DNA of 64,000 nucleotides, from contig OZ281497.1 in assembly GCA_965637545.1 (NCBI GenBank), positions 26,102,001-26,166,000 on the forward strand. Reading direction: 5' to 3'. Of the stretch, positions 1 to 64,000 are shown piece by piece. A program made the position numbers and the translations under genes. Positions within the stretch are counted from its first letter, which is position 1. Each line of letters begins with the position of its first letter. The notes under the pieces were generated by a model. It searched no databases. It saw only the letters and a list, made by a program, of their open reading frames with translations, and was not told the origin of the DNA. The DNA comes from Phallusia mammillata (lineage: Eukaryota).

Positions 1-748
1 GAGGCATCGTAAAACGACTTGATTTACAGTGACAAGTCGCGTTATAAAGTGCTCTACTAAGTCACACACCAGCAAACAAAATGGTCGCGTAATAGTTAAG
101 ATATATGGAAGGACGCACAAAATTTATATTGGCCATGTACATGTCTGACATGATTATATAACATTCCAAAAACGAAACCATGGTGTTAGTTTTTTGTTAT
201 CGCTTTTTAATGTTTGTTTATTTTGTCTATGATCAACATTACGCAGTCACACATAAAAGAGCAAAGTACTGCCGTAGGATTTGACTTTTTCAGATCTGCC
301 ACCTGGGACGAGAACAGTCATCACCTTCTACTTCCACACCGTTCAACATCGGAGATCCCCGCCATCGATCCTACGAAACCTAAGAAGCAGAGGAGATAAG
401 CGACGGACACTTTTGAACCAACTTCCATCGCAACGAACTGTCCTCGGGACACCCGGGTCTGCCTACGGGAGCACAGGAAACGTTCCGAGGAACCGAGCTG
501 GTGTTTCCGTTTAGGCGGGTTTCATTTGGCCAGCAGAACCCGCGGGTTCAACCACCGTCTTATGCAACCCGCCAGGTTCGTGCGGTCGGTTGCGATCCTA
601 CGGCAGAACACACCCACAATACTTCAAGCATCATTCAAATGACGGGACACTTGTCTCGATAACCAATGGTTTTTTTCGGTGTCCTTGCTGTTTTTATTAA
701 ACTGTTCATCAATGACAATTGATTTAGTGACAATGCAAATAAAAATTT

Positions 749-768
749 GACTTGACTTGACTTGACTT
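749..768 (+). repeat. (GACTT)4 microsatellite preceded by AATAAA (LINE/SINE-tail-like)
   Basis: Directly visible; AATAAA at 738-743. Confidence 0.7.
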
Positions 769-1320
769 GGATGCCGACAGCGACTGCAGCGTGCATCCTC
801 TTGATTTATTTAACATTTGATTGTAATATGGCGAAAACTTTACTGACCCGTGAATCTGCGTTTAAAATGTAGGCCTACTTTAACAAAAAATAACATTTGT
901 AAATAGGAACTCACAAGTTTTTATCGATGTCAGAAAATGGATCCAAGTTATGAAATACCTTGCAATTTGAAAAAAAAAATATTTGTTATGCTGGTTCAAT
1001 TCTACCATCGTCAGAATTAAGAAGTATACAAATGACACACAACAAAAAACAGTCTGTTTAAGCATTGAATGTGATTTGACTGCAGGCTTGCGTACGTGAC
1101 TGATTTTACCTGTAACAGGAAAGGTTCTTGACCTCTGTTTAACAATGTTAGCATCGTTTCCCAAATTTGGCACGTAGTGCAAAGAGGCAATTTATTGAAG
1201 ACAATCGTAACATCACATTTGGTTGCCAACAGAAAATTTTAAGAGATCGGAACTAAAATACAAATTCGCTGCAAAATTATAAACACTTCGAATAAAGGTG
1301 AAAAGGTGAAGCTCCGACGA

Positions 1321-1690
1321 GACATGGTAAAACTACCCTGATTTAATGTCGTATGTTGTACTAAACCACTTTACACGTGATTTACCTGTTTTACGATGAA
1401 GGTTAACGATACACAAAAAGGTCGCACATTACCTACATTGATCGTGTGTCGGTCGACATGTTTAACCTTATGTGACCGATTGCAGCAATATTACGAGGAT
1501 TTTAAATAAAGGTAAAGTTTCGACGAGACATCGTAAACTAGTATGATTTAATGTCAAATGTCGCGTTGCGTTGAATGGTACGGTGTTGTACCAAACCACT
1601 TTACACGTGATTTACCTGTTTTACGATAAACGACAAACTAAGGTCGCACATTACATACATTGATCGTGAGGTGGTCGACATGTTTTAAAC
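1321..1690. repeat. Local tandem duplication of about 170-200 bp
   Basis: AAACCACTTTACACGTGATTTACCTGTTTTACGAT...AAGGTCGCACATTAC...GGTCGACATG occurs twice. Confidence 0.85.
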
Positions 1691-3325
1691 TTGCCATCGG
1701 AATGTTCCAAACTCTCTGATTAACGACCCACGGGATCTGATTTATTGTCACATATCAAGTTAAGTGCCCCACTAAATCAGTTCACACTCGATTCCAGAAC
1801 CAGACGGTGAAGTTTAACATCAAACAAAATGCTCGCGTAATAGTTACGACATACGGAAGGTCGCGCAAAATTGATGTGTATATGTCTGACATCACGTTAA
1901 TATGCAGTGGTCGACAAACTTTTATTGTCGCTACCCATTTTTTTAACAAACTGTGATGCATACACAGCTTTAAACCTTCAGCAACAAGCTAGGGCTAGAC
2001 GAAAAAATGATAGCTAGAGCACTAGCCTCAAAGTACATCAGACGTAAATCTAGTTTCACTTATTTCATATGTAACGCGTTCTAAATATTATGCTCATCAA
2101 CTGGATTTTGTTCAAAATATCTTAACAACTAGAACTAACAAAGGCGTTTGTGCCAACCAAATCAGTACTCAATTTAATACACAATAATCAGTTACTCAAA
2201 AAACAAACAAACAATTATTCTTGTTCTACGCAGCGCCTCTTTCGACACGTATTTAAACTGATTACCACCATAAAGCTGACTATACCTGCTTATATTTACA
2301 CGTGGCGTAGTGTATTCCATTACAAGCGAATCCCTCACATGTAATGAACCTGTGCATAAAAACGTTGGCCTACTTAAAAAACACATTTTGTTATAGATGT
2401 ACGAAAACGCTTACGAGGTATGAAATACACTTTGTTACAAACTGCACGGCTACGGTATGCCTTTATCAAGTCAACAACAGCAAGCTAACTCTCATACCAT
2501 AAACAAAGTAATTTAGAAAACGGTTATTGTTAAGAATACCTCAGACGCCATTTTGACAAGAAAACAATATTCTGTCATAAATTATGCCTTTGAATAAACA
2601 GTAAACCTGATAGCAAATTTTAATGACTTGTGACCTGCTAAACTACAGAAAATAATCACAGTTACACCTTGTGCAACACACTCCAAGATAATGCATCTGT
2701 TACAATTGATTAACAGTTGGTTCTAAAAAGAAACAGTATTCACGTTCAAACCTTTAAAAAAAACTTTGTTATTGTAACAAAAAATAAAAAACATTGAGGC
2801 TGTTATGCTGAATTTCGACTTGAAAGAACAAAACTTGCTTTTCTGATTAAGTTTTGATCAAAACGACTGTAATAACGAGACACGGCGCTGATGGGTGCTG
2901 ATAAAACCACTCGAGTTAGTTTGTGACGCAAAAGCAATCGTCAGCAAGCAAGACAAAATATGCAAAATTTTAAAACACAAAATCTGGAACCTTTACCTTT
3001 AAAGTAAGTTACGACTGAAGGTTACCCGGAAGTGGCGCAATATTACTCTTAGTGTCCCAGGTGCGCCGTGATTCGTGAGTCGTTCATGATTTCACACAAA
3101 TCGCAAAATCGCGACATCAAGTGTATGATGTCTAAGCTTCCTTTTCAACATCTTGTGGCAGATATATATAATTTTAACGACAAAACTATGGTGTTGTGAT
3201 CGATTCTAAACAAAATTCGCATTTGAATAACAACAAAAACGTGTTTTGAAGAAAACAATTCACACAATTTCCACACAAAGTCTATAACAATAAGTGTAAC
3301 GCTGTATTGATCAAATTAAACTGCC

Positions 3326-3420
3326 CTTTAGTCCCACCAAGTGGTAAAACTTGAATGCAAATGAGGTCACAACTGGTGATAGGCGTTGAGGCGTCGTACG
3401 CTTCACGAAGTACGCTGACG
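3326..3420. promoter_or_regulatory. Conserved non-coding element with octamer ATGCAAAT and TGAGGTCA (copies at about 24215-24305, 41915-42010, 61058-61150)
   Basis: The 25-mer AAAACTTGAATGCAAATGAGGTCAC is invariant in four copies, one per array unit. The regulatory function is inferred. Confidence 0.5.
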
Positions 3421-4468
3421 CAAAATAGCATTCAAGCGTGTCGGCAACGCTACTAATCACGGGTGGTTTTGGTTGTGTTCTCTTGCGGTGTACATTTAGC
3501 AAAATACATAATTTACACAAAAAACAATCCAAGTCTAACGTGGGACATTTGATTATTTCAAAACGTTTTCAAAAATTAAAAATGCATGTGATTGATATAC
3601 GACACATCGCTAAAAAGGTGTGGGGTAAAGCAGAGAAGACACAGCGACTTTACATCTACTATCTTTACCTGCACGAAAATAGCGCTTTTTCCACTGACAG
3701 TCTGCAGTTCAAATACAATATATATGTCGTCAAACTTTATCGTTACAGAGCTGATTCGAAAATGGTGTTTTATCAACAATAAGCGACAGAATGCTTACAA
3801 GTTCTTACATGTGAATCACCCCAACACCTCTGCCCGTTGTTCCAATACACACATACCAAGCGCAATTTTTTTTAGGTGATGTGGACAGCTGATTTTCTTT
3901 AATTACATATTTTATACACATTACATAAGTTGATGTTTCAAGAGACATACGATGTATTAAATTTGTTTTGTTTCTCTCGAGTGCCACCCTGCAGTAGCGA
4001 AAGTTTAGGTTCTTGCGATAATTGAAGCCTTGAAGGTGTACTTGACCATGGATTTCGTGAAGATGCAATCTTTTGTAGGAAGTTGAAATTAAAAAAAAAT
4101 GTCACATGTTGACCTGGCCTGGGTTATTGTACTCTCGTTTTGTTACACACTTCAATCAATAATACGCGAAACACGTCTCCAACCAGTAACGAAAACCTTC
4201 GTCAGTTTTTATGCGGCCGAATTGTGACCAAGCGACAGTAAACAAAGACAAAATCTACTACTAACAACGAAAGTCATTTAATAAACCAACTTTGTAAACG
4301 AGTTTTGTGTTGTTGTAGTCAACGAAAAAATATATTTATTTTAGTACAAAAACTTAAACGCTTAATGCGTATCCTTTATGAAACTAAAGTATTCTGACTC
4401 AAAAATCACGCAAAAAGATAAACTAAATGTTCCTATAATTGTTTATGGGCATAAATAAAAATTCTTAC

Positions 4469-4616
4469 AGGTTTTTCTAGTTTTGGCAAAAAGTTGCACA
4501 GTTGTCTCACTCCTTGGTTTCCGACCGCACATCCATGTAGCTCAAGCGTTTCAATATTGTGAAGGCAGCGAGCCAATGATACTGCACCAAGATCATCGAT
4601 GGTCGAGGCTCTTACG
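4469..4616 (-). pseudogene. Orphan, frameshifted LRR exon (paralog of LRR exon 3 of NLR-B/C)
   Basis: Reads DDLGAVSLARCLHNIETLELHGCAVGNQGVRQLCNFLPKLEKP|gtaag. The acceptor CAG has been mutated to TGG and there is a 14-nt deletion relative to the 162-nt exon. Flanking intron sequence matches 29.3-29.8 kb and 48.9-49.0 kb. Confidence 0.85.
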
Positions 4617-5495
4617 CCAATGTTACAAAATATCATATGTTAATTCGTGTCAAAGCAAACATGAGAAATCAACAACGCGACGTTTGTAAGGTTAATTCAG
4701 GTCATTTTATAATATATTTCTGTAAATACGGACTTTTTCCCGATTTGTAAAGTTTCTTGCTTTTGCATTTGTGCAGCGCTTGTAAGCTTACCCGAATTGT
4801 AAGGCAAGTATTAGAAATGATGACATAGTATAGCATCACATTAACGCTTGCGTTCTTACATTTTTGTTGCAAAATTGCATCTATTGAGATTCTTAGTCAT
4901 GTTTCTGAAAGCAAAAGCAGATACAAAAGCTCATCCCTGATTGAATTTAGTGAAAATAATGAAATTTGCACAGGCACTTCACACTGAGCCTGACTTCAAA
5001 TCAAGTAAGTAATTGGCCAAAAACGCCACTCCAGTATTGCTCAAAATGCGTTTGCAGCCGTTGTGATTATTTGCATGTTGGTCGCTTGTTGCATTTAGGT
5101 TGATGCAATCGGGTGATATCGTGTAAATAAATTGGCTTTTTAGCGACATGTGTTAAGGTTAGTCGTGAAATAAAATGAAGTGACTTTGTGACATTGTATA
5201 AAAAATGTGTCATTATTTTTGATTTTTCTAAACTCATGTAGCAATAACACATACTCTTTAAGTCCCACAACAGCAGTCACAGTCACAACGTCTAAAGTAT
5301 TTATTTACATAATCATCAGTCTCAAGCGAAGATACAAGCGAAAATTTGGGCTACATATAAAAAGCAATTCATTGTTACAAATTAGGTCGCACACTGTTTC
5401 AAATTATCAAAAAATTCATGTAATGAATACTACAAGGCTATACGACTATATTATGATAGTCAGCAAAAGCCGTAATGTACATTCATTTTTAGCAA

Positions 5496-7587
5496 TCAGT
5501 TTGGTTTTACAGACGACATTGTGTCGTTGATGCCTCCCCAAGCTTCCCAGGTCGAATAATTTCCTGGTTTTAAATTGCAGCTGTGTCCGGCATAATTTGC
5601 GTCTCCAAAGACAGTCCAACTATGTAACATACAAACAAAAATGCTGTAAATCAACTGGTAATTACAACTTCAGAAATGCATTTTTCTTACTTTCCCGAGT
5701 GCACTACAATCGAAGATACGATGTCGTTGAAACCAAGATTGCCAAGAAAGTTGCATTCAGAATCTAATTCCACTCTCTTTCCTTGGAAGTTAGCATCCTC
5801 ATATAGTGTAATCTAATAGTCAAAAAAGCAAACAAGACGTTTATAAATACGTAAAACTTTCCAAACACTATGAACAGCAATTGGTCAGTTCATCTTCATT
5901 CTTAACGTACGATTACAATAGACAAACAGGAAAATGCATGTTTTTTTATGATTCTTCTTTCAAACTCATACGCATCCTTTTGTAAGCGCTGTGAATTCTA
6001 TTTTATATTTTGGTTCCCACGCCGCAGTTGCTAAAAAGTTACAGTGTTTGTAAGAAGTAGATATTTTGAAATACAACCCAGAAAAAAATTAAACTTAAGC
6101 AAATCGTTTATATTGTCGTGTTTACGAGACTCTTACATATACATATATTTGCAAGCATATTTTTCTGTAAGATTATAAATAAATTGCCCCTAACGTAAGA
6201 ATCACCAACACGAATATCTTTTATCATTTTAATTTTATTTGGTCTCATATTTGTAGCATTGCGCCTTTTTCGACATACCTACCAAGTTTCACAATTTCAA
6301 GACAAATTTATTTACTTACCGAGGGACAAAGTCTTACAGACGACATGGTGTCGTTACTGCCACCCCAGGCTTGCCAATTTGGGTAACTTCCTGGTTTCAA
6401 ACTGCTGCTTCGACCGGTAAAGTTTGCATCTTCAAAGACTGTCCAACTGTATAATATACAAACTTACAATTTAATATTTGCACTTTCAAGTTGAAATGCT
6501 GGAATCGTTTCCGCAATAAAATGGTCCCACCCAGCATTTCTGATGGACTTCATTAGCCACAGGCCATAATGTCTACAGAATTCATTTGATGTCTATACAT
6601 CACATCATATGTTATTGACAATGAGTTAAGATGGACGATTTGACTCGGTAAAACTTTGAGTTAACTCCACCGCCGTTGTTTCTAATTGATTTGTAGCTGG
6701 AGGTAAATATTTTTTTCTTGTTAATCCAGGATTTTTAAACTCAGTTGCATGTTTGCGTTTTGAGTTCTATGGCCAATTCTCGTTCTCTTACAGTCTTTAC
6801 AAAGTCTACTTACTTTCCAGAATTTACTTTGATCGACGATACGGTGTCGTTAAACCCAAAATTTCCCAGAAACTCACATGCTGTGTTAAGTTTTACCGAT
6901 CTCCCTTCAAAATTCACATTTTCGTAAAGAACAATCTGAAAATAAATGTTAAATCTTTTGCACTACTTTTTGGTATGGTTTGGTATTTACTACAATTTGA
7001 AGTCGATCTACTTTTATAAGTCGCAAACCTACTACGAAAATTTGTATATAGAACTGTATTTTTCATTATTATTTTTAAATTGTGTTTCCATACCGCTTCA
7101 CGTGGCCGGACTGACGATATGGTGTCGTTGGTGCCACCCCAAGCCTGCCATTGCGAGTAGTCTCCAGGTGCGAGATTGTAGGATTTGCCTTCATAGTTTG
7201 CGTCTTCGAAGACTATCCAACTGATGGTAAAATAAGTTGCAAACACATTTGATTTGCTAGTGTTTCAGCTTTAGCTTCTCTCTAGAAGAATATCTTACTT
7301 TCCTGATTCCACTTTGATGGACGACACTATGTCGTTGAAACCATAGTTGCCGATGAATTCGCATTCCGAAGTGAGATTTGCTGCCATTCCTTCATAGTTA
7401 GCGTGCTCGTAAAGTGTGATCTTAAAAAATCATGTTCTGTAAGATAATATTTGTAGGTACCAACAGCTTTAGCAAAACAACATCTTATCGTGTCCAATTA
7501 AAATTACGAAAAAATGCCCAAATAGGTCACCAAACCTTTTTCTCTTTCCTCAGAACAATATTTATAATTCCGTCTCACCTTAGCCAT
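5496..7587 (-). CDS. Three-domain (six Greek key) beta/gamma-crystallin, 250 aa; exons complement(7579-7587, 7299-7420, 7094-7220, 6814-6935, 6320-6446, 5691-5812, 5496-5619)
   Basis: All introns are GT..AG and the exons sum to 753 nt with an unbroken frame. Protein starts MAK|ITLYEHANYEGMAANLTSECEFIGNYGFNDIVSSIKVESGN|WIVFEDANYEGKSYNLAPGDYSQWQAWGGTNDTISSVRPREA, followed by two more homologous domains. Each has the F/Y-x-x-x-x-Y/F-x-G ... S Greek-key signature and closely resembles Ciona betagamma-crystallin (GFNDIVSSI.VESG.W.VF, WGG..D..SSV). Confidence 0.93.
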
Positions 7588-10500
7588 GATTTAGTTGCTG
7601 TAGTCTATGAGCTATAGTTGATGTTATTAAGGAAAGTGAAATTCAGTGTGTGTTTACGCTACCTACACAAAAAATATGTAAATATTATTACGATTTTGGA
7701 TATTATACTGAAATTTTGATCACTTTCTGTTTTTGGTCAGCGTTTTTGCTTCCCCGCGGGTTTCCACAAACATTTATAGCAGTCCAATATTTACACGAAT
7801 ACGATAAGTATCACAAATTTGGACAAATAGCCTTATAACTCTCATTATACTCCACAAAACGTCACTACGAAAATATCTTTGCTTAAACAGGAAAACTACT
7901 CAGTATTCTTGCAATCACACAATAACAGAAGTAACATAATCAACAACCCCAAAATAATAAGACTCTAAATCTTTTGTTCGCAAGCATGTTTGCTTGTACA
8001 TTTACAACATTACAAAGCACAAACTAATCAGGTTTGAAGCAAAGAAACATATTCTAAACTAAAAGAAACTGCACTTCAGTTTGTTTTTTTGAGGTTGCAG
8101 TTGTAAACCGAAGCACTCTAAAATTGACTCTGGTTTGAAGCAATTCTTATGACCGTTTTTATAAAATTTTGGACCTGACATAAGGTAAGTGAAAAACATT
8201 GAATAACAACAAAACAAATGACCCAGAATCACAACGTTTCCTTGAATTTGAGGGGAGAAAAAAAATTGTTAGGTTGTTTTGTGTGGTGTAAAGCGCTTGT
8301 TGGAGTGCAATAGGAGGTGTGAGTATAGATCAGTGTCCACTTCTTTGTCAACGCGTCATAACATTAAAGCTGCAAAAATGATTCGCTGAGTTGCTGTTGT
8401 ACTATTCTGATTCAAAAAACATTTTTGTTCCGGCGTAAGCAGGTTGTGCTCCAATGAATCATTTTACAAACAGAGAATGGAGAAAAGACGAGCGCTAAAA
8501 ACTTACAGAAGTGTAGCAAACACACAAAGCAAACAATTCTATTTCTCATGGTCCGACAAACATGTGCACAAGCGCAACAGGGCGTGTTCGAAATAGCTCA
8601 GAATTCTAGGCTGAATTTACTACAATTTTAACGCCAGGGGCAACCTTTTTGTACAAAGCGCAACATGGACAATTTTTGTTTTCTCATTTAGTACTTAATA
8701 GTTTTGTCGACTTCTTTTTTTATTACTTTACAAATTCTGTTCATGTCCACGAGAAAAGGTATTACTTATCCCAAAGATCCAATTGGCACTCTAAAGCAAC
8801 GAGGTGTGGTGTATATAATACCCTGTAAAGAATGTCTGCTAGTTTAAGTCTGTGAAACAAGAAAATCACATAAGACCCGTCGAAAAAACCTCAACATGAT
8901 GTTACCAACAGCGATGCGAAGAAATCTCCACTGGCCAATCACACAATACCACTAGGCAGCACAATAGATTTTGATACTGCGTTTGTGGCAGTTCGGAAAT
9001 CGAACTCTAGAAAAATATTATTTCTAGAGTGAGGAAACCTTCACCAATCGTGCGACACCATAAACATTAAAATAGATGTTGTAACCTATGCGACAAATAA
9101 TCACATTTTTTTCATTTTTAAACAATTGTCAAATCAGAGTAATTGTCGCGCAAACCTAGCTACAAGTCTGAGCGGCACAAATAACATTCGGATCGAAAGA
9201 GAGTATACGTCTGTTCCTTTACACTTTACAATTGCACACAATAAGCAATCAAAGGCAATTCAAGTTTTTGTCCCATATTTTATTGAGCACATGTTTGATT
9301 TCAGCTTGGGTTGAAAGTTTCCGACCCTGATATACGATGTCACCGCGACCGTTTTCGATATGTCGCCACCCCTCGTCGCCTAAAAAAAGCGCATTACAGA
9401 TCGTATTTCTTTCCTTAGAACTGGTAAACATTAATTTGGGGACAAAGGGGTAAAAACTAGGTGAATCAAACTAAAAGTTACTAAATTCTTTAAAATACTT
9501 TACAATGCAGGAGTCAAGAAAACATGAAACTCCCAGATTATGCGTTTAGAATAGTATACAGGTGTTGTTTTAGTGTCACATTTTTAGCCTGTGGGTAAAC
9601 CGCTGGGTCATCCGCGATGAAGCTTTGCAAGATCAATATTGGACAACTAACTAACTGACATGTATGTAACATTAAAAGAATTTGAAACACTTTTTATTTT
9701 CCAAACGAGTGGAACAAACCCGCATGAGACACAAAAATTGGCAAAGAATAAAAAAGATTTTACATGCGTCCCCCTCAAGAAAATGAAGACATAAGTTATA
9801 TAACTAAACACGTTAATTAAGATTTACTTGTTAAGATTTTAACATTCTAAAACCAGAATCGAAACTAGGTTTGGTGTAAATTAGTGCAATTTGTTTTAGC
9901 GATTCCAAAGATGGACCAATAAAAACAATTTTAGTTGTGTGCCATAAAGTACGAACGAAACCTTTGATTGTCTTAATTAGATGGAAGTTTCGTATTATGG
10001 CGACAAAACTAAACAAAAAAGTTTTTTATATTTCACGCACGTGCCCTTGAAAAGAAGCTAAACCCACCAGTTCCCTAAAACAGAATTGGCGTTCACACAT
10101 AGTATTTTTTTGAATATATATATTTCGATAAAATGTGCCATAATATGCGTTATTCGGTACCATCGACTACGAAAGTATCATTCACATATTTATCATTAAA
10201 CAACGTGGTGGTACATACTAATGACAAGTTCCACAATCGACACAGTTGATGTTTGTTAACACAAACTGTTGAGTAACGAAGCTGTTTAAATATTCCAGTT
10301 GACAGGTCGCGGGCGTGACTGATTTTAGCTTTCAGAGAAAAGGTTCCTGCCCCTTATTTGATTCGTTTTTCCAAATTTGGCAAATATTGAGGACGCAAGT
10401 AGCCCATAGAGGCAATTTATTGAGAGCAAACCATTGTAATTTTACATCACAATTATATCAAATTACAATAACACTTAAAGGTTGTGGTTAAGTTGTTTGT

Positions 10501-11461
10501 CCGACGCTTTATTACTGTCATGTTTTTCGGTTTGATTTACCACGCCTACACTTGCACTTTCCCACTCAACGACGAAAATATTTGCAAAACAGCTGGTCTT
10601 TTGTTTTGGTTTATTGTCAAACTTCGCTGTGTTGAACTTTTACATACTTTAACGACAAACGAAACGGATCCCTCATTGCCTTTTTCGTGTGTGATCCCCA
10701 CATCGCTGTATTAATTTCATCTTAAGTTTGCTCATGAAAGGTTCCAAAAACCTTTGATTAACGACGCCCAGATCCACTTCATATACTTTGTTTGGCGCAA
10801 ATATTTACGAAGCACTGAGACTTTTTTTGGTTTAATGGGACCCCGCAATACAACCTAATTAACAGTCGCTGTCGCGTTTTAAAGTGTTCCAGCAAATCAA
10901 ATGCTGGCAAACAAAATGGTCGCGTATTAGTTACGACATACGGAAGGTCGCACATAATCTATTTTGTCCATGAGTCTGATATCAAGTCAATGTAACATTC
11001 CAAGTAAATAAATGATACATGTCAAAATAGCAAATTGTAAATAGACAAAAGCCGCATCGTGTTTCCTGGGGATTGAACTGGGAGAGTTAAATTTTAGAGC
11101 CCGTTTCCCAAGCATTTCCATGAGACAAACTTTTCTAAACAATGTGCGTGTACAGTTAAACAATAAATTCTATTTGATACCTTTCAAGATGGCCTAACAA
11201 TCAACAATTGAAGAAGGCTACAAATGACTAAGGGAAAGATTTGTAAATTTATAGGCCATTTAGTAGTATACCTGTTCTCAACCGCTTTTTGTTTGCGAAG
11301 TCGCCTCGCTTGTTTCTCAAATACCGTACCTAACCGTCGCCAAACAATAAAGTGACAGCAGAAAACCACTTTAGCAACAGCGGAACGTTTTTGTAACCCC
11401 GTTGTTTCATGCCAAAATTTTTGGCCCGACATGGACCATATTCCACGTCAAAACTTTAGAT

Positions 11462-12238
11462 CAGTGGTCCTCAACCATTTTAGCGAAATCACCCCCTTTT
11501 TAAAGGCACTGGTTCAAAATCGCCCCGCATGAGACTGTTGTTTTATAAAAAAGTTCTTGCCTCTTCTCCGCATTTGTGGCCAATTAGATTCATCCAGCAA
11601 CACGGAAGCGTCAGTTAACAATTAAACCCAATTTAATAGCTACAACAACACACAGGATTAAATTCACGTAGTTCTAACGCATCTAAGCAAACTTTATGAC
11701 GTCATAGATATGATGATATTACAATTAAGCGCAAACAATCGCCTTATTTTGTTACTTTCGTTGAAAACAATAAGGAATTACTCGGTAGAGGAGAACCATA
11801 TACATTCCACATCAACTTACACTAGATTTACTAAATTAATCGATACAAATACCTCACAGTTGGAAAGCGCTAAGTGGCCTACAGGAGGCGTGAAAGCGGA
11901 ACAAATTTGGGGGAAAGCTGGTTACCGTTATATTTCAAAGGTACGGCAGGACACCATACATAGCATTAACAAAGTGTCCCCTGTGGCAAAACAAATGCAC
12001 AATCATGCGCTCGAGATCTCAAAAAAACGAATTGCCAAACACAATGTATTGAAATAGGCCCATGCGCCCCATTTGCTAGTGTTTGTTTGAAAGACAGATA
12101 AATTTTGCTTTTAGTTAAGTTAGTCTCACAGTTCTTGTATATACTTATACGATCAGTAATTTTAAAATTGCCCCCTTGGAAGAAAAATTGCCCCTAAATT
12201 CCAAAAAATGTCAAAATCGTCCCAATTGAAAAACCCTG
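11462..12238. mobile_element. hAT-type MITE
   Basis: Imperfect TIRs (CAGTGGTCCTCAAC / revcomp CAGGGTTTTTCAAT) and a perfect 8-bp TSD CTTTAGAT. Confidence 0.8.
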
Positions 12239-13755
12239 CTTTAGATGGAAATTTTGATGACGAACAAAATGGTTGCTCGATTTTAGGATAATAAGTTTTT
12301 AGCGCGTTTGACAATCGCGAAAAACCATCTCTTACCTATCAAACGGAAACATACAAACAATAAGATATATTTACTTTTTGAATGAAAATACATTCAACTC
12401 ATCGTCAAATATGACACATTTAATTCAAAACTGAAATCAAAATATTACTAACTTACTTCAAAAAACTTGGGCAAAATTTCGTGCTATTAAATCATAGGTC
12501 AAATCATAGCAGTGTTTCTGGGAAAACTTGAGAATTTACAAACTATCGTTGTCAAGTATATACATGTTATCATATCAATTATATGTTCCAACAAAAACGT
12601 TCTTAAAGAATTGATATAATAATAACCACCCGACCATAATCTTTGTGCGGTTAACAATTTCAAATACAACGGAGATACTTGTTAGCTTTACTTACCAATA
12701 TATGTTTACTGTTATAAACTTGATTTAAAATAACTGTGGTAGAACGAAGGTTTTAGAAACTAAAATAAACATAAAAACATAAACACGCTTCAAGTATAAG
12801 GGGGTTTGAAACATGTATTAAACTTCACGGTAACCGAGTGTCTCTACTGAATAAACAACAAGGAACTAATCCACATAAAATATTGTTTCTTAACACAATG
12901 TATAAACAAAATTGTTTGATCAAACAAAGGTATTTTCAAAAAACTAAGTAACGTATGAAAAAAGTACGTTGTGGTCAACCATGCTACGAAAACATTATAA
13001 CATCATAATTTAATTTCATGCTTTTTATCGTTGACAAAAAAAGTTTGAACTTTTTACTTGAAAGAAGGAAACCTGTTCTCTTTGCTCTATGATACAAACG
13101 ACAATCTTCAAGTAAGCTTGTGTGACAAAAACAAGTAACGCAACGCCACCAGAAAGTGAAAAAGCTGACACAAAACTTCTTCTAATTGTCAGAACAATTG
13201 GTGTAATAAACGAACAACAACCGCAAATCAAACTTACAGCAAAAATAGACCAGATATATTTTGCACATTCGTCAACATTTTAACAAAATTGAGCACAAAA
13301 TTAAAATCTTATGCCCAGCGAGTTTGCTAGACAGTGTAATTACACCCTAATGTCATGGAATGATTACTAAAACCAGACAAATATTTTCGATTTCTATTTT
13401 TGTTTATCGAAATGAAAATACACAACAAACTAATGTCATTCAAACGCTCCAAGCAAATTTGAAATCTTGCTCACCAACCGAGCGCTTATCAAGCAACAAG
13501 TATTTGCATACAAGTTTTGTTGTATGAAACTGCCACCCACATTTGTTGTCCCAATATGTTTGCTTTACTTTTTATTTCGTGGACGTTGGCCCCATTTTAA
13601 TGGAGATGCAAAGTGCTTAGCGATTATTTGCCAATTCAGCAAAATATCCGCATGAAAGTAAAGTTTGATTATTTGTATGCATTTTCAAACTGGTTTAGTC
13701 AGGGTAACTTTTTACGAACAAAACGAATTTTGCACGGATTTCCAATTTGCATAAT

Positions 13756-14739
13756 ACGGACGATTACAGAGCAACTTGGCATTTTTATGAAACAATTTAT
13801 ATGCATTTATTATATCAGGCTTTCTATGCTGTTTTTCTGGGTTCGGGTTTGGTTTATGTCTTAAAATATTTTAACACCCTTTATCGATGTTTACTCACGT
13901 ATTTTTTAGTGGATTTTTCTGAAGTTCACGAGTTTTGTGCTAACGATCCGGCTGATATGAGTACGGTCATAAGATTGTTCTATCAGACAACACAATAAAC
14001 ATTGCAGCATTAAACTTGTTGGAAATCATTTTCGGCAAGGAAGATGTCGCACAACAAGCAACTTACCTGTGGACTTTGTATCAAGTTGTTATGCGTAGGT
14101 GGTCAAACCTACTTGCGCAAGAAGGGTTCCTGGTACTTTGTTTGCGATGTTGCCTCGCCAGTTTCGCAAATAGCGCGTCCAACAGTCGCCAAACAATAAT
14201 GTGACAACAGAAAGCCACTTTAGCAACGGTGGGACGTGTTTATTAACCTCTTGCTGAACGCCAAAATTTTCAGACCCAAACTGAACCATATTGTCATTTA
14301 CAAAACTCGGGTTTAAAAGTTTAACAAAATAGTTGCACGTATTCCAGGACAATATATCGGACTGTACGCTATAGAAGAACCTCGTTCGGGTTGTAATTGG
14401 TCCAAACCAATTTAGGACCCCGCCAACAGCTTTACGTAACAATTGTTGAGTGAAAGACACATTGCTGATAAAATACCTTTGGAAATTCGAAATAAACTAA
14501 TTATATTGTGCGGTTTGCTAGGAGTGGTATGAAAAACCAAAGTGGTAAGAAAGATGTCGCTACTTGAAAAATAAATCTAAATTATCAAGATACCGTTAAA
14601 ACAGATAAAAACAACAGTGACGTCCGCACTGCAGGAAAATATTTCTCATAAAATCTGAACGCTCTATATTCCTGGTATTGCTGCGGCTCACCATGTAGCC
14701 GCGACTGTTTGGTAAACATAGTAACCGAGGTCCTGTGGC
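13756..14739. repeat. About 1-kb segment duplicated at 17185-18176
   Basis: Near-identical sequence with scattered substitutions and small indels. Confidence 0.95.
14089..14460 (-). pseudogene. Probable decayed NACHT-end/first-LRR segment of an older NLR subfamily (second copy 17532-17897)
   Basis: RYLRNWRGNIANKV resembles LVLWRCDIGSEGV of the LRR exons, and NDNMVQFGSENF resembles the HD2 end helix. Diverged copies with stops or frameshifts lie at about 9.3, 11.3-11.4, 20.5 and 20.8-20.9 kb. Confidence 0.35.
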
Positions 14740-15539
14740 TATGATGAAGCAAGTTGTCGTAAAACAACGTCACATGACAGTTTCTTATTCCCGAGTTTGC
14801 TGTTGACACACTTCACTAAAAATTTAAAACGCCTCAATATTTGTGACAAATAAAGTAGCGCAATGAAAGGAGTGATCCTTTTTGTGCTCTTTGTTTTTCT
14901 TTAGTAATAACCCTACTTCGCTTTGCCCAACACGCATTGAAAGAGAACTCCATTTCACATATTTATTCGCTCATCACAGCATGTACTTCCCCGCTCTTGC
15001 GCCGCTAGACCCACAAGATATATAACGTCCTAAATTATTCAAATAGTTAACATTATTTTCAATTAACTCGGCATTATATGGCCAACGAGGAAAACATAAT
15101 AATCAAAAGACAAATAAAGTTCTAAGCATGGTAAAATCTAAAATGCACCAAAACTGCAGGCAAACTTGAATAAAAACAACAATATACGAATCTAAATGCG
15201 AACCATATAAAATGAAAATGATCCAAACAAAGAACCATTTAAAATGCTACTTTAAATTTAAGCGTTATGAATAAAAGGAGATCTTGTTAAGTGATGAACA
15301 AAGCCTAAAAATGAACATGTTTAAAATGTGAACAAAACCAAGAGTACAACTTTATGCTAACAAGTTGTCAACGTACACGATAAAAAACCCAGACTTTTCA
15401 TTATAAAATTAAAGAAGTGTCGAATAGTAATAGCGCGCATACAGGTTTGAAATTGCACTAGTATAATATTTGCAAGGTAGTGCGAATGTGGTCCTTTTCG
15501 CTGGTAACACACGATACACAGTCAAAGGCGAAAAACGGT

Positions 15540-15885
15540 TTTGTTCGTCATTTTAGCGACGTCGTCAGAAAAGAGAAATGAGTTATGAAGGTCCGGCTTA
15601 TTATAAAGTAGGAAAACAGCAGACGAAGCGATTTCTCGATCATTCATTTCATGAATACAGTTTCAAATATTTAAAAGATTCTTGTCGCTGAATTTCTTTC
15701 CGGAGTTGAAGAATTTATTCAGCCAAGACCTCTTAGGGTTCATGTTTGCAGTGAGAAATTCTACCATCCAGAACTTCTTGAGTGACCAATCTTCGCTCAA
15801 GGGTGCAGAGACAAGGGTTTCAAGTTGTTTAAAAACCCTAGAATCACAAAATCCAAAAACAAACTTGGAAACAACTTTCCATCTG
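15540..15885 (-). pseudogene. Detached 3' fragment of a NACHT exon (HD2 region)
   Basis: Translates RWKVVSKFVFGFCDSRVFKQLETLVSAPLSEDWSLKK...I*NCIHEMNDREIA...FSDDV, matching B RWEVVSKFVFGICDSSVFNTLE...WAHEMNDLQIA...LPDDV. In-frame TGA at 15663-15665. Confidence 0.85.
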
Positions 15886-17184
15886 TAAATCGGATTTAAC
15901 TTTTCCGTCAGCCGCGCTAGACTGCTGGATGAAAAACTTGATATTCGGCGGGTGCTCGACTTGTTTATGATATATTTCTGCCTGATTTAGGTCTTTTCGT
16001 TTGTAGGTGGGTTGTTTTATTGTTATTTACCAGGAAAATAAGAATAGAGTCAATGGAGTACTGATAGTATTGGTACAAATTGTCTTGTTTTCATTGTTTT
16101 TTGGTTGTTTTTAGCAAATTAGTTTTAAATGGTCGTTTAATATTTTTGTAAACAGTTTGAAATTAAATACTGAACAAAAACATACTAAAATTTTCTTACC
16201 AGTGGTTTAAAGAACTTTTATTTACAGCTTTTTTTTTAGTCTTGGGCTGGTCGTTTTTAATTTAACTGGTCATTTTTAATGAAATGATTTTGCCATTATG
16301 TAACCACTACTTTTCAAAAAGAAAAGTACAAGAGAGGTGCTGCTGTTGAAAGCTTACCAGGAAGGAAACACTATTCACACGAGCCTATAATGTGTAGGTG
16401 AATTTTGGTATAAGTTCTAAATGTATTGCTCCTTTAACAACTTTGATTTGTGCAAAAATGTAGGAACTTTTCCTAATTTACATGTCTATGACTAATTCAG
16501 CAACTCCAGTGCACCTGTTCAATAAACTTCGAAAAGAAAATCTTGTATATGGATTTCCAGGTTGATATACTTGAATAAAAATGTAGTTTCTACTGATCAA
16601 CTGTTCCATATATCTTTCCATAGAGTTCAAGATATGAATTTGTGACATGTTTGTCAGACTATAGAAAGCAATTTCCCAATAAAAACCTCATTCAACATCA
16701 CTGAGCAAATCGATGAAGCTGAAAACTTCAGAAAAGTATGTCACAAGCCAAAGAATACAAGTTTTCTTCTTGCATTTGACAACATCTAGCATCATTGTGA
16801 TTGTGCACCAACGTACAAGTTTATGTACATGCATTATTTCACATAGAAGCTTTTTTTGTAATTTATGTTGTTTTATGACTGTTTTCTTTGCGTTTCTGCA
16901 ATCTTGTGTTTTCTAAAATGTGTTTATTTATGTTATTGCTATTATATTACCAACTTTGAAACATAAAGTGTCTGTAAAACAGGGAAGTGTGTTTCAACAG
17001 CAATGACAGAAGTATACTGAAACCAATGTAGCTGTTGCAATTGTTTTTGGAAACATTTTACCGTGGAATGATGATCAAAGTTATATTTTGTCACAAAATA
17101 AACTAAACGGAATTTTGTAGCAAGTTTCTTAAGACGTAGAAACACTAAATATGTCGAGCACATTTACCTAGTTTTCTTTGCAAC

Positions 17185-18176
17185 AAAATCGTCGACGGAC
17201 GATTACAGAGTAACTTGGCATTTTTACGAAACAATTTATATGCATGTATTATATCAGGCTTTTTATGCTGTTTTTTTCTATGGGTTCGGGTTTGGTTTAT
17301 GTCTTAAAATATTTTAAAACCCTTTATCGATGTTTACTCACGTATTTTTTAGTGGAGTTTTCTGAAGTTCACAAGTTTTGTGCTAACGATCCGGCTGATA
17401 TGAGTACGGTCATATGATTGTTCTATCAGACAACATAATAAACATTGCAGCATTAAACTTGTTGGAAATCATTTTCGGCAAGGAAGATGTCGCACAACAA
17501 GCAACTTACCTGTGGACTTTGTATCAAGTTGTTATGCGTAGGTGGTCAAACCTACTTGCGCAAGAAGGGTTCCTGGTACTTTGTTTGCGATGTTGCCTCG
17601 CCAGTTTCGCAAATAGCGCGTCCAACAGTCGCCAAACAATAATGTGACAACAGAAAGCCACTTTAGCAACGACGGAACGTGTTTATTAACCTCTTGCTGA
17701 ACGCCAAAATTGTCAGACCCAAACTGAACCATATTGTCATTTACAAAACTCGGGTTTAAAAGTTTAACAAAATATTTATTCCAGGACAATATATCGGACT
17801 GTACGCTATATAAGAACCTCGTTCGGGTTGTAATTGGTCCAAACCGATTGAGGACCCCGCCAACAGCTTTACGTAACAATTGTTGAGTGAAAGACACATT
17901 GCTGATAAAATACCTTTGGAAATTCGAAATAAACTAATTATATTGTGCGGTTTGCTAGGAGTGGTATGAAAAACCAAAGTGGCAAGAAAGAGGTCGCTAC
18001 TTGAAAAATAAATCTAAAATATCAAGATACCGTTGAAACAGATAAAAAAATCAGTGACGTCAGCACTGCAGGAAAATATTTCTCATAAAATCTGAACGCT
18101 CTATCTTCCTGGTATTGCTGCGGCTCACAATGTAGACGCGACTGTTTCGTAAAGATAGTAACCTAGGTCCTGTGGC
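17185..18176. repeat. Second copy of 13756-14739, fused to the broken NLR-A NACHT exon
   Basis: Direct sequence identity; the junction lies at about 18174-18176. Confidence 0.95.
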
Positions 18177-19352
18177 CACTTTTTTGCTGATGTGGTTTTT
18201 CCCATTCCAGCTTGTCCAACCACACCAACTACATTTCCATGTTTTTCAATGTAGTTTTGTTTTGCTTCCATTTTATGTTCTTTGAACTTCTTCTCTGCCT
18301 CTTGTTGTGCAATCTGTTTTGCACGAGGGAACATTTCTTCATCGGTAATGTGACTTTCTAGTGTTTTGTGAAGTTCATCTCTACCGTCATGATGTCCTTC
18401 TGCTTGAAACTCGTCGCTGATTTGTTGTGGTTTATTGACCATTGCAACGGGGACGGGTTCTATAGCTCGGTCCAAAAACTCAGCTAGTGTCGATTCTTCA
18501 CTGACGATGACTTTGACTTCTCTCTTTAGTAGAAACTTCAGTTGTTCACCTAAACAACATTCATTCTGCAAATCACTACTAGCATCACGCCAGTTTAAAT
18601 TATGGTATTTTATTCAGTGGTACATGTACTATTTTTTGCATTTTAACTAATACCAAATAAAACCTTTTCTCACATTTTTCATTTTCTGCGGCTTGTGTTG
18701 TTTGATTTTGATTTGGTAAAGCATGGGCTGCTGTAGATTGATTTGTCGCTGTCCTACGTTGTGTTGCTGTAGAACTTAGGGTTTGTGGTTCTACATCCAA
18801 AGGTGAAGTCGACTGGTTGCGGCATGTATGTGGTTGATGGGATGTGGACGGGGTTTCATCAATTGACTTTGGCGAGGTTTCTTCCTCCAAAGCAACTGGT
18901 GCAGGTGGTTGTGCTGAAGTGTGGGGTTGTTCATGTATATGCTAAACCGTTTGTTGCTGTTGAACAAGGGTATAATAGTTGTGTTGATGAAGTTCTACTG
19001 GTGCATTGAACACTGCTCCAGTTGTGTGAGTGATTTCATCTGCTTTTTCCTGAAAAGTACAAAAATGTTTGACATCTGTACCAACTCTTTTGCTCTTATT
19101 ACCTACAATATTTATAACTTTGTTCTTTTGATCGATTGGACAAACTTGAGCTGGATGTGGTTGGGGTACAACATCTCTTGATTGTTCGAGTAGAGGGACA
19201 CTTTCACCAGATTGTTGGGAACCTTGTGGCAGTCTTGTGTGAAGTTCACTGTCACCCGATTCTTATGTAAAGTTTGGTTGGTCACGTAGGTTTCGGGCAA
19301 CAGTGGGATTAGAACTTTCGTTTCGAGGTTGGTTTTCTATATTTTCTGACAT
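18174..19352 (-). pseudogene. NLR-A pseudogene 5' part: exons 19107-19352, 18674-19049 and a NACHT exon from 18549 truncated just after Walker A
   Basis: Homologous to exons 1-3 of B/C with intact splice sites. In-frame TAA at 19263-19265 and TAG at 18942-18944. Homology stops after GQAGMGKTTSAKKW at about 18174. Confidence 0.88.
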
Positions 19353-21019
19353 GCTTACAAGCATAGAATCATTAAACTAGATAAACAACCTGTATTTTGT
19401 AAACAGGTTTCAATAAGTTACATTAACAAGTAAAATTAAATATTCACGAGAGATGAGTTGTATTTAATTATAGCACAGTGTGCTGTATCGAAAGTTGGAG
19501 GGGAGTTGGACAAATCAATTTTTGACACCACCAACAGCACCACGTAACAACTGTAGTGTCGGAGAAAAATTGATTAAAAATACTTTTGGGCATTATAAAT
19601 TAACTAATTGAATTGTGTGGTTTGCCGCCGCGCCTGTTCGTTAACATCGCAACCGCCCGACTCTGAGATCCCTTGGTAACGACGAAGCAAGCCTTCGTAA
19701 ACAACGTCAAAGGATGTCACATGACGCTTCTTAATTCCCGTCTTAACTGCTAAAAAATTTTTGACACACTAAAACCACTACCCTCAATTTCCCGGCATGA
19801 CGATTATAAGGTTTGTGGCAAATAAATAGCGCAACGGAAGTACAGGACTTTTGCAATAATAAGGCAAGCTATTTTAAAACAACAGCGACGTGTTGGCGGT
19901 TTTAAAAGTTAGCTAAACCTTTATCACTCCTTTTTTTATGTCATGATTAAAAAGTTCAACAAGTTTAACAAAATGTGAGTCCAACATCACAACAAGTGAA
20001 CAAGAAAAAAAGACTTCACGTAAAAATTTTGTCCTTAAAACAACACCTACATATTTGAAATACTTCAACACGTATTTAGAAGTAGCAACGGTTAGCTTAC
20101 AAAATAGTTTGTCGCATACAACTAGAGGTTATGGCTATGGTGAACATGTTTGGGTCTTGCTTGTGTGACGATATTAATCAAAGCGTGATTTTGGTATGTA
20201 ACAAACAATATCAAAACACAAACTTTCGTAAATTTGCAGTTTGTGAACAGAACCATAGCATTACATGTACTGACATAAAGAGGTGTGTCAACCCTTGCAA
20301 TGAACAAAGGCGCATTTCAGCTGTTTTTACCGATTTCAATCAATTGCCACAATGGGAACAATTTGTCGCGCAAACCTACAACTGCAAAAGAAATATTTGG
20401 ATCGCAAAGTAATAGTCCTTTTCGTTGGTAACACACAGTAAGCAACAAAAAGCAAGATTTTTTACCGACATTTTATTGAGCACATGTTGGATTTTAGCTT
20501 CTACTAAAAAGGTTTCCGACCCCGGTTTACGATGTCACAGCGAACTATTTCCAAATATCGCTACCGCTCGTCGCACAACAATGCAAACAGTTGCAACGCG
20601 ACGGGGCCTTTAAACACCAGCGAGGTAAGCAATCGTAAAAACAACCTCGGTTGATTGTTGAACATTTTTCGGCACAAAAGAACAATTTTGGCAAGAAAGG
20701 GAAGTTCGCCACAGGTCGAGGCTTAGCTCCACGAAGACAGTTAAAAAGTCTATGTTCGCGTTTTATGGTCGCATGCTATAAAGTTTTCTTGACCCTGGTT
20801 TGCGACGACACGATCCGTTTTTCAAACATCGAGACTGTTTGTCGCCCAACGGCGCAAATTTACAAAACTGTAAACTACTTTGGCAACGACGGTATAAAAC
20901 ATCGTCTACTTCAACAAGCCGTTTTGCTGGTAAAGTTGACGATGGTTGATTCTCGCAATAAAAACCAGAAATATTTCGTTTTTCGTGCCCACAAGTTTCA
21001 CTTCAGGCTGCGTTTAAGG

Positions 21020-21594
21020 CAGTGGTTCCCAAACTTTATCTACTCGCGTACCATTTTTTGGGTTCATGCAGCGTTCTCGTACCACCTACAATAATTGTCA
21101 GAAAATTCCAGAATTCACAAATAAAAAATGATGTGCAAAATGTTTAATGAATAAAAATGTTACTAAACTTTACTAACTAACTTTACCTTAGTAACTTTAG
21201 CCTTTAGTAACCAAAGGCTCGTAAATATTAAACAAAAATTAGTCCAACTTTTACCGCCCTCGCTACGGTGCCACTGTCAACACAACTAGTAGCTTATTAC
21301 AATATCTGACTTTAAGGATTTATTACGTCATAATAACAGATTCATAACGTCATAAAACACCTATTTCGTCACAAAGAAACCCTGCTTTACAGTTCGATGC
21401 GTCAATCAATACACCAAGGAATTAGAATTTAGTAGGGAATATAGTATGAAATTTCACGCTCTACGTAACTTGTGTAAATTAAAATAATTACGATAATCAC
21501 TAGGAGATCATTTGCGATCGTTTGGTGTGAACTGAATAAGTTGCTCGCGTACCACCTTGGAGACCTTCGCGTAACCATAGTTTGGGAACCACTG
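21020..21594. mobile_element. hAT (Charlie-like) MITE
   Basis: TIR CAGTGGTTCCCAAACT at both ends and a perfect 8-bp TSD GTTTAAGG. Confidence 0.92.
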
Positions 21595-22080
21595 GTTTAA
21601 GGTTTCTGAATCGGGTTGACGGTGTCGTCGCAACTGTTCCTCAAATACCACATGTGGTCTCCGCACAAGTGTTAGGGTCAATGGGGCTCCAACATTAACA
21701 AGTCGTAATATTGTAAACAACGCCATTTTGTTGTCAACGTCATTTTTTATTTCAAAGTATACTGATACTATGACCGTCTTTGCTTACGTTTTCAACCTGT
21801 TGAGTGAATGGTTTGCGACAAATAAAAAACCCTTAATTTTTTTTAAAGACTCAACATAGCTACACAAAACAACGCAGGATAAACATAATTTTACAGATTT
21901 ACATGTTGCTTGTTTAGATTATGGTGATGGCACTTAAACAGTTAATTTTGTGTTTGCGGAAAATCTACAATAAATTGGTATACACGAGCCTGTAAAGAAA
22001 ACATTTTACCCCAAAAATGTAATATAATTAAAGTTCTAAGCTCATAAACTCAAAATGCCAAAAAGTTTTAACCTCTATGG

Positions 22081-22877
22081 CAGGGGTCTTTAACTCAACG
22101 GTTGTCCCGGGCCAATTTTTAAATTTTCTGGAGGCCGCGGGCCACGTGCAGTCTTACATGTCAAAATGTCCTAGTTCATGGTTCCTTAGTGGCTAACGGC
22201 GTTATTTTCGTTGACCTCCAAGAGCTCATGACTTTACAATCTTACTTCCGTGTTCATCAATGGTTTTCTAATCAAAATCAACAAAGAAAGCAATTGTTTG
22301 CGCATAATTCCCTGTCTTAGTTTTGTCTGTGATGTCACAACCCGCTCTTAGATCATTTATATGGTAACCAATTGATAATATTTAGTTGAATTAAATCCTA
22401 AAGCTGTAGTGGTGAAGGTTTAAATTACTGTTAGCAGCTTAAGCTGATTAATTGATTTTAGCATTGAATTCATCGTGGACCGCGGAAACGTCTGTTATAG
22501 GCACCTGAAAAAGTCAATACGGCCAACATAAGTGTCAACAAAATGTTGGTTGGCTTTAATGAACTTAAAAGTTCCTTATCTCTGATCTAAACTAAAATAG
22601 TGGACACAAAAACCTTAACGGATTTTAACTTTACCCTTTGATGATCAGAATAAGATTGCATCACAATAATAATAACGTATCACAAAGGTTAAATTTGGTC
22701 TTTTTAACTTAGTGATATAGGATTTAGAATTGTGAAATACTTGAAGGGTGAATAAAACACATCCTTTAAATTTAACAAGATATTAATTTATTTTTCATTT
22801 GCTGATAACGCCGCGGGCCACGGAAAATTGCCTGACGGACCACATGTGGCCGGCGGGCCGCGTGTTGGAGACCCATG
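22081..22877. mobile_element. hAT-type MITE
   Basis: TIR CAGGGGTCTTTAAC / revcomp CATGGGTCTCCAAC; degenerate TSD CTCTATGG/CTCTAGTG; GGCCGCGGGCC subterminal motifs. Confidence 0.75.
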
Positions 22878-24464
22878 CTCTAGTGGAAACGGCTTCTTAA
22901 ACTATACATACATATGAGAACACAAAACAACATCAGTGAGCAATGGCACAAAAGCTGTGATAATATTTAAGTCAATTAAATACATTAACAAAACATTTTA
23001 ACAACACACAAACTTATCATGTAAAACGCAATATCAGAGCCACCGCAGCAAAAATTGGTTTTACCTTATTCAGAGGTAAAATTAGAGCACAACATCACTT
23101 GGGTCGAGCACTTGACAAATATTCATAGTAACATAATCATAGTAAAAGTATTAAATAAACAAAATAGAAACAAGCTCAAACTTTACAAACTTTTCATGTA
23201 CAATACAAAAACGACAAATTCCTAAGCAACAATTAATGTGTTTTTTTTTTCAGATGTATACACTGCTAAACGAGCGTGGTCGTTCAAATTGACCAAACGT
23301 GAAATAAACTTTAAAGGTTTTAACCCTACTGTCACGCATGATAACCTTACCCACACCTGCAACACTGTCCTTGTTTAGTCAAACAAAGCAATTTGCAGAA
23401 ACTTGCTGGTTGTGATTGGCAACACGGTGAAAAGAATGTTACATACTACTTGACATGTCATATCTTAAATCGGGCAACAAAAATAAAAACACAGCTGAAC
23501 CTCAAAGATACAGAATCAATCACAGTACAGTTTCACCTAATTTAACTTGCGAAAAGCCGTGAGTCTTAGCTCATATATTTTTCGCATTTGATCGACATTT
23601 GCTTCAAAAAGGCAAAAGCGCACAATTAATAATAATTAAACCCTTACTATCACTTTCTTATTTGTGTAAATCAAAAGAGTCCCGCTTTTATGCTAAAATT
23701 CTACTTAAAGAACAAAACTTGTTGTTCTGAAAACTATTTGATAAAAACGGCTGTAGTTACGAGACACGGGGCTGGGTGCTGATAAAACTAACATCTAGAA
23801 TTGTTTTTGATGCAATCGTTGGCAACCAAGTTAAAATATGCAAGCTGCTTTTAACAAATTTCCACATATTTTGAAACACAAACCTTTGCGTTTAAAGGAT
23901 GTTACGACTTAAACGAACCCGGAAGTGACGTAATTATACACTCAGTGTCCCGGATGCGCCGTGATTCGTGAGTCGTAAATGATTTCACACGTACAATCGC
24001 GACATCAAGTGTATGATTTCTCAGCTACCAGTTAACGCCGTTCGTAGAAAACAAAACTTTTTAACACCAATATAATTTTAACGACAACACTATGGAGTTA
24101 AGATCGGTTCTGACCGCTAATTTCAACAACAAAAACGCGTGTAGAAGGGTACACATCACGCAATACAGTCTAATTCTAACGTTTGACGCTACATTAATCA
24201 AATTAAATTGCGCTTTAGTCCCATCAAGTGGCAAAACTTGAATGCAAATGAGGTCACAACTTGTGATAGGCGAAGAGGCGTCGTCACGCATCACAAAGTA
24301 TGCAAAAGTAAAATTTTTAAGAGTTTGAACAACGAGGTGTTGTATATTCTGTTCCCTGCGCCGAGTGTCTGATATTATATATCGGGACTGGAAGATCACT
24401 CAACACTCGCCGAAAAGAATATCAACGGGATGTTGCCAACAGCGACGCGAAGAAGTCGGCCCTT

Positions 24465-24720
24465 TCCAATCACGCGGTATCACAAGGCCACCGTATTGAT
24501 TTCAATGCGGCGTCTGTTGTGGTCCGGTAGCCTGACTACACGAAAAGACTATTTCTTGAGTCATGGAATATTCACCAACGTTATCGCGCGGTGTTTTCGT
24601 TGCGTTGTGACATACTTGAGTTCCAATATTTTTTCCTTTGTTTATCATGCACTGCACTAGTCGCATTCAGTGCTATTTACCCTGATGAATGCTAGTGGCT
24701 TAGGCATTAAAAATCAGTTT
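24465..24720 (+). mobile_element. Penelope-like element 3' fragment
   Basis: DNA homology to 31935-32120 (SQGHRIDFN..VV...PDY.KR.F.ESWNIHQR) and a degenerate CTGATGA motif at 24682. Confidence 0.65.
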
Positions 24721-26819
24721 TTTTGTGGTTTATACACATTTGTGGCATTGAACAGATTTATTGAGGCAATAATGTTCTGCCTGTTACTTCCAAAAAACTG
24801 AAGGGGCCATTAGATGGCTACAATAACCCATGTGGCATATGTATTTTAATCAGCTGCACTGATGAGACCTTATAGGTCGAAACTGAGTGTACTGTCTACT
24901 TCTACAGCTTCTGTTTTCAAAATCCTAACTAGCAAATCACTTGGCTTTATACTGCACTCGGATATAATTTTCATAGTAGCCTACTGTTAGCTATAACATT
25001 ATTGTTAAAAAGCTTACATGAAGTGGTTTCCATATTTTGCAATTTGAAAAAAGAAGAACATTGTGCAGAAACTAAAGACCATTATGGCAGTTTTATTTTG
25101 ATTTATTTTTCAGAGCTCCTCTTTTTTGGTTTGCTTGGTAGACCTTTGGAATATTTTAGAAAAGAGCTTTTTGGCAAACGTGAACGACAAGACATAAACA
25201 AATAAATCTACGAATATTAAAACCTATTGAGTATTTTCTCTTTATCCATACCACCTTTCCGGATATAACATGTCAGAATATCACATGTCCTACTTTGGAA
25301 ACTTTTATAATGAGAATTATGGAAAAACTTTTGCAATACACAAAAAGTAATATTACACATGGTAGATGCATAAAACCGACCACACATGCTCAGTTTTGTC
25401 ATTTTCCTGCTCTTAAAGCACCCAGCTCAATTCAAGCACCCGGCAAGCGTGCAGTATTAATCAAGCGTGACGGTAATAATAGCTGGACTACCATGTTAGT
25501 ATACTATGGTTGCATAACATTGTGAGTCAAGGCTACGAGCGGGAAACATAGAAAACATAATAATAAGTACAATGGCGATGTAACATAGCCTTTAATTTAC
25601 GCTGACGGGTTGTTTTGCATATATGGTTGTAGCATTGTTCATCAAAAAACAGCACAGACAACAGTTGACAGGTAAACATTTGAGTCCGTCAGTAATAGAA
25701 TTGTAAGAACTACTATAGGATAGGCTACAATATATTAAACTCCAGTAATTAAGAGTTTCGGTAAAATGTGTTTGAAAATCATTTACGAAAATCTTGGCAC
25801 ATTTTATACAAAGCCAGATGACAAACACCCATTTAGTTTCTACCAACCTGAATTAAAAGCTCGATTAATTGCAATAATTCTGGTGTTCGGACAAAATGGA
25901 AGACGATAAATCGGGTGGTAGCAGTCGAGAGTAGATTATCATGATAGCAGCACAAATAAATACAGAGGATAATAGCAAAAGTGGCGACAAAAACGATAGC
26001 AGTTTGTGTTTTAAACAAACAGTCACGCTTTGGCAAACCCAAAATTCCTACGAAAAAATCGAAAACGTAATGTTTAAACCTCATGATCATACACAATTTT
26101 GAGTTAATAAGCGTAACATAACAGGCCTATATGGGCAAGTAAATTACGCATCTAAGAAGAATTTGAATCTGCAATATTAAATAGTCTAACATCGTAAAGA
26201 AATTGTCAAAATGCACAAAAATTAAATACTATTTTGAATGGCACAGACTGAGCTTAAGTTTTAAACGAAATTACAGCAATCAAACACACAACAACGTATT
26301 TATTCAAGGAAACATAAACGCATACAAGCACAGAAAAGTATTCACACAAATAAACTAAGATTTACATTTAAAGGTTAATGTAATAAATAAAATTTACAAT
26401 AAATAAATACTTCACAACAAAATAAACAACGTACGTGTTTGTATGATAGATAACGTTAGGCAGTAAATTTCCTATAACTCTACAAGTTCAGCAAGTACGA
26501 AAAAACTTAAATTACATTTGTGACAACTTGACTAGTTAGGAATTCGAACAGTAAATCGGAAAAAAGACATCAGAGTCAATATGTTGCCTGTGGTGGCGCT
26601 AGATGAACAGGGCTGTGATTTCGTGACAAATACGCACTAATGCTTTGCAGCGCAAGTGAGTTTGGTCTCAGATATTATTTCATGTTTCAGCATTGTTTTC
26701 TACACACCCAAGCCAGGCATCCATATCTGTTACGCTTAAGAATCATATGAGTCAATCAAAATCAACATTCAAGAGTTTTGTTTGGATTTGTTTAAAGTAA
26801 TGAAGTTTTTATTTCAGAT

Positions 26820-29800
26820 TTAGGACACAACTCTCCCTCGCGACTTTGATCTGATAAGATTCTTCCCTGCTTCTGTGAAGTTGTTTCCCCAAACACGCAA
26901 AACGCTGACGTTATGAACACATCGTGCCAACGAATCAGCACTTTTATCTGTCATGTTGTTTGAAGTCAGATCAAGAAATTCCATCTAAATAAAACAACTG
27001 ATAAGTGAATTCCATTTCATCACGTAACAGTATGTAACCAGTTTGATGACAGGACATCAAATCAAAAAATAAACACAAAAATAAATTTTATTTTACATTC
27101 AAACTAAGCTAGGTATTATTTCGCAAAATACACACAGTAGTGTTACATCGTTGCAACCAACAAAATATTTTTTCAGCTGTGCAGTATGTTGTTAACATCA
27201 GCAAATCACACGCACATTATCTCAGAACTGTTGTGCTTTGCCTTGCATTCTTTTTATTCTTTGTAAATTTTTAGCTGTTTTCCTTTCGCTTATGTCGCGA
27301 CTGACACTGCGAAGCGCCGGACATAGGTTTGAGAAACAAGTTTCTCACGTAGGCCGGGTTTAAGCTTTAGATTTTACATTGTCCACATTGAGATGCGATT
27401 GTTCTGTTCTAACACAATGTGTAAAAGTCAGAAAATATTTGACTAAAATAGAAATCTGTGCCCTTTGGGCCGATTTCGATTTTTCATTTGGGATTTTTAA
27501 ACACTGAATGGGAGAAGGAAAACACAGGACATACCCGTTTTGAGTTTATCAAACACGGCCATTCTGTTACGTATTGTACCCGGGTTTCAATTTATTAGAG
27601 CCGAATGTAAGTATTAAGAAAATGAACGGCACTCTAGAGGGAGTACGAGTATTGTGCGAAATGAATTTGCAGCTTTAGGTTCATGACCAATGTGTTCCCT
27701 TTGATGCATTTCGCAATGAGACAATGTGGGGTACATAAGGTCATTTTTAAACGCGCACGAGGCCAGCCCACACATAAAACTTTACATAAAAGTTTTTAGA
27801 TTCTGATCTGTGTCAGAAAGCGTCACGTGACTTTAAAATAAAAACAATGTGCTAGTAGGCAAGTGGCTGCTTCATTTGAGATGTTTGGTTTGGACCATAA
27901 GCCATTAAAACAAAGATCACCGTATCGCTTTGACACATTTTGTCCATTTTAAAGTTGATAGTTTGTATGAAAACGGATTAAACCATGATGCTATTATTTG
28001 AACCCCATACAGTTATCCTATGGCAGTGTGTTACAGCACAGACAAGATTGGAGCATTCTTAGGATGTGCGCGAACAACCGCTTTTCTTTTGTAACATGTA
28101 CAAGCATTGCTCGGCTTTAGGAGGTCCAGTCGAGTTCAAAGTGGGGGTTAATCACGCAAAGAAAAAAACAGCTTCAAATTTGCAAGAAATTATAGGGTAA
28201 GGCCCTCCGCTAAACGGGCCTTTTTTGCAGTGAAACAGAAACTAATTTAAATGCCTACTCCGGGTGTAATTCCGTTTAACCCCCGTCTTCCTAACAATAA
28301 TGCTCAACTTTTTAAAAAATCAAAAACTGCAACTAGTTCCTATTTTTGATAACCAGAAAGGTTTTTGAGAGATTATAGCGATATTTTATACGTATGGGCA
28401 GATCAATAAAAAATGCTACTGGCACATTCACAGTTTTCGTCGATAGGTAAAACAACTTAAGGGCTGCTACATGAAGTTGTATAGCATTTGTCATAGTGAA
28501 AAATCCTCCAATGTCAACTGTGAAGTTGCTAAAGCAGTTTTTGCCATTTGTTAATGCATGCGTGTTGTCCCAATCGGACGTTGTGCGGGAAAAAAAATTC
28601 GTGTATATTGTATAGACTAGTGTTTCCCAACCTATGGGTCGCTTGTTTTAGTATATAAGAACATCTACTTTTCGATTTCGCCTTGTAGCGTTATTTTTAT
28701 ATATTTCCCAAAGCTTTAAGTTGTTGCCAAACAATAACTTCATCACAACTTGTCGTGATAATGGTTAAAACTGTTTGTGACGTCATAAAGTGATGTGTTA
28801 GCTCACACTTAAGCGTTGTCTGGCTAAAAATTCTTCGATTCAGCTCTAAGTCCTGCTTAAATAAAAATGTTTAGTCAAAAACAACAACACTATTTGTTCG
28901 TTATAAGGTTATTGATTTGCTACACTTGCGTAGTAATTTTTAAAAAGCTTTCCGAATTCACAGACAAAAATTCAACTAAAATAGGGTCGCGAGAAACCAC
29001 TAAATAAAAAGTAAGTATTTGGGTCGCGTCAAACAAGGTTGGGAACCACCGGTATAGACTACAGCATTTTCTGGAAGTATAACGCGCTTTAGAGTAGAAG
29101 AACGAAAGAAATATTTATGCGGTTTGATTTGTGATGTTGATGTTAAACTGTTAATCCGTCATTAAGGAAAGCAAATGCGATCTTTCATGGAATGATGTAA
29201 ATTAATCGTTAGGAGACAAAATTTACTGCTTACACTTATTCAAGGTCTAAAAACAAACATTACAGAAGAGTTTAATAATGCTGTTATCAGCGGAAAAAAT
29301 GAGTTATTTTTTTCAAATTATCACAAAAACCTAAACACTCCATGCGTATCCTGCATGCAATTAGATTATTCTCGACCACGTAATCATGCAAAACATCAAA
29401 ATATTTTTTTTCGCAAGACTGTTCACGCGCATGCACAAACTTACTTACAGGTTTTTTCAGTTGCAGTACAGAATCGCAGAGATGTCTGACACCTTCACTT
29501 CCGATGTCACAACTCCCCAGACCTACCTTCCCGACTTTGTCAAGGCAAAGGGCCAATAAAGATGCAGCACCCACATCACCGATATCGTTGTAGGAGAGGT
29601 CGAGGCTCTTCAGCTGATGTTAAAGCAAAATATCACATGTCAATTCTTAACATAGCAAACGTGCGAAATCAACATAGTGACGTTTGCAAGGTTAATACAG
29701 GCTAATTTACTAAAGATTTCTGTAGTCTAAACAATGATTTTCATTTTCAAGATTCGTACAGGTTCATGCTTTTGCATTTGTGTAGCGCTTCTTGTAGAAA

Positions 29801-32800
29801 TGATGATATAACATCACAAATGTAGGCACTTGGGTCGTTACATTTTGTTGTAAAATTACGCTTGTTTGGGACTTTGGTTTCTAATATTTCTGACACGGAA
29901 TGTGCTAATTTTCGGGATCATGTTCTGAGTAGCTATTTTACGTAAACTTTGAAGAGGAGATAAGTAATGCTACATGCAACGTTATTTTGCATGTGTTGTT
30001 TTATAATCATGTGAGCAGTGACGAGTTAACATAAAAAAATTCGTAGGGGGCGTCGAAATTTATTCTAACTTACAATAAAAATCTGCTGGAAGAGAAATAT
30101 TTGTAAAACCGCAGACATTTTGGAACACATATCACACAATCAAATCAAAATTATTCGAATGCAAAGTTTATTTGACTGACCACTTAGCACAAAAATGCTT
30201 AGAAAATAATTCCGATCCCAGCGTATGCTGTGTCTCGACATGGAATAAATAACTGATGTTACTACTTTCATTTAGGTAATTAGATTAAAATGTTGGCAAA
30301 TATTATTTTAACAAACAATACCGGAGTAGTGAAACGTTTCAAAAATGGTTGTCAGCAATCCTAAGACAAACAAATGGCACCCCAGGGAGAAACATAAAAA
30401 ATACTTTGCGTATTACAGTATCAAATATAAATATTCTGACCCACGTGATCACATAAAAAAACTAAGTAAAACTTTCTGGACACTGTTCACCTACATACGA
30501 ATGCCTAAATTACTTACAGGTGTTTTCAGTTGCAGTACAGAATCACAGAGTTGTCTGATTCCTTCGCTTTTGATGTCGCATATCCGCAGCGCCAGCACTT
30601 CAATGTTGTAAAGACAACAAGCCAACGAATTTGCACCCAGATCGCCAATCTTGTTGTCTGAGAGGTCGAGCTTCTGCAGCTGATGTTGAATTAACAACAA
30701 GCACATGTTAACACACAACAAACCAGACATTGCAATGACACACAATATAACAGTGGCCAATTCTGACCTTCAAACAATAGATGCTTTCGTTTATTTTATT
30801 TTTTGAATAATTTGTAAGTTTTATGGTAGGATTTTTCAAAACTTTCAAGCATGCGACGCAATAACACACTATTTTTTTGTTCCGCGACACACCTGGCAGC
30901 AATACAAAAGTTGTAAGAAAGTAAGTTAATTTGCGACTCTATTGTGGTTGATAAGATTGCTTTTGATGACAGCTAAAAAAGAATAAGCTTTTAAACGTTG
31001 TAATGTGCGCATGTTTTTCGTTATAAGTCTTATATAACCAGACTTGGACAACTAGATTTTTTTTCGGTTTTTCAAATTAGATTAGAATTAAAATTAGAGC
31101 ATCTCCTTTTTTACAAATTAGATTAGAATTAGAATTAGAATTTTCTCAAAATCTAGAAATTAAACTAGAATTCAAACTAGAATTAGATTTAAGCCAACCA
31201 ACTTTAGTTTGTTTGCACATTTAAAACAACACGATTCGGTGCATCTAAAACGTGTTTAAACGGAGCAGAGTGCCAAATTTCACTGATAAACGTGTTTCAG
31301 TGATGTTATTTGGTCTTGTTAATTGCATGGTTTTGTGAGCTTTGGTTAAAAAATGCGTGCTCAGGTCACATGCCTAAAAGTGCCGTTGGACAAACTAGCG
31401 ATTTTGGGAAAACTGTGAATTAGATTAGAATTAGAATTAGAGCTTACTCGATAACTCTAAATTAGATTAGAACTAGAATTACCGCCATTTTGCTCTAATT
31501 TGCCCAACTAGACAACTAGAATTATCTAGTTGTCCAAGTCTGTATATAACACCACAATATACAAGCTTTTGCTGTCAGTCATAGTTTGTAGAGTTTTTCT
31601 GGCAAATGTAATTTTATTCCGACGTTTCGACGTCCTATACAGGTCGTCTTCATAAGGATAAATAACACTAAACGCGACGAGTGCAGTGTACGATAAACAA
31701 AGGTAAAGAGAATGGAACGCAAGCACGTAACAAAGCAACGAAAACGCCGCGCGATAACGAGTGATTGGGTCACTAATCATTAAGCAGGCGCCTGTAGCAC
31801 TCTGAAAGCATCACGTCCGTTTTGATGTTCATTGTGTTGCTGTTGCCCCGTTGATGAATTTTCCATGACTCACGAAATTGTCTTTCCCTGTAGTCAGGCT
31901 CCTTGGATCCAACAGACGCCGCATTAAAATTACAATCACAAGGCCACCGTATTGATTTCAATGTTCCGTCTGTTGTGGCCCGGAAGCCTGACTACAGGAA
32001 ACGAATAGTTCGTGAGTCATGGAATATTCACCAACGGGGCAACACAATGAATATCAAAACAAAAGTGCTTTCAGCGTGCGCTGCACTGGTCGCATTGAGT
32101 GTAATTTTCCCTGATGAAGACGACCTCTACAGGACGTCGAAACGTAGGAATAAAAAAATGTGGTTGTTTTTGAATTTTTTTATTTGATATGATTTGTTAA
32201 TTTCACAGCAATAAATATTTGTGTCCATTTTTTTGTAGTATAACTCAAATAGCAAAGGTTTTGAATGGTCAGAATGTTGCGTTATAACAGAGTCCATGTT
32301 TCAAATAAAAATATTCTGACCCACGTGTTACGTAAACTAATAAAAAACTTTCTAGAAATTGTTCACGTACATGGATATATTACTTACAGGCGTCTTTAGT
32401 TGCAGTACGGATTCGCAGAGTTGCCTGACTCCTTCACTTCCGATGTCGCATCTCCACAGCACAAGCATTTCGATTTTGTGAAGACAACGAGCCAACGAAT
32501 TTGCACCCAGATCACCAATCTTGTTGCGGGAGAGGTCGAGTATCTTGAGCTGATTAAATTAAAAACAAGCAAATGTTAACACATAACACAGCAGGCAGAG
32601 AAACATCACACAATATTACACTGAGCAATTATGATCTTTAAAAAGTAGGTGCTTCCATTTATCTTTCAAACAATTTGTAACGTGGTTAACAAGCCATAGC
32701 TAAAATTCTCTCAGGTAATGCGCATTATTTAAATAATACGCATTACCACAAGTCAAAACTTGCATACGCGTCTTTTATGACATACAGGACATTTTAAGTC

Positions 32801-35648
32801 GCTAAATTCAAAAACATCGCAAAACTTGAAAACAGAATTAGTTTGTTACTAATTTGGTAGAAAATAAAACTGTCGGTCATATATCACACAAAAAATAACT
32901 TTACCTACTCCCGCGATCTGTGCCTAATATTTGCAGTCAATACAGTAAAGGGTAAATGTGCATTTTGCACCATGAGATATACCTTTAAAATCATGTTTAA
33001 ATTTTGTGATACGCAAAAAATGCAACGCATAATTATATTTACTGCCATTATTGCCCTAAACAGAGTTTTTAAACTTTAATTATGTGCAGGAAATCATGTT
33101 GAATAATTTAACGAGATAGGTACAATATATTTTTCAAATTAAGGTTGCAAACTTTTGCATTCACCCGATTGAAACATTGTTTGTTACAGCGCAAATTAAA
33201 TCCAGTTTTGCTATTTGAATCGACCAGGTTGTCATTCGTAATCGAAATCCTAATTACAGTAATACCGGGTTGGATCTGTGTTGAAGCACAAAGGAATGGT
33301 TTTCGACGTCATCAGGAAGAAGAGATGAATCACTGAGGTCGAGCTCATCAGGAAGTAAGGAGGCGAAAGACATAGCAATTTGCAGATCATTCATCTCATG
33401 AGCCCAGCTAAACACTCGACCATCTCTTGTTATGCTGTTACCGGTCAAGAATTCGGTTAACAAGACTTTCTTTAGTAACCAATCTTCACTGGAAGTTGCA
33501 TCGACAAGGCTTTCAAGAGTATTAAAAACCGAAGAATCACAGATTCCGAAGACAAATTTGGAAACAACTTCCCATCTGTCCTCAGTTAGTTGCTTCAGTT
33601 GCTTTTCAAATTTCGTGAAGGGCATGATGATCATCATGTAGAAAGCGGCAAAAAATTCCTGCCAGGTGAGGTGAGAAAAGTATCTTATTTTGTGTCCGTC
33701 TAATATCGTCAGCTTCAGATTCACTTGCTTTGTTACTGATGTGGTAAGGAAGGCGTCGGCTGTGGAAGATTTAATTCCAGCTTTTTTAAAGTTCTTGTCT
33801 TTATATACCAATTTGCCTTTAAGAAATGTATCCCAAGCCATTTTGGCCAGTTTGTCCAATTCGCATTCTTGGCCCTGGAGATGATCTGTTGTTACGTATT
33901 GGCTACAAGTAAAAGCAAAAACCCGCGTGAGCGAAACAAACTGAATATCTCCATCGTAACTCATCAGGTAGTTGAGTGTCAATATGAAATTTGCAGGAAC
34001 ATAGCAGTACGCAAATACATAAGGATTTTGGGTCAGTTTTTGATGTATCTCATTATATTTTTCGCCACATAGCTGACGTCCGAGTTCATTCCGTGATGTT
34101 TGAGTTAAACCAAGTATCTGGACTATAAACTTAGGTCGGTATGATGGATGGAGCTTGTATAGTTGAGCTGGACGTGATGTAAAAATCTTTCGAGCACGTG
34201 GAAGCAAGTTTCCTGCAGCCAAATGCTTCAAATAACATTCTGCAGAGTTTTTTCCATGTAATATTGGTTTCGAAACCGAACTTGAAAATGATTCGAATGC
34301 TGCCTCATCTAAACCATCGAAAATGATTAAAACATGAGAATCACTGCAAATAGCAGTAAGTATAATGTTTGCCTCGTCAGGTGTGCAGTTCCATTCTGAC
34401 AACATTGCGGAAATGAGAAACTGAAGGAGTGTCATTTTTGCTGTGAAGTTAAGGAGCCTGATCACAATGTAAAAAACAAATGATACCCTTCCACACAATT
34501 GTCCATCTAACGCTTGCAGGGCCCACTTTTTAGCTGAAGTGGTTTTTCCTATTCCAGCTTGTCCAATCACACCAATTACATTTCCATGTTTTTCAATGTA
34601 GTTGTGCTTTGTCTCACTTTTGTTTGCTTTAAACTTCTTCTCCGCCTCTTGTTGTGCAATCTGTTTTGCACGAGAGAACATTTCTTCACCGGTAATGTCA
34701 CTTTCTGGTAAGTTGTAAAGTTCCTCTCTGCGGTGATAATGCCCTTCTGCTAAAAACTCGTCGTCAATTTGTTGTGGTTTGTTGACCATGGCAACAGGGA
34801 CGGGTTCTATGGCTTTGTCTAAAAACTCAGCTAGTGTCGATTCTTCACTGGCAGTAGCTCTGACTTCTCTCTTTAGTCGATACTTTAGTTGTTCACCTAA
34901 ACAAGAAAAAATTCTATGAAAAACAAATCGCATCACGCCAGTATGCTCTACGCAATATTATTGAACGGCAATTTTAAGTAGAATTGTATTTTTTAAATAA
35001 ACAAACAACTTGATCATACATATATCATTTTCTGTGACTTGTGTTGTTTGTTCATGTTGACTAGCTGAAGACCGAGCTGATGTAGAATGACTTCTCGATG
35101 TCCGAGGTTGTGTTGCAGTAGCACGGAGGTTTTCTGGTGCCGTTTCGAGTGATGAAGTCGACTGGTTGTGACATGTATGTGGTTGATGTGATGCAGACGG
35201 GGTTTCATCAAATGATTTTGGCGAGGTTTCTTCCTTCGTAGCAACTAGTGCAGGTGATTGTGTTGAAGTGTGGGGTTGTTCATGTATATGCTGAACTGTT
35301 TGTTGTTGTATAGAGTAGAAATGTTGATGAAGTTTTACTGGTGCGTTAAACACTGGTCCGGTTGTGTGGATGTTTGTGTCTCCAAACTGAGGCGCCTCTG
35401 CTTTATCCTGCAAATTCACGCACGTAATTAAATAAACAAATACTTTTCATTTTTTTAATTCTTACAATGTTTATAACTTTGTTTTCTTGACCGATTGGAC
35501 AAATTTGACTGGAGCTTGTTTGGGGTACAACTTCACTTGATTGTTCGAATGGGCTTGATTGTGGTAGAATGTCACCCAAGCTTGGGGTTGGGCTGGGCAC
35601 GGATGTAGCATTCTCAGATTCGGGCGTATTTGATGCGTCATCGGCCAT
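26820..35648 (-). CDS. NLR-B: NACHT-LRR receptor, 951 aa; exons complement(35466-35648, 35020-35407, 33266-34896, 32388-32549, 30518-30679, 29449-29613, 26820-26984)
   Basis: Walker A GQAGIGKTT, Walker B LIIFDGLDE, IFTSRP sensor and FSHLTWQEFFAA winged-helix motif lie in the 1631-nt exon. Three phase 0-0 RI-like LRR exons and a terminal LRR exon follow. Splice sites are GT/AG and the exons total 2856 nt in frame. Confidence 0.9.
28618..29051. mobile_element. hAT-type MITE in the last intron of NLR-B
   Basis: TIR TAGTGTTTCCCAACC / GGTTGGGAACCACCG and a perfect TSD GTATAGAC. Confidence 0.88.
31039..31542. mobile_element. hAT-type MITE with internal (TTAGAA/TTAGA)n arrays, in an NLR-B intron
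   Basis: Perfect 18-bp TIR CAGACTTGGACAACTAGA and TSD TATATAAC. The empty site is present in the paralogous intron at about 51474. Confidence 0.92.
31585..32160. mobile_element. Two inverted 3' fragments of a Penelope-like element in an NLR-B intron
   Basis: Both strands encode GIY-YIG C-terminal-like peptides (PDYRERQFRESWKIHQ...MNIKT..LSECYRRLL and PDYRKRIVRESWNIHQ..MNIKT), each followed by a hammerhead-like motif. Confidence 0.75.
32104..32152 (+). ncRNA. Minimal type-I hammerhead ribozyme motif (Penelope-associated)
   Basis: CUGAUGA at 32111-32117; stem II GACG-CCU/AGG-CGUC; GAAA at 32139-32142; palindromic ACGU stem III; GUA cleavage triplet at 32144-32146; stem I UUCC/GGAA. Confidence 0.65.
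33266..34896 (-). CDS. NACHT-domain exon of NLR-B
   Basis: Long ORF in the track (33254..34936). Acceptor tttag|GT at 34896 and donor CCG|gtatta at 33266 give phase 1 in, phase 0 out. Confidence 0.93.
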
Positions 35649-36165
35649 TTTTAGAAACAATAAAAACAGTCACCTATTTCCTGCATGACGAAAACAACAA
35701 TTTGGCTCTATGACTACGTTTAACAATGGTGATGGCCTTATTTCGAAACGTGTTTGGTGACTATAGCCTTTTTTAAGGAAATTAAGAATTAAAAGCAAAC
35801 TCACAAAACATCATACTAGTTCGTAACAAGTATTGTAACATTACCACTCAACTTACAGAAAGTTTCATCTTGGCAGTACCTTTTTTCACAAAAAAAGGTT
35901 TACATTTGTTCAGTGGTTTTACAAAAGAAACAAATCCCTTGAAACCATGCAGTTAGTGTGGCAACCAATAGGAAGTCAGGCCATGGTGGCAACTCTCCAC
36001 GTTATATCATTGAGAATCGGTAAGCTTCTCAAAAATTGGTTTGTCGCTTAAACGTATTCGGAGGTTTGTGACAAGAAATCGTCCACTGTAGTATTCAGTT
36101 CGTGATACAATGCAAATGAAGACAATATCAAATGTATTTTAAGAATGTGATTAGCCTATACCAAT

Positions 36166-36189
36166 CAATACAATACAATACAATACAAT
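36166..36189 (+). repeat. (CAATA)n microsatellite
   Basis: Directly visible. Confidence 0.8.
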
Positions 36190-37837
36190 GTAGAATGAAA
36201 CTTAGAAGTGACCAATTTGTCTGTAAAGAAGTATAAAGTATTGTATGCCCTTATGGTGCATTTTTGAACAGGGATAAATAATGAACAGAATAAGCACAGA
36301 CAATAAATTCTCTAATTAGGATCAAATGAAAACAAAAAATGGCGCATGGGCCCCTTTCTCCGCTTAACAATGACCAATATTTGTGAGTTCATATTTCAGT
36401 AAAAACCACGAACAACATGAGCAACAATCAAAAAACGACCAATGACATTTCTAACAACGCTTATTATCGCCATTCTTATCGCGGTTTATTCCTACTCGCT
36501 AAAACATGGAAATCAGAAGCAAAGAAGATATATTTTATAGCATTACGGCTTGATGCGTAAAAGGAAAACACCCCTAATAAAATGCTATGATTTGAAAGGT
36601 GGTATTACATTTATTTTAGGTGGAGGATAGCAAATTCAAGATAAAGTGTGAAAAAGACATGCACCAAAACCAACTACTTCACAAATACGATGAACAGGTC
36701 TAATTTTGAAACGCAACAGATTTATTAGAAAGAACGTGGTTTGCAAGATAGCCTAAATCACACACAAATCTGTGCAGGACAAACGTACCAGAGTGGAAAA
36801 AGTTTAAGCCCGAAACCGAAGGCCAAAACTGGGCCTATAATTAGGATTAACGAAACCAGTCGACACGTCCATATAAAAATCTATATGAATGAACGACTGA
36901 GCCAACCAATCAATGCGCATCTTGTTCGCATGCACAAAGAAAATAAAATGTCAACGCTTATGTGTCAGTGATGGAATTCAAGCCAATTCTTGTCAGCAAG
37001 AAGGAAGATAAGGCAAGACAACGCGACAAGTCATAATGTCGCTGCGAAATCAAATCGTTAGACGCTTTGCGGTGACTTTGTCGATGAAACGTTTAGCAGA
37101 CATCATGGTGCAGTTTGGAGCGTATAAATTAGCCAAGTTTAGCAGCTTTGCCCTTGCTAATATTTTAGCCCACAGTTTGTTCCCCACTCTGTTCCCCCCC
37201 AACCTGCTTTAAAACTAAAACCGCTACAAAATCTCATAATTGTCAAAAGGCTGCGGCTGTTTCACCTCGACATAACGCTGTAATCAAACGAATACAAATA
37301 AAGGGGCATTTAAGGCGACAGCAGACAAACCCAGCGAATTTTCAAATTAAAGTTAGCGTAAAATTTTGTACTTCTTACATTTTTCCTGTAATTTGGAACA
37401 ATTCTATGGAAACGAAAAGTTGACAAACAAAGCGTATTTTTTATTGGACCATTGTTGTGTACTTGCGTATTTATGATTGCTATTAGCTAATACAATGGCA
37501 ACCCACACGCAATCAGGCTTTGCAAACTAGCGAAGCACCGAACCGACTTTTGTTAAAGTCGTAAACTACACGTTTGACATGAAATCATAAGTATTTTTTC
37601 TGCCAGGTAGTTTTATGGGGTGTAATGTTGTGTCGGCCATGGTTTAAGGTCGCCAACGAATTATTTGACCGAAAGTGAATCTGTGTAAAAATAGCCGACT
37701 CGGCCGAATAAATTCGCCAATCGAACATTCAGTGCATCTCTACTGCAAACATTACAAAATCGTTTTTGATCTACATTGTGCTGACTTATCAGTGGTGTAC
37801 ATTTGTGCTGTACAAATGTGAAGTGATTGCACCACGA

Positions 37838-37849
37838 GAAAATGAAAGT
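37838..37849. promoter_or_regulatory. ISRE/IRF-like site GAAAATGAAAGT upstream of NLR-B (same site at 57354-57365 upstream of NLR-C)
   Basis: Matches GAAANNGAAA(G/C)T and is conserved in both paralogs. Confidence 0.35.
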
Positions 37850-40800
37850 TAGTATGTGTCTAAGTTTGCTTTCAGAAAATGCGTCATTTATTTGTCATCT
37901 GTATATAGTCAAGCAACCTTTGTTTTGGATTTCGACATGGAGGTGGGAGAAGGTTTCAGCCACTTCATCAACAGTCAGCGGAGTTTCTCTACGTTCTGCA
38001 TTATATTGCTACATATCGACTCTTTTGAAGTAACGGTGCGTTGGCGGAATGACTGATGAACGTTACTTCCTGCTTTGGTGCATTCAAACCATGGTTAAAA
38101 TAAGCTTCACATTTCCTTGAAAATCCAACTTCTCTGGATCTAATACGAAATTCTGTCAACCCATAAATGTCCGTGGCATTGTCATTTTGTTTGGTTGGTA
38201 AAGTTGTGACCAAATCCATAAAGGCAAAACTCTTTTGTTTACCACAGCATGTTTAGAAATCAAGTTTTTGTGGATGCTCCACACATCGATTATAGGTATT
38301 ACGATATGGTTAGATTCGATCGGAATTTTGTTTTGTGGATTTTGCTTCAATTCTGCCACTTAATGACGCAGGGATTGGCATTTGCGGTTGTTGCGTTGTT
38401 AGCAGTAAACTCAATGTTTAATGTGTGGGTCAATGCACAGACACAAGGTATAGGCACTGGCGGGGAAGGCGGCCATTTTTTTAAATCATCTTGAGCCGCA
38501 ACCAAGTCGACTTAACGAATTTCGACGTCTGGTCGATATTCTTCTACATTTATTATATTCCTACGTCTATTTAACATAGATTTTTAATAAATAATAGCAC
38601 TAAACTTTGCGGGTTAAATTTGGACGTTGTTTTGGCATGTACATTGCTTCGAAATAGGATCAAAGTGAAATTGAAAATTATTGAACATTATTTGACGTCG
38701 TACGGATCTCAAAATTTAATAGTACTTACGATGGTCAATTTGTTTTGACGTTCATATTAGGTCACGTACTGGGCGTCGTAAAACAGTCGTACGGTAGTAT
38801 AGGTAAAACCTGATAATAATCAACGTCCAGAGACGAGAAATTGTAGGGAAAACGCAAAACAGCATGTGGGGTAAGCAATGGTGGTGAAATGGCCAAATCC
38901 TTGTTTCGTTTGCCGCCAACTTTAACAACAGCTAGCGCAAACCATACAGCGTGCGTTCCAACTGCTGGAGTAGGAAGTCAAAGCTCATTAAGGCAACCCG
39001 ACACCTCATCATGTCGACCAAAAACCGCTTTGGTACCAAAACACAAATACGGTAACCTGTGTAAGGACTTTAGGATTTGAAATTAATTCATCATCACATT
39101 TTCGTTGTTAAGCAAGCTAAATTCTCGAAAGTAGTTGCGCGACGTAACAAAACAAAGCAAACAATGTGCAAGGAGTAAATCCCAAGAAACAAGAACATGC
39201 TGCGCAAAACTACATATCAAACACAAAGTTTAGTGTCAAGTGCAAAGTCATTTGCGGGTTTCATTTATTCACTGCACCAAAATGAGCTTTAAGTTTAATT
39301 TTTCAATATTGCCTTTCTAAATGGTTTCTTTTGTGGTTGTGTTTAAATGAAAATAACGAAGCAACAACTATATTTTATGTATTTGGTGTTTAAATTTGTA
39401 TGTGAGACTATTGTAGTAGAGAAGATCGTATATAATTGGTTGCAAAGGTTTGAGATTTTGAAAAGGCAATGTGTTTTCAGCGAGCATGTCCGAAATTTGG
39501 CCGGAACCAGATTTTTTTTACAAAACAAAGCCCGGTTTAGACCCAAAGTTGGTGAAAATGTGGCAATCAAAATTCCGAGTGTTAGGTCAAGCCCGTTTAA
39601 TTTAAACTCGAGTCCAAAACATAAATGCCGGAAAAGCCCTGCCCTATTTCCAACTCCAACGTAAAGGTTTTGGCTTGATTGGAGCGGGTTTGTACAGAAA
39701 AGGAAATATTAAATTTTTATGCTTTATAACAGACTCACTGGAAATTTGCGAACTAAACATAAATGACGCCAATCACATAATATGTTTTTTTTTACAAATC
39801 ACTATTATAGTATACCATGCAACTAAGTTATTACAACCAATAAAGCAACGTTTTTTTGATAGGTACCACATCAAAGTTGCGACAACGTGTTGCAAAAACA
39901 ATAACCATAAAAAAGGTGTTCAGGTAATACATTCCAACATAGGCGCTGAGTTTTACAAAAATGCAAGGTGCCGGATCAAAAAAATATGACGTCACCTCAT
40001 GTGTACAATTACTGGATTTTACCTCACAGTCCAACAAACTTCCAATAGAACGCATCGATTGGCAAAAGCATAAACAATTGAAATGTTTGAAATAATATTA
40101 ATTTGGAACACGTTGCTGTAGCGTTTAAAATATGTTCGTCTCGTTGTTGCTTTGTTTTCCCGAAATTATACAGAATAATGACCAATTACTGGCAAACAAT
40201 TGTGCGTTTGACGTCATAAACAGGCACTAACCCCAAACATGTTGCAGTTTTAAAGAACGTATTGTTGCTTAATCACCAGCACACTTGTTTAAAAGCGAAA
40301 TCGTTTCAGATTTTTTTCAAATTTTACGGTGTTTCTTACGATATCGCAACAAACAAACCAAAATTTTCTCGGTGGCCGTCACCGTGCTTTACAAACCCAA
40401 GCCACCACCTACTCTATTGGTTTCTAGTGCTACTGCAGCATAAAAATTACACAGCGCGTAATACTCGGCAAAACAAAATATATTTTTATCTATTTATAGG
40501 CTTTACATAGACAAAACAAACAATTTTGTGATTTTATACACGCCATGTTATAAGGAGCATCATGTCATGCCAGCATTTGCCAATTAAACGTTTTAAAAAG
40601 TCCTGTTTCACATTGCTACTCCAGCATGAAAGTTACACTGCGCATAAGACACAGCAGATTAAAATAATCTTTGCTTAAGCCTACGTTGACGAAAGAAATA
40701 GTAACAGGTAAACAAGTGGTTGCAAAAAAAAATGGATAAACAAAATGGAATACACTGTCATATGATAATAGCTTACCTTGTCTTTGTAAATGACACACTT

Positions 40801-42399
40801 TTTTAATTGAGACTCGAATTGCAATTAAAACTAAATACAAACCGAATAGTAATAATCAAATCCAGAACAGCGTAGAATAAACCAGCATACACAAAGCTTT
40901 CATTATGGAGCGGACATGTCAACTGATGTTTCAAAAAGCAAAGAATGAAGTAAAAACTATCTTCAAAATACGCCCTAGCAAGTTCAGACGTCAGTATACA
41001 CCTTGCCAAACAATCCAATTGGTTTTGAAATTTTTACCAACTTAACTTTGGAAACAAATCGTCGCAAGAAAATTATTAATGACTTAAAACACTGCAGCAT
41101 CTTATACTATACGCGTCATCGGTAGTCTACTGTATATCTAAAAAACGGGTACCTTGTTGCTGACTATTTTATCGTATACGTAAAATGTAGAAACATTTAA
41201 CTGCAGTAATTACAAGCTAGCACACTGCACCAACATGAGAAGCCAACAAACGAATGAAGCAACAAATTATCAAGGCGCCCACGATTTGGCTGATTGCAAT
41301 TAAAGAGGAAGGCGTTCTGTTGAGCTACAGGCCAATCCACTAATTAAAAAAAGTCCTAAAAACTATTAGGTAAAATACTGATAGAAATAATAAGAGATCA
41401 GAGTAAACAGAAGTTGAAATGATCAACTAGGCATAATGTAAGTTTCGCTAAAGTATATCATTGGAACTACCTTATAAAAAGTAATTGTTAGCTTTAATTA
41501 GAATTAACCGAGATGTAAAAAATATTTTTAATTTTTTTCACTGGTTTGCAACAATAATAAATCGTTGGTCCCAATATTTGTGACTGAAATAACAGTAATA
41601 AATCAAATTATCAAATCGCGACAGTTTTTCTTGTCAGGAAACAACTATACGACAGAAGTTTCAAGTAATTTCAATTCTACTGAAATGTTAACAAATCAAA
41701 AAGTATCTTTTTGCCAAAAAAAAAATAAACAGAATTCCTTACAACCTGTGTTAAAAATCTGACAAACTAATGCCAACATAAAAGCCACACCTGCACACAA
41801 ATAAATAAACGTAACTACAGCCCACCATTCCAAAAAGTGCCTGGAACAAAACATATGTGGAAAAAAAGGATTTTGGTTTAGGTGCCCAGACGGCAGGTTG
41901 GTATCAGACTCCCTTTAGTCCCATCAAGCGGTAAAACTTGAATGCAAATGAGGTCACAGCTCGTGATAAACAACGCAGAGGCGTCGTTACGCATCACGAA
42001 GTACGCGGATGTAAAAACGCACTAAAGCGCGTCCAGTTGCAAATATATTTTAGACTGATCGTTTTTTTTTTGTTGGAAGCAAAACAAACTCACCCAAACA
42101 ATTTTGCTGAATGGTTAAAATTATTGGTTTCTCTGTTACATATTTTACAATTTAAAACACACGTTAAATGTAAACATCTTAAAAATATATTTCAAACCAC
42201 AAAACCGAGTGGAATAATATTAGTTTTTTAACGGAACAAAATACAAAACAAGCACATGGAAGTGCGAACACGTCTGGTGCAAAGAAAATTGTGTGACAAT
42301 CTATCCTGGACATTACTGGCACTACTTCAGATTTATACCTCCCTACTGACACCAAGCGTCAGAATGTGGGATTGACAAAAACGGGCGACAAAAACAAAA

Positions 42400-44173
42400 T
42401 TGTCTGTTACACATACCTTTGCGAACGCTGGGATAAGGAACGCTGGGATAATCATTAGCAACACATACGTCACAGGGTTGGGAAAAGGCTGTCGGAGAAC
42501 TGAAGAGTGGAAGTCTGGCGTTTTCGGCCGTTTAACTATTTTCCCTGTAGCAGATTCGGCGCGCATTGACCTACTGAAAATCCAATCCTAGAATAAAACC
42601 TTGGTTAAGGTTCTTTATGATACAAACGGTTGCATTTTTTAATATGTCACCCACTCGAAGGGGCTTTTCGCCGCCAATTGTAGCCCATCGGCACCTACCA
42701 AGGGCTTGAAAGGGGACCTATTTATCTGTAGATTTTGTTATGCGCCTAATGAGTCCCAATTTATCGCACTTATCAGACATACGCGCGAGCCGATATCTAA
42801 CAAAGCACACATGTTTGTCTGCCCAACTGAAATGGAAACAAACCGTGCAAGCGCTGGAAGTGGTGCGATTCTCTCCTTGGTTATAGTTTCCGGCCCTGGC
42901 CGGATTGCTCTGCCTGGTGCGGTTGATTGTTGACTTGGGGATTATTTTACGTTCGCTGAGTGTTTGGGTGGTCTGCAAAAAAAAGTTGGTAGTGCCCTAG
43001 CCTCATCGCGTCTTACCCTAAAAATGACTGTCAGCAGCCGTAGCACTTTCCGTGTTGCTCGTGTTGGCCATAAAATGTCCTGTCCTTTTAATGGAATCCA
43101 TTTCAGCTTGTAGGGTCTTTTAAGTGTCTTTGAATTTAGCACGATCACGACCTGGGCGGCGGCTCTGTCCTTGTGTACTCGGTTGCGGCGGGGATAGTTT
43201 CAGCAAGGCGTTGAGAGCAGTTTCTGTAGAGTTGCTGCACACATTATATCCCAAAGTTTGCAGCGCATAAACAAAATCTCGCGCGGACTCGCCAGGTAAC
43301 TGCACGCGCCTAATCAGCTCGCGCGTTGGCGTTCCGCGTGTTCTCCGCTAGACTTATGACGCAGTGCGCGTTCTTCCAAGTCTCTGAACGGAATCGTAAA
43401 GAGATTTAAGTCCTTTTCTTGTATTGCCCATTTCAGATCATTGCCAATACTTGCAAAAACCGATGCCTTTTCATTGCTTCTGAAGCATCGACGCTCGTAC
43501 AACAAGATTCGAGCATATTAAAACACTGACCTAGATCCTCTCCTGACCGGAAAAGGCGGAGGTTGCATTTAAACGTTAAGACATTATAAAATCAATCTGA
43601 AACACCATACTTAAAAGCACGAAAAGGGGAGTCTTCCTAGTAAAACCAGTTGGTAGAGGTTACAGGATCCTGGCGTGCTCGCCAAGTTGTTACTGAGTTG
43701 TTTCGGCAGCTTTGGGAATTCGACAAAAAGATCTTTCTTATGCCTAATTGTATACCTCAAAACCAAAACTGCCTCTATAATTCGCAAACGGCCCGAACCC
43801 TGCAATAACGGCTCACCACTACGCCAAAGAGAGGCCACTAACTGGTGTCACTAATAGGCGCCTTGTTTAAGCAAACCAATAGAAAGCATTCGCATAAACC
43901 AACTTGTCCTTCCGAAATCCACAAGTTTCACTACAAGTAAACGCCGGAAATATACGACAAAAAAGAACACGTTGTTACTGGCACGGCACCCAGAGGAAGA
44001 CTGACCTTGCTTCTGTCTCAAGCACGTTTTACACACCCTCACGTTCATTAACGAAACACGTGATTTCAAGAGGCACATCCGGGTATCGCAGAACCAACAA
44101 GCGCGAACACGCAACTGACACATAAGAGGCGAACGTATAAAACACAGGAAAAGCATCGTGTGTAACAACAACA
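42400..44173 (-). mobile_element. Truncated Ty3/Gypsy-like LTR retrotransposon (putative LTR, PBS-like site, decayed gag and protease)
   Basis: TGTTGTT start at about 44173 and TGGCGTAGT PBS-like site at 43818-43826. Gag-like RRVQLPGESARDFVYALQTL, zinc-knuckle-like C..C..H..C / KCDKLG, and retropepsin-like LVGADG and ILGLDF, all with stops or frameshifts. No RT is present. Confidence 0.7.
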
Positions 44174-46321
44174 TTTCAGTGAATATGAAATGAATATTTC
44201 AATGAATACATTTCAGACAATAGTTAAGTACAGAATAACAAACTGAAAAAAAACGTTATGTGCATGAAGGTGTGTGATGATCCAAACAAATATATAACAA
44301 AGTAATGTAAAGGAATAAGTGAACATAAGTTTGTGAAAATAATGTATTTAAAAGTCGCAGGATAAATAAAACGTGAAAAGGAAAGATTCGCTACAGAAGC
44401 GTCATTTCAATAATTTATTCTATCTTTTCAAAGTGTATTTAGTCCTATTTACCTAGTACTTGTACAGCATTTCTCAATAAACTTAGAAATGCCAGCTCGG
44501 TAGCGTCACCTTCATTTATGATAAACTACATTTGATTTATTCTAGTTATGACAAAAAAATATTACTCTTAACCACCTTGAATGGAAAAGTCCGTCAAGTG
44601 TTGCAATACACACGGCTTTGCACGTGTTGGGATAAAATGAAAAAACGACATTAACCAAATTGGGTGGTGGCGGTCGAGAGGAAAACAAGATAAGAGCAGC
44701 ACGAATACACACGAGGATGAGAGCAAAAGTGGCAAAGAAAGCGATAGCCGTTTGTGCCGGGCTTCTCTAAAATGCACAATCTTCTTACAAAAGGTATGAA
44801 ACTTTTGAAAATGTTGACGGTGAGGGCTTTTAGGGTTCGCTTGTAAGTATATTAGTTCCAAACCGATATCTAAGATTGAATTATAATTTCTTGCCATATA
44901 CCCCTTTTGGGCTAATATTCTCATAAGCGTTTAAAATGAATATACAATCTACTTACAAAACGAAGGAAACTTTTGAACATGTTGACGGTTAAGGCTTTTG
45001 TAATTCCAATAATATTATATTTCCTTCCCAGATACATCGTTTGGGCTGATATTCTGAAAAGCGTTGGGGTGGCACTAAACACTACATGTTAACGCTGGTA
45101 AGAATATTAGATCCAACAGGGTGCTTAAGATTGAATTAGAAGTTTATCGGCATCGAACTGAGGAAGAGTCGGAAGTCACAGAGGAGCAAACATGGGTTCA
45201 GGAAGCACATGCAGTCTCTGTTTAAACGGTCACACTTAGGCAAACCCTCATACAAATCAACCACAAAATTCGATGTTTAAACTTTAAATCACATAATCAT
45301 ATACGATTTTGTGTTAAACAAGCAAATAAAACAAGAAAACAGAAAACCCAACATCAATCTCAATCCACAAACTAAATGTCAACATTCCATCTGATATATA
45401 TGTAATGTTCACGATACTGAGCGCTGACAATGAGAAGTAAACAATAGAAAACAGGCACATGCGTAACATTACAACTCCGTATATTCGAGTCTTGAATACA
45501 AGATTTTAACTCTGTAATAGTAAAAAGCCCAACACCAGAACGAAATTGTCAAAAAGTACAAGAATTAAATACAATTTTAAACGGTATAAAATCATTCATC
45601 TCTAAGCTCAAGTTCAAAAACAATTTACAGCAACCAAAAACACTGCAACATATTTAGTGGAACTTTGAAATGAAATAGATTTACAGCATTTCAGTTTTCA
45701 ACAAGTGATAATATCAAAAGCGTAAAAGCACAGAAAAATATTCATACATTTTAATTAGGATTTACATTCAAAGGTTCATTTAATAAACAAATCACAAAAA
45801 ACAAATAAGTCACAACAAAATGGTTAGATTGTGCGAAAATTTAAATTTTAAATTTGAGATTGGTCAGACTAAGCAGAAACTCGAATAGTAATCGGCATAG
45901 TGGCGAATTTATCAAACAATAAACGGAAAATGAGATGAAGTCAAAGCCAACATACTGACCAATAATATCACCAGTGGTGGCGCTGGAAAACAGGGTTTTC
46001 GTACTGAGAAAGTTACGTGAATGTGCAAGGCCCACAAGAGCGCAAGTCCAAAATAAAACAATACAAACGGATATACTCAAATATGATCGAACGCTTTCCT
46101 AAGAACGTTTAATCCAACAAAACAGTGTAACACTGCATTATCCGTATTGCAAGTAAATTTCCTGCAACATACTGAGTAAGTCAATACTTTGTTACGTTTA
46201 GCATCGTGTCCTGCATAAACATGTTCGACAACCCTCTCTTTTACGCACAGGAATCAGAGTTGAGAGTTAATTAACGCTGCATTCAAGATTTTTGCTTGGG
46301 TTTGTTTATCGTAAAAAGGTT

Positions 46322-49300
46322 TCAGAATTCGAACACAACTTTTCCTCGCGACTTTGACCGGATGAGATCCTTCCCTGCTTCTGTGAAATTGTTTCCCAAA
46401 ACCCACAAATCGTGAATGTTGTGAACACATCGAGACAATGACTCAGCACTTTTTGTCAGGTCATTCCAAGACAAGTCAAGTAATTGGATCTAAATAAAAC
46501 AACTGGTAAGTGAATTCAATCAGTATGATTTGTGTATTTTTACGGAACTAATCAAAAAATTATGATGTCCTTTTATCACGTAATAGCACGTAAACAGCAT
46601 GCTGACAGGACACAAATAATTATTTTTATTATTTTTATTTTTTTCTAATTATTAAATATATTTTTCTATTTGACATTCTAACTAAGAAAGATAATGTTCC
46701 GCAGAATACAATGGTATGTCGTTTTATTTAGCATAAAACTTTCCAATTGTTTATTGTTAACTTCAGCAAATTCAGCTGCGCATTATCTTTAATTGTTTTG
46801 TTTTGTCTATTTTTAAGTAAGTTTAGTTCATTATTTGGATGAAGATGTATCAAACCATTGTGTCCTTCTGATATAAGTTTGGGGAGTTATTTATTATTGC
46901 TGGATTGCCCTACAGTTATCCAAGAACAGTATGTTACTACATAGATAAGACTGAAGTATTGTTAGATTGTGCGCAAACAGCCGCTTTTCTTTTGTTACAT
47001 AGTTTATATGTCTAAGAGAAGCATTGCTCGGCTTTAGGTGCTCCAGTCGAGGGCAATTTTCGAACGTTCGTTTGACAAGCGCAGGTATAAGAAGTTGTAA
47101 AAGCAAAAGAAAACTGAAGGGATCTAATTGCAGGAGTTCTTTTTTTAATAACGCTGAATCGAACGATGACGAATTTCTCTAGATCAATTTGTAGAAGTGA
47201 TTCCAAAGTCTTCTATTAAAACTTTTGATTAAACAAAGCAACAAAGCTTGGCCCTAGTATGGCAGTCACTGGTATAAGAAAGTTCAAAACAAGTTCGAGA
47301 AAAACTCAATAGTTATACAAACGTAGTTTGTTTACATAAATACTGAACTGCGTTACTCAAGTTAATCACGTAGGGCAAAAAAAGTTTTAAATTTACAGTA
47401 AACTATAAAACAAAGAACAAAGTGTAAGCAAGATTTACATTTGTTATACTTATCGGATTGCATCCCGCTTGGAATTTAATGGAGCTTCAAATTCATAAAC
47501 GACAGTTTCGCATTGGTGAACGCGAAATATATTTAACAACCCGGTGTCAACTGTAAAGTTGCTGATGCAGTTTTTGTCATTTTAAGTCGATGTTGATGTT
47601 TTTTTTAGTTTGATGCATGCGACAAAATCAGACGATGTGTGGTAAAAACTTTTTATTGGCATGTGTTGATTCCAGCATTTTAACAAGTGGAAATTTTGAC
47701 TAGAGTCAATGGTTGGACCTATAACACGCTTTAAATGTGAAACAAAAAAGTGAAATGAAGAGAAGTTATGTATATTCGTCATCGGTAAAGACAAACGCGT
47801 TTTTTATGGTGTGGTGTGTGTTTCTGCACTTTCGACAAATAAATTGGAAAGACATAAAATCTACCGATGATATCGATTAAAGGATATTTTAAATGTAAGC
47901 TTTGCAGTAATGTTTATAATGCCGTTATCAGCGGAAAGAACTATTGTTCATTTTAAATTTAACGTTTGATGCGTATCCTGAACTAATTAAATGTACTAAA
48001 CTAATTAAAAATAACAAACAAATTTTTTATAACATCTGTTCGTGCCTAAACCAAATTTCTTACAGGTATTTCCAGTTGCAGTACAGAATCGCAGAGTTGT
48101 CCCACCCCTTCGCTTCCAATCTTACATCCACACAACGCAAGGTCGTCGACATTATGAAGACAACGCGCCAACAACGATGCACCCACATTACCGATACTGT
48201 TTCTGCAGAGGTCGAGTCTCTTCAGCTGATGTTGAAGCAAAATAACACATGTTAACTAGTAACAAAGCAAAAGTGAAAAATAAACAATATAAGGTATGTT
48301 GGGTTAATGCAGGTTAAGTTTCTAAATGTTTCTGTAAACCAGTGGTGGAAATTATTTGTTGGGCACCAAAGAACTGAACAAAACTATAAGAGGGCACCAA
48401 AAAACTGTCTTGTGATGGAGAGCCGAACCAACAATAACTGGATTCTGCTCAGTAACCCGACACTGTATTATTTTGGATACAAATGGGTGCATAGGCTTTA
48501 TCGCGCAACAAGTTGTGTTTTATATAGACTTTAACCACCATCACATTTAGCTGTTCGCTTACTCATGTTCTTCGAAATATCTTTCGAAATAAAAGCATCA
48601 GTACCGTATTTTATGCACATCATACATAGGTGTATTATACACCCCTTTTTATTTATGTTTTAATTTTTTTGAACTCACGCGGGCCAGCCAGGTACAGCCC
48701 GGATGTTAAATGTCCAGATCTGTAAACCACCCCCTCTAGTGAAGATTTTGTTAACAAGTTCTATTTTGGTGTTTTGTACTGTTGGTGTTAGAGTCGTTTG
48801 AGGTAATGTGTGTTACATAAAAATAAAGGGTTAAGTTTTTTGGATATTACTTTCCCATCACACCTGGAATTTGAAAAAGGCGCGGCACGCTGAGCCTGAC
48901 TTATAATAAAGTAAGTATAAGAAAACCGCTCCCGTACTGCACAAAGTACGTTTGCAGCCTTGTGGATATTTAAATGTTGATCGCTTGTTACATTTAAATT
49001 GTTGCGATGTCGGACAATGTGGGGGAAAATACTAGTCTGCTAGCTACATGTGCTTTAGTGCTCTTCAACCGGTGTGCACGGTGCACCCTAGGTTGCACCA
49101 AAATATGCATGTGGTGCACCAGTACGAAAGGGTATACAAGGGTGCATCACAAACTTTTAATAAACCATTAATATTTGACTGCCAGGATATTAGAAAAAAG
49201 ATGTAGGTTTCAAATGATGTGAACCAAGGTAAACTTTTTTAATGTTTTATCCCCTTGTCAAGTTTGATAGTGTGTGAGTTAGAGTCGGGTTATATTAGGA

Positions 49301-52300
49301 CATCGAGTTTTGGCTTTTTCTCCGGTGTTTCACAGAAAAATGTTAACAAACAGGTTTTTCTGCGCCCGTACACACACTGCGACCAAAAACAGTCGCATCA
49401 TGACGTGTTTATCTGCGCACCGTCAGTTTGCCACTTATGTTTTATGATAGAGTTTCTCAAAATTTCCATGCATGGGACGCAATGACAAAGTTTTATTCCG
49501 CGGCACACCAGGCAGGTAAACACAAACTTGTAAAAAAAGCAATTTGCAACTTTATTGTGTTAGATAAGATTGCTTTTTATGACAACTCAAAACGAATAAC
49601 ATTTTAACGTTGTACTGCACGCTTGTATTCAAATATAAGTCTTATATACCACCAGATAATGTTTGCACTTTAGAATAGCAAATTTTGAAATTTCTCAGTG
49701 GGCACCAATGTGCTGCGACCAAGGATATCAGTATGGTATGGTACGATACGCAGAAGATATCATGAAACAGTACGATACGTAGGCCCGGTACGCAAAGAAA
49801 GCAGAGGTACTGGTACGGAACAATGGTACGCCTCTTCACCTGAGCGTACCACCGTGATGGTACACATAATAAATGCAGATTTAAAGGTTTTTTTTCAATC
49901 GTTACCATTAGCAGATAATATTGAAATTGCCAGAATGTTGAATTTTAATTGTTTGTGACATGATTTCATCACAATGTCACTGTACCAAAAGAGGAATAAA
50001 GCAGTTGATGACGTCACTGCATAATATTTTGTCCTTACAGGGCTGACTGCTATGCAATAGGAGATTTACACGCACTGTAGGTCGAATGTTAAAACGCGCA
50101 CATGACAATAACATAGTAAATCTCGTAGTCTTTTTTGCACCAATGATTTGGCATTAAAATATATGCTGTTGATCAACCCTTAATTTCGAATGCGCGGGTT
50201 ATGCAGTGGGTTAAATGGGGCAGGCCTCCTTATTAAATGGGGCAGGTTGTTAAATGGGGCAGGCCTCCGTTAAGCGCCATCTTGGTATCACTCTCCGTAG
50301 CGAGGTACGTGGTACGGTCAACACCAAACTTACCGTACCGTACTGCCATCCTTGGCCCCGACACACAGTTTAAGAATCAATGTTAGGTATTGACGGGGCT
50401 GTAGCTATAACTACTGGAACTCTGTAAGGTCATATGTTAATGCATTACACTTTTTTTTCGACTTTTGTGATCTGCATAATGGGTCGCAATTGGATATTGT
50501 AAATACAAAAACCGAGCAGCATTAGAGGTATCGAAGAGTCACATGCGTCTCCGGGACGTAGATTTGCAAACCCTTGTATACCAGAAAAAACTCATAACAT
50601 CACAAAAATATTGAACCATTTAAAAATCCACACTGTGAACTGAGTATTAATCGCCTTGCATTACGTTCACCTTTCGTAAGGTGTATTTGACTTGCGATAC
50701 AGAATCGCAGATTGGACTGACTACTTAGCATAAAAATATGCTTAGAAAATAAGTGTGGTAAACATGAATGTTTTATATGTACCAAACAGTTTCAACAAAT
50801 GTGGGTTTAATTAGGGGTTATTCACAGCGATAAACATTTGAGTGGCGTTATTGTAGTACAACTCAACTAGCAAAGGCTTTGAAAAGTCAGATTGCTGCCC
50901 TCTAACAGAGTTGCTCAACCTTTTTGGCTTTTGGATATCAAGAAAAAACAAAAATCGTTCGGCACCCCAGCGTACGCTCGACATGGAATAAATAACTGAT
51001 GTTACTACTTTCCTTTAGGTAATTAGATAAAAATGTTGGCAAATATTATCTTAACAAACAATACCGGAGTAGTGAAACATTTCAAAAATGGTTGTCAGCA
51101 ATTCTAAGACAAACAAATGGCAACCCAGAGAGAAACATAAAACACTGTTCGCCTACATACGAAAGCCTAAATTACCTACAGGTGTTTTCAGTTGCAGTAC
51201 AGCACAACAGAGTTGTCTGATTCCTTCACTTCCGATGTCACATCCACAAAGCACCAGCTTTTCGATTTTGTGAAGACAACGAGCCAACGAAATTGCACCC
51301 AGATCACCGATTTTGTTGTCGGAGAGGTCGAGTATCTGCAGCTGATGTTGAATTAACAACAAGCACATGTTAATTTGCGACTCTATTGTGGTATTGTGGT
51401 TGGTTTTAATGACAACTAAAAAAGAACAAGTTTTTAAACGTTGTAATGGACGCACGTTTTTCGTTATAAGTCTTATATAACACCACAATAACAAGCTATT
51501 GCTGCCAGTCATAGTTTGTAGAGCTTTTTTTGGCAAATGTGATTGTATTCCGACGTTTCGACGTCCTATACAGGTCGTCTTCATAAGGATAAATAACACT
51601 AAATGCGACTAGTGCAATGCACGCTGAACACCACAATGTTTGCACTTTAGAAGAGCTAATTTTTGGCAACACATTTGGAAATATCTCGCGGCGCACCAGT
51701 GTGCCGCGACACACAGTTTAAGAATCACTGTTTGATCGTATAGAAGTGGCTGTAGCTGTACTACTGGAAATCACATTTGTAATCGCATTGCAAGCTTCAT
51801 TTTCGACATTTGTGATATGCATATTTGTCGCAACTGAATATTGTAAATATGTTGTAATGACAAAAACTGAGCCGCATTAGAGTGATCGAAGAGGAAACGC
51901 ACTCTGAAGCCGCCATGATATGTGTAAAAGTTAAAAAATCAAAAGTTTTAAAAAAATATTGAAGCACACAACAACCCAAACTGCTGTCAGTAGAGTATTT
52001 GTCGCCTTGCTTTACGTTCACCTTTCGTAAGGTTTATTTGAGTTGCAATTCAGAATCGCAGATTGGTCTGACTACCTTACACAAAACAGTGCTTAGAAAA
52101 TAAGAGTGGTAAACATGAATGTTTTATGTGCAACAAACAGTTCAAAGAAAATTTAAATATAGCGACTATCTGACACAGTAGTGTGCAACTGTCGACTGTG
52201 GCTATTTAATATAATTTGTTAATTTCACAGCAATAAACATTTGTGTCGTGTTTTTGTATTATAACTCAAATAGCAAAGGTTTTGAAATTACGTAAACTAA

Positions 52301-55300
52301 TAAAAATAACTTTCTAGAAACTGTGCACGTATAGATGGATATATTACTTACAGGCGTCTTTAGTTGCAGTATGGTTTCGCAGAGATGCCTGACTCCTTCA
52401 CTTCCGATGTCGCATCTCCACAGGACCAGATACTCGATTTTGTGAAGGCAACGAGCCAACAAAGATGCACCCAGATCACCGATACTGTTGTCGGAGAGGT
52501 CGAGTTTTTTCAGCTAATGTTGTAGTTAAAATAAACAAATGTTAACACATGACAAAGCAGATTTTGAAACACCACCAACAGAGTGAACAATTCTAAACTT
52601 CAAACAATAGGTGCTTCCATTTATCTTTTTGTTGGTTTGTAACATGTATAATAAGCCACAGCTAAAAGTCTCTTTTTCAAACTTATACCACAAGTCAAAA
52701 CTTGCAGTTCGACAATTTGAGTCGTTGAATTGAAAAACATCGCAAAACTTGGGAGCAGAATTATTTTTTTACTATGCGCAATTTATTTGCCTTTTGATGC
52801 CAGCATAAGCTGCCCATAATGTCATGCGTTACACGCAACGTAACCTTACCAACTCCCTAAAATAAAGCATGAGAATCATATTCTCCACATGTCAAAGTAG
52901 TAATTAATTTCGCGCTGTAAAATGCCAACACTGTTATTTGGTGACGGTGGCATGTTTTAATATACTGGATAAAACCAACAGTACCACCATTTAAAATGCC
53001 ATTTACTGACAATGGCAGTTGTTGACATTTTCAATAAAAGTAGCGCAAGCTGCCAGGAAAAAAAGCTTTCCAACGTTTCAAAAAATTACTGTAAAAAGTT
53101 GTAAAACAGTACCCTGTGACGTCACACATCCTTTTTTTCGGTCACAACAAAACGAAAAAGTAGAGATACTGCCTTATTAGCAGCAGCCGAAAATTGTCTT
53201 GGTGTTCATAATCAGTACTTTTTACGTTATATTTATTTTGTTTGAACAAAATCATGTTGTTAAATTTTATATTCTCCTCATAGGAACATTGTTTTGGCAG
53301 CGGAATTTAAACCACAGTATTACCGGGTTTGTTCTGTGTTGAAGCACGAAAAAAAGGTTCTCGAAGTCATCGGGCAGAAAAAATGTATCGCTGCAGTGTA
53401 GCTCATCAGGAAGTAGGGGAGCAACAGAGAAAGCAATTTCTACATCATTGGACTCATGAGCCCAGCTGCAAACTCGCTTGATGTCATTTAGGCAAAGATT
53501 TCTGTTCGACGTAGTGAGCTCGAACATCAAAAACTTTTTAAGTGACCAATTCTGACTGAATCTGGTTGGAATTAGAGCTTTGAGTCCATTAACAACCGAA
53601 GGATTGCAAATCCCGAAGGCAAATTTGGAAACAACTTCCAATCTATCGTCAAACAATTGCATGTAAACATCCACAAACTCGTCACTGGGCATGATCATCA
53701 TCAGGTAGAAGGCGGAAAAAAACTCTTGCCAGGTGAGGTGAGAAAAGTATCTTACTTTGTGTCCATCTAATATCGTCAGCTTGAGATTTACTTGCTTTGT
53801 TATTGATGTGGTGAGGAAGGCGTCGGCTGCGGAAGGTTTTATTCCAGCTCTTTCAAAGTCCTCGGCATCAAACATAATCTTACCCTTTCGAAATGCATTC
53901 CAAGCCATTTTAGCCAGTTTGTCTAATTCGAATTCTTGGCCCTTTAGATGATCTGTTGTTAAGTATTGGCTACAAGTGAAAGCAAGAATTTGGGTAAGCG
54001 AAACAAACTGAATATCTCCTTCGTAATTCACCAAGTAATTAAGTGTCAATATGAAATTGACAGGAACATAACAGTAAGCATATACATTAGGGTTTTGAAC
54101 AAGTTTTTGATGTATGATATGATATTTGTTCCCACATATCTGACGTCCGAGTTCATTCTGTGATGTTGGAGTTAACCCATGTATCTGGACTATAAACTTG
54201 GGTCGGTATGAAGGATTGAGCTTGTATAGTTGAGCTGGTCGTGATGTAAAAATCTTTCGAGCTCTAGGAAGCAAGTTTCCTCCCGCTAAATGCTTCAAGT
54301 AACATTCTGCAGTATTTTTTCCATGTAGCGTTGGTTTTGAAACCAAACTGGAAAATGACTTAAATGCTGCCTCATCTAAGCCATCACAAATTATTAATAC
54401 ATGAGGGTCACTACAAATGGCAGCGAGTATCATGGTTGCCTCTTCAGGTGTGCAAATCCAATCCGATAACATGGTGGAAATGAGAAACTGGAGGAGTGTC
54501 ATCTCTGCCATAAAATTAAGCAGCCTGATCACTATGTAAAATACAAACGTTAATCGTCCACACAGTAGTCCATCTACCGCTCGGAGGGCCCACTTTTTGG
54601 CTGAGGTGGTTTTTCCTATTCCAGCTTGTCCAACCACAGCGACTACATTTCCATGTTTTTCGATGTAGTTTTGTTTTGCTTCTATTTCATGAGCTTTGAA
54701 TTTTTTCTCAGCTTCTTGTTGTGCAGTTTGTTTTGCACGAGGGAACATTTCTTCACTGATAATGTGACTTTCTGGTCTTTTGTAAAGTTCGTCTCTGCGG
54801 TTGTGATGTCCTTCTGCTAGAAACTCGTCGTCAATTTGTTGTGGTTTGTTGATCATGGCAACTGGAACGGTTTCTATTGCTCTGTCTAAAAACTCAGCTA
54901 GTGACGATTCTTCACTGGCAGTGGCTTTGACTTCTCTCTTTAGTCGAGACTTCAGTTGTTCACCTAAACAAGAAAAACTATGTGAAACACAAATCTCATC
55001 ACGCCAGTATACACTACGCAGTGTTATTGAGTGGTAAGTTTAAGTTGATTTGTATTTTAAATGAACAAACAAACTGTTCATACATATTTCATTTTCTGTG
55101 ACTTGTGTTGTTTGTTCATGTTGATTTGCTGAAGACTGGGCTAATGTAGATTGGCTTCCCGGTGTCCCTGGTTGTGTTGCAGTAGCACAGAGGTTTTCTG
55201 GTGCCGTTTCGAGTAATGAAGTCGACTGGTTGCGGCTTGTACACGGTTGATGTGATTCGGACGGATTTTCAGCAAATTTTGGCGAGGTTTCTTCCTCCAA

Positions 55301-55713
55301 AGCAACTGGTGCAGGTGGTTTTGTTGAAGTGTGGGGTTGTTCATGGCTATGCTGAGCGGTTTGTTGTTGCTGAACAAGGGTATAATAATTGTGTTGATGA
55401 AGTTCCACTGGTGCGTTGTACACTGGTCCAGTTGTATGGATGTTTGTGTCTCCAAACTGAGGCGCTTCTGCTTTATCCTGCAAATTCACTCACGTAATTA
55501 AAATAAACAAACACTTTTGTTTTTGTTTTTATTTCTTACAATATTTATAACTTTGTTTTCTTGACCGATTGGACACATTTGACTGGAGCGTGTTTGGGGT
55601 ACAACTTCCCTTGATTGTTCGAATGGGCTGGACTGGGGTAGAACTTCACCCAAGCTTGGGGACAGGGGTTCAGCATTTTCAGATTCAGGCGTATTTGACA
55701 CATCTTCGTCCAT
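46322..55713 (-). CDS. NLR-C: NACHT-LRR receptor, 953 aa; exons complement(55540-55713, 55084-55477, 53324-54963, 52352-52513, 51180-51341, 48064-48225, 46322-46489)
   Basis: Same exon structure as NLR-B. Walker A GQAGIGKTT, Walker B LIICDGLDE, IFTSRP, FSHLTWQEFFSA; three 162-nt LRR exons; exons total 2862 nt in frame. Confidence 0.9.
49720..50354. mobile_element. MITE (hAT-like) in an NLR-C intron
   Basis: TIR CAAGGAT(ATC/GGC)AGTAYGGTAYGGTA; degenerate 8-bp TSD GCTGCGAC/GCCCCGAC; empty site GCCGCGAC at about 51703; internal TTAAATGGGGCAGG x3. Confidence 0.75.
51510..51630 (-). mobile_element. Penelope-like terminal fragment in an NLR-C intron
   Basis: Near-identical to 31585-31700, including the CTTATGA...GAAACGTC motif. 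Confidence 0.7.
53324..54963 (-). CDS. NACHT-domain exon of NLR-C
   Basis: Long ORF in the track (53267..54856) extended to the acceptor at 54963; donor CCG|gtaata at 53324. Confidence 0.93.
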
Positions 55714-56632
55714 TTTTGAAAATAATAAAAACAGTTGCCTATTCCCTGCATGACAAACACAACAATTATGCTGTATTGCTGCGTTAAAAATCGAGTGATG
55801 ATGTTATTTTCAAACGAGTTGTGAGACACTTGGTCTGTTTGATGGACAGCAACAAATCCGCTTAGGAATTAAAACTAAACTCTCAAAACTACACACTAGT
55901 TCGTAACGCGTATTGTTGCATTGCATCTCCCTGAAAAGGTTACAGAACTTAACAATAACCAATATTTTCCTCGTATTTTTGTAAAAATCGCAAACAACAT
56001 GACCAACAATAAAAAACGAGCAATGACATTTTTAACAACATTTGTTATCGCTATATTCCTGTCGCGCGGTTTCTTCACCCTAAGTTTTGCAGTTTTACCA
56101 TAGCTAACATTATACAGTTGATCTCAACCGTAACAAGCTACAGAAATATGTGCTCGACTGCCACATGACTTTCATGGTCATTTATCAACGTTAATGTCAA
56201 AAAAATTTAGTATTTCAAAGATAATTAAAACAGAGCGATTATTTCGATTATTATTGTACGATTTAAACTGCATTTTTGGCATTTCTCTTGTTGTGGCTTA
56301 ATTTTTTTCTTGCTATAAATATCTATGTCAAATCTCAATTTTTTTGCAAAACTTAAACCGCTACAAAATTTTCAAGTTAATTGTCAAAAAGGTTCAGTCA
56401 TTCTGCCTCGGCAGACAAGACCTGGGTTGGGGTTTTTGGAGCACGCAGCAGACCTTCCCAGCAAATTTTCAGATTGGAGTTAGCGCAAAATTTTGTACGT
56501 TTAACACATTTACTGTAATTTAGATCAATTCTCTTGAAACGAAAAGTTGACAAATAAAGTGTTTTTATTGAACCATTGTAGTGACCCCTTGACCGGTGTA
56601 CTTTCGTGTTTATGATTGCCATTAGCCTATAC

Positions 56633-56970
56633 CACGAGCTGTATTCTGGGGGGCCACAGGAGTAGGCTCACTATAAACACCCACCAAAAATCAGTGAGCC
56701 ATTTTCTTTAATACTGCTCAGAATTAAGTATGTGTTGCAAATGATTTAATTTCCATATTTAATCGAATATTGTCCACACTATTTGTCCATTTTGAAATTT
56801 ATTTTTAGCAAAAAAATTGTCCAGATAGATCATGGACTTTACAGTTTAGTTGAGTTTGCTACATACCTTTTTGGTAGGGGGCCACAGGCCTTACAGGGTT
56901 ACTTAGGGGGCCACGAGACCCGAAAGTTACTTTTAGGGAGCCATGTTGCATGAAAGGTTGAGAACCACTG
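56633..56970. mobile_element. hAT-type MITE with a damaged left end
   Basis: Right TIR GGTTGAGAACCACTG and TSD GCCTATAC on both sides. The empty site is present in the paralogous region at about 37487. Confidence 0.8.
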
Positions 56971-58657
56971 GCCTATACAATGGCATGCTGCGCGCAATCA
57001 GTCAATGTAATCTAGAAAAGCACGGAATCTGCTTAATTTGGTTTCGGCCGATTTAAACGAATCATTTTTGACTTCATGCGAAGTTGTAAGCTACGCGTTT
57101 GACATAAAATCTTTTAAGTTGTAGTTGTTTTTCTGCCAGGCAGTTGTATGGGGTTTAAGGTTGCCTCCGCCGTGGTTTAACCAACAAATTATTTGAACGT
57201 AACCAAATCTTTGATTAAATTCGCCAACCGAACATTCGGTACATCTCTACTGCAAACATTGCGAGATCGCTTTTTATGTACATTGCGTAAACTTAATCAG
57301 TGGTGTGCATTTGGGCTGTACAGTTGTGAAGAGATTGCAATTTAACACCACGAGAAAATGAAAGTTAGTATGTGTCTAAGTTTACTTTCAGAAAATGCGT
57401 CATTTATTTCTCATCTTTATATAGTTAAGCAATCTTTGTATTAGAAGGTCCCAAACTTTCCATAAGGAAGTGGGAACAAAGGTTTCAGCAACTTCATCAA
57501 TAATCAGCGGAGTTTCCCTGCGTTCTGCATGATATCGCATTTTATCGATTCTATTGAAGTAAGGTTGAGTTGGCGAAATGACTGATGAGCGTTACTTCCT
57601 GCTTTCGTGCATTCAAACCATGGGTAAAATAAGCTTCAAATTTCTTTGAAACTCAAACTTTCCTGGATCCAATACGAAACTTCGTCAGAACATACTTTTT
57701 TGCGGCATGGCTATTTTGTTTGGTTTGTAACCAAAAGAAAGAATGTAGAATCGGAAATTATCGAACATTTATCGACGACGAAGGACATCAAAGTTTAATA
57801 GTTTTTCGAATGTCACTTTGTTTTGACGTTCGTATTCGGTCACATCCTGCGCGTCGTAAGAAAGTTTTACGTTAATACGTGGATTATTATTGAGGTCCAG
57901 GGACGAGAAATTGTAAGGAACGCGCAAAACAATATGTAGGGTAGGCAATAGGTGGTATGTTGGAGAAATTTTGTTTCGTATGCCGCCAACGTTAACAACA
58001 GCTAGCGCAAACCATACAGCGTGCGTTCCAACCGCAAGAGAAGGAAGTTAAGGCTTATTAAGGCAACTCGACACCTCATTATGTCGACCCGACACCTTCC
58101 TTCCTTGCGCCAGAAAACGCAAATACGGTAACTTACGTACGGACTTTGGGATTTGAAAAAAATCATCGTTATTCAATTTTAATCCAATTTGCCCCGGCAC
58201 AAAGTTATGTATTTTTTATAAATCGTCATGCAATTCAGTTATTGGAAGGAATGGAGCAACGATTGTTCATAGTTACCACAAGTTGCAAGAAACATGCTCC
58301 AAAACAATAACAATGAAAAAAGTGTTCGGGCAATGCATTCCAATATCGTTGAGATGTGTCATAGCGTATGAAACAAAATAATGAAATAATTACCCATGTG
58401 AACATATCAAATCAACAATAACAAAAACGCAATAATTAGTCATAAGTGTAGGCAAATATGGCTCCATCAACTATCCTTTGAACATTCGTTGCCTTAACAA
58501 TAGCAATAGCAACAAAAAACACTAGATAACAATAACAGCAACAAACACTAGATCTGCTGCGTCATCTGGTCATAAAATATCGCACAATTGTGACCAAACC
58601 GTTAGACCTCAATCCCATGTACTTTGCACAAAAATATGCTGAAGGGACGTTTTAAAC

Positions 58658-59215
58658 CAGTAGTTCTTAACCTTTTTGGTGTGGTTTCCCACTAAAAGTT
58701 AACCACCTCGAATTTCCCATTTGTTATTTTAATAATGATGTTTTGTGCCCCACGTTAACAAAAAAAAAAACAATTTTAAATGAAATAATCTCGTAAAGCG
58801 ATTTGGTCTTGACCTTTAAGGTATACTGCAATCTTATTTAGTTTAAACAGTGCTTCTGTGAGAGATTAAACATTTTGGAATATTAAGTAGTCTCTTCTGC
58901 TTGTATTGGTCATTTATTGCATCACAATCAACCAAGGAAAGGCTTTTATTAGCAAAATAGCAAAGTCATTAATACTAAGTCTTGTCTGTGATGTAACAAA
59001 CCCGGCCTTTAGATTTCTATGTGTCTTGTAAGCCTTGGTGAAATTAATCTTACATGTTGTTGCGGAAAATTTTTTGCAAAATAACTTTCAACGGTTAATT
59101 AAAAGCCGGATTCGACCGTCGGACCCGAGTTTGGTTACCCGACTTACATATTTTCCCCCTGAAAACATTCAAATTTCACACTAGTGGGAAATTTCCCACC
59201 GGTTAAGAACCACTG
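58658..59215. mobile_element. hAT-type MITE
   Basis: TIR CAGTAGTTCTTAACC / GGTTAAGAACCACTG; TSD TTTTAAAC/TTTCAAAC. Confidence 0.82.
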
Positions 59216-62200
59216 TTTCAAACAGTATTATTTCCCAGTGCTACTGCAGCATAAAAATTGCATTGCGCATAAAACACGACAGATCAAATACATTTTTATC
59301 CCATTGACGGCTATGTTGACAAACAAAAAAGTAACTGGTAACCAAGTGGTTGCAAAAAGACCATCCGCAAAAATAATAAAACACTGTTATATAGCAATGA
59401 CTTACCTTGTCATCGTAAATGACGCACTTCTTTAATTACGACTCGTATTGCAAATAAAAGCTAAACACGAACCAAATAGTTTTGACATAATAAAATCTAG
59501 AACAGCATAGAATAAACCAGCATATACACAGCTCTCGTTATGGAACGGACATATAATCTTATATATTGAAAAGCCAAGGATGAAGTAAAAACTATATTTA
59601 AAATACGCCCTAGCAAGTTCAGACGTGACTATAAACCTTGTCAAATAATCGAATTGGTATTGAAATTCATACCAATTTAACTTTGCAAACAAACTGCCGC
59701 AAGAACATTGATAATGACTTAAAGCACTAAAGCATCTTATATTATACGCAGCATCGGTAGTCTATCTAAAAAACGCGTACCTTGTTGCTGACTATTTCAT
59801 CGTATACATAAAATGTAGAAACATTCAACTGCAGTAATTACTACTCAACCAAGCTAGCACAAATAGTGCACCAACACAAGCACCTAACAAACGGACGATG
59901 AAACGATCATCTAGGCGGCAGGCGCCAACGATTTGGCTGATTTCAATTAAAAAAATGGCGTTCTGTTGAGCTACCGTGGCAACTTAGGTAAATTACTGAA
60001 AGAAACAATAAAAGATCAGATTAAGTAGAAATTAAAATGATAAACTAAGCATGATGTAGTTATAGTATGTCATCGGAAGTACCTTATAAAAAAGTAATTG
60101 TCAAATTCATTTAGAATTTACCGCGATGTAAAGAAATATTTCTAAACGTTTGAATTTTCACTTGTTTGCAACAATAATAAATCGTTGGTCCCAATATTTT
60201 TGACAGAAATAACAGTAGAAAATCAAACAATCATATTGCGACAGATTTCCTTGTAAGGAAACAACTACGCCACAAACGTTTCAAATAATTTCAATTCTAC
60301 TGCTGAACTAAATTCCTCACAACCTGTGCTAAGAATCTGACATAAAATTAAACTACAGCCATCACAAAAACCACAACTGCACACAAATACATAAACGTAA
60401 CTATAGCCTACTATTTCAAAAAGTGCCTGCAACAAAACATCTATAGGGAAAAAGGCATTTGGCAGTAAGTGCCCGAGCGGCAGGTTGGTAATCGCTGGCA
60501 AAAGATGACTGCAAGAAACGCGGCAAGTTTTGAAGCAAGAGAGCAAACACATTTAACTATCAATAACTAATTGGGCACACAGAAAACCGAATTTTTGAGT
60601 GTTTTATGGTTGGGGAATATCATCATATTTATAACGAAGCTTGCAATCTGGTCTGCAGGAAAATGCAAGGCAGTAGACGAAACCCAACGACAACAATCTA
60701 TTTAAGGAAAACATGTTTAAAAAACTTGTTTGGGTCTGCAAAAACATTGTGATTTTTATGCTTGCTTATGTTGACCACTTTTGCTAAACAGTCTTCAGTT
60801 TAAATAGCAAAATAAACTTTTTGAACTCATAAAATGTTTGACGAAAAGCCTATTACTCGCTATTTCGATTTCGTAGCCGCATTGCAATGGTTCCCAAACA
60901 AAAAGTTAATCCCACATGCTTTAGGGGAGAATAGAAGCAAAAATGTTTCAAACATGTAGAATTGTTGTCGATGAAACTGTCTTTAAAAAAACTCATAAAC
61001 CCTATCTTTAAAATCTGCCAAACTTTTAACATGAAAAAACGGTTAAGAAGACTGCGCTTTAGTTCCATCAAGCGGTAAAACTTGAATGCAAATGAGGTCA
61101 CGCTTCGTGATAAGCTCAGCGGCGGCGTCGTTACGCATCACGACGTACGCGGATGTGAAAACGCACTCAAGCGCGTCAAGTAGCGCCTATATTTTAGACT
61201 CATCGTGATTTTGCCTTTGGAAGCAAAATAAAAAAGAACTTCCAATCATTTTGGCTTAATTATTAAAATTGCAAATAAAACTGTTACGTTTTTTACCATT
61301 TAAAACACACGTTAAATGTAAGCATCTTAAAAATATATTTCAAACCACAAAACCGAATGGAATAATATTTGTTTAACGGAACAAAAGACAAAAAAACAAG
61401 CACATGGAAGTTCCAACAAGTCGGGTGCCAAAAAAAAATTTGTGACAAACTATATCCGTAATCGCTTTGTAATATCGTAACCTTGACATTACGGGCACCA
61501 CTTCACATTTTTGACTCCCTATCGACACCAAGCGATAGAAACATGTGATTAACAAAAATGGACAGCCGTGACTTGTTTTGCTTAAGCAAGAATTTTACGT
61601 CCAAAAATGCACTTGAAATTTGTTTGTGACCATTTTTTGACGAAAACATTCTGCTTGCACAAAATAGAAATCTGCATGTCCGTCGCCTGAATTGTTTTTC
61701 GGCCCACGTGAATGTGGGTTTGTGTATAATATTACCTAAATGTAGTTTGCTGCCCAGCGAGATTTTACCAACCTTCCACCGCGTTAACCAGCAACTGAAA
61801 AAGCAATTAATATTCTTACTAAGATACAAGAATCACAATTCCAATTAAACAACATGACATAATTGCCACTGTTACATAATACAAAGACATACCGCAAACA
61901 ACAACAAACCTTATTGGTCTATCTACTGGAGTTAAAAATTTGGAACAATCCAAATTTGTTTGAAAAGATCGAAACATTTATTCTGGATGGTTATATTTGA
62001 GCATGCTTTAACTATCCGTTTTTTTTTTTTTGTAATTTCCTCTCTTTACCCAAGTTCAGAACTGAAAAAGGGGAATAAACTTGATGTAAAAATCTGACGC
62101 ATACCTGAATCACGAATACAATGAGACCCAACAAAATTATAGTTAGCTCAGTGCTACGTGACAAACAAACCGCTTTTGTGTTTCTCTTTACCTTCCATTA

Positions 62201-64000
62201 AATATATGGAAGATGCAAATGATTGTAAGGCGGGTGCAAGTAAACAAAACGCCATAAATAAAACGTCCACTTGCTTCGATTCCATTCATTCACTTTTGCT
62301 GGGGTGTCTGGACTTTAACAATGAGTTATTGCCATATTAACTGTGTGGCGCCCAATTTAATGGTTGCCAAAAGCCTTCGAACACTGCACTAACGGCTAGC
62401 CACGTAAAAACCTAGTTTAGACGCGTTCGAGCACTGCTGTCTTTATTTAAAACACTATACAAAACAATCTCTGCAATATTGGCAAAGTCAATGCGCTGCA
62501 CAAAAATCAACACAACTGAACAGTACGACAGCCGGGGAAGAACTCCTCGTAACAACACGTGGCCCGCAAAAGGACTGAAAAACACACGAAAAAAGGATAG
62601 CGACGAAACTAGTAAAAGAAACAAGGAAACCAACAATTTACGTGGTCGAAACGCCCCGGTCAAATATGATCGCCCTAGCGGCCTACTTTAGAATGTAACA
62701 CCTGAAATTGTAGCCGGAATGCTGCGAAAAGCAACGACAGGGGAGGAGTTAAATCAGGTGCAGTGAACACCATGTGTGCCGTGGGTTAAATTCCCGTATA
62801 ATGATAAACAATGCACTGGAAAGCAAAACGAACAGTTAAATGGTAAACGTGAACGTACAAAAAGATGTGAAGCGGAATTAAAGTGAAAAACATGAAAAAC
62901 ACATCGTGAAATTAAGGTAACTACGTTTTAGGAAAATAAGCGTAGGCTATACAGAAACCAACTCTTGATAAACAAACTTAGTGAACTAAAGATAACACAA
63001 GACACAGGTGACTAACGCGAAACAAGGTGACAACGTAACGACGCAAAATTATGGTAACAAGTCAAATAAGTGCTTGCGATATATGTTTTAGTTGCCTGAT
63101 GACTGTAGTATTCAACAATTGTAAACAATACAATTACATAAAAAAGTTATAATATGCCATTGAAAAAAATATACCCTAAACAAAAACGATCAAAACACTA
63201 ACAAAAACATGGTATTTACTAATATGGAGGTCCCTGTTTAATCTTAAAAAAATACTTTATTATCTGTTTTTTTTTGCTCTGCTGCTTTATTTCGAGAGAG
63301 AAATGGCAGAAATTTAAATTATACCAAACAATAGCGACTGTTTTTTTTTAATTTTGGAATTATTGTCTGGAAAAGTATAATCTAGTTACTAGTAACATCG
63401 CTTCCCAAATCGAACATCAATCATCAAAAACATACTTGTTGCAACCTCTGTTGAGTATCCGACATGGCGACATTCATTTCGACCAACAGCTATCGCAAAA
63501 ATCTAAACAAAACTAAGTTATTTAGTACATAATTTTGTACACGGAGCACAACGTCTAAGGGAATGAAGGCAGTTTGGTGTTCGCCGCAAAAATTTAACAC
63601 ACTTTGCTACAACAGAGCACACACAACTACACCATTTCAAATCATCTGGGCATATAACCGCTACATTTAACCTGGTGTAAAGGCAAATGTAAGGCAATCA
63701 ATAAAATCCGTCATTATTTTTAAATACTCTCTTGTGAGTCACGGTACTACCTTTATGCTTAGGACAGCACAATACGTGATAGGTCAGCACAATAAAGTAA
63801 AAGTATCTGATTTCATGACATAAACGCCAAGCGGCATTGGCGATTGAATAAATGCCAAGAGCAGTTATATGTTCATTAGGTTTGTCATTAATCTGTTGAC
63901 AAATTACCTCTGATTTGACATGCTTCACTGCAAATTTAGGCAAGGTTAAGGATTAGATACAGCATTAGTGTTTTGTCTATTATTTTCAAGCGGTGGTACT

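What the first reader, a model, noticed from the sequence alone, without database searches (positions are those of the whole stretch)
5496..7587. Three-domain beta/gamma-crystallin built by exact tandem triplication of a Ciona-type two-exon domain
Seen: MAK micro-exon followed by exon pairs of 122+127, 122+127 and 122+124 nt. Each exon is one Greek key; introns are phase 2 within a domain and phase 0 between domains; linkers are very short (PREA, LCPS). Established: Ciona betagamma-crystallin is single-domain, and vertebrate lens beta/gamma-crystallins have two domains. Inference: this may be an independent tunicate route to a multidomain crystallin, with an odd, unpaired third domain that could drive oligomerisation. 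It is informative for how two-domain lens crystallins arose.
Basis: partly seen in the sequence, partly recalled or inferred. Interest (0 to 1): 0.72.

Follow-up and report, generated by a model that had tools for sequence, protein, structure and literature searches.

The report
Three-domain calcium-type crystallin gene, sea squirt
A sea-squirt gene of seven small exons appears to encode a 250-residue protein made of three beta/gamma-crystallin domains that keep their calcium-binding motifs, built by copying a two-exon unit three times; it is a real but fairly ordinary new member of a well-known family, and its transcript is still unconfirmed.

Summary
A 9-nt ATG-GCT-AAG exon is followed by exon pairs of 122+127, 122+127 and 122+124 nt. 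All six introns are GT..AG, phase 2 within a domain and phase 0 between domains. Each of the six larger exons passes Pfam's Crystall cut-off alone, as the first or second half of the domain. The copies are 62-68% identical, with saturated synonymous sites and dN/dS about 0.16-0.20, so the triplication is old and all three domains are under constraint. Only the seven-exon splice gives a complete reading frame.

All six motifs keep the fold signature and the canonical Ca-binding motif. Per motif, Ciona crystallin is the closest solved structure for the four exons scored. The three copies group together in motif trees, so the triplication looks lineage-specific.

An exhaustive search of 1.84 billion protein representatives found no close relative. 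It did find amphioxus four-domain and sponge-type three- to five-domain proteins, so the architecture is not unique. The position matching the central residue of the lens-crystallin domain interface is polar in all three domains, so nothing supports the pairing/oligomerisation idea.

Steps needing the joined protein (transcript look-up, full-length search, structure prediction) were left out. The scan had not noted this before.

The parts
7579..7587 (-). Exon 1: ATG GCT AAG (Met-Ala-Lys), followed by a phase-0 GT donor
   Evidence: Read directly. [quoted passage not shown]
7299..7420 (-). Exon 2 (122 nt): domain 1, A-type Greek key; ends in phase 2
   Evidence: Translation. Pfam Crystall 31.6 bits, profile positions 2-41. 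Ciona 2bv2 single stretch 20.3 bits.
7094..7220 (-). Exon 3 (127 nt): domain 1, B-type Greek key plus the linker PREA; ends in phase 0
   Evidence: Translation. Pfam Crystall 46.2 bits, profile positions 43-81. 2bv2 gives 43.1 bits in one stretch; the best single gamma-crystallin stretch gives 35.9 bits.
6814..6935 (-). Exon 4 (122 nt): domain 2, A-type Greek key
   Evidence: Translation. Pfam 36.3 bits. 2bv2 is the top hit. No Met codon, so the domain cannot start translation on its own.
6320..6446 (-). Exon 5 (127 nt): domain 2, B-type Greek key plus the linker LCPS
   Evidence: Translation. Pfam 43.0 bits.
5691..5812 (-). Exon 6 (122 nt): domain 3, A-type Greek key
   Evidence: Translation. 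Pfam 37.5 bits. 2bv2 single stretch 33.2 bits, 22/40 identical. No Met codon.
5496..5619 (-). Exon 7 (124 nt including TGA): domain 3, B-type Greek key; the protein ends ...KPN
   Evidence: Translation. Pfam 36.6 bits.
7773..7778 (-). TATAAA 191 nt upstream of the ATG (candidate promoter element; consensus match only)
   Evidence: Pattern scan.
5300..5305 (-). AATAAA 191 nt downstream of the stop codon (candidate poly(A) signal; consensus match only)
   Evidence: Pattern scan.

Best explanation
This is one protein-coding gene of a sea squirt. Spliced as seven exons, it encodes a 250-residue protein with no signal peptide, made of three tandem beta/gamma-crystallin domains joined by four-residue linkers. 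It arose from a Ciona-type single-domain gene (a 3-codon first exon, then one Greek key per exon). The two-exon domain cassette is flanked by phase-0 introns, so it can be copied in frame, and it was duplicated in tandem twice, long ago. All three domains have since been kept under purifying selection. Each domain keeps both halves of the two canonical calcium sites, giving six predicted sites. The domains lack the hydrophobic patch that glues lens-crystallin domains together. Inferred: the protein most likely works as three independently folded, calcium-stabilised domains in a row, a multivalent version of the Ciona protein acting as a calcium-binding or structural protein. It is not a lens-like paired crystallin.
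For: Shown: exon coordinates, GT..AG at all six introns and a consistent phase pattern. Every exon passes Pfam Crystall alone, as the correct half-domain. pN is 0.14-0.23 against pS 0.54-0.91, so dN/dS is about 0.16-0.20 wherever dS can be computed. Exons 4 and 6 have no Met, domains 1 and 2 have no stop codon, and no strong-donor start mini-exon lies in introns 3 or 5, so only the 7-exon splice gives a complete frame. The signature Y/F-x4-Y/F-x-G and the motif N-D-x-x-S-S are present in all six motifs; the motif is defined in PMC3551895. In Ciona the same N-D-I-V-S-S stretch shows the largest calcium-induced shifts (PMC13724631). Ciona 2bv2 is the best single-motif match among solved structures for the four exons scored. 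The three copies form a clade in both motif trees. At the positions matching the gammaD interface residues Met43/Phe56/Ile81, the window has I,T,T / N,S,N / R,C,N.
Against: There is no transcript evidence. The exhaustive protein search found no matching full-length protein from any transcriptome or annotation. Calcium binding, folding and domain independence are inferred from sequence only, because no structure prediction was possible without joining exons. The phase-0 cassettes could also be skipped in frame, so shorter isoforms are possible. Tree support is modest (85-89 SH-aLRT on 40 columns), and the Ciona motifs could not be included as rows.
Confidence: 0.78

Rival explanations
1. The gene is real, but its main products are one- or two-domain isoforms made by skipping a whole domain cassette (exons 2+3, 4+5 or 6+7), or by alternative ends. 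The three-domain form would then be minor.
For: Each cassette is bounded by phase-0 introns, so skipping exons 2+3 or 4+5 keeps the frame. No transcript data were available to exclude this.
Against: All three domains show equally strong purifying selection. All splice sites are canonical. Nothing in the sequence marks any cassette as optional.
Confidence: 0.1
2. These are three separate single-domain crystallin genes in tandem, as in Ciona, wrongly merged into one model.
For: The only tunicate crystallin described in the papers read here is single-domain (PMC2929430).
Against: Domains 2 and 3 have no start codon in their first exon. No ATG mini-exon with a good donor lies in introns 3 or 5. 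Domains 1 and 2 have no stop codon, and the gap between domains 1 and 2 is only 158 nt.
Confidence: 0.03
3. It is an unexpressed relic or a decaying duplicate array rather than a working gene.
For: The product is absent from a collection of about 15 billion proteins, searched through its 1.84 billion cluster representatives, which includes transcriptome-derived proteins.
Against: All frames and all 12 splice signals are intact, although synonymous sites are saturated, and dN/dS is about 0.2. Every fold-signature and Ca-motif residue is kept in six out of six motifs.
Confidence: 0.06
4. It is an assembly artefact, with one domain falsely expanded into three copies.
For: Tandem repeats can be mis-assembled.
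Against: The copies are only 63-78% identical in DNA and have unrelated introns of different lengths. The window contains no N.
Confidence: 0.01

Closest known systems
Ciona intestinalis beta/gamma-crystallin (Ci-betagamma, PDB 2BV2; Shimeld et al. 2005 as cited in PMC2929430)
   Same: Both have a 3-residue N-terminal arm on its own exon, one Greek key per exon, A-then-B motif order, no signal peptide and canonical N-D-x-x-S-S calcium motifs in both motifs (the A-motif stretch GFNDIVSSI is identical in domains 1 and 3). Both lack the lens-type interface hydrophobics. It is the best per-motif match among solved structures for the four exons scored.
   Different: The Ciona protein has one domain (83-84 aa); this one has three (250 aa). 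Motif identity to Ciona is only about 45-55%, so this is not a close orthologue. I could not test whether this species also has a single-domain orthologue.
Amphioxus beta/gamma-crystallins (Bf-bg1-4; 348-aa four-domain models such as XP_035670548.1, 'beta/gamma crystallin domain-containing protein 1-like')
   Same: They are non-lens, multi-domain chordate beta/gamma-crystallins without a signal peptide, and some domains have calcium motifs. Their B motifs are 45-55% identical to the window's.
   Different: They have two or four domains. Their introns lie inside the motifs rather than between them, and they have no separate N-terminal-arm exon (PMC2929430).
Vertebrate lens gamma- and beta-crystallins
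   Same: The fold family is the same. The B motifs are about 50% identical to gamma-crystallin motifs 2 and 4. From my own knowledge, not tested here: gamma-crystallin genes also start with a 3-codon exon (Met-Gly-Lys) and have a phase-0 intron between the domains.
   Different: Lens proteins have two domains paired through Met43/Phe56/Ile81 and Val132/Leu145/Val170, and their calcium motifs are degenerate. Here there are three domains, the central interface position is polar, the calcium motifs are intact, and the linker is 4 residues instead of about 12 (my count from the bovine gammaB sequence, from memory).
Sponge-type multi-domain beta/gamma-crystallins (P0174, 'epidermal differentiation-specific protein-like', Halichondria panicea; relatives P0090 with 3, P0006 with 4, P0024/P0099 with 5 domains)
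   Same: They are tandem arrays of calcium-motif domains with very short linkers and no signal peptide. P0090 has exactly three domains in 262 aa.
   Different: They are a different subfamily: the B motifs end in IGNDVISSV and lack the W-x2-WGG pattern. P0090 is intronless, and its organism is not established. They are unrelated in origin to the window's triplication.
Myxobacterial Protein S-like two-domain proteins (P0100 on bacterial chromosome CP114039.1; P0085)
   Same: They give the highest per-motif identity of any database hit (49-59%), and their calcium motifs are canonical.
   Different: They are bacterial, have two domains and no introns. The similarity probably reflects shared retention of the calcium-binding consensus, not close kinship.

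Membership tests
beta/gamma-crystallin superfamily (Pfam PF00030 Crystall) | Profile match above the curated cut-off | tested here: met
   All six exons score 31.6-46.2 bits individually against a cut-off of 25, as the correct half of the 82-position profile.
beta/gamma-crystallin superfamily (Pfam PF00030 Crystall) | Greek-key signature Y/F-x-x-x-x-Y/F-x-G and the conserved structural Ser in every motif | tested here: met
   Positions 4-11 read Y/F-x4-Y/F-x-G in six of six motifs, and Ser is invariant at A33-34 and B35-36. The signature is as given in PMC3551895.
beta/gamma-crystallin superfamily (Pfam PF00030 Crystall) | A-type then B-type motif order, with the Tyr corner (G-x-Y) and a conserved Trp in the B motif | tested here: met
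   The B motifs have PGDY, PGSY and PGNY, plus invariant W1, W24 and W27. W27 aligns with the gamma-crystallin Trp in Q-Q-W-M-G. The corners are described in PMC2929430.
beta/gamma-crystallin superfamily (Pfam PF00030 Crystall) | Double Greek-key beta-sandwich fold | not tested
   Predicting a domain would require joining two exons.
Calcium-binding beta/gamma-crystallins | Canonical N/D-N/D-X-X-S/T-S motif in both Greek keys of a domain | tested here: met
   The motifs are NDIVSS, NDTISS, NDTVSS, NDTMSS, NDIVSS and NDTMSS. The motif definition is in PMC3551895.
Calcium-binding beta/gamma-crystallins | Measured calcium binding or stabilisation | not testable with these tools
   This needs ITC or thermal unfolding of the protein.
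Urochordate (Ciona-type) beta/gamma-crystallin | Gene plan: a separate 5' exon for the N-terminal arm and one motif per exon | tested here: met
   E1 encodes Met-Ala-Lys, and E2-E7 each hold one motif. The Ciona plan is as described in PMC2929430.
Urochordate (Ciona-type) beta/gamma-crystallin | Single domain (two motifs) | tested here: not met
   There are three domains and six motifs in one reading frame.
Vertebrate lens beta/gamma-crystallins | Two domains paired through a hydrophobic interface (gammaD Met43, Phe56, Ile81 / Val132, Leu145, Val170) | tested here: not met
   There are three domains. The equivalent B-motif positions 2/15/40 are I,T,T / N,S,N / R,C,N.
AIM1 / CRYBG proteins | Six beta/gamma domains (12 motifs) fused to a long N-terminal region and a C-terminal ricin-type trefoil | tested here: not met
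   The 250-aa product contains nothing but three Crystall domains. The flanking ORFs have no Pfam domain. The AIM1 architecture is as in PMC2929430.

The most novel reading that the evidence does not exclude
Multi-domain, calcium-binding beta/gamma-crystallins with the vertebrate-style gene plan may not be a one-off in this species. They could be widespread in ascidians or ancestral to tunicates plus vertebrates. In that case the single-domain Ciona protein would be a secondary reduction, and domain duplication would predate the lens. Alternatively, the three short-linked domains could pair between molecules and form calcium-dependent chains or gels in a sensory or adhesive organ.
Probability: 0.1. 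Interest if true: 0.6.

Novelty: new member of a known kind. Interest (0 to 1): 0.36.

Why it matters
Textbook accounts of lens evolution go from a single-domain tunicate crystallin to two-domain vertebrate crystallins, and papers up to November 2026 still treat the Ciona protein as the tunicate form. This gene shows that in the sister group of vertebrates the same domain cassette, with the same exon plan, was multiplied in frame and kept. That is a natural worked example of the step assumed for the vertebrate ancestor. It also offers a three-domain, six-site calcium-binding protein to compare with Ci-betagamma in stability and assembly studies. The event is a parallel one, though, and multi-domain non-lens relatives are already catalogued in amphioxus, sponges and bacteria. 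The finding therefore refines the accepted picture rather than changing it.

Tried and rejected
1. Word-indexed protein searches all failed to reach a tunicate relative. I tried exon 3 inside its 116-aa stop-free frame, exon 2, and an alignment of the six exons as separate rows with a 128-aa amphioxus fragment. The first two found no candidate at all. The third returned sponge-type, bacterial and unnamed proteins, but not the 84-aa Ciona protein.

2. The exhaustive HMMER search with the B-motif profile ranks by summed score. Its top 150 is therefore filled with many-repeat bacterial proteins and AIM1-like giants, and single-domain relatives fall below the list. It does exclude a close multi-domain relative, which would be expected to score about 180 bits or more; the best non-bacterial hits scored 139 bits.

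3. P0085, P0100 and P0140 looked like possible two-domain animal relatives. They sit on bacterial or metagenome contigs and were rejected as tunicate kin.

4. I looked for independent starts for domains 2 and 3 and found none with a good donor.

5. I searched the window for further crystallin genes or tandem paralogues and found none. Nearby ORFs have no Pfam domain, and there is no Rfam hit or tandem repeat within 16 kb.

6. Six literature searches for multi-domain, ascidian or Phallusia crystallins turned up no description.

7. The order of the two duplications could not be resolved. The B exons say domains 2 and 3 are closest (78% DNA identity), while the A exons say domains 1 and 3 are.

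Full report
**What is there.** The feature lies on the minus strand. Reading the reverse complement gives ATG GCT AAG followed directly by a GT donor (7587-7579). Six further exons follow:
- E2 7420-7299 (122 nt)
- E3 7220-7094 (127 nt)
- E4 6935-6814 (122 nt)
- E5 6446-6320 (127 nt)
- E6 5812-5691 (122 nt)
- E7 5619-5496 (124 nt including TGA)

All six introns (158, 78, 158, 367, 507 and 71 nt) begin GT and end AG. Introns are phase 0 after the first exon and between domains, and phase 2 inside each domain. The split codon is AA|T (Asn) in all three domains. The coding total is 753 nt, or 250 residues. 'Exact' applies only to this architecture, not to the sequence.

**Is it more than chance?** I translated each exon separately by reference. 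Each passes Pfam's curated cut-off for Crystall (PF00030) on its own. The 122-nt exons match profile positions 2-41 and the 127/124-nt exons match 43-81, with E-values from 2e-7 to 5e-12. A translated search of the whole 64-kb window finds exactly these six motifs and no others. Equivalent exons are 62-68% identical in protein. Their differences are concentrated at synonymous sites: pS is 0.54-0.91, which is saturated, against pN 0.14-0.23. This gives dN/dS of about 0.16-0.20 wherever dS can be computed. Only the exons and a few splice-site bases are repeated; the introns are unrelated. The triplication is therefore old, and all three domains have been kept by selection. An assembly artefact is excluded by this divergence.

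**One gene or three?**
- Exons 4 and 6 contain no Met.
- Domains 1 and 2 end without a stop codon.
- Reading through any intron gives an early stop or a frameshift.
- A scan of introns 3 and 5 finds no ATG mini-exon with a good donor that could feed exon 4 or 6 in phase.

The seven-exon splice is therefore the only complete reading frame. A TATAAA lies 191 nt upstream of the ATG and an AATAAA lies 191 nt after the stop; both are consensus matches only. There is no signal peptide, because the protein runs from Met-Ala-Lys straight into the first beta-strand motif.

**What kind of crystallin?** All six motifs carry the Greek-key signature Y/F-x4-Y/F-x-G and the structural serines. The B motifs carry the G-x-Y tyrosine corner and the conserved tryptophans. 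All six also carry the canonical calcium motif N/D-N/D-X-X-S/T-S, here NDIVSS, NDTISS, NDTVSS, NDTMSS, NDIVSS and NDTMSS. The motif is defined in PMC3551895. In the Ciona protein the same N-D-I-V-S-S stretch shows the largest calcium-induced NMR shifts (PMC13724631). Six calcium sites are thus predicted, two per domain.

Among solved structures, vertebrate gamma-crystallins top the lists only because two motifs add up. Taken one motif at a time, Ciona 2bv2 is the best match for the four exons I scored. It gives 43.1 bits for B1, against at most 35.9 bits for a single gamma-crystallin motif. For the three A exons it gives 20.3, 27.0 and 33.2 bits, against 15-21 bits for beta-B1. Exons 5 and 7 were not scored against the structures. 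The gene plan matches what Kappe et al. describe for Ciona and for vertebrate beta-crystallin genes: a separate exon for the short N-terminal arm and one motif per exon. It differs from amphioxus, where the introns fall inside the motifs (PMC2929430). 'Ciona-type' is a fair label.

**Origin.** In maximum-likelihood trees of single motifs (one row per exon), the three window A exons form a clade against 62 other motifs (SH-aLRT 89), and the three B exons do the same against 63 (SH-aLRT 85). The comparison set covered amphioxus, vertebrate, sponge-type, bacterial and AIM1-like motifs. Identity to the Ciona A motif is 45-55%, read from the alignments. The best database motifs reach 49-59%. Both are below the 62-68% seen between the gene's own domains. 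The simplest reading is two rounds of in-frame tandem duplication of a phase-0-bounded cassette within this tunicate lineage, independent of the vertebrate duplication.

Two caveats apply. There are only 40 columns per tree, and the Ciona motifs could not be entered as rows because I had no reference for them. The order of the two duplications is also unresolved: the B exons put domains 2 and 3 closest (78% DNA identity), while the A exons put domains 1 and 3 closest. Local gene conversion may explain this.

**How it probably works.** In lens gamma-crystallins the two domains are held together by Met43, Phe56 and Ile81 and by Val132, Leu145 and Val170. In the HMMER alignment these correspond to B-motif positions 2, 15 and 40. 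The window has I,T,T at position 2, N,S,N at position 15 and R,C,N at position 40, so the centre of the patch is polar in every domain. The Ciona protein likewise lacks these hydrophobics and is monomeric. The linkers are only four residues long.

I infer three independently folded, calcium-stabilised domains in a row: a multivalent, non-secreted calcium-binding or structural protein. I do not infer a lens-like paired protein with one domain left over.

**Relatives and novelty.** The claim depends on the absence of relatives, so I ran the one exhaustive HMMER search, using a profile of the three B exons against 1.84 billion representatives. It gave 991 hits at E<=1e-3. Nothing scored at the level expected of an orthologous three-domain protein, about 180 bits or more; the best non-bacterial hits reached 139 bits.

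The top hits were:
- many-repeat bacterial proteins
- AIM1-like giants
- mis-merged fish gamma-crystallin arrays
- an amphioxus four-domain model, P0003, named 'beta/gamma crystallin domain-containing protein 1-like'
- a sponge-type family with one to five domains; its one named member is from Halichondria panicea

That last family includes P0090, which has exactly three Crystall domains in 262 aa. P0090 is encoded without introns on metagenome contigs of unknown organism. P0052 also has three Crystall domains; its N-terminal signal peptide suggests a bacterial origin, which I did not check.

The product of this gene thus seems absent from public protein collections, which would be surprising if the genome were an annotated Ciona. 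The papers I could search describe no multi-domain tunicate crystallin. Three tandem beta/gamma domains are nevertheless not a new architecture, and multi-domain non-lens forms already exist in invertebrate chordates. I file it as a new member of a known kind, of moderate interest to crystallin-evolution specialists.

**Species.** Earlier notes of this scan call the genome a sea squirt. One names Phallusia mammillata (s1-403057) and another is headed 'Ciona' (s1-380859). I did not verify either, and I use them only as context.

I did not build, translate, save or search the joined 250-residue product. This rules out a full-length homology search, an exact look-up of transcript contigs that might carry the spliced product, and structure prediction of a domain or of the whole protein. 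The only place where exon strings were put side by side was a G+C count (44% in exons against 26-35% in introns). Because of these omissions, the transcript, the fold and the domain arrangement remain inferences.

**Surroundings.** No other recognisable gene lies within about 8 kb on either side. Further along the same strand are two NLR-like genes (NACHT, NOD2 winged helix, LRR) whose long ORFs are 73% identical.

Noticed in passing
window 33254-35419 (-) and 51153-55489 (-): There are two NLR-like genes about 20 kb apart. Their long ORFs of 560 and 529 aa carry Pfam NACHT, and the second also carries the NOD2 winged helix. An LRR_6 ORF lies at 51153-51599. The two NACHT ORFs are 73% identical over 514 residues, which suggests a recent tandem duplication.
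   Followed up: partly
window exons 5/7 (6320-6446, 5496-5619) versus exons 4/6 (6814-6935, 5691-5812): The cassette shows discordant divergence. The B-type exons of domains 2 and 3 are 78% identical in DNA (dS 0.95), but their partner A-type exons are only 63% identical (pS 0.89). Among the A-type exons, domains 1 and 3 are closest. Local gene conversion is possible; this remains unexplained.
   Followed up: partly
L001:3001-3789 and L002:3001-3789 (ENA metagenome contigs of 132 kb and 500 kb): P0090 is an intronless gene for a 262-aa protein with exactly three beta/gamma-crystallin domains. It is 40% identical to a two-domain protein of the sponge Halichondria panicea. Its source organism is not established.
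   Followed up: partly
L005:3001-3552 (bacterial chromosome CP114039.1, 9.8 Mb): The highest per-motif identity to the sea-squirt exons in the whole protein library (49-59%) belongs to a bacterial two-domain Protein S-like protein (P0100, P0085), not to any animal protein listed.
   Followed up: no

What the first reader, a model, noticed from the sequence alone, without database searches (positions are those of the whole stretch)
55382..55575. NLRs with no death-fold domain but tandem RHIM-like (amyloid-signalling) motifs at the N-terminus
Seen: the first ~190 aa of NLR-B and NLR-C are S/T/P/Q-rich and diverge freely, except for a block spanning the exon1/exon2 junction: C-P-I-G-Q-E-N-K-V-I-N-I | D-K-A-E-A-P-Q-F-G-D-T-N-I-H-T-T-G-P-V-(Y/F)-N-A-P-V-(E/K)-L-H-Q-H. 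In B this is 35312-35501; pseudogene A keeps CPIDQKNKVINI and HTTGAVFNAPVELHQHNYY. Established: RHIMs follow (I/V)-Q-(I/V/L)-G-x-x-N-x-h (RIPK1 IQIGAYNYM, RIPK3 VQVGDNNYL), and fungal NLRs such as NWD2 signal through short N-terminal amyloid motifs rather than death folds. Inference: IG-x-x-N-x-V and Q-F-G-D-T-N-I have RHIM spacing, so this may be a chordate NLR family that signals by amyloid templating. Caveat: both tetrads carry a proline (CPIG, PQFG) and are non-canonical, and no partner effector with the same motif was found in this window.
Basis: partly seen in the sequence, partly recalled or inferred. Interest (0 to 1): 0.85.

Follow-up and report, generated by a model that had tools for sequence, protein, structure and literature searches.

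The report
Conserved unstructured head motif in sea-squirt NLRs
Three neighbouring sea-squirt immune-sensor (NLR) genes have no death-fold signalling domain. Instead they start with a floppy head holding one short, strongly conserved motif that probably passes the signal on, and its likeness to the RHIM amyloid motif is no better than chance.

Summary
The window carries three minus-strand NACHT-LRR genes from an ascidian: B, C and pseudogene A. The best NACHT match is Phallusia mammillata 'COS1.5' at 61% identity.

Their first ~190 residues match no Pfam family. The equivalent region of the Phallusia protein is predicted disordered.

Inside this region lies the block at 55382-55575, split by a 62-nt phase-0 intron. 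It is the best-conserved part of the protein:
- B and C share a run of 31 identical residues.
- dN/dS is 0.06 in the block, against 0.5-0.7 in its flanks and 0.28 in the NACHT exon.
- The 20-residue core APQFGDTNIHTTGPVYNAPV is 19/20 identical in Phallusia, while the flanks are 26-29% identical.

The RHIM reading fails every test run:
- No instance has the (V/I)-Q-(V/I/L/C)-G tetrad, and proline sits at its first position.
- The glycine of the first 'motif' is absent in Phallusia.
- Pfam and PDB searches found nothing.
- A small RHIM profile ranks these heads among random ORF pieces.
- No other protein with the motif turned up among 1.84 billion representative proteins.

Best reading: a conserved disordered interaction motif that replaces the death fold. 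Amyloid-like templating is neither excluded nor supported. Earlier follow-ups on other DNA of this genome reached similar verdicts on 'RHIM-like' claims.

The parts
55540..55713 (-). NLR-C exon 1 (58 codons, ATG at 55713). It ends with CPIGQENKVINI.
   Evidence: A contig from a probable RNA run covers 55541-55690 and stops at the donor.
55478..55539 (-). 62-nt phase-0 GT..AG intron that splits the conserved block.
   Evidence: It is 53/62 identical to the B intron.
55084..55477 (-). NLR-C exon 2 (131 codons plus 1 nt, phase-1 donor). The conserved core is followed by a Q/H/S/T/P-rich low-complexity tail.
   Evidence: Contigs from probable RNA runs cover 55082-55320 and 55211-55414.
55382..55575 (-). 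The reported block in C (CPIG...HQHNYY, spliced).
55406..55465 (-). 20-residue core APQFGDTNIHTTGPVYNAPV, 19/20 identical to Phallusia P0001 residues 95-114.
53315..54963 (-). NLR-C NACHT / NOD2_WH / NLRC4_HD2 exon. The 3' end is approximate; the ORF runs on to 53267.
   Evidence: Pfam NACHT E=2.5e-16, NOD2_WH 8e-6..
48091..52513 (-). NLR-C LRR exons at about 52313-52513, 51168-51353 and 48091-48228.
   Evidence: tblastn with the LRR parts of P0022 and P0036. ORF 51153-51599.
35466..35648 (-). NLR-B exon 1 (61 codons, ATG at 35648).
35020..35407 (-). NLR-B exon 2. The core APQFGDTNIHTTGPVFNAPV lies at 35336-35395.
33257..34896 (-). NLR-B NACHT exon (ORF limits).
   Evidence: Pfam NACHT E=5.6e-20..
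30506..32552 (-). NLR-B LRR exons at about 32361-32552 and 30506-30751.
18125..19262 (-). Pseudogene A: remains of the head exons (18666-19208) and a truncated NACHT start (18125-18571). The core is partly deleted and there is an in-frame stop.

Best explanation
B and C belong to an ascidian NACHT-LRR family whose first ~190 residues are disordered, low in complexity and evolve fast. The exception is one island of about 35-45 residues: (V/I)-x-N-x, a short spacer, then APQ(F/I)GDTNIHTTGPVYNAPV, then an H/Q/N/Y-rich stretch. I read this island as the family's signalling element, a short linear interaction motif sitting where other NLRs carry a CARD, PYD or death domain. When the NACHT domains oligomerise, many copies are brought together and recruit a downstream partner by avidity (induced proximity).

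Shown: the gene structure, the NACHT-LRR identity, the absence of any recognisable N-terminal domain, purifying selection on the island, and its conservation across genera.

Inferred: that the island signals, and how. It is not a member of the RHIM family.
For: - Domains: NACHT, NOD2_WH, NLRC4_HD2 and LRR exons are present.
- The heads match no Pfam family.
- AlphaFold2 gives pLDDT 23-34 for residues 1-184 of Phallusia P0001, while its NACHT part is confident. The block on its own has no secondary structure, pLDDT 53.
- Block dN/dS is 0.06, against 0.5-0.7 in the flanks.
- The core is 19/20 identical between genera whose NACHT parts are 54% identical. phmmer C against P0001 gives E about 1e-11 to 1e-12.
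- The core is partly deleted in pseudogene A.
- Contigs from probable RNA runs are confined to the predicted exons and end at the donors.
- Other ascidian-like NLR loci carry look-alike N/G/I/V-rich motif exons upstream on the same strand. Their phase-1 donors match the phase-1 acceptor of the NACHT exon at three of the four loci, as in the window; the L005 acceptor could not be placed.
- The literature describes ascidian NLRs as NACHT-LRR only (PMC11508797).
Against: - No partner and no binding domain is known.
- The island is longer (20-45 residues) than most linear motifs.
- Its similarity to the motif exons of more distant NLR loci is not statistically supported. Leave-one-out profiles fail to recover them. 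Only L005 and L009 match each other, at about 1e-3.
- Five of nine loci showed no motif within 4-10 kb upstream.
- The RNA evidence is thin and the runs are only guessed to be RNA.
- The disorder prediction for the head rests on an alignment only one sequence deep in that region.
Confidence: 0.55

Rival explanations
1. Amyloid-like (prion-like) signalling motif. Oligomerised NLR heads would fold into a beta-arch or beta-solenoid seed that templates the same motif in a downstream protein. This is how fungal NWD2/HET-S, PNT1/HELLP and bacterial BASS/BELL work. The motif would not be a canonical RHIM.
For: - The position and size are typical of NLR amyloid motifs: short, at the head of a NACHT protein, flanked by disorder (PMC7889193, PMC4262963).
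- The core is rich in G, N, T, Q and H with hydrophobic residues in between, and carries one charged residue.
- Look-alike exons of related loci read TNISVINAGSGTNIAGRDINVV (L009), TNIEINEAGEASNIAGGNINLV and VSVQKIGNSNVAAGDIFFI (L005, two copies), a pattern like beta-solenoid repeats.
- Amphioxus has RHIM-NACHT proteins (PMC4262963).
Against: - Three conserved prolines lie within the 20-residue core.
- No protein other than these NLR heads carries the motif, neither among 1.84 billion representatives nor in the word-index searches, and there is none in the window.
- No similarity was found to any solved amyloid core or to a Pfam amyloid motif.
- No amyloid predictor could be run.
- Short-motif searches need about 35 bits at that database size, so a diverged partner could have been missed.
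Confidence: 0.25
2. Regulatory element rather than signal output: an autoinhibitory docking segment, a protease or caspase cleavage site (the conserved G-D|T), a degron, or a localisation signal.
For: - Strong conservation inside a disordered region fits any such element.
- An Asp is conserved in C, B, P0001 and L001.
Against: - AlphaFold2 does not dock the head onto the NACHT module.
- The Asp is not kept in L005 (N), and its position shifts in L009.
- No known cleavage or degron consensus fits. This was judged by eye only.
Confidence: 0.12
3. True, divergent member of the RHIM family, in tandem.
For: - PQFGDTNIHT and human RIPK3 VQVGDNNYLT (sequence as printed) share Q, G, D, N and T.
- A phi-phi-N element lies upstream in both.
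Against: - The tetrad consensus fails in every instance.
- PQFG/PQIG has proline at the first tetrad position, where V-to-P inactivates RIPK3; CPIG has proline in place of the Q (PMC9444067).
- The glycine of the first motif is absent in Phallusia.
- Pfam RHIM gave no hit.
- A profile of the RIPK3 and RIPK1 RHIMs scores these heads at about 1 bit, ranks 364-1406 of about 10,100.
- Tunicates were reported to lack RHIMs and RIPK1 (PMC4262963, PMC12119088).
Confidence: 0.04
4. No function: the block looks conserved only because B and C are recent duplicates or have undergone gene conversion.
For: B and C are about 78% identical overall, and intron 1 is 53/62 identical.
Against: - There are seven synonymous but only two non-synonymous differences inside the block.
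- The core is 19/20 identical in another genus.
- The core has decayed in the pseudogene.
Confidence: 0.03

Closest known systems
Amphioxus RHIM-NACHT proteins (e.g. BF82280; Kajava et al. 2014, PMC4262963)
   Same: An invertebrate chordate NACHT protein with repeats, in which a short unstructured motif sits where a six-helix death-fold domain normally would.
   Different: The amphioxus motifs match a RHIM profile significantly. The ascidian block does not. The same paper states that tunicates appear to lack RHIMs.
Fungal and bacterial NLR amyloid signalling motifs (NWD2/HET-S HRAM, PNT1/HELLP PP motif, sigma, BASS/BELL; PMC7889193)
   Same: A short conserved motif at the N-terminus of a STAND NTPase in place of an effector domain, flanked by disorder and rich in G, N and Q.
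   Different: Those are defined by the same motif on a neighbouring effector protein and by shown prion or amyloid behaviour. Here no partner was found, the core has three prolines, and nothing has been tested experimentally.
Vertebrate and viral RHIM (RIPK1, RIPK3, ZBP1, TRIF, M45; PMC9444067)
   Same: About 20 residues, disordered as a monomer, with a phi-G-x-x-N spacing and an upstream phi-phi-N element.
   Different: The core tetrad (V/I)-Q-(V/I/L/C)-G is not met. Proline takes the first tetrad position in PQFG/PQIG and the Q position in CPIG. There is no profile similarity, and no RIPK-type partner is known in tunicates (PMC12119088).
Ascidian NLRs as described so far (NACHT-LRR or NACHT only, 'lacking the N-terminal domain'; PMC11508797)
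   Same: Same family and architecture. The closest protein is Phallusia mammillata 'COS1.5' (P0001; 61% identity over the NACHT exon).
   Different: I found no description of a conserved N-terminal motif in these proteins (paper searches).

Membership tests
RHIM (RIP homotypic interaction motif) | Core tetrad (V/I)-Q-(V/I/L/C)-G (PMC9444067) | tested here: not met
   The pattern [IVL]Q[IVLC]G..N occurs in none of C, B, P0001, P0022, P0067 or P0068. The actual tetrads are CPIG, PQFG and PQIG.
RHIM (RIP homotypic interaction motif) | Match to the family profile (Pfam RHIM model, or a profile of bona fide RHIMs) | tested here: not met
   No Pfam hit at E<=10 for the separate exons, the spliced block or the relatives. 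A profile of RIPK3 and RIPK1 RHIMs, with sequences taken, scores C at 1.1, P0001 at 0.8 and B at -0.6 bits. These rank 364th to 1406th of about 10,100 pieces.
RHIM (RIP homotypic interaction motif) | Short motif embedded in disordered sequence | tested here: met
   AlphaFold2 pLDDT is below 35 over P0001 residues 1-184. The block alone has no secondary structure.
RHIM (RIP homotypic interaction motif) | Homotypic partner carrying the same motif | tested here: not met
   The profile search of 1.84 billion representatives returned only the NLR heads themselves. Region searches found nothing. The window holds no copy beyond A, B and C. Sensitivity is limited for short motifs.
RHIM (RIP homotypic interaction motif) | Forms amyloid fibrils or hetero-amyloid | not testable with these tools
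   Needs ThT staining, electron microscopy, DAmFRET or solid-state NMR.
NLR (NACHT-LRR) family | NACHT NTPase with a Walker A motif, followed by winged-helix and helical domains | tested here: met
   PF05729 E=2.5e-16 (C) and 5.6e-20 (B). NOD2_WH and NLRC4_HD2 hits, and GQAGIGKT is present.
NLR (NACHT-LRR) family | C-terminal leucine-rich repeats | tested here: met
   tblastn with the LRR regions of P0022 and P0036 hits exons downstream of both NACHT exons, E from 4e-4 down to 5e-9.
NLR (NACHT-LRR) family | N-terminal death-fold effector domain (CARD, PYD, DD or DED) | tested here: not met
   No Pfam domain. The head is predicted disordered. In B an in-frame stop lies upstream of the ATG.
NLR-associated amyloid signalling motifs (fungal HRAM/PP/sigma, bacterial BASS) | Short conserved motif at the N-terminus of a STAND NTPase in place of an effector domain | tested here: met
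   In L005 and L009 the look-alike motif starts 12-17 residues after the Met.
NLR-associated amyloid signalling motifs (fungal HRAM/PP/sigma, bacterial BASS) | The same motif on an effector protein, usually encoded next door | tested here: not met
   None in the 64-kb window and none in the databases.
NLR-associated amyloid signalling motifs (fungal HRAM/PP/sigma, bacterial BASS) | Predicted beta-arch or amyloid propensity, and prion behaviour | not testable with these tools
   ArchCandy, PASTA and similar predictors are not available here. The AlphaFold2 monomer model says nothing on this.

The most novel reading that the evidence does not exclude
Tunicate NLRs signal through a metazoan amyloid-like templating motif that is not a RHIM. 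This would be an animal counterpart of the fungal HRAM/PP and bacterial BASS motifs. It would have several sequence subtypes across ascidian NLR lineages and a partner that has not yet been recognised.
Probability: 0.22. Interest if true: 0.85.

Novelty: new variant of a known kind. Interest (0 to 1): 0.5.

Why it matters
Ascidian NLRs are described as NACHT-LRR proteins with no N-terminal effector domain, so how they pass on a signal is unknown. This work pins down a defined peptide of 20-45 residues that selection keeps intact inside an otherwise drifting, disordered head. That makes it the obvious candidate for the output element, and it can be tested directly through its interactome, mutants and aggregation assays.

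It also bears on an open question stated by Daskalov and Saupe (PMC7889193): whether RHIM is the only signalling amyloid in animals. As a caution, it shows that a phi-G-x-x-N spacing alone does not make a RHIM.

Tried and rejected
- Pfam scans of the separate exons, the spliced block and all relatives found nothing beyond NACHT, WH and HD2.
- PDB sequence searches with the profile and with single blocks gave 0 hits at E<=10.
- The ESM Atlas look-up of P0001 residues 78-125 gave no usable hit.
- The representative-protein search with alignment A1 returned only P0001 and the two small ORFs of L005 and L009, which were already in the profile.
- Word-index searches restricted to the block found nothing in two length classes, 383-1218 aa and 138-437 aa.
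- Leave-one-out profiles did not recover the left-out subtypes. The wider 'motif family' therefore rests on position, exon phase and resemblance by eye. Its membership:
  - type 1: the window genes and P0001;
  - type 2: L005 and L009;
  - by eye only: L001, L011 and possibly Clavelina P0022.
- A candidate in L003/L004 (HPYIGGTNKQ) was rejected because it has no ATG and no plausible splice sites.
- No motif was found upstream in L002, L008, L010 or L013.
- P0022 could not be located on a contig.
- TRAF-binding, IAP-binding and caspase-site readings of the core were considered by eye and dropped, because the key residues are not conserved between B, C and P0001.
- The read data gave no information on a 5' UTR exon.

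Full report
**What is there.** The window has no N and about 37% G+C. It carries three related genes on the minus strand. ORF listing and reading of the DNA give two intact genes.
- Gene C: exon 1 at 55540-55713, a 62-nt GT..AG intron, exon 2 at 55084-55477 with a phase-1 donor, and a large exon from 54963.
- Gene B: 35466-35648, 35020-35407, and a large exon from 34896.
- A decayed copy, A, lies at about 18125-19262.

The large exon matches Pfam NACHT (E 2.5e-16 and 5.6e-20), NOD2_WH and NLRC4_HD2. LRR exons follow downstream of both genes. The closest protein in 5.8 billion is Phallusia mammillata 'COS1.5' (P0001), at 61% identity over the NACHT exon. Next come many single-exon ORFs from ascidian-like contigs and a Clavelina 'NLRP3-like' protein. 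The genome is therefore an ascidian's.

**The observation.** The stated coordinates are exact. Once spliced, 55382-55575 reads CPIGQENKVINI | DKAEAPQFGDTNIHTTGPVYNAPVELHQHNYY, and 35312-35501 is the B copy.
- B and C are about 78% identical overall and about 72% in the head, but the block contains the longest identical run of the whole protein, 31 residues.
- Codon counts show selection and not recent duplication or gene conversion. The block has 7 synonymous and 2 non-synonymous differences (dN/dS 0.06). The values are 0.51 before it, 0.69 after it and 0.28 in the NACHT exon. Fisher p = 0.022.
- The strongest evidence is the comparison between genera. In Phallusia P0001 the core reads APQIGDTNIHTTGPVYNAPV, 19 of 20 identical. 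The flanking head is 26-29% identical and the NACHT part 54%. phmmer links the two blocks at E about 1e-11 to 1e-12.
- Pseudogene A has lost about six residues of the core and carries a stop.

**No death fold.**
- The heads of B, C and P0001 hit no Pfam family even at E<=10.
- AlphaFold2 on P0001, with 36 homologues in the alignment, models the NACHT module confidently. It gives pLDDT 23-34 for residues 1-184, though the alignment is one sequence deep there.
- An acceptor site lies about 35 nt upstream of the ATG in both genes, so a 5' UTR exon is likely. In B an in-frame TGA separates it from the ATG.
- P0001 begins at the equivalent Met.
- Contigs from three small runs guessed to be RNA lie only on the predicted exons. 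They stop at the two donors: 55541-55690, 55082-55320, 55211-55414 and 54740-54951. This is weak support for transcription and for the splice sites.

**Is it a RHIM?** The family is defined by the tetrad (V/I)-Q-(V/I/L/C)-G. A single V-to-P change at its first position in mouse RIPK3 is enough to block necroptosis (PMC9444067).
- None of the ascidian instances has the tetrad.
- PQFG (PQIG in Phallusia) has proline at that first position. CPIG has proline in place of the Q.
- The glycine of the first 'motif' is missing in Phallusia (AVEDKNMV), so the 'tandem' reading does not survive comparison.
- Pfam gave no hit.
- The motif profile and the single blocks found nothing in the PDB, which holds RIPK1 and RIPK3 RHIM chains, at E<=10.
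- I took the human RIPK3 and a RIPK1 RHIM as printed by the PDB search and built a small profile. I scored it against about 10,100 background ORF pieces plus the spliced heads. C, P0001 and B score about 1, 0.8 and -0.6 bits, ranking 364th, 454th and 1406th.

PQFGDTNIHT and VQVGDNNYLT do share Q, G, D, N and T, but this is at chance level once the number of possible comparisons is allowed for. Kajava et al. found RHIM-NACHT proteins in amphioxus but reported that tunicates seem to lack RHIMs (PMC4262963). RIPK1 homologues were not found in tunicates (PMC12119088).

**Is it an amyloid-type signalling motif of another kind?** The architecture fits: a short conserved motif at the head of a NACHT protein, flanked by disorder. 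I also looked upstream of the NACHT exons of nine other ascidian-like NLR loci. Four carry N/G/I/V-rich exons on the same strand.
- L001: APIFNVSGGAPIIGDQVHHHHGPTHNVIHQH.
- L005: two copies, TNIEINEAGEASNIAGGNINLVQHQHNYF and VSVQKIGNSNVAAGDIFFIEKQYNFY.
- L009: TNISVINAGSGTNIAGRDINVVHQ.
- L011: STINIVNCQNIAVGEH.

All five of these exons end in a phase-1 donor. At L001, L009 and L011 it matches the phase-1 acceptor of the NACHT exon, as in the window. The L005 acceptor could not be placed. These look like beta-solenoid repeats.

The links are weak, however. L005 and L009 match each other only at about 1e-3. L001, L011 and Clavelina P0022 are not significant, and leave-one-out profiles do not recover the left-out subtypes.

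The defining criterion of NLR amyloid signalling is the same motif on an effector protein, and it is not met.
- The window has no further copy.
- A full HMMER scan of 1.84 billion representative proteins returned only P0001 and the two small ORFs already in the profile.
- Two word-index searches found nothing.

A short motif needs about 35 bits at that scale, so a diverged partner could escape detection. The core also holds three conserved prolines. AlphaFold2 on the block alone gives no structure, which says nothing either way.

**Verdict.** The claim of no death fold is supported. The RHIM label is not.

I commit to a conserved disordered interaction motif that acts as the output element through induced proximity (0.55). 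Amyloid-like templating is the main rival (0.25). Smaller shares go to a regulatory element, a true RHIM, or no function.

Earlier notes of this scan report other 'RHIM-like' heads and tails in the same genome: NB-ARC-TPR heads and ZU5-UPA tails. Follow-ups on the two ZU5-type tails judged the RHIM likeness to be at chance level or unsupported. The follow-up on the NB-ARC-TPR heads found no partner and left fibre formation open. I did not test those sequences. They are the first place to look for a shared motif.

Noticed in passing
L005:9140-9280 and L005:7872-8048 (the same locus as L006 and L007): Two motif-bearing exons lie upstream of one NACHT exon, one starting with Met and one about 1 kb closer. 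They are either a true tandem of motifs in one protein or alternative or duplicated first exons. phmmer between them gives E = 1.4e-3 in a database of about 10,000 sequences.
   Followed up: partly
window 14089-14460 and 17532-17897 (minus strand): Two copies, about 90% identical, of a 121-123-aa ORF (MSFTQQLLRKAVGGVLN...) flank the region upstream of pseudogene A. There is no Pfam hit, so this is probably part of a segmental duplication or a repeat.
   Followed up: partly
window 58520-59100: Summed contig depth in the DNA run X4 is 100-fold or more above most of the neighbouring bins, and many contigs end here. This is most likely a high-copy repeat or transposon.
   Followed up: no
L001:4082-4619 (minus strand): ORFs that look transposase-like by eye (Tc1/mariner type) sit between the motif exon and the NACHT exon. 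This suggests a transposon insertion in the intron of that NLR gene.
   Followed up: no
window 5496-7587: Another first-stage note places a three-domain beta/gamma-crystallin gene here. It was not examined.
   Followed up: no
window 55714-55760 and 35649-35690: A conserved acceptor site (tcatgcag) lies about 35 nt upstream of both start codons, so a non-coding 5' exon probably exists. Its position was not found.
   Followed up: partly
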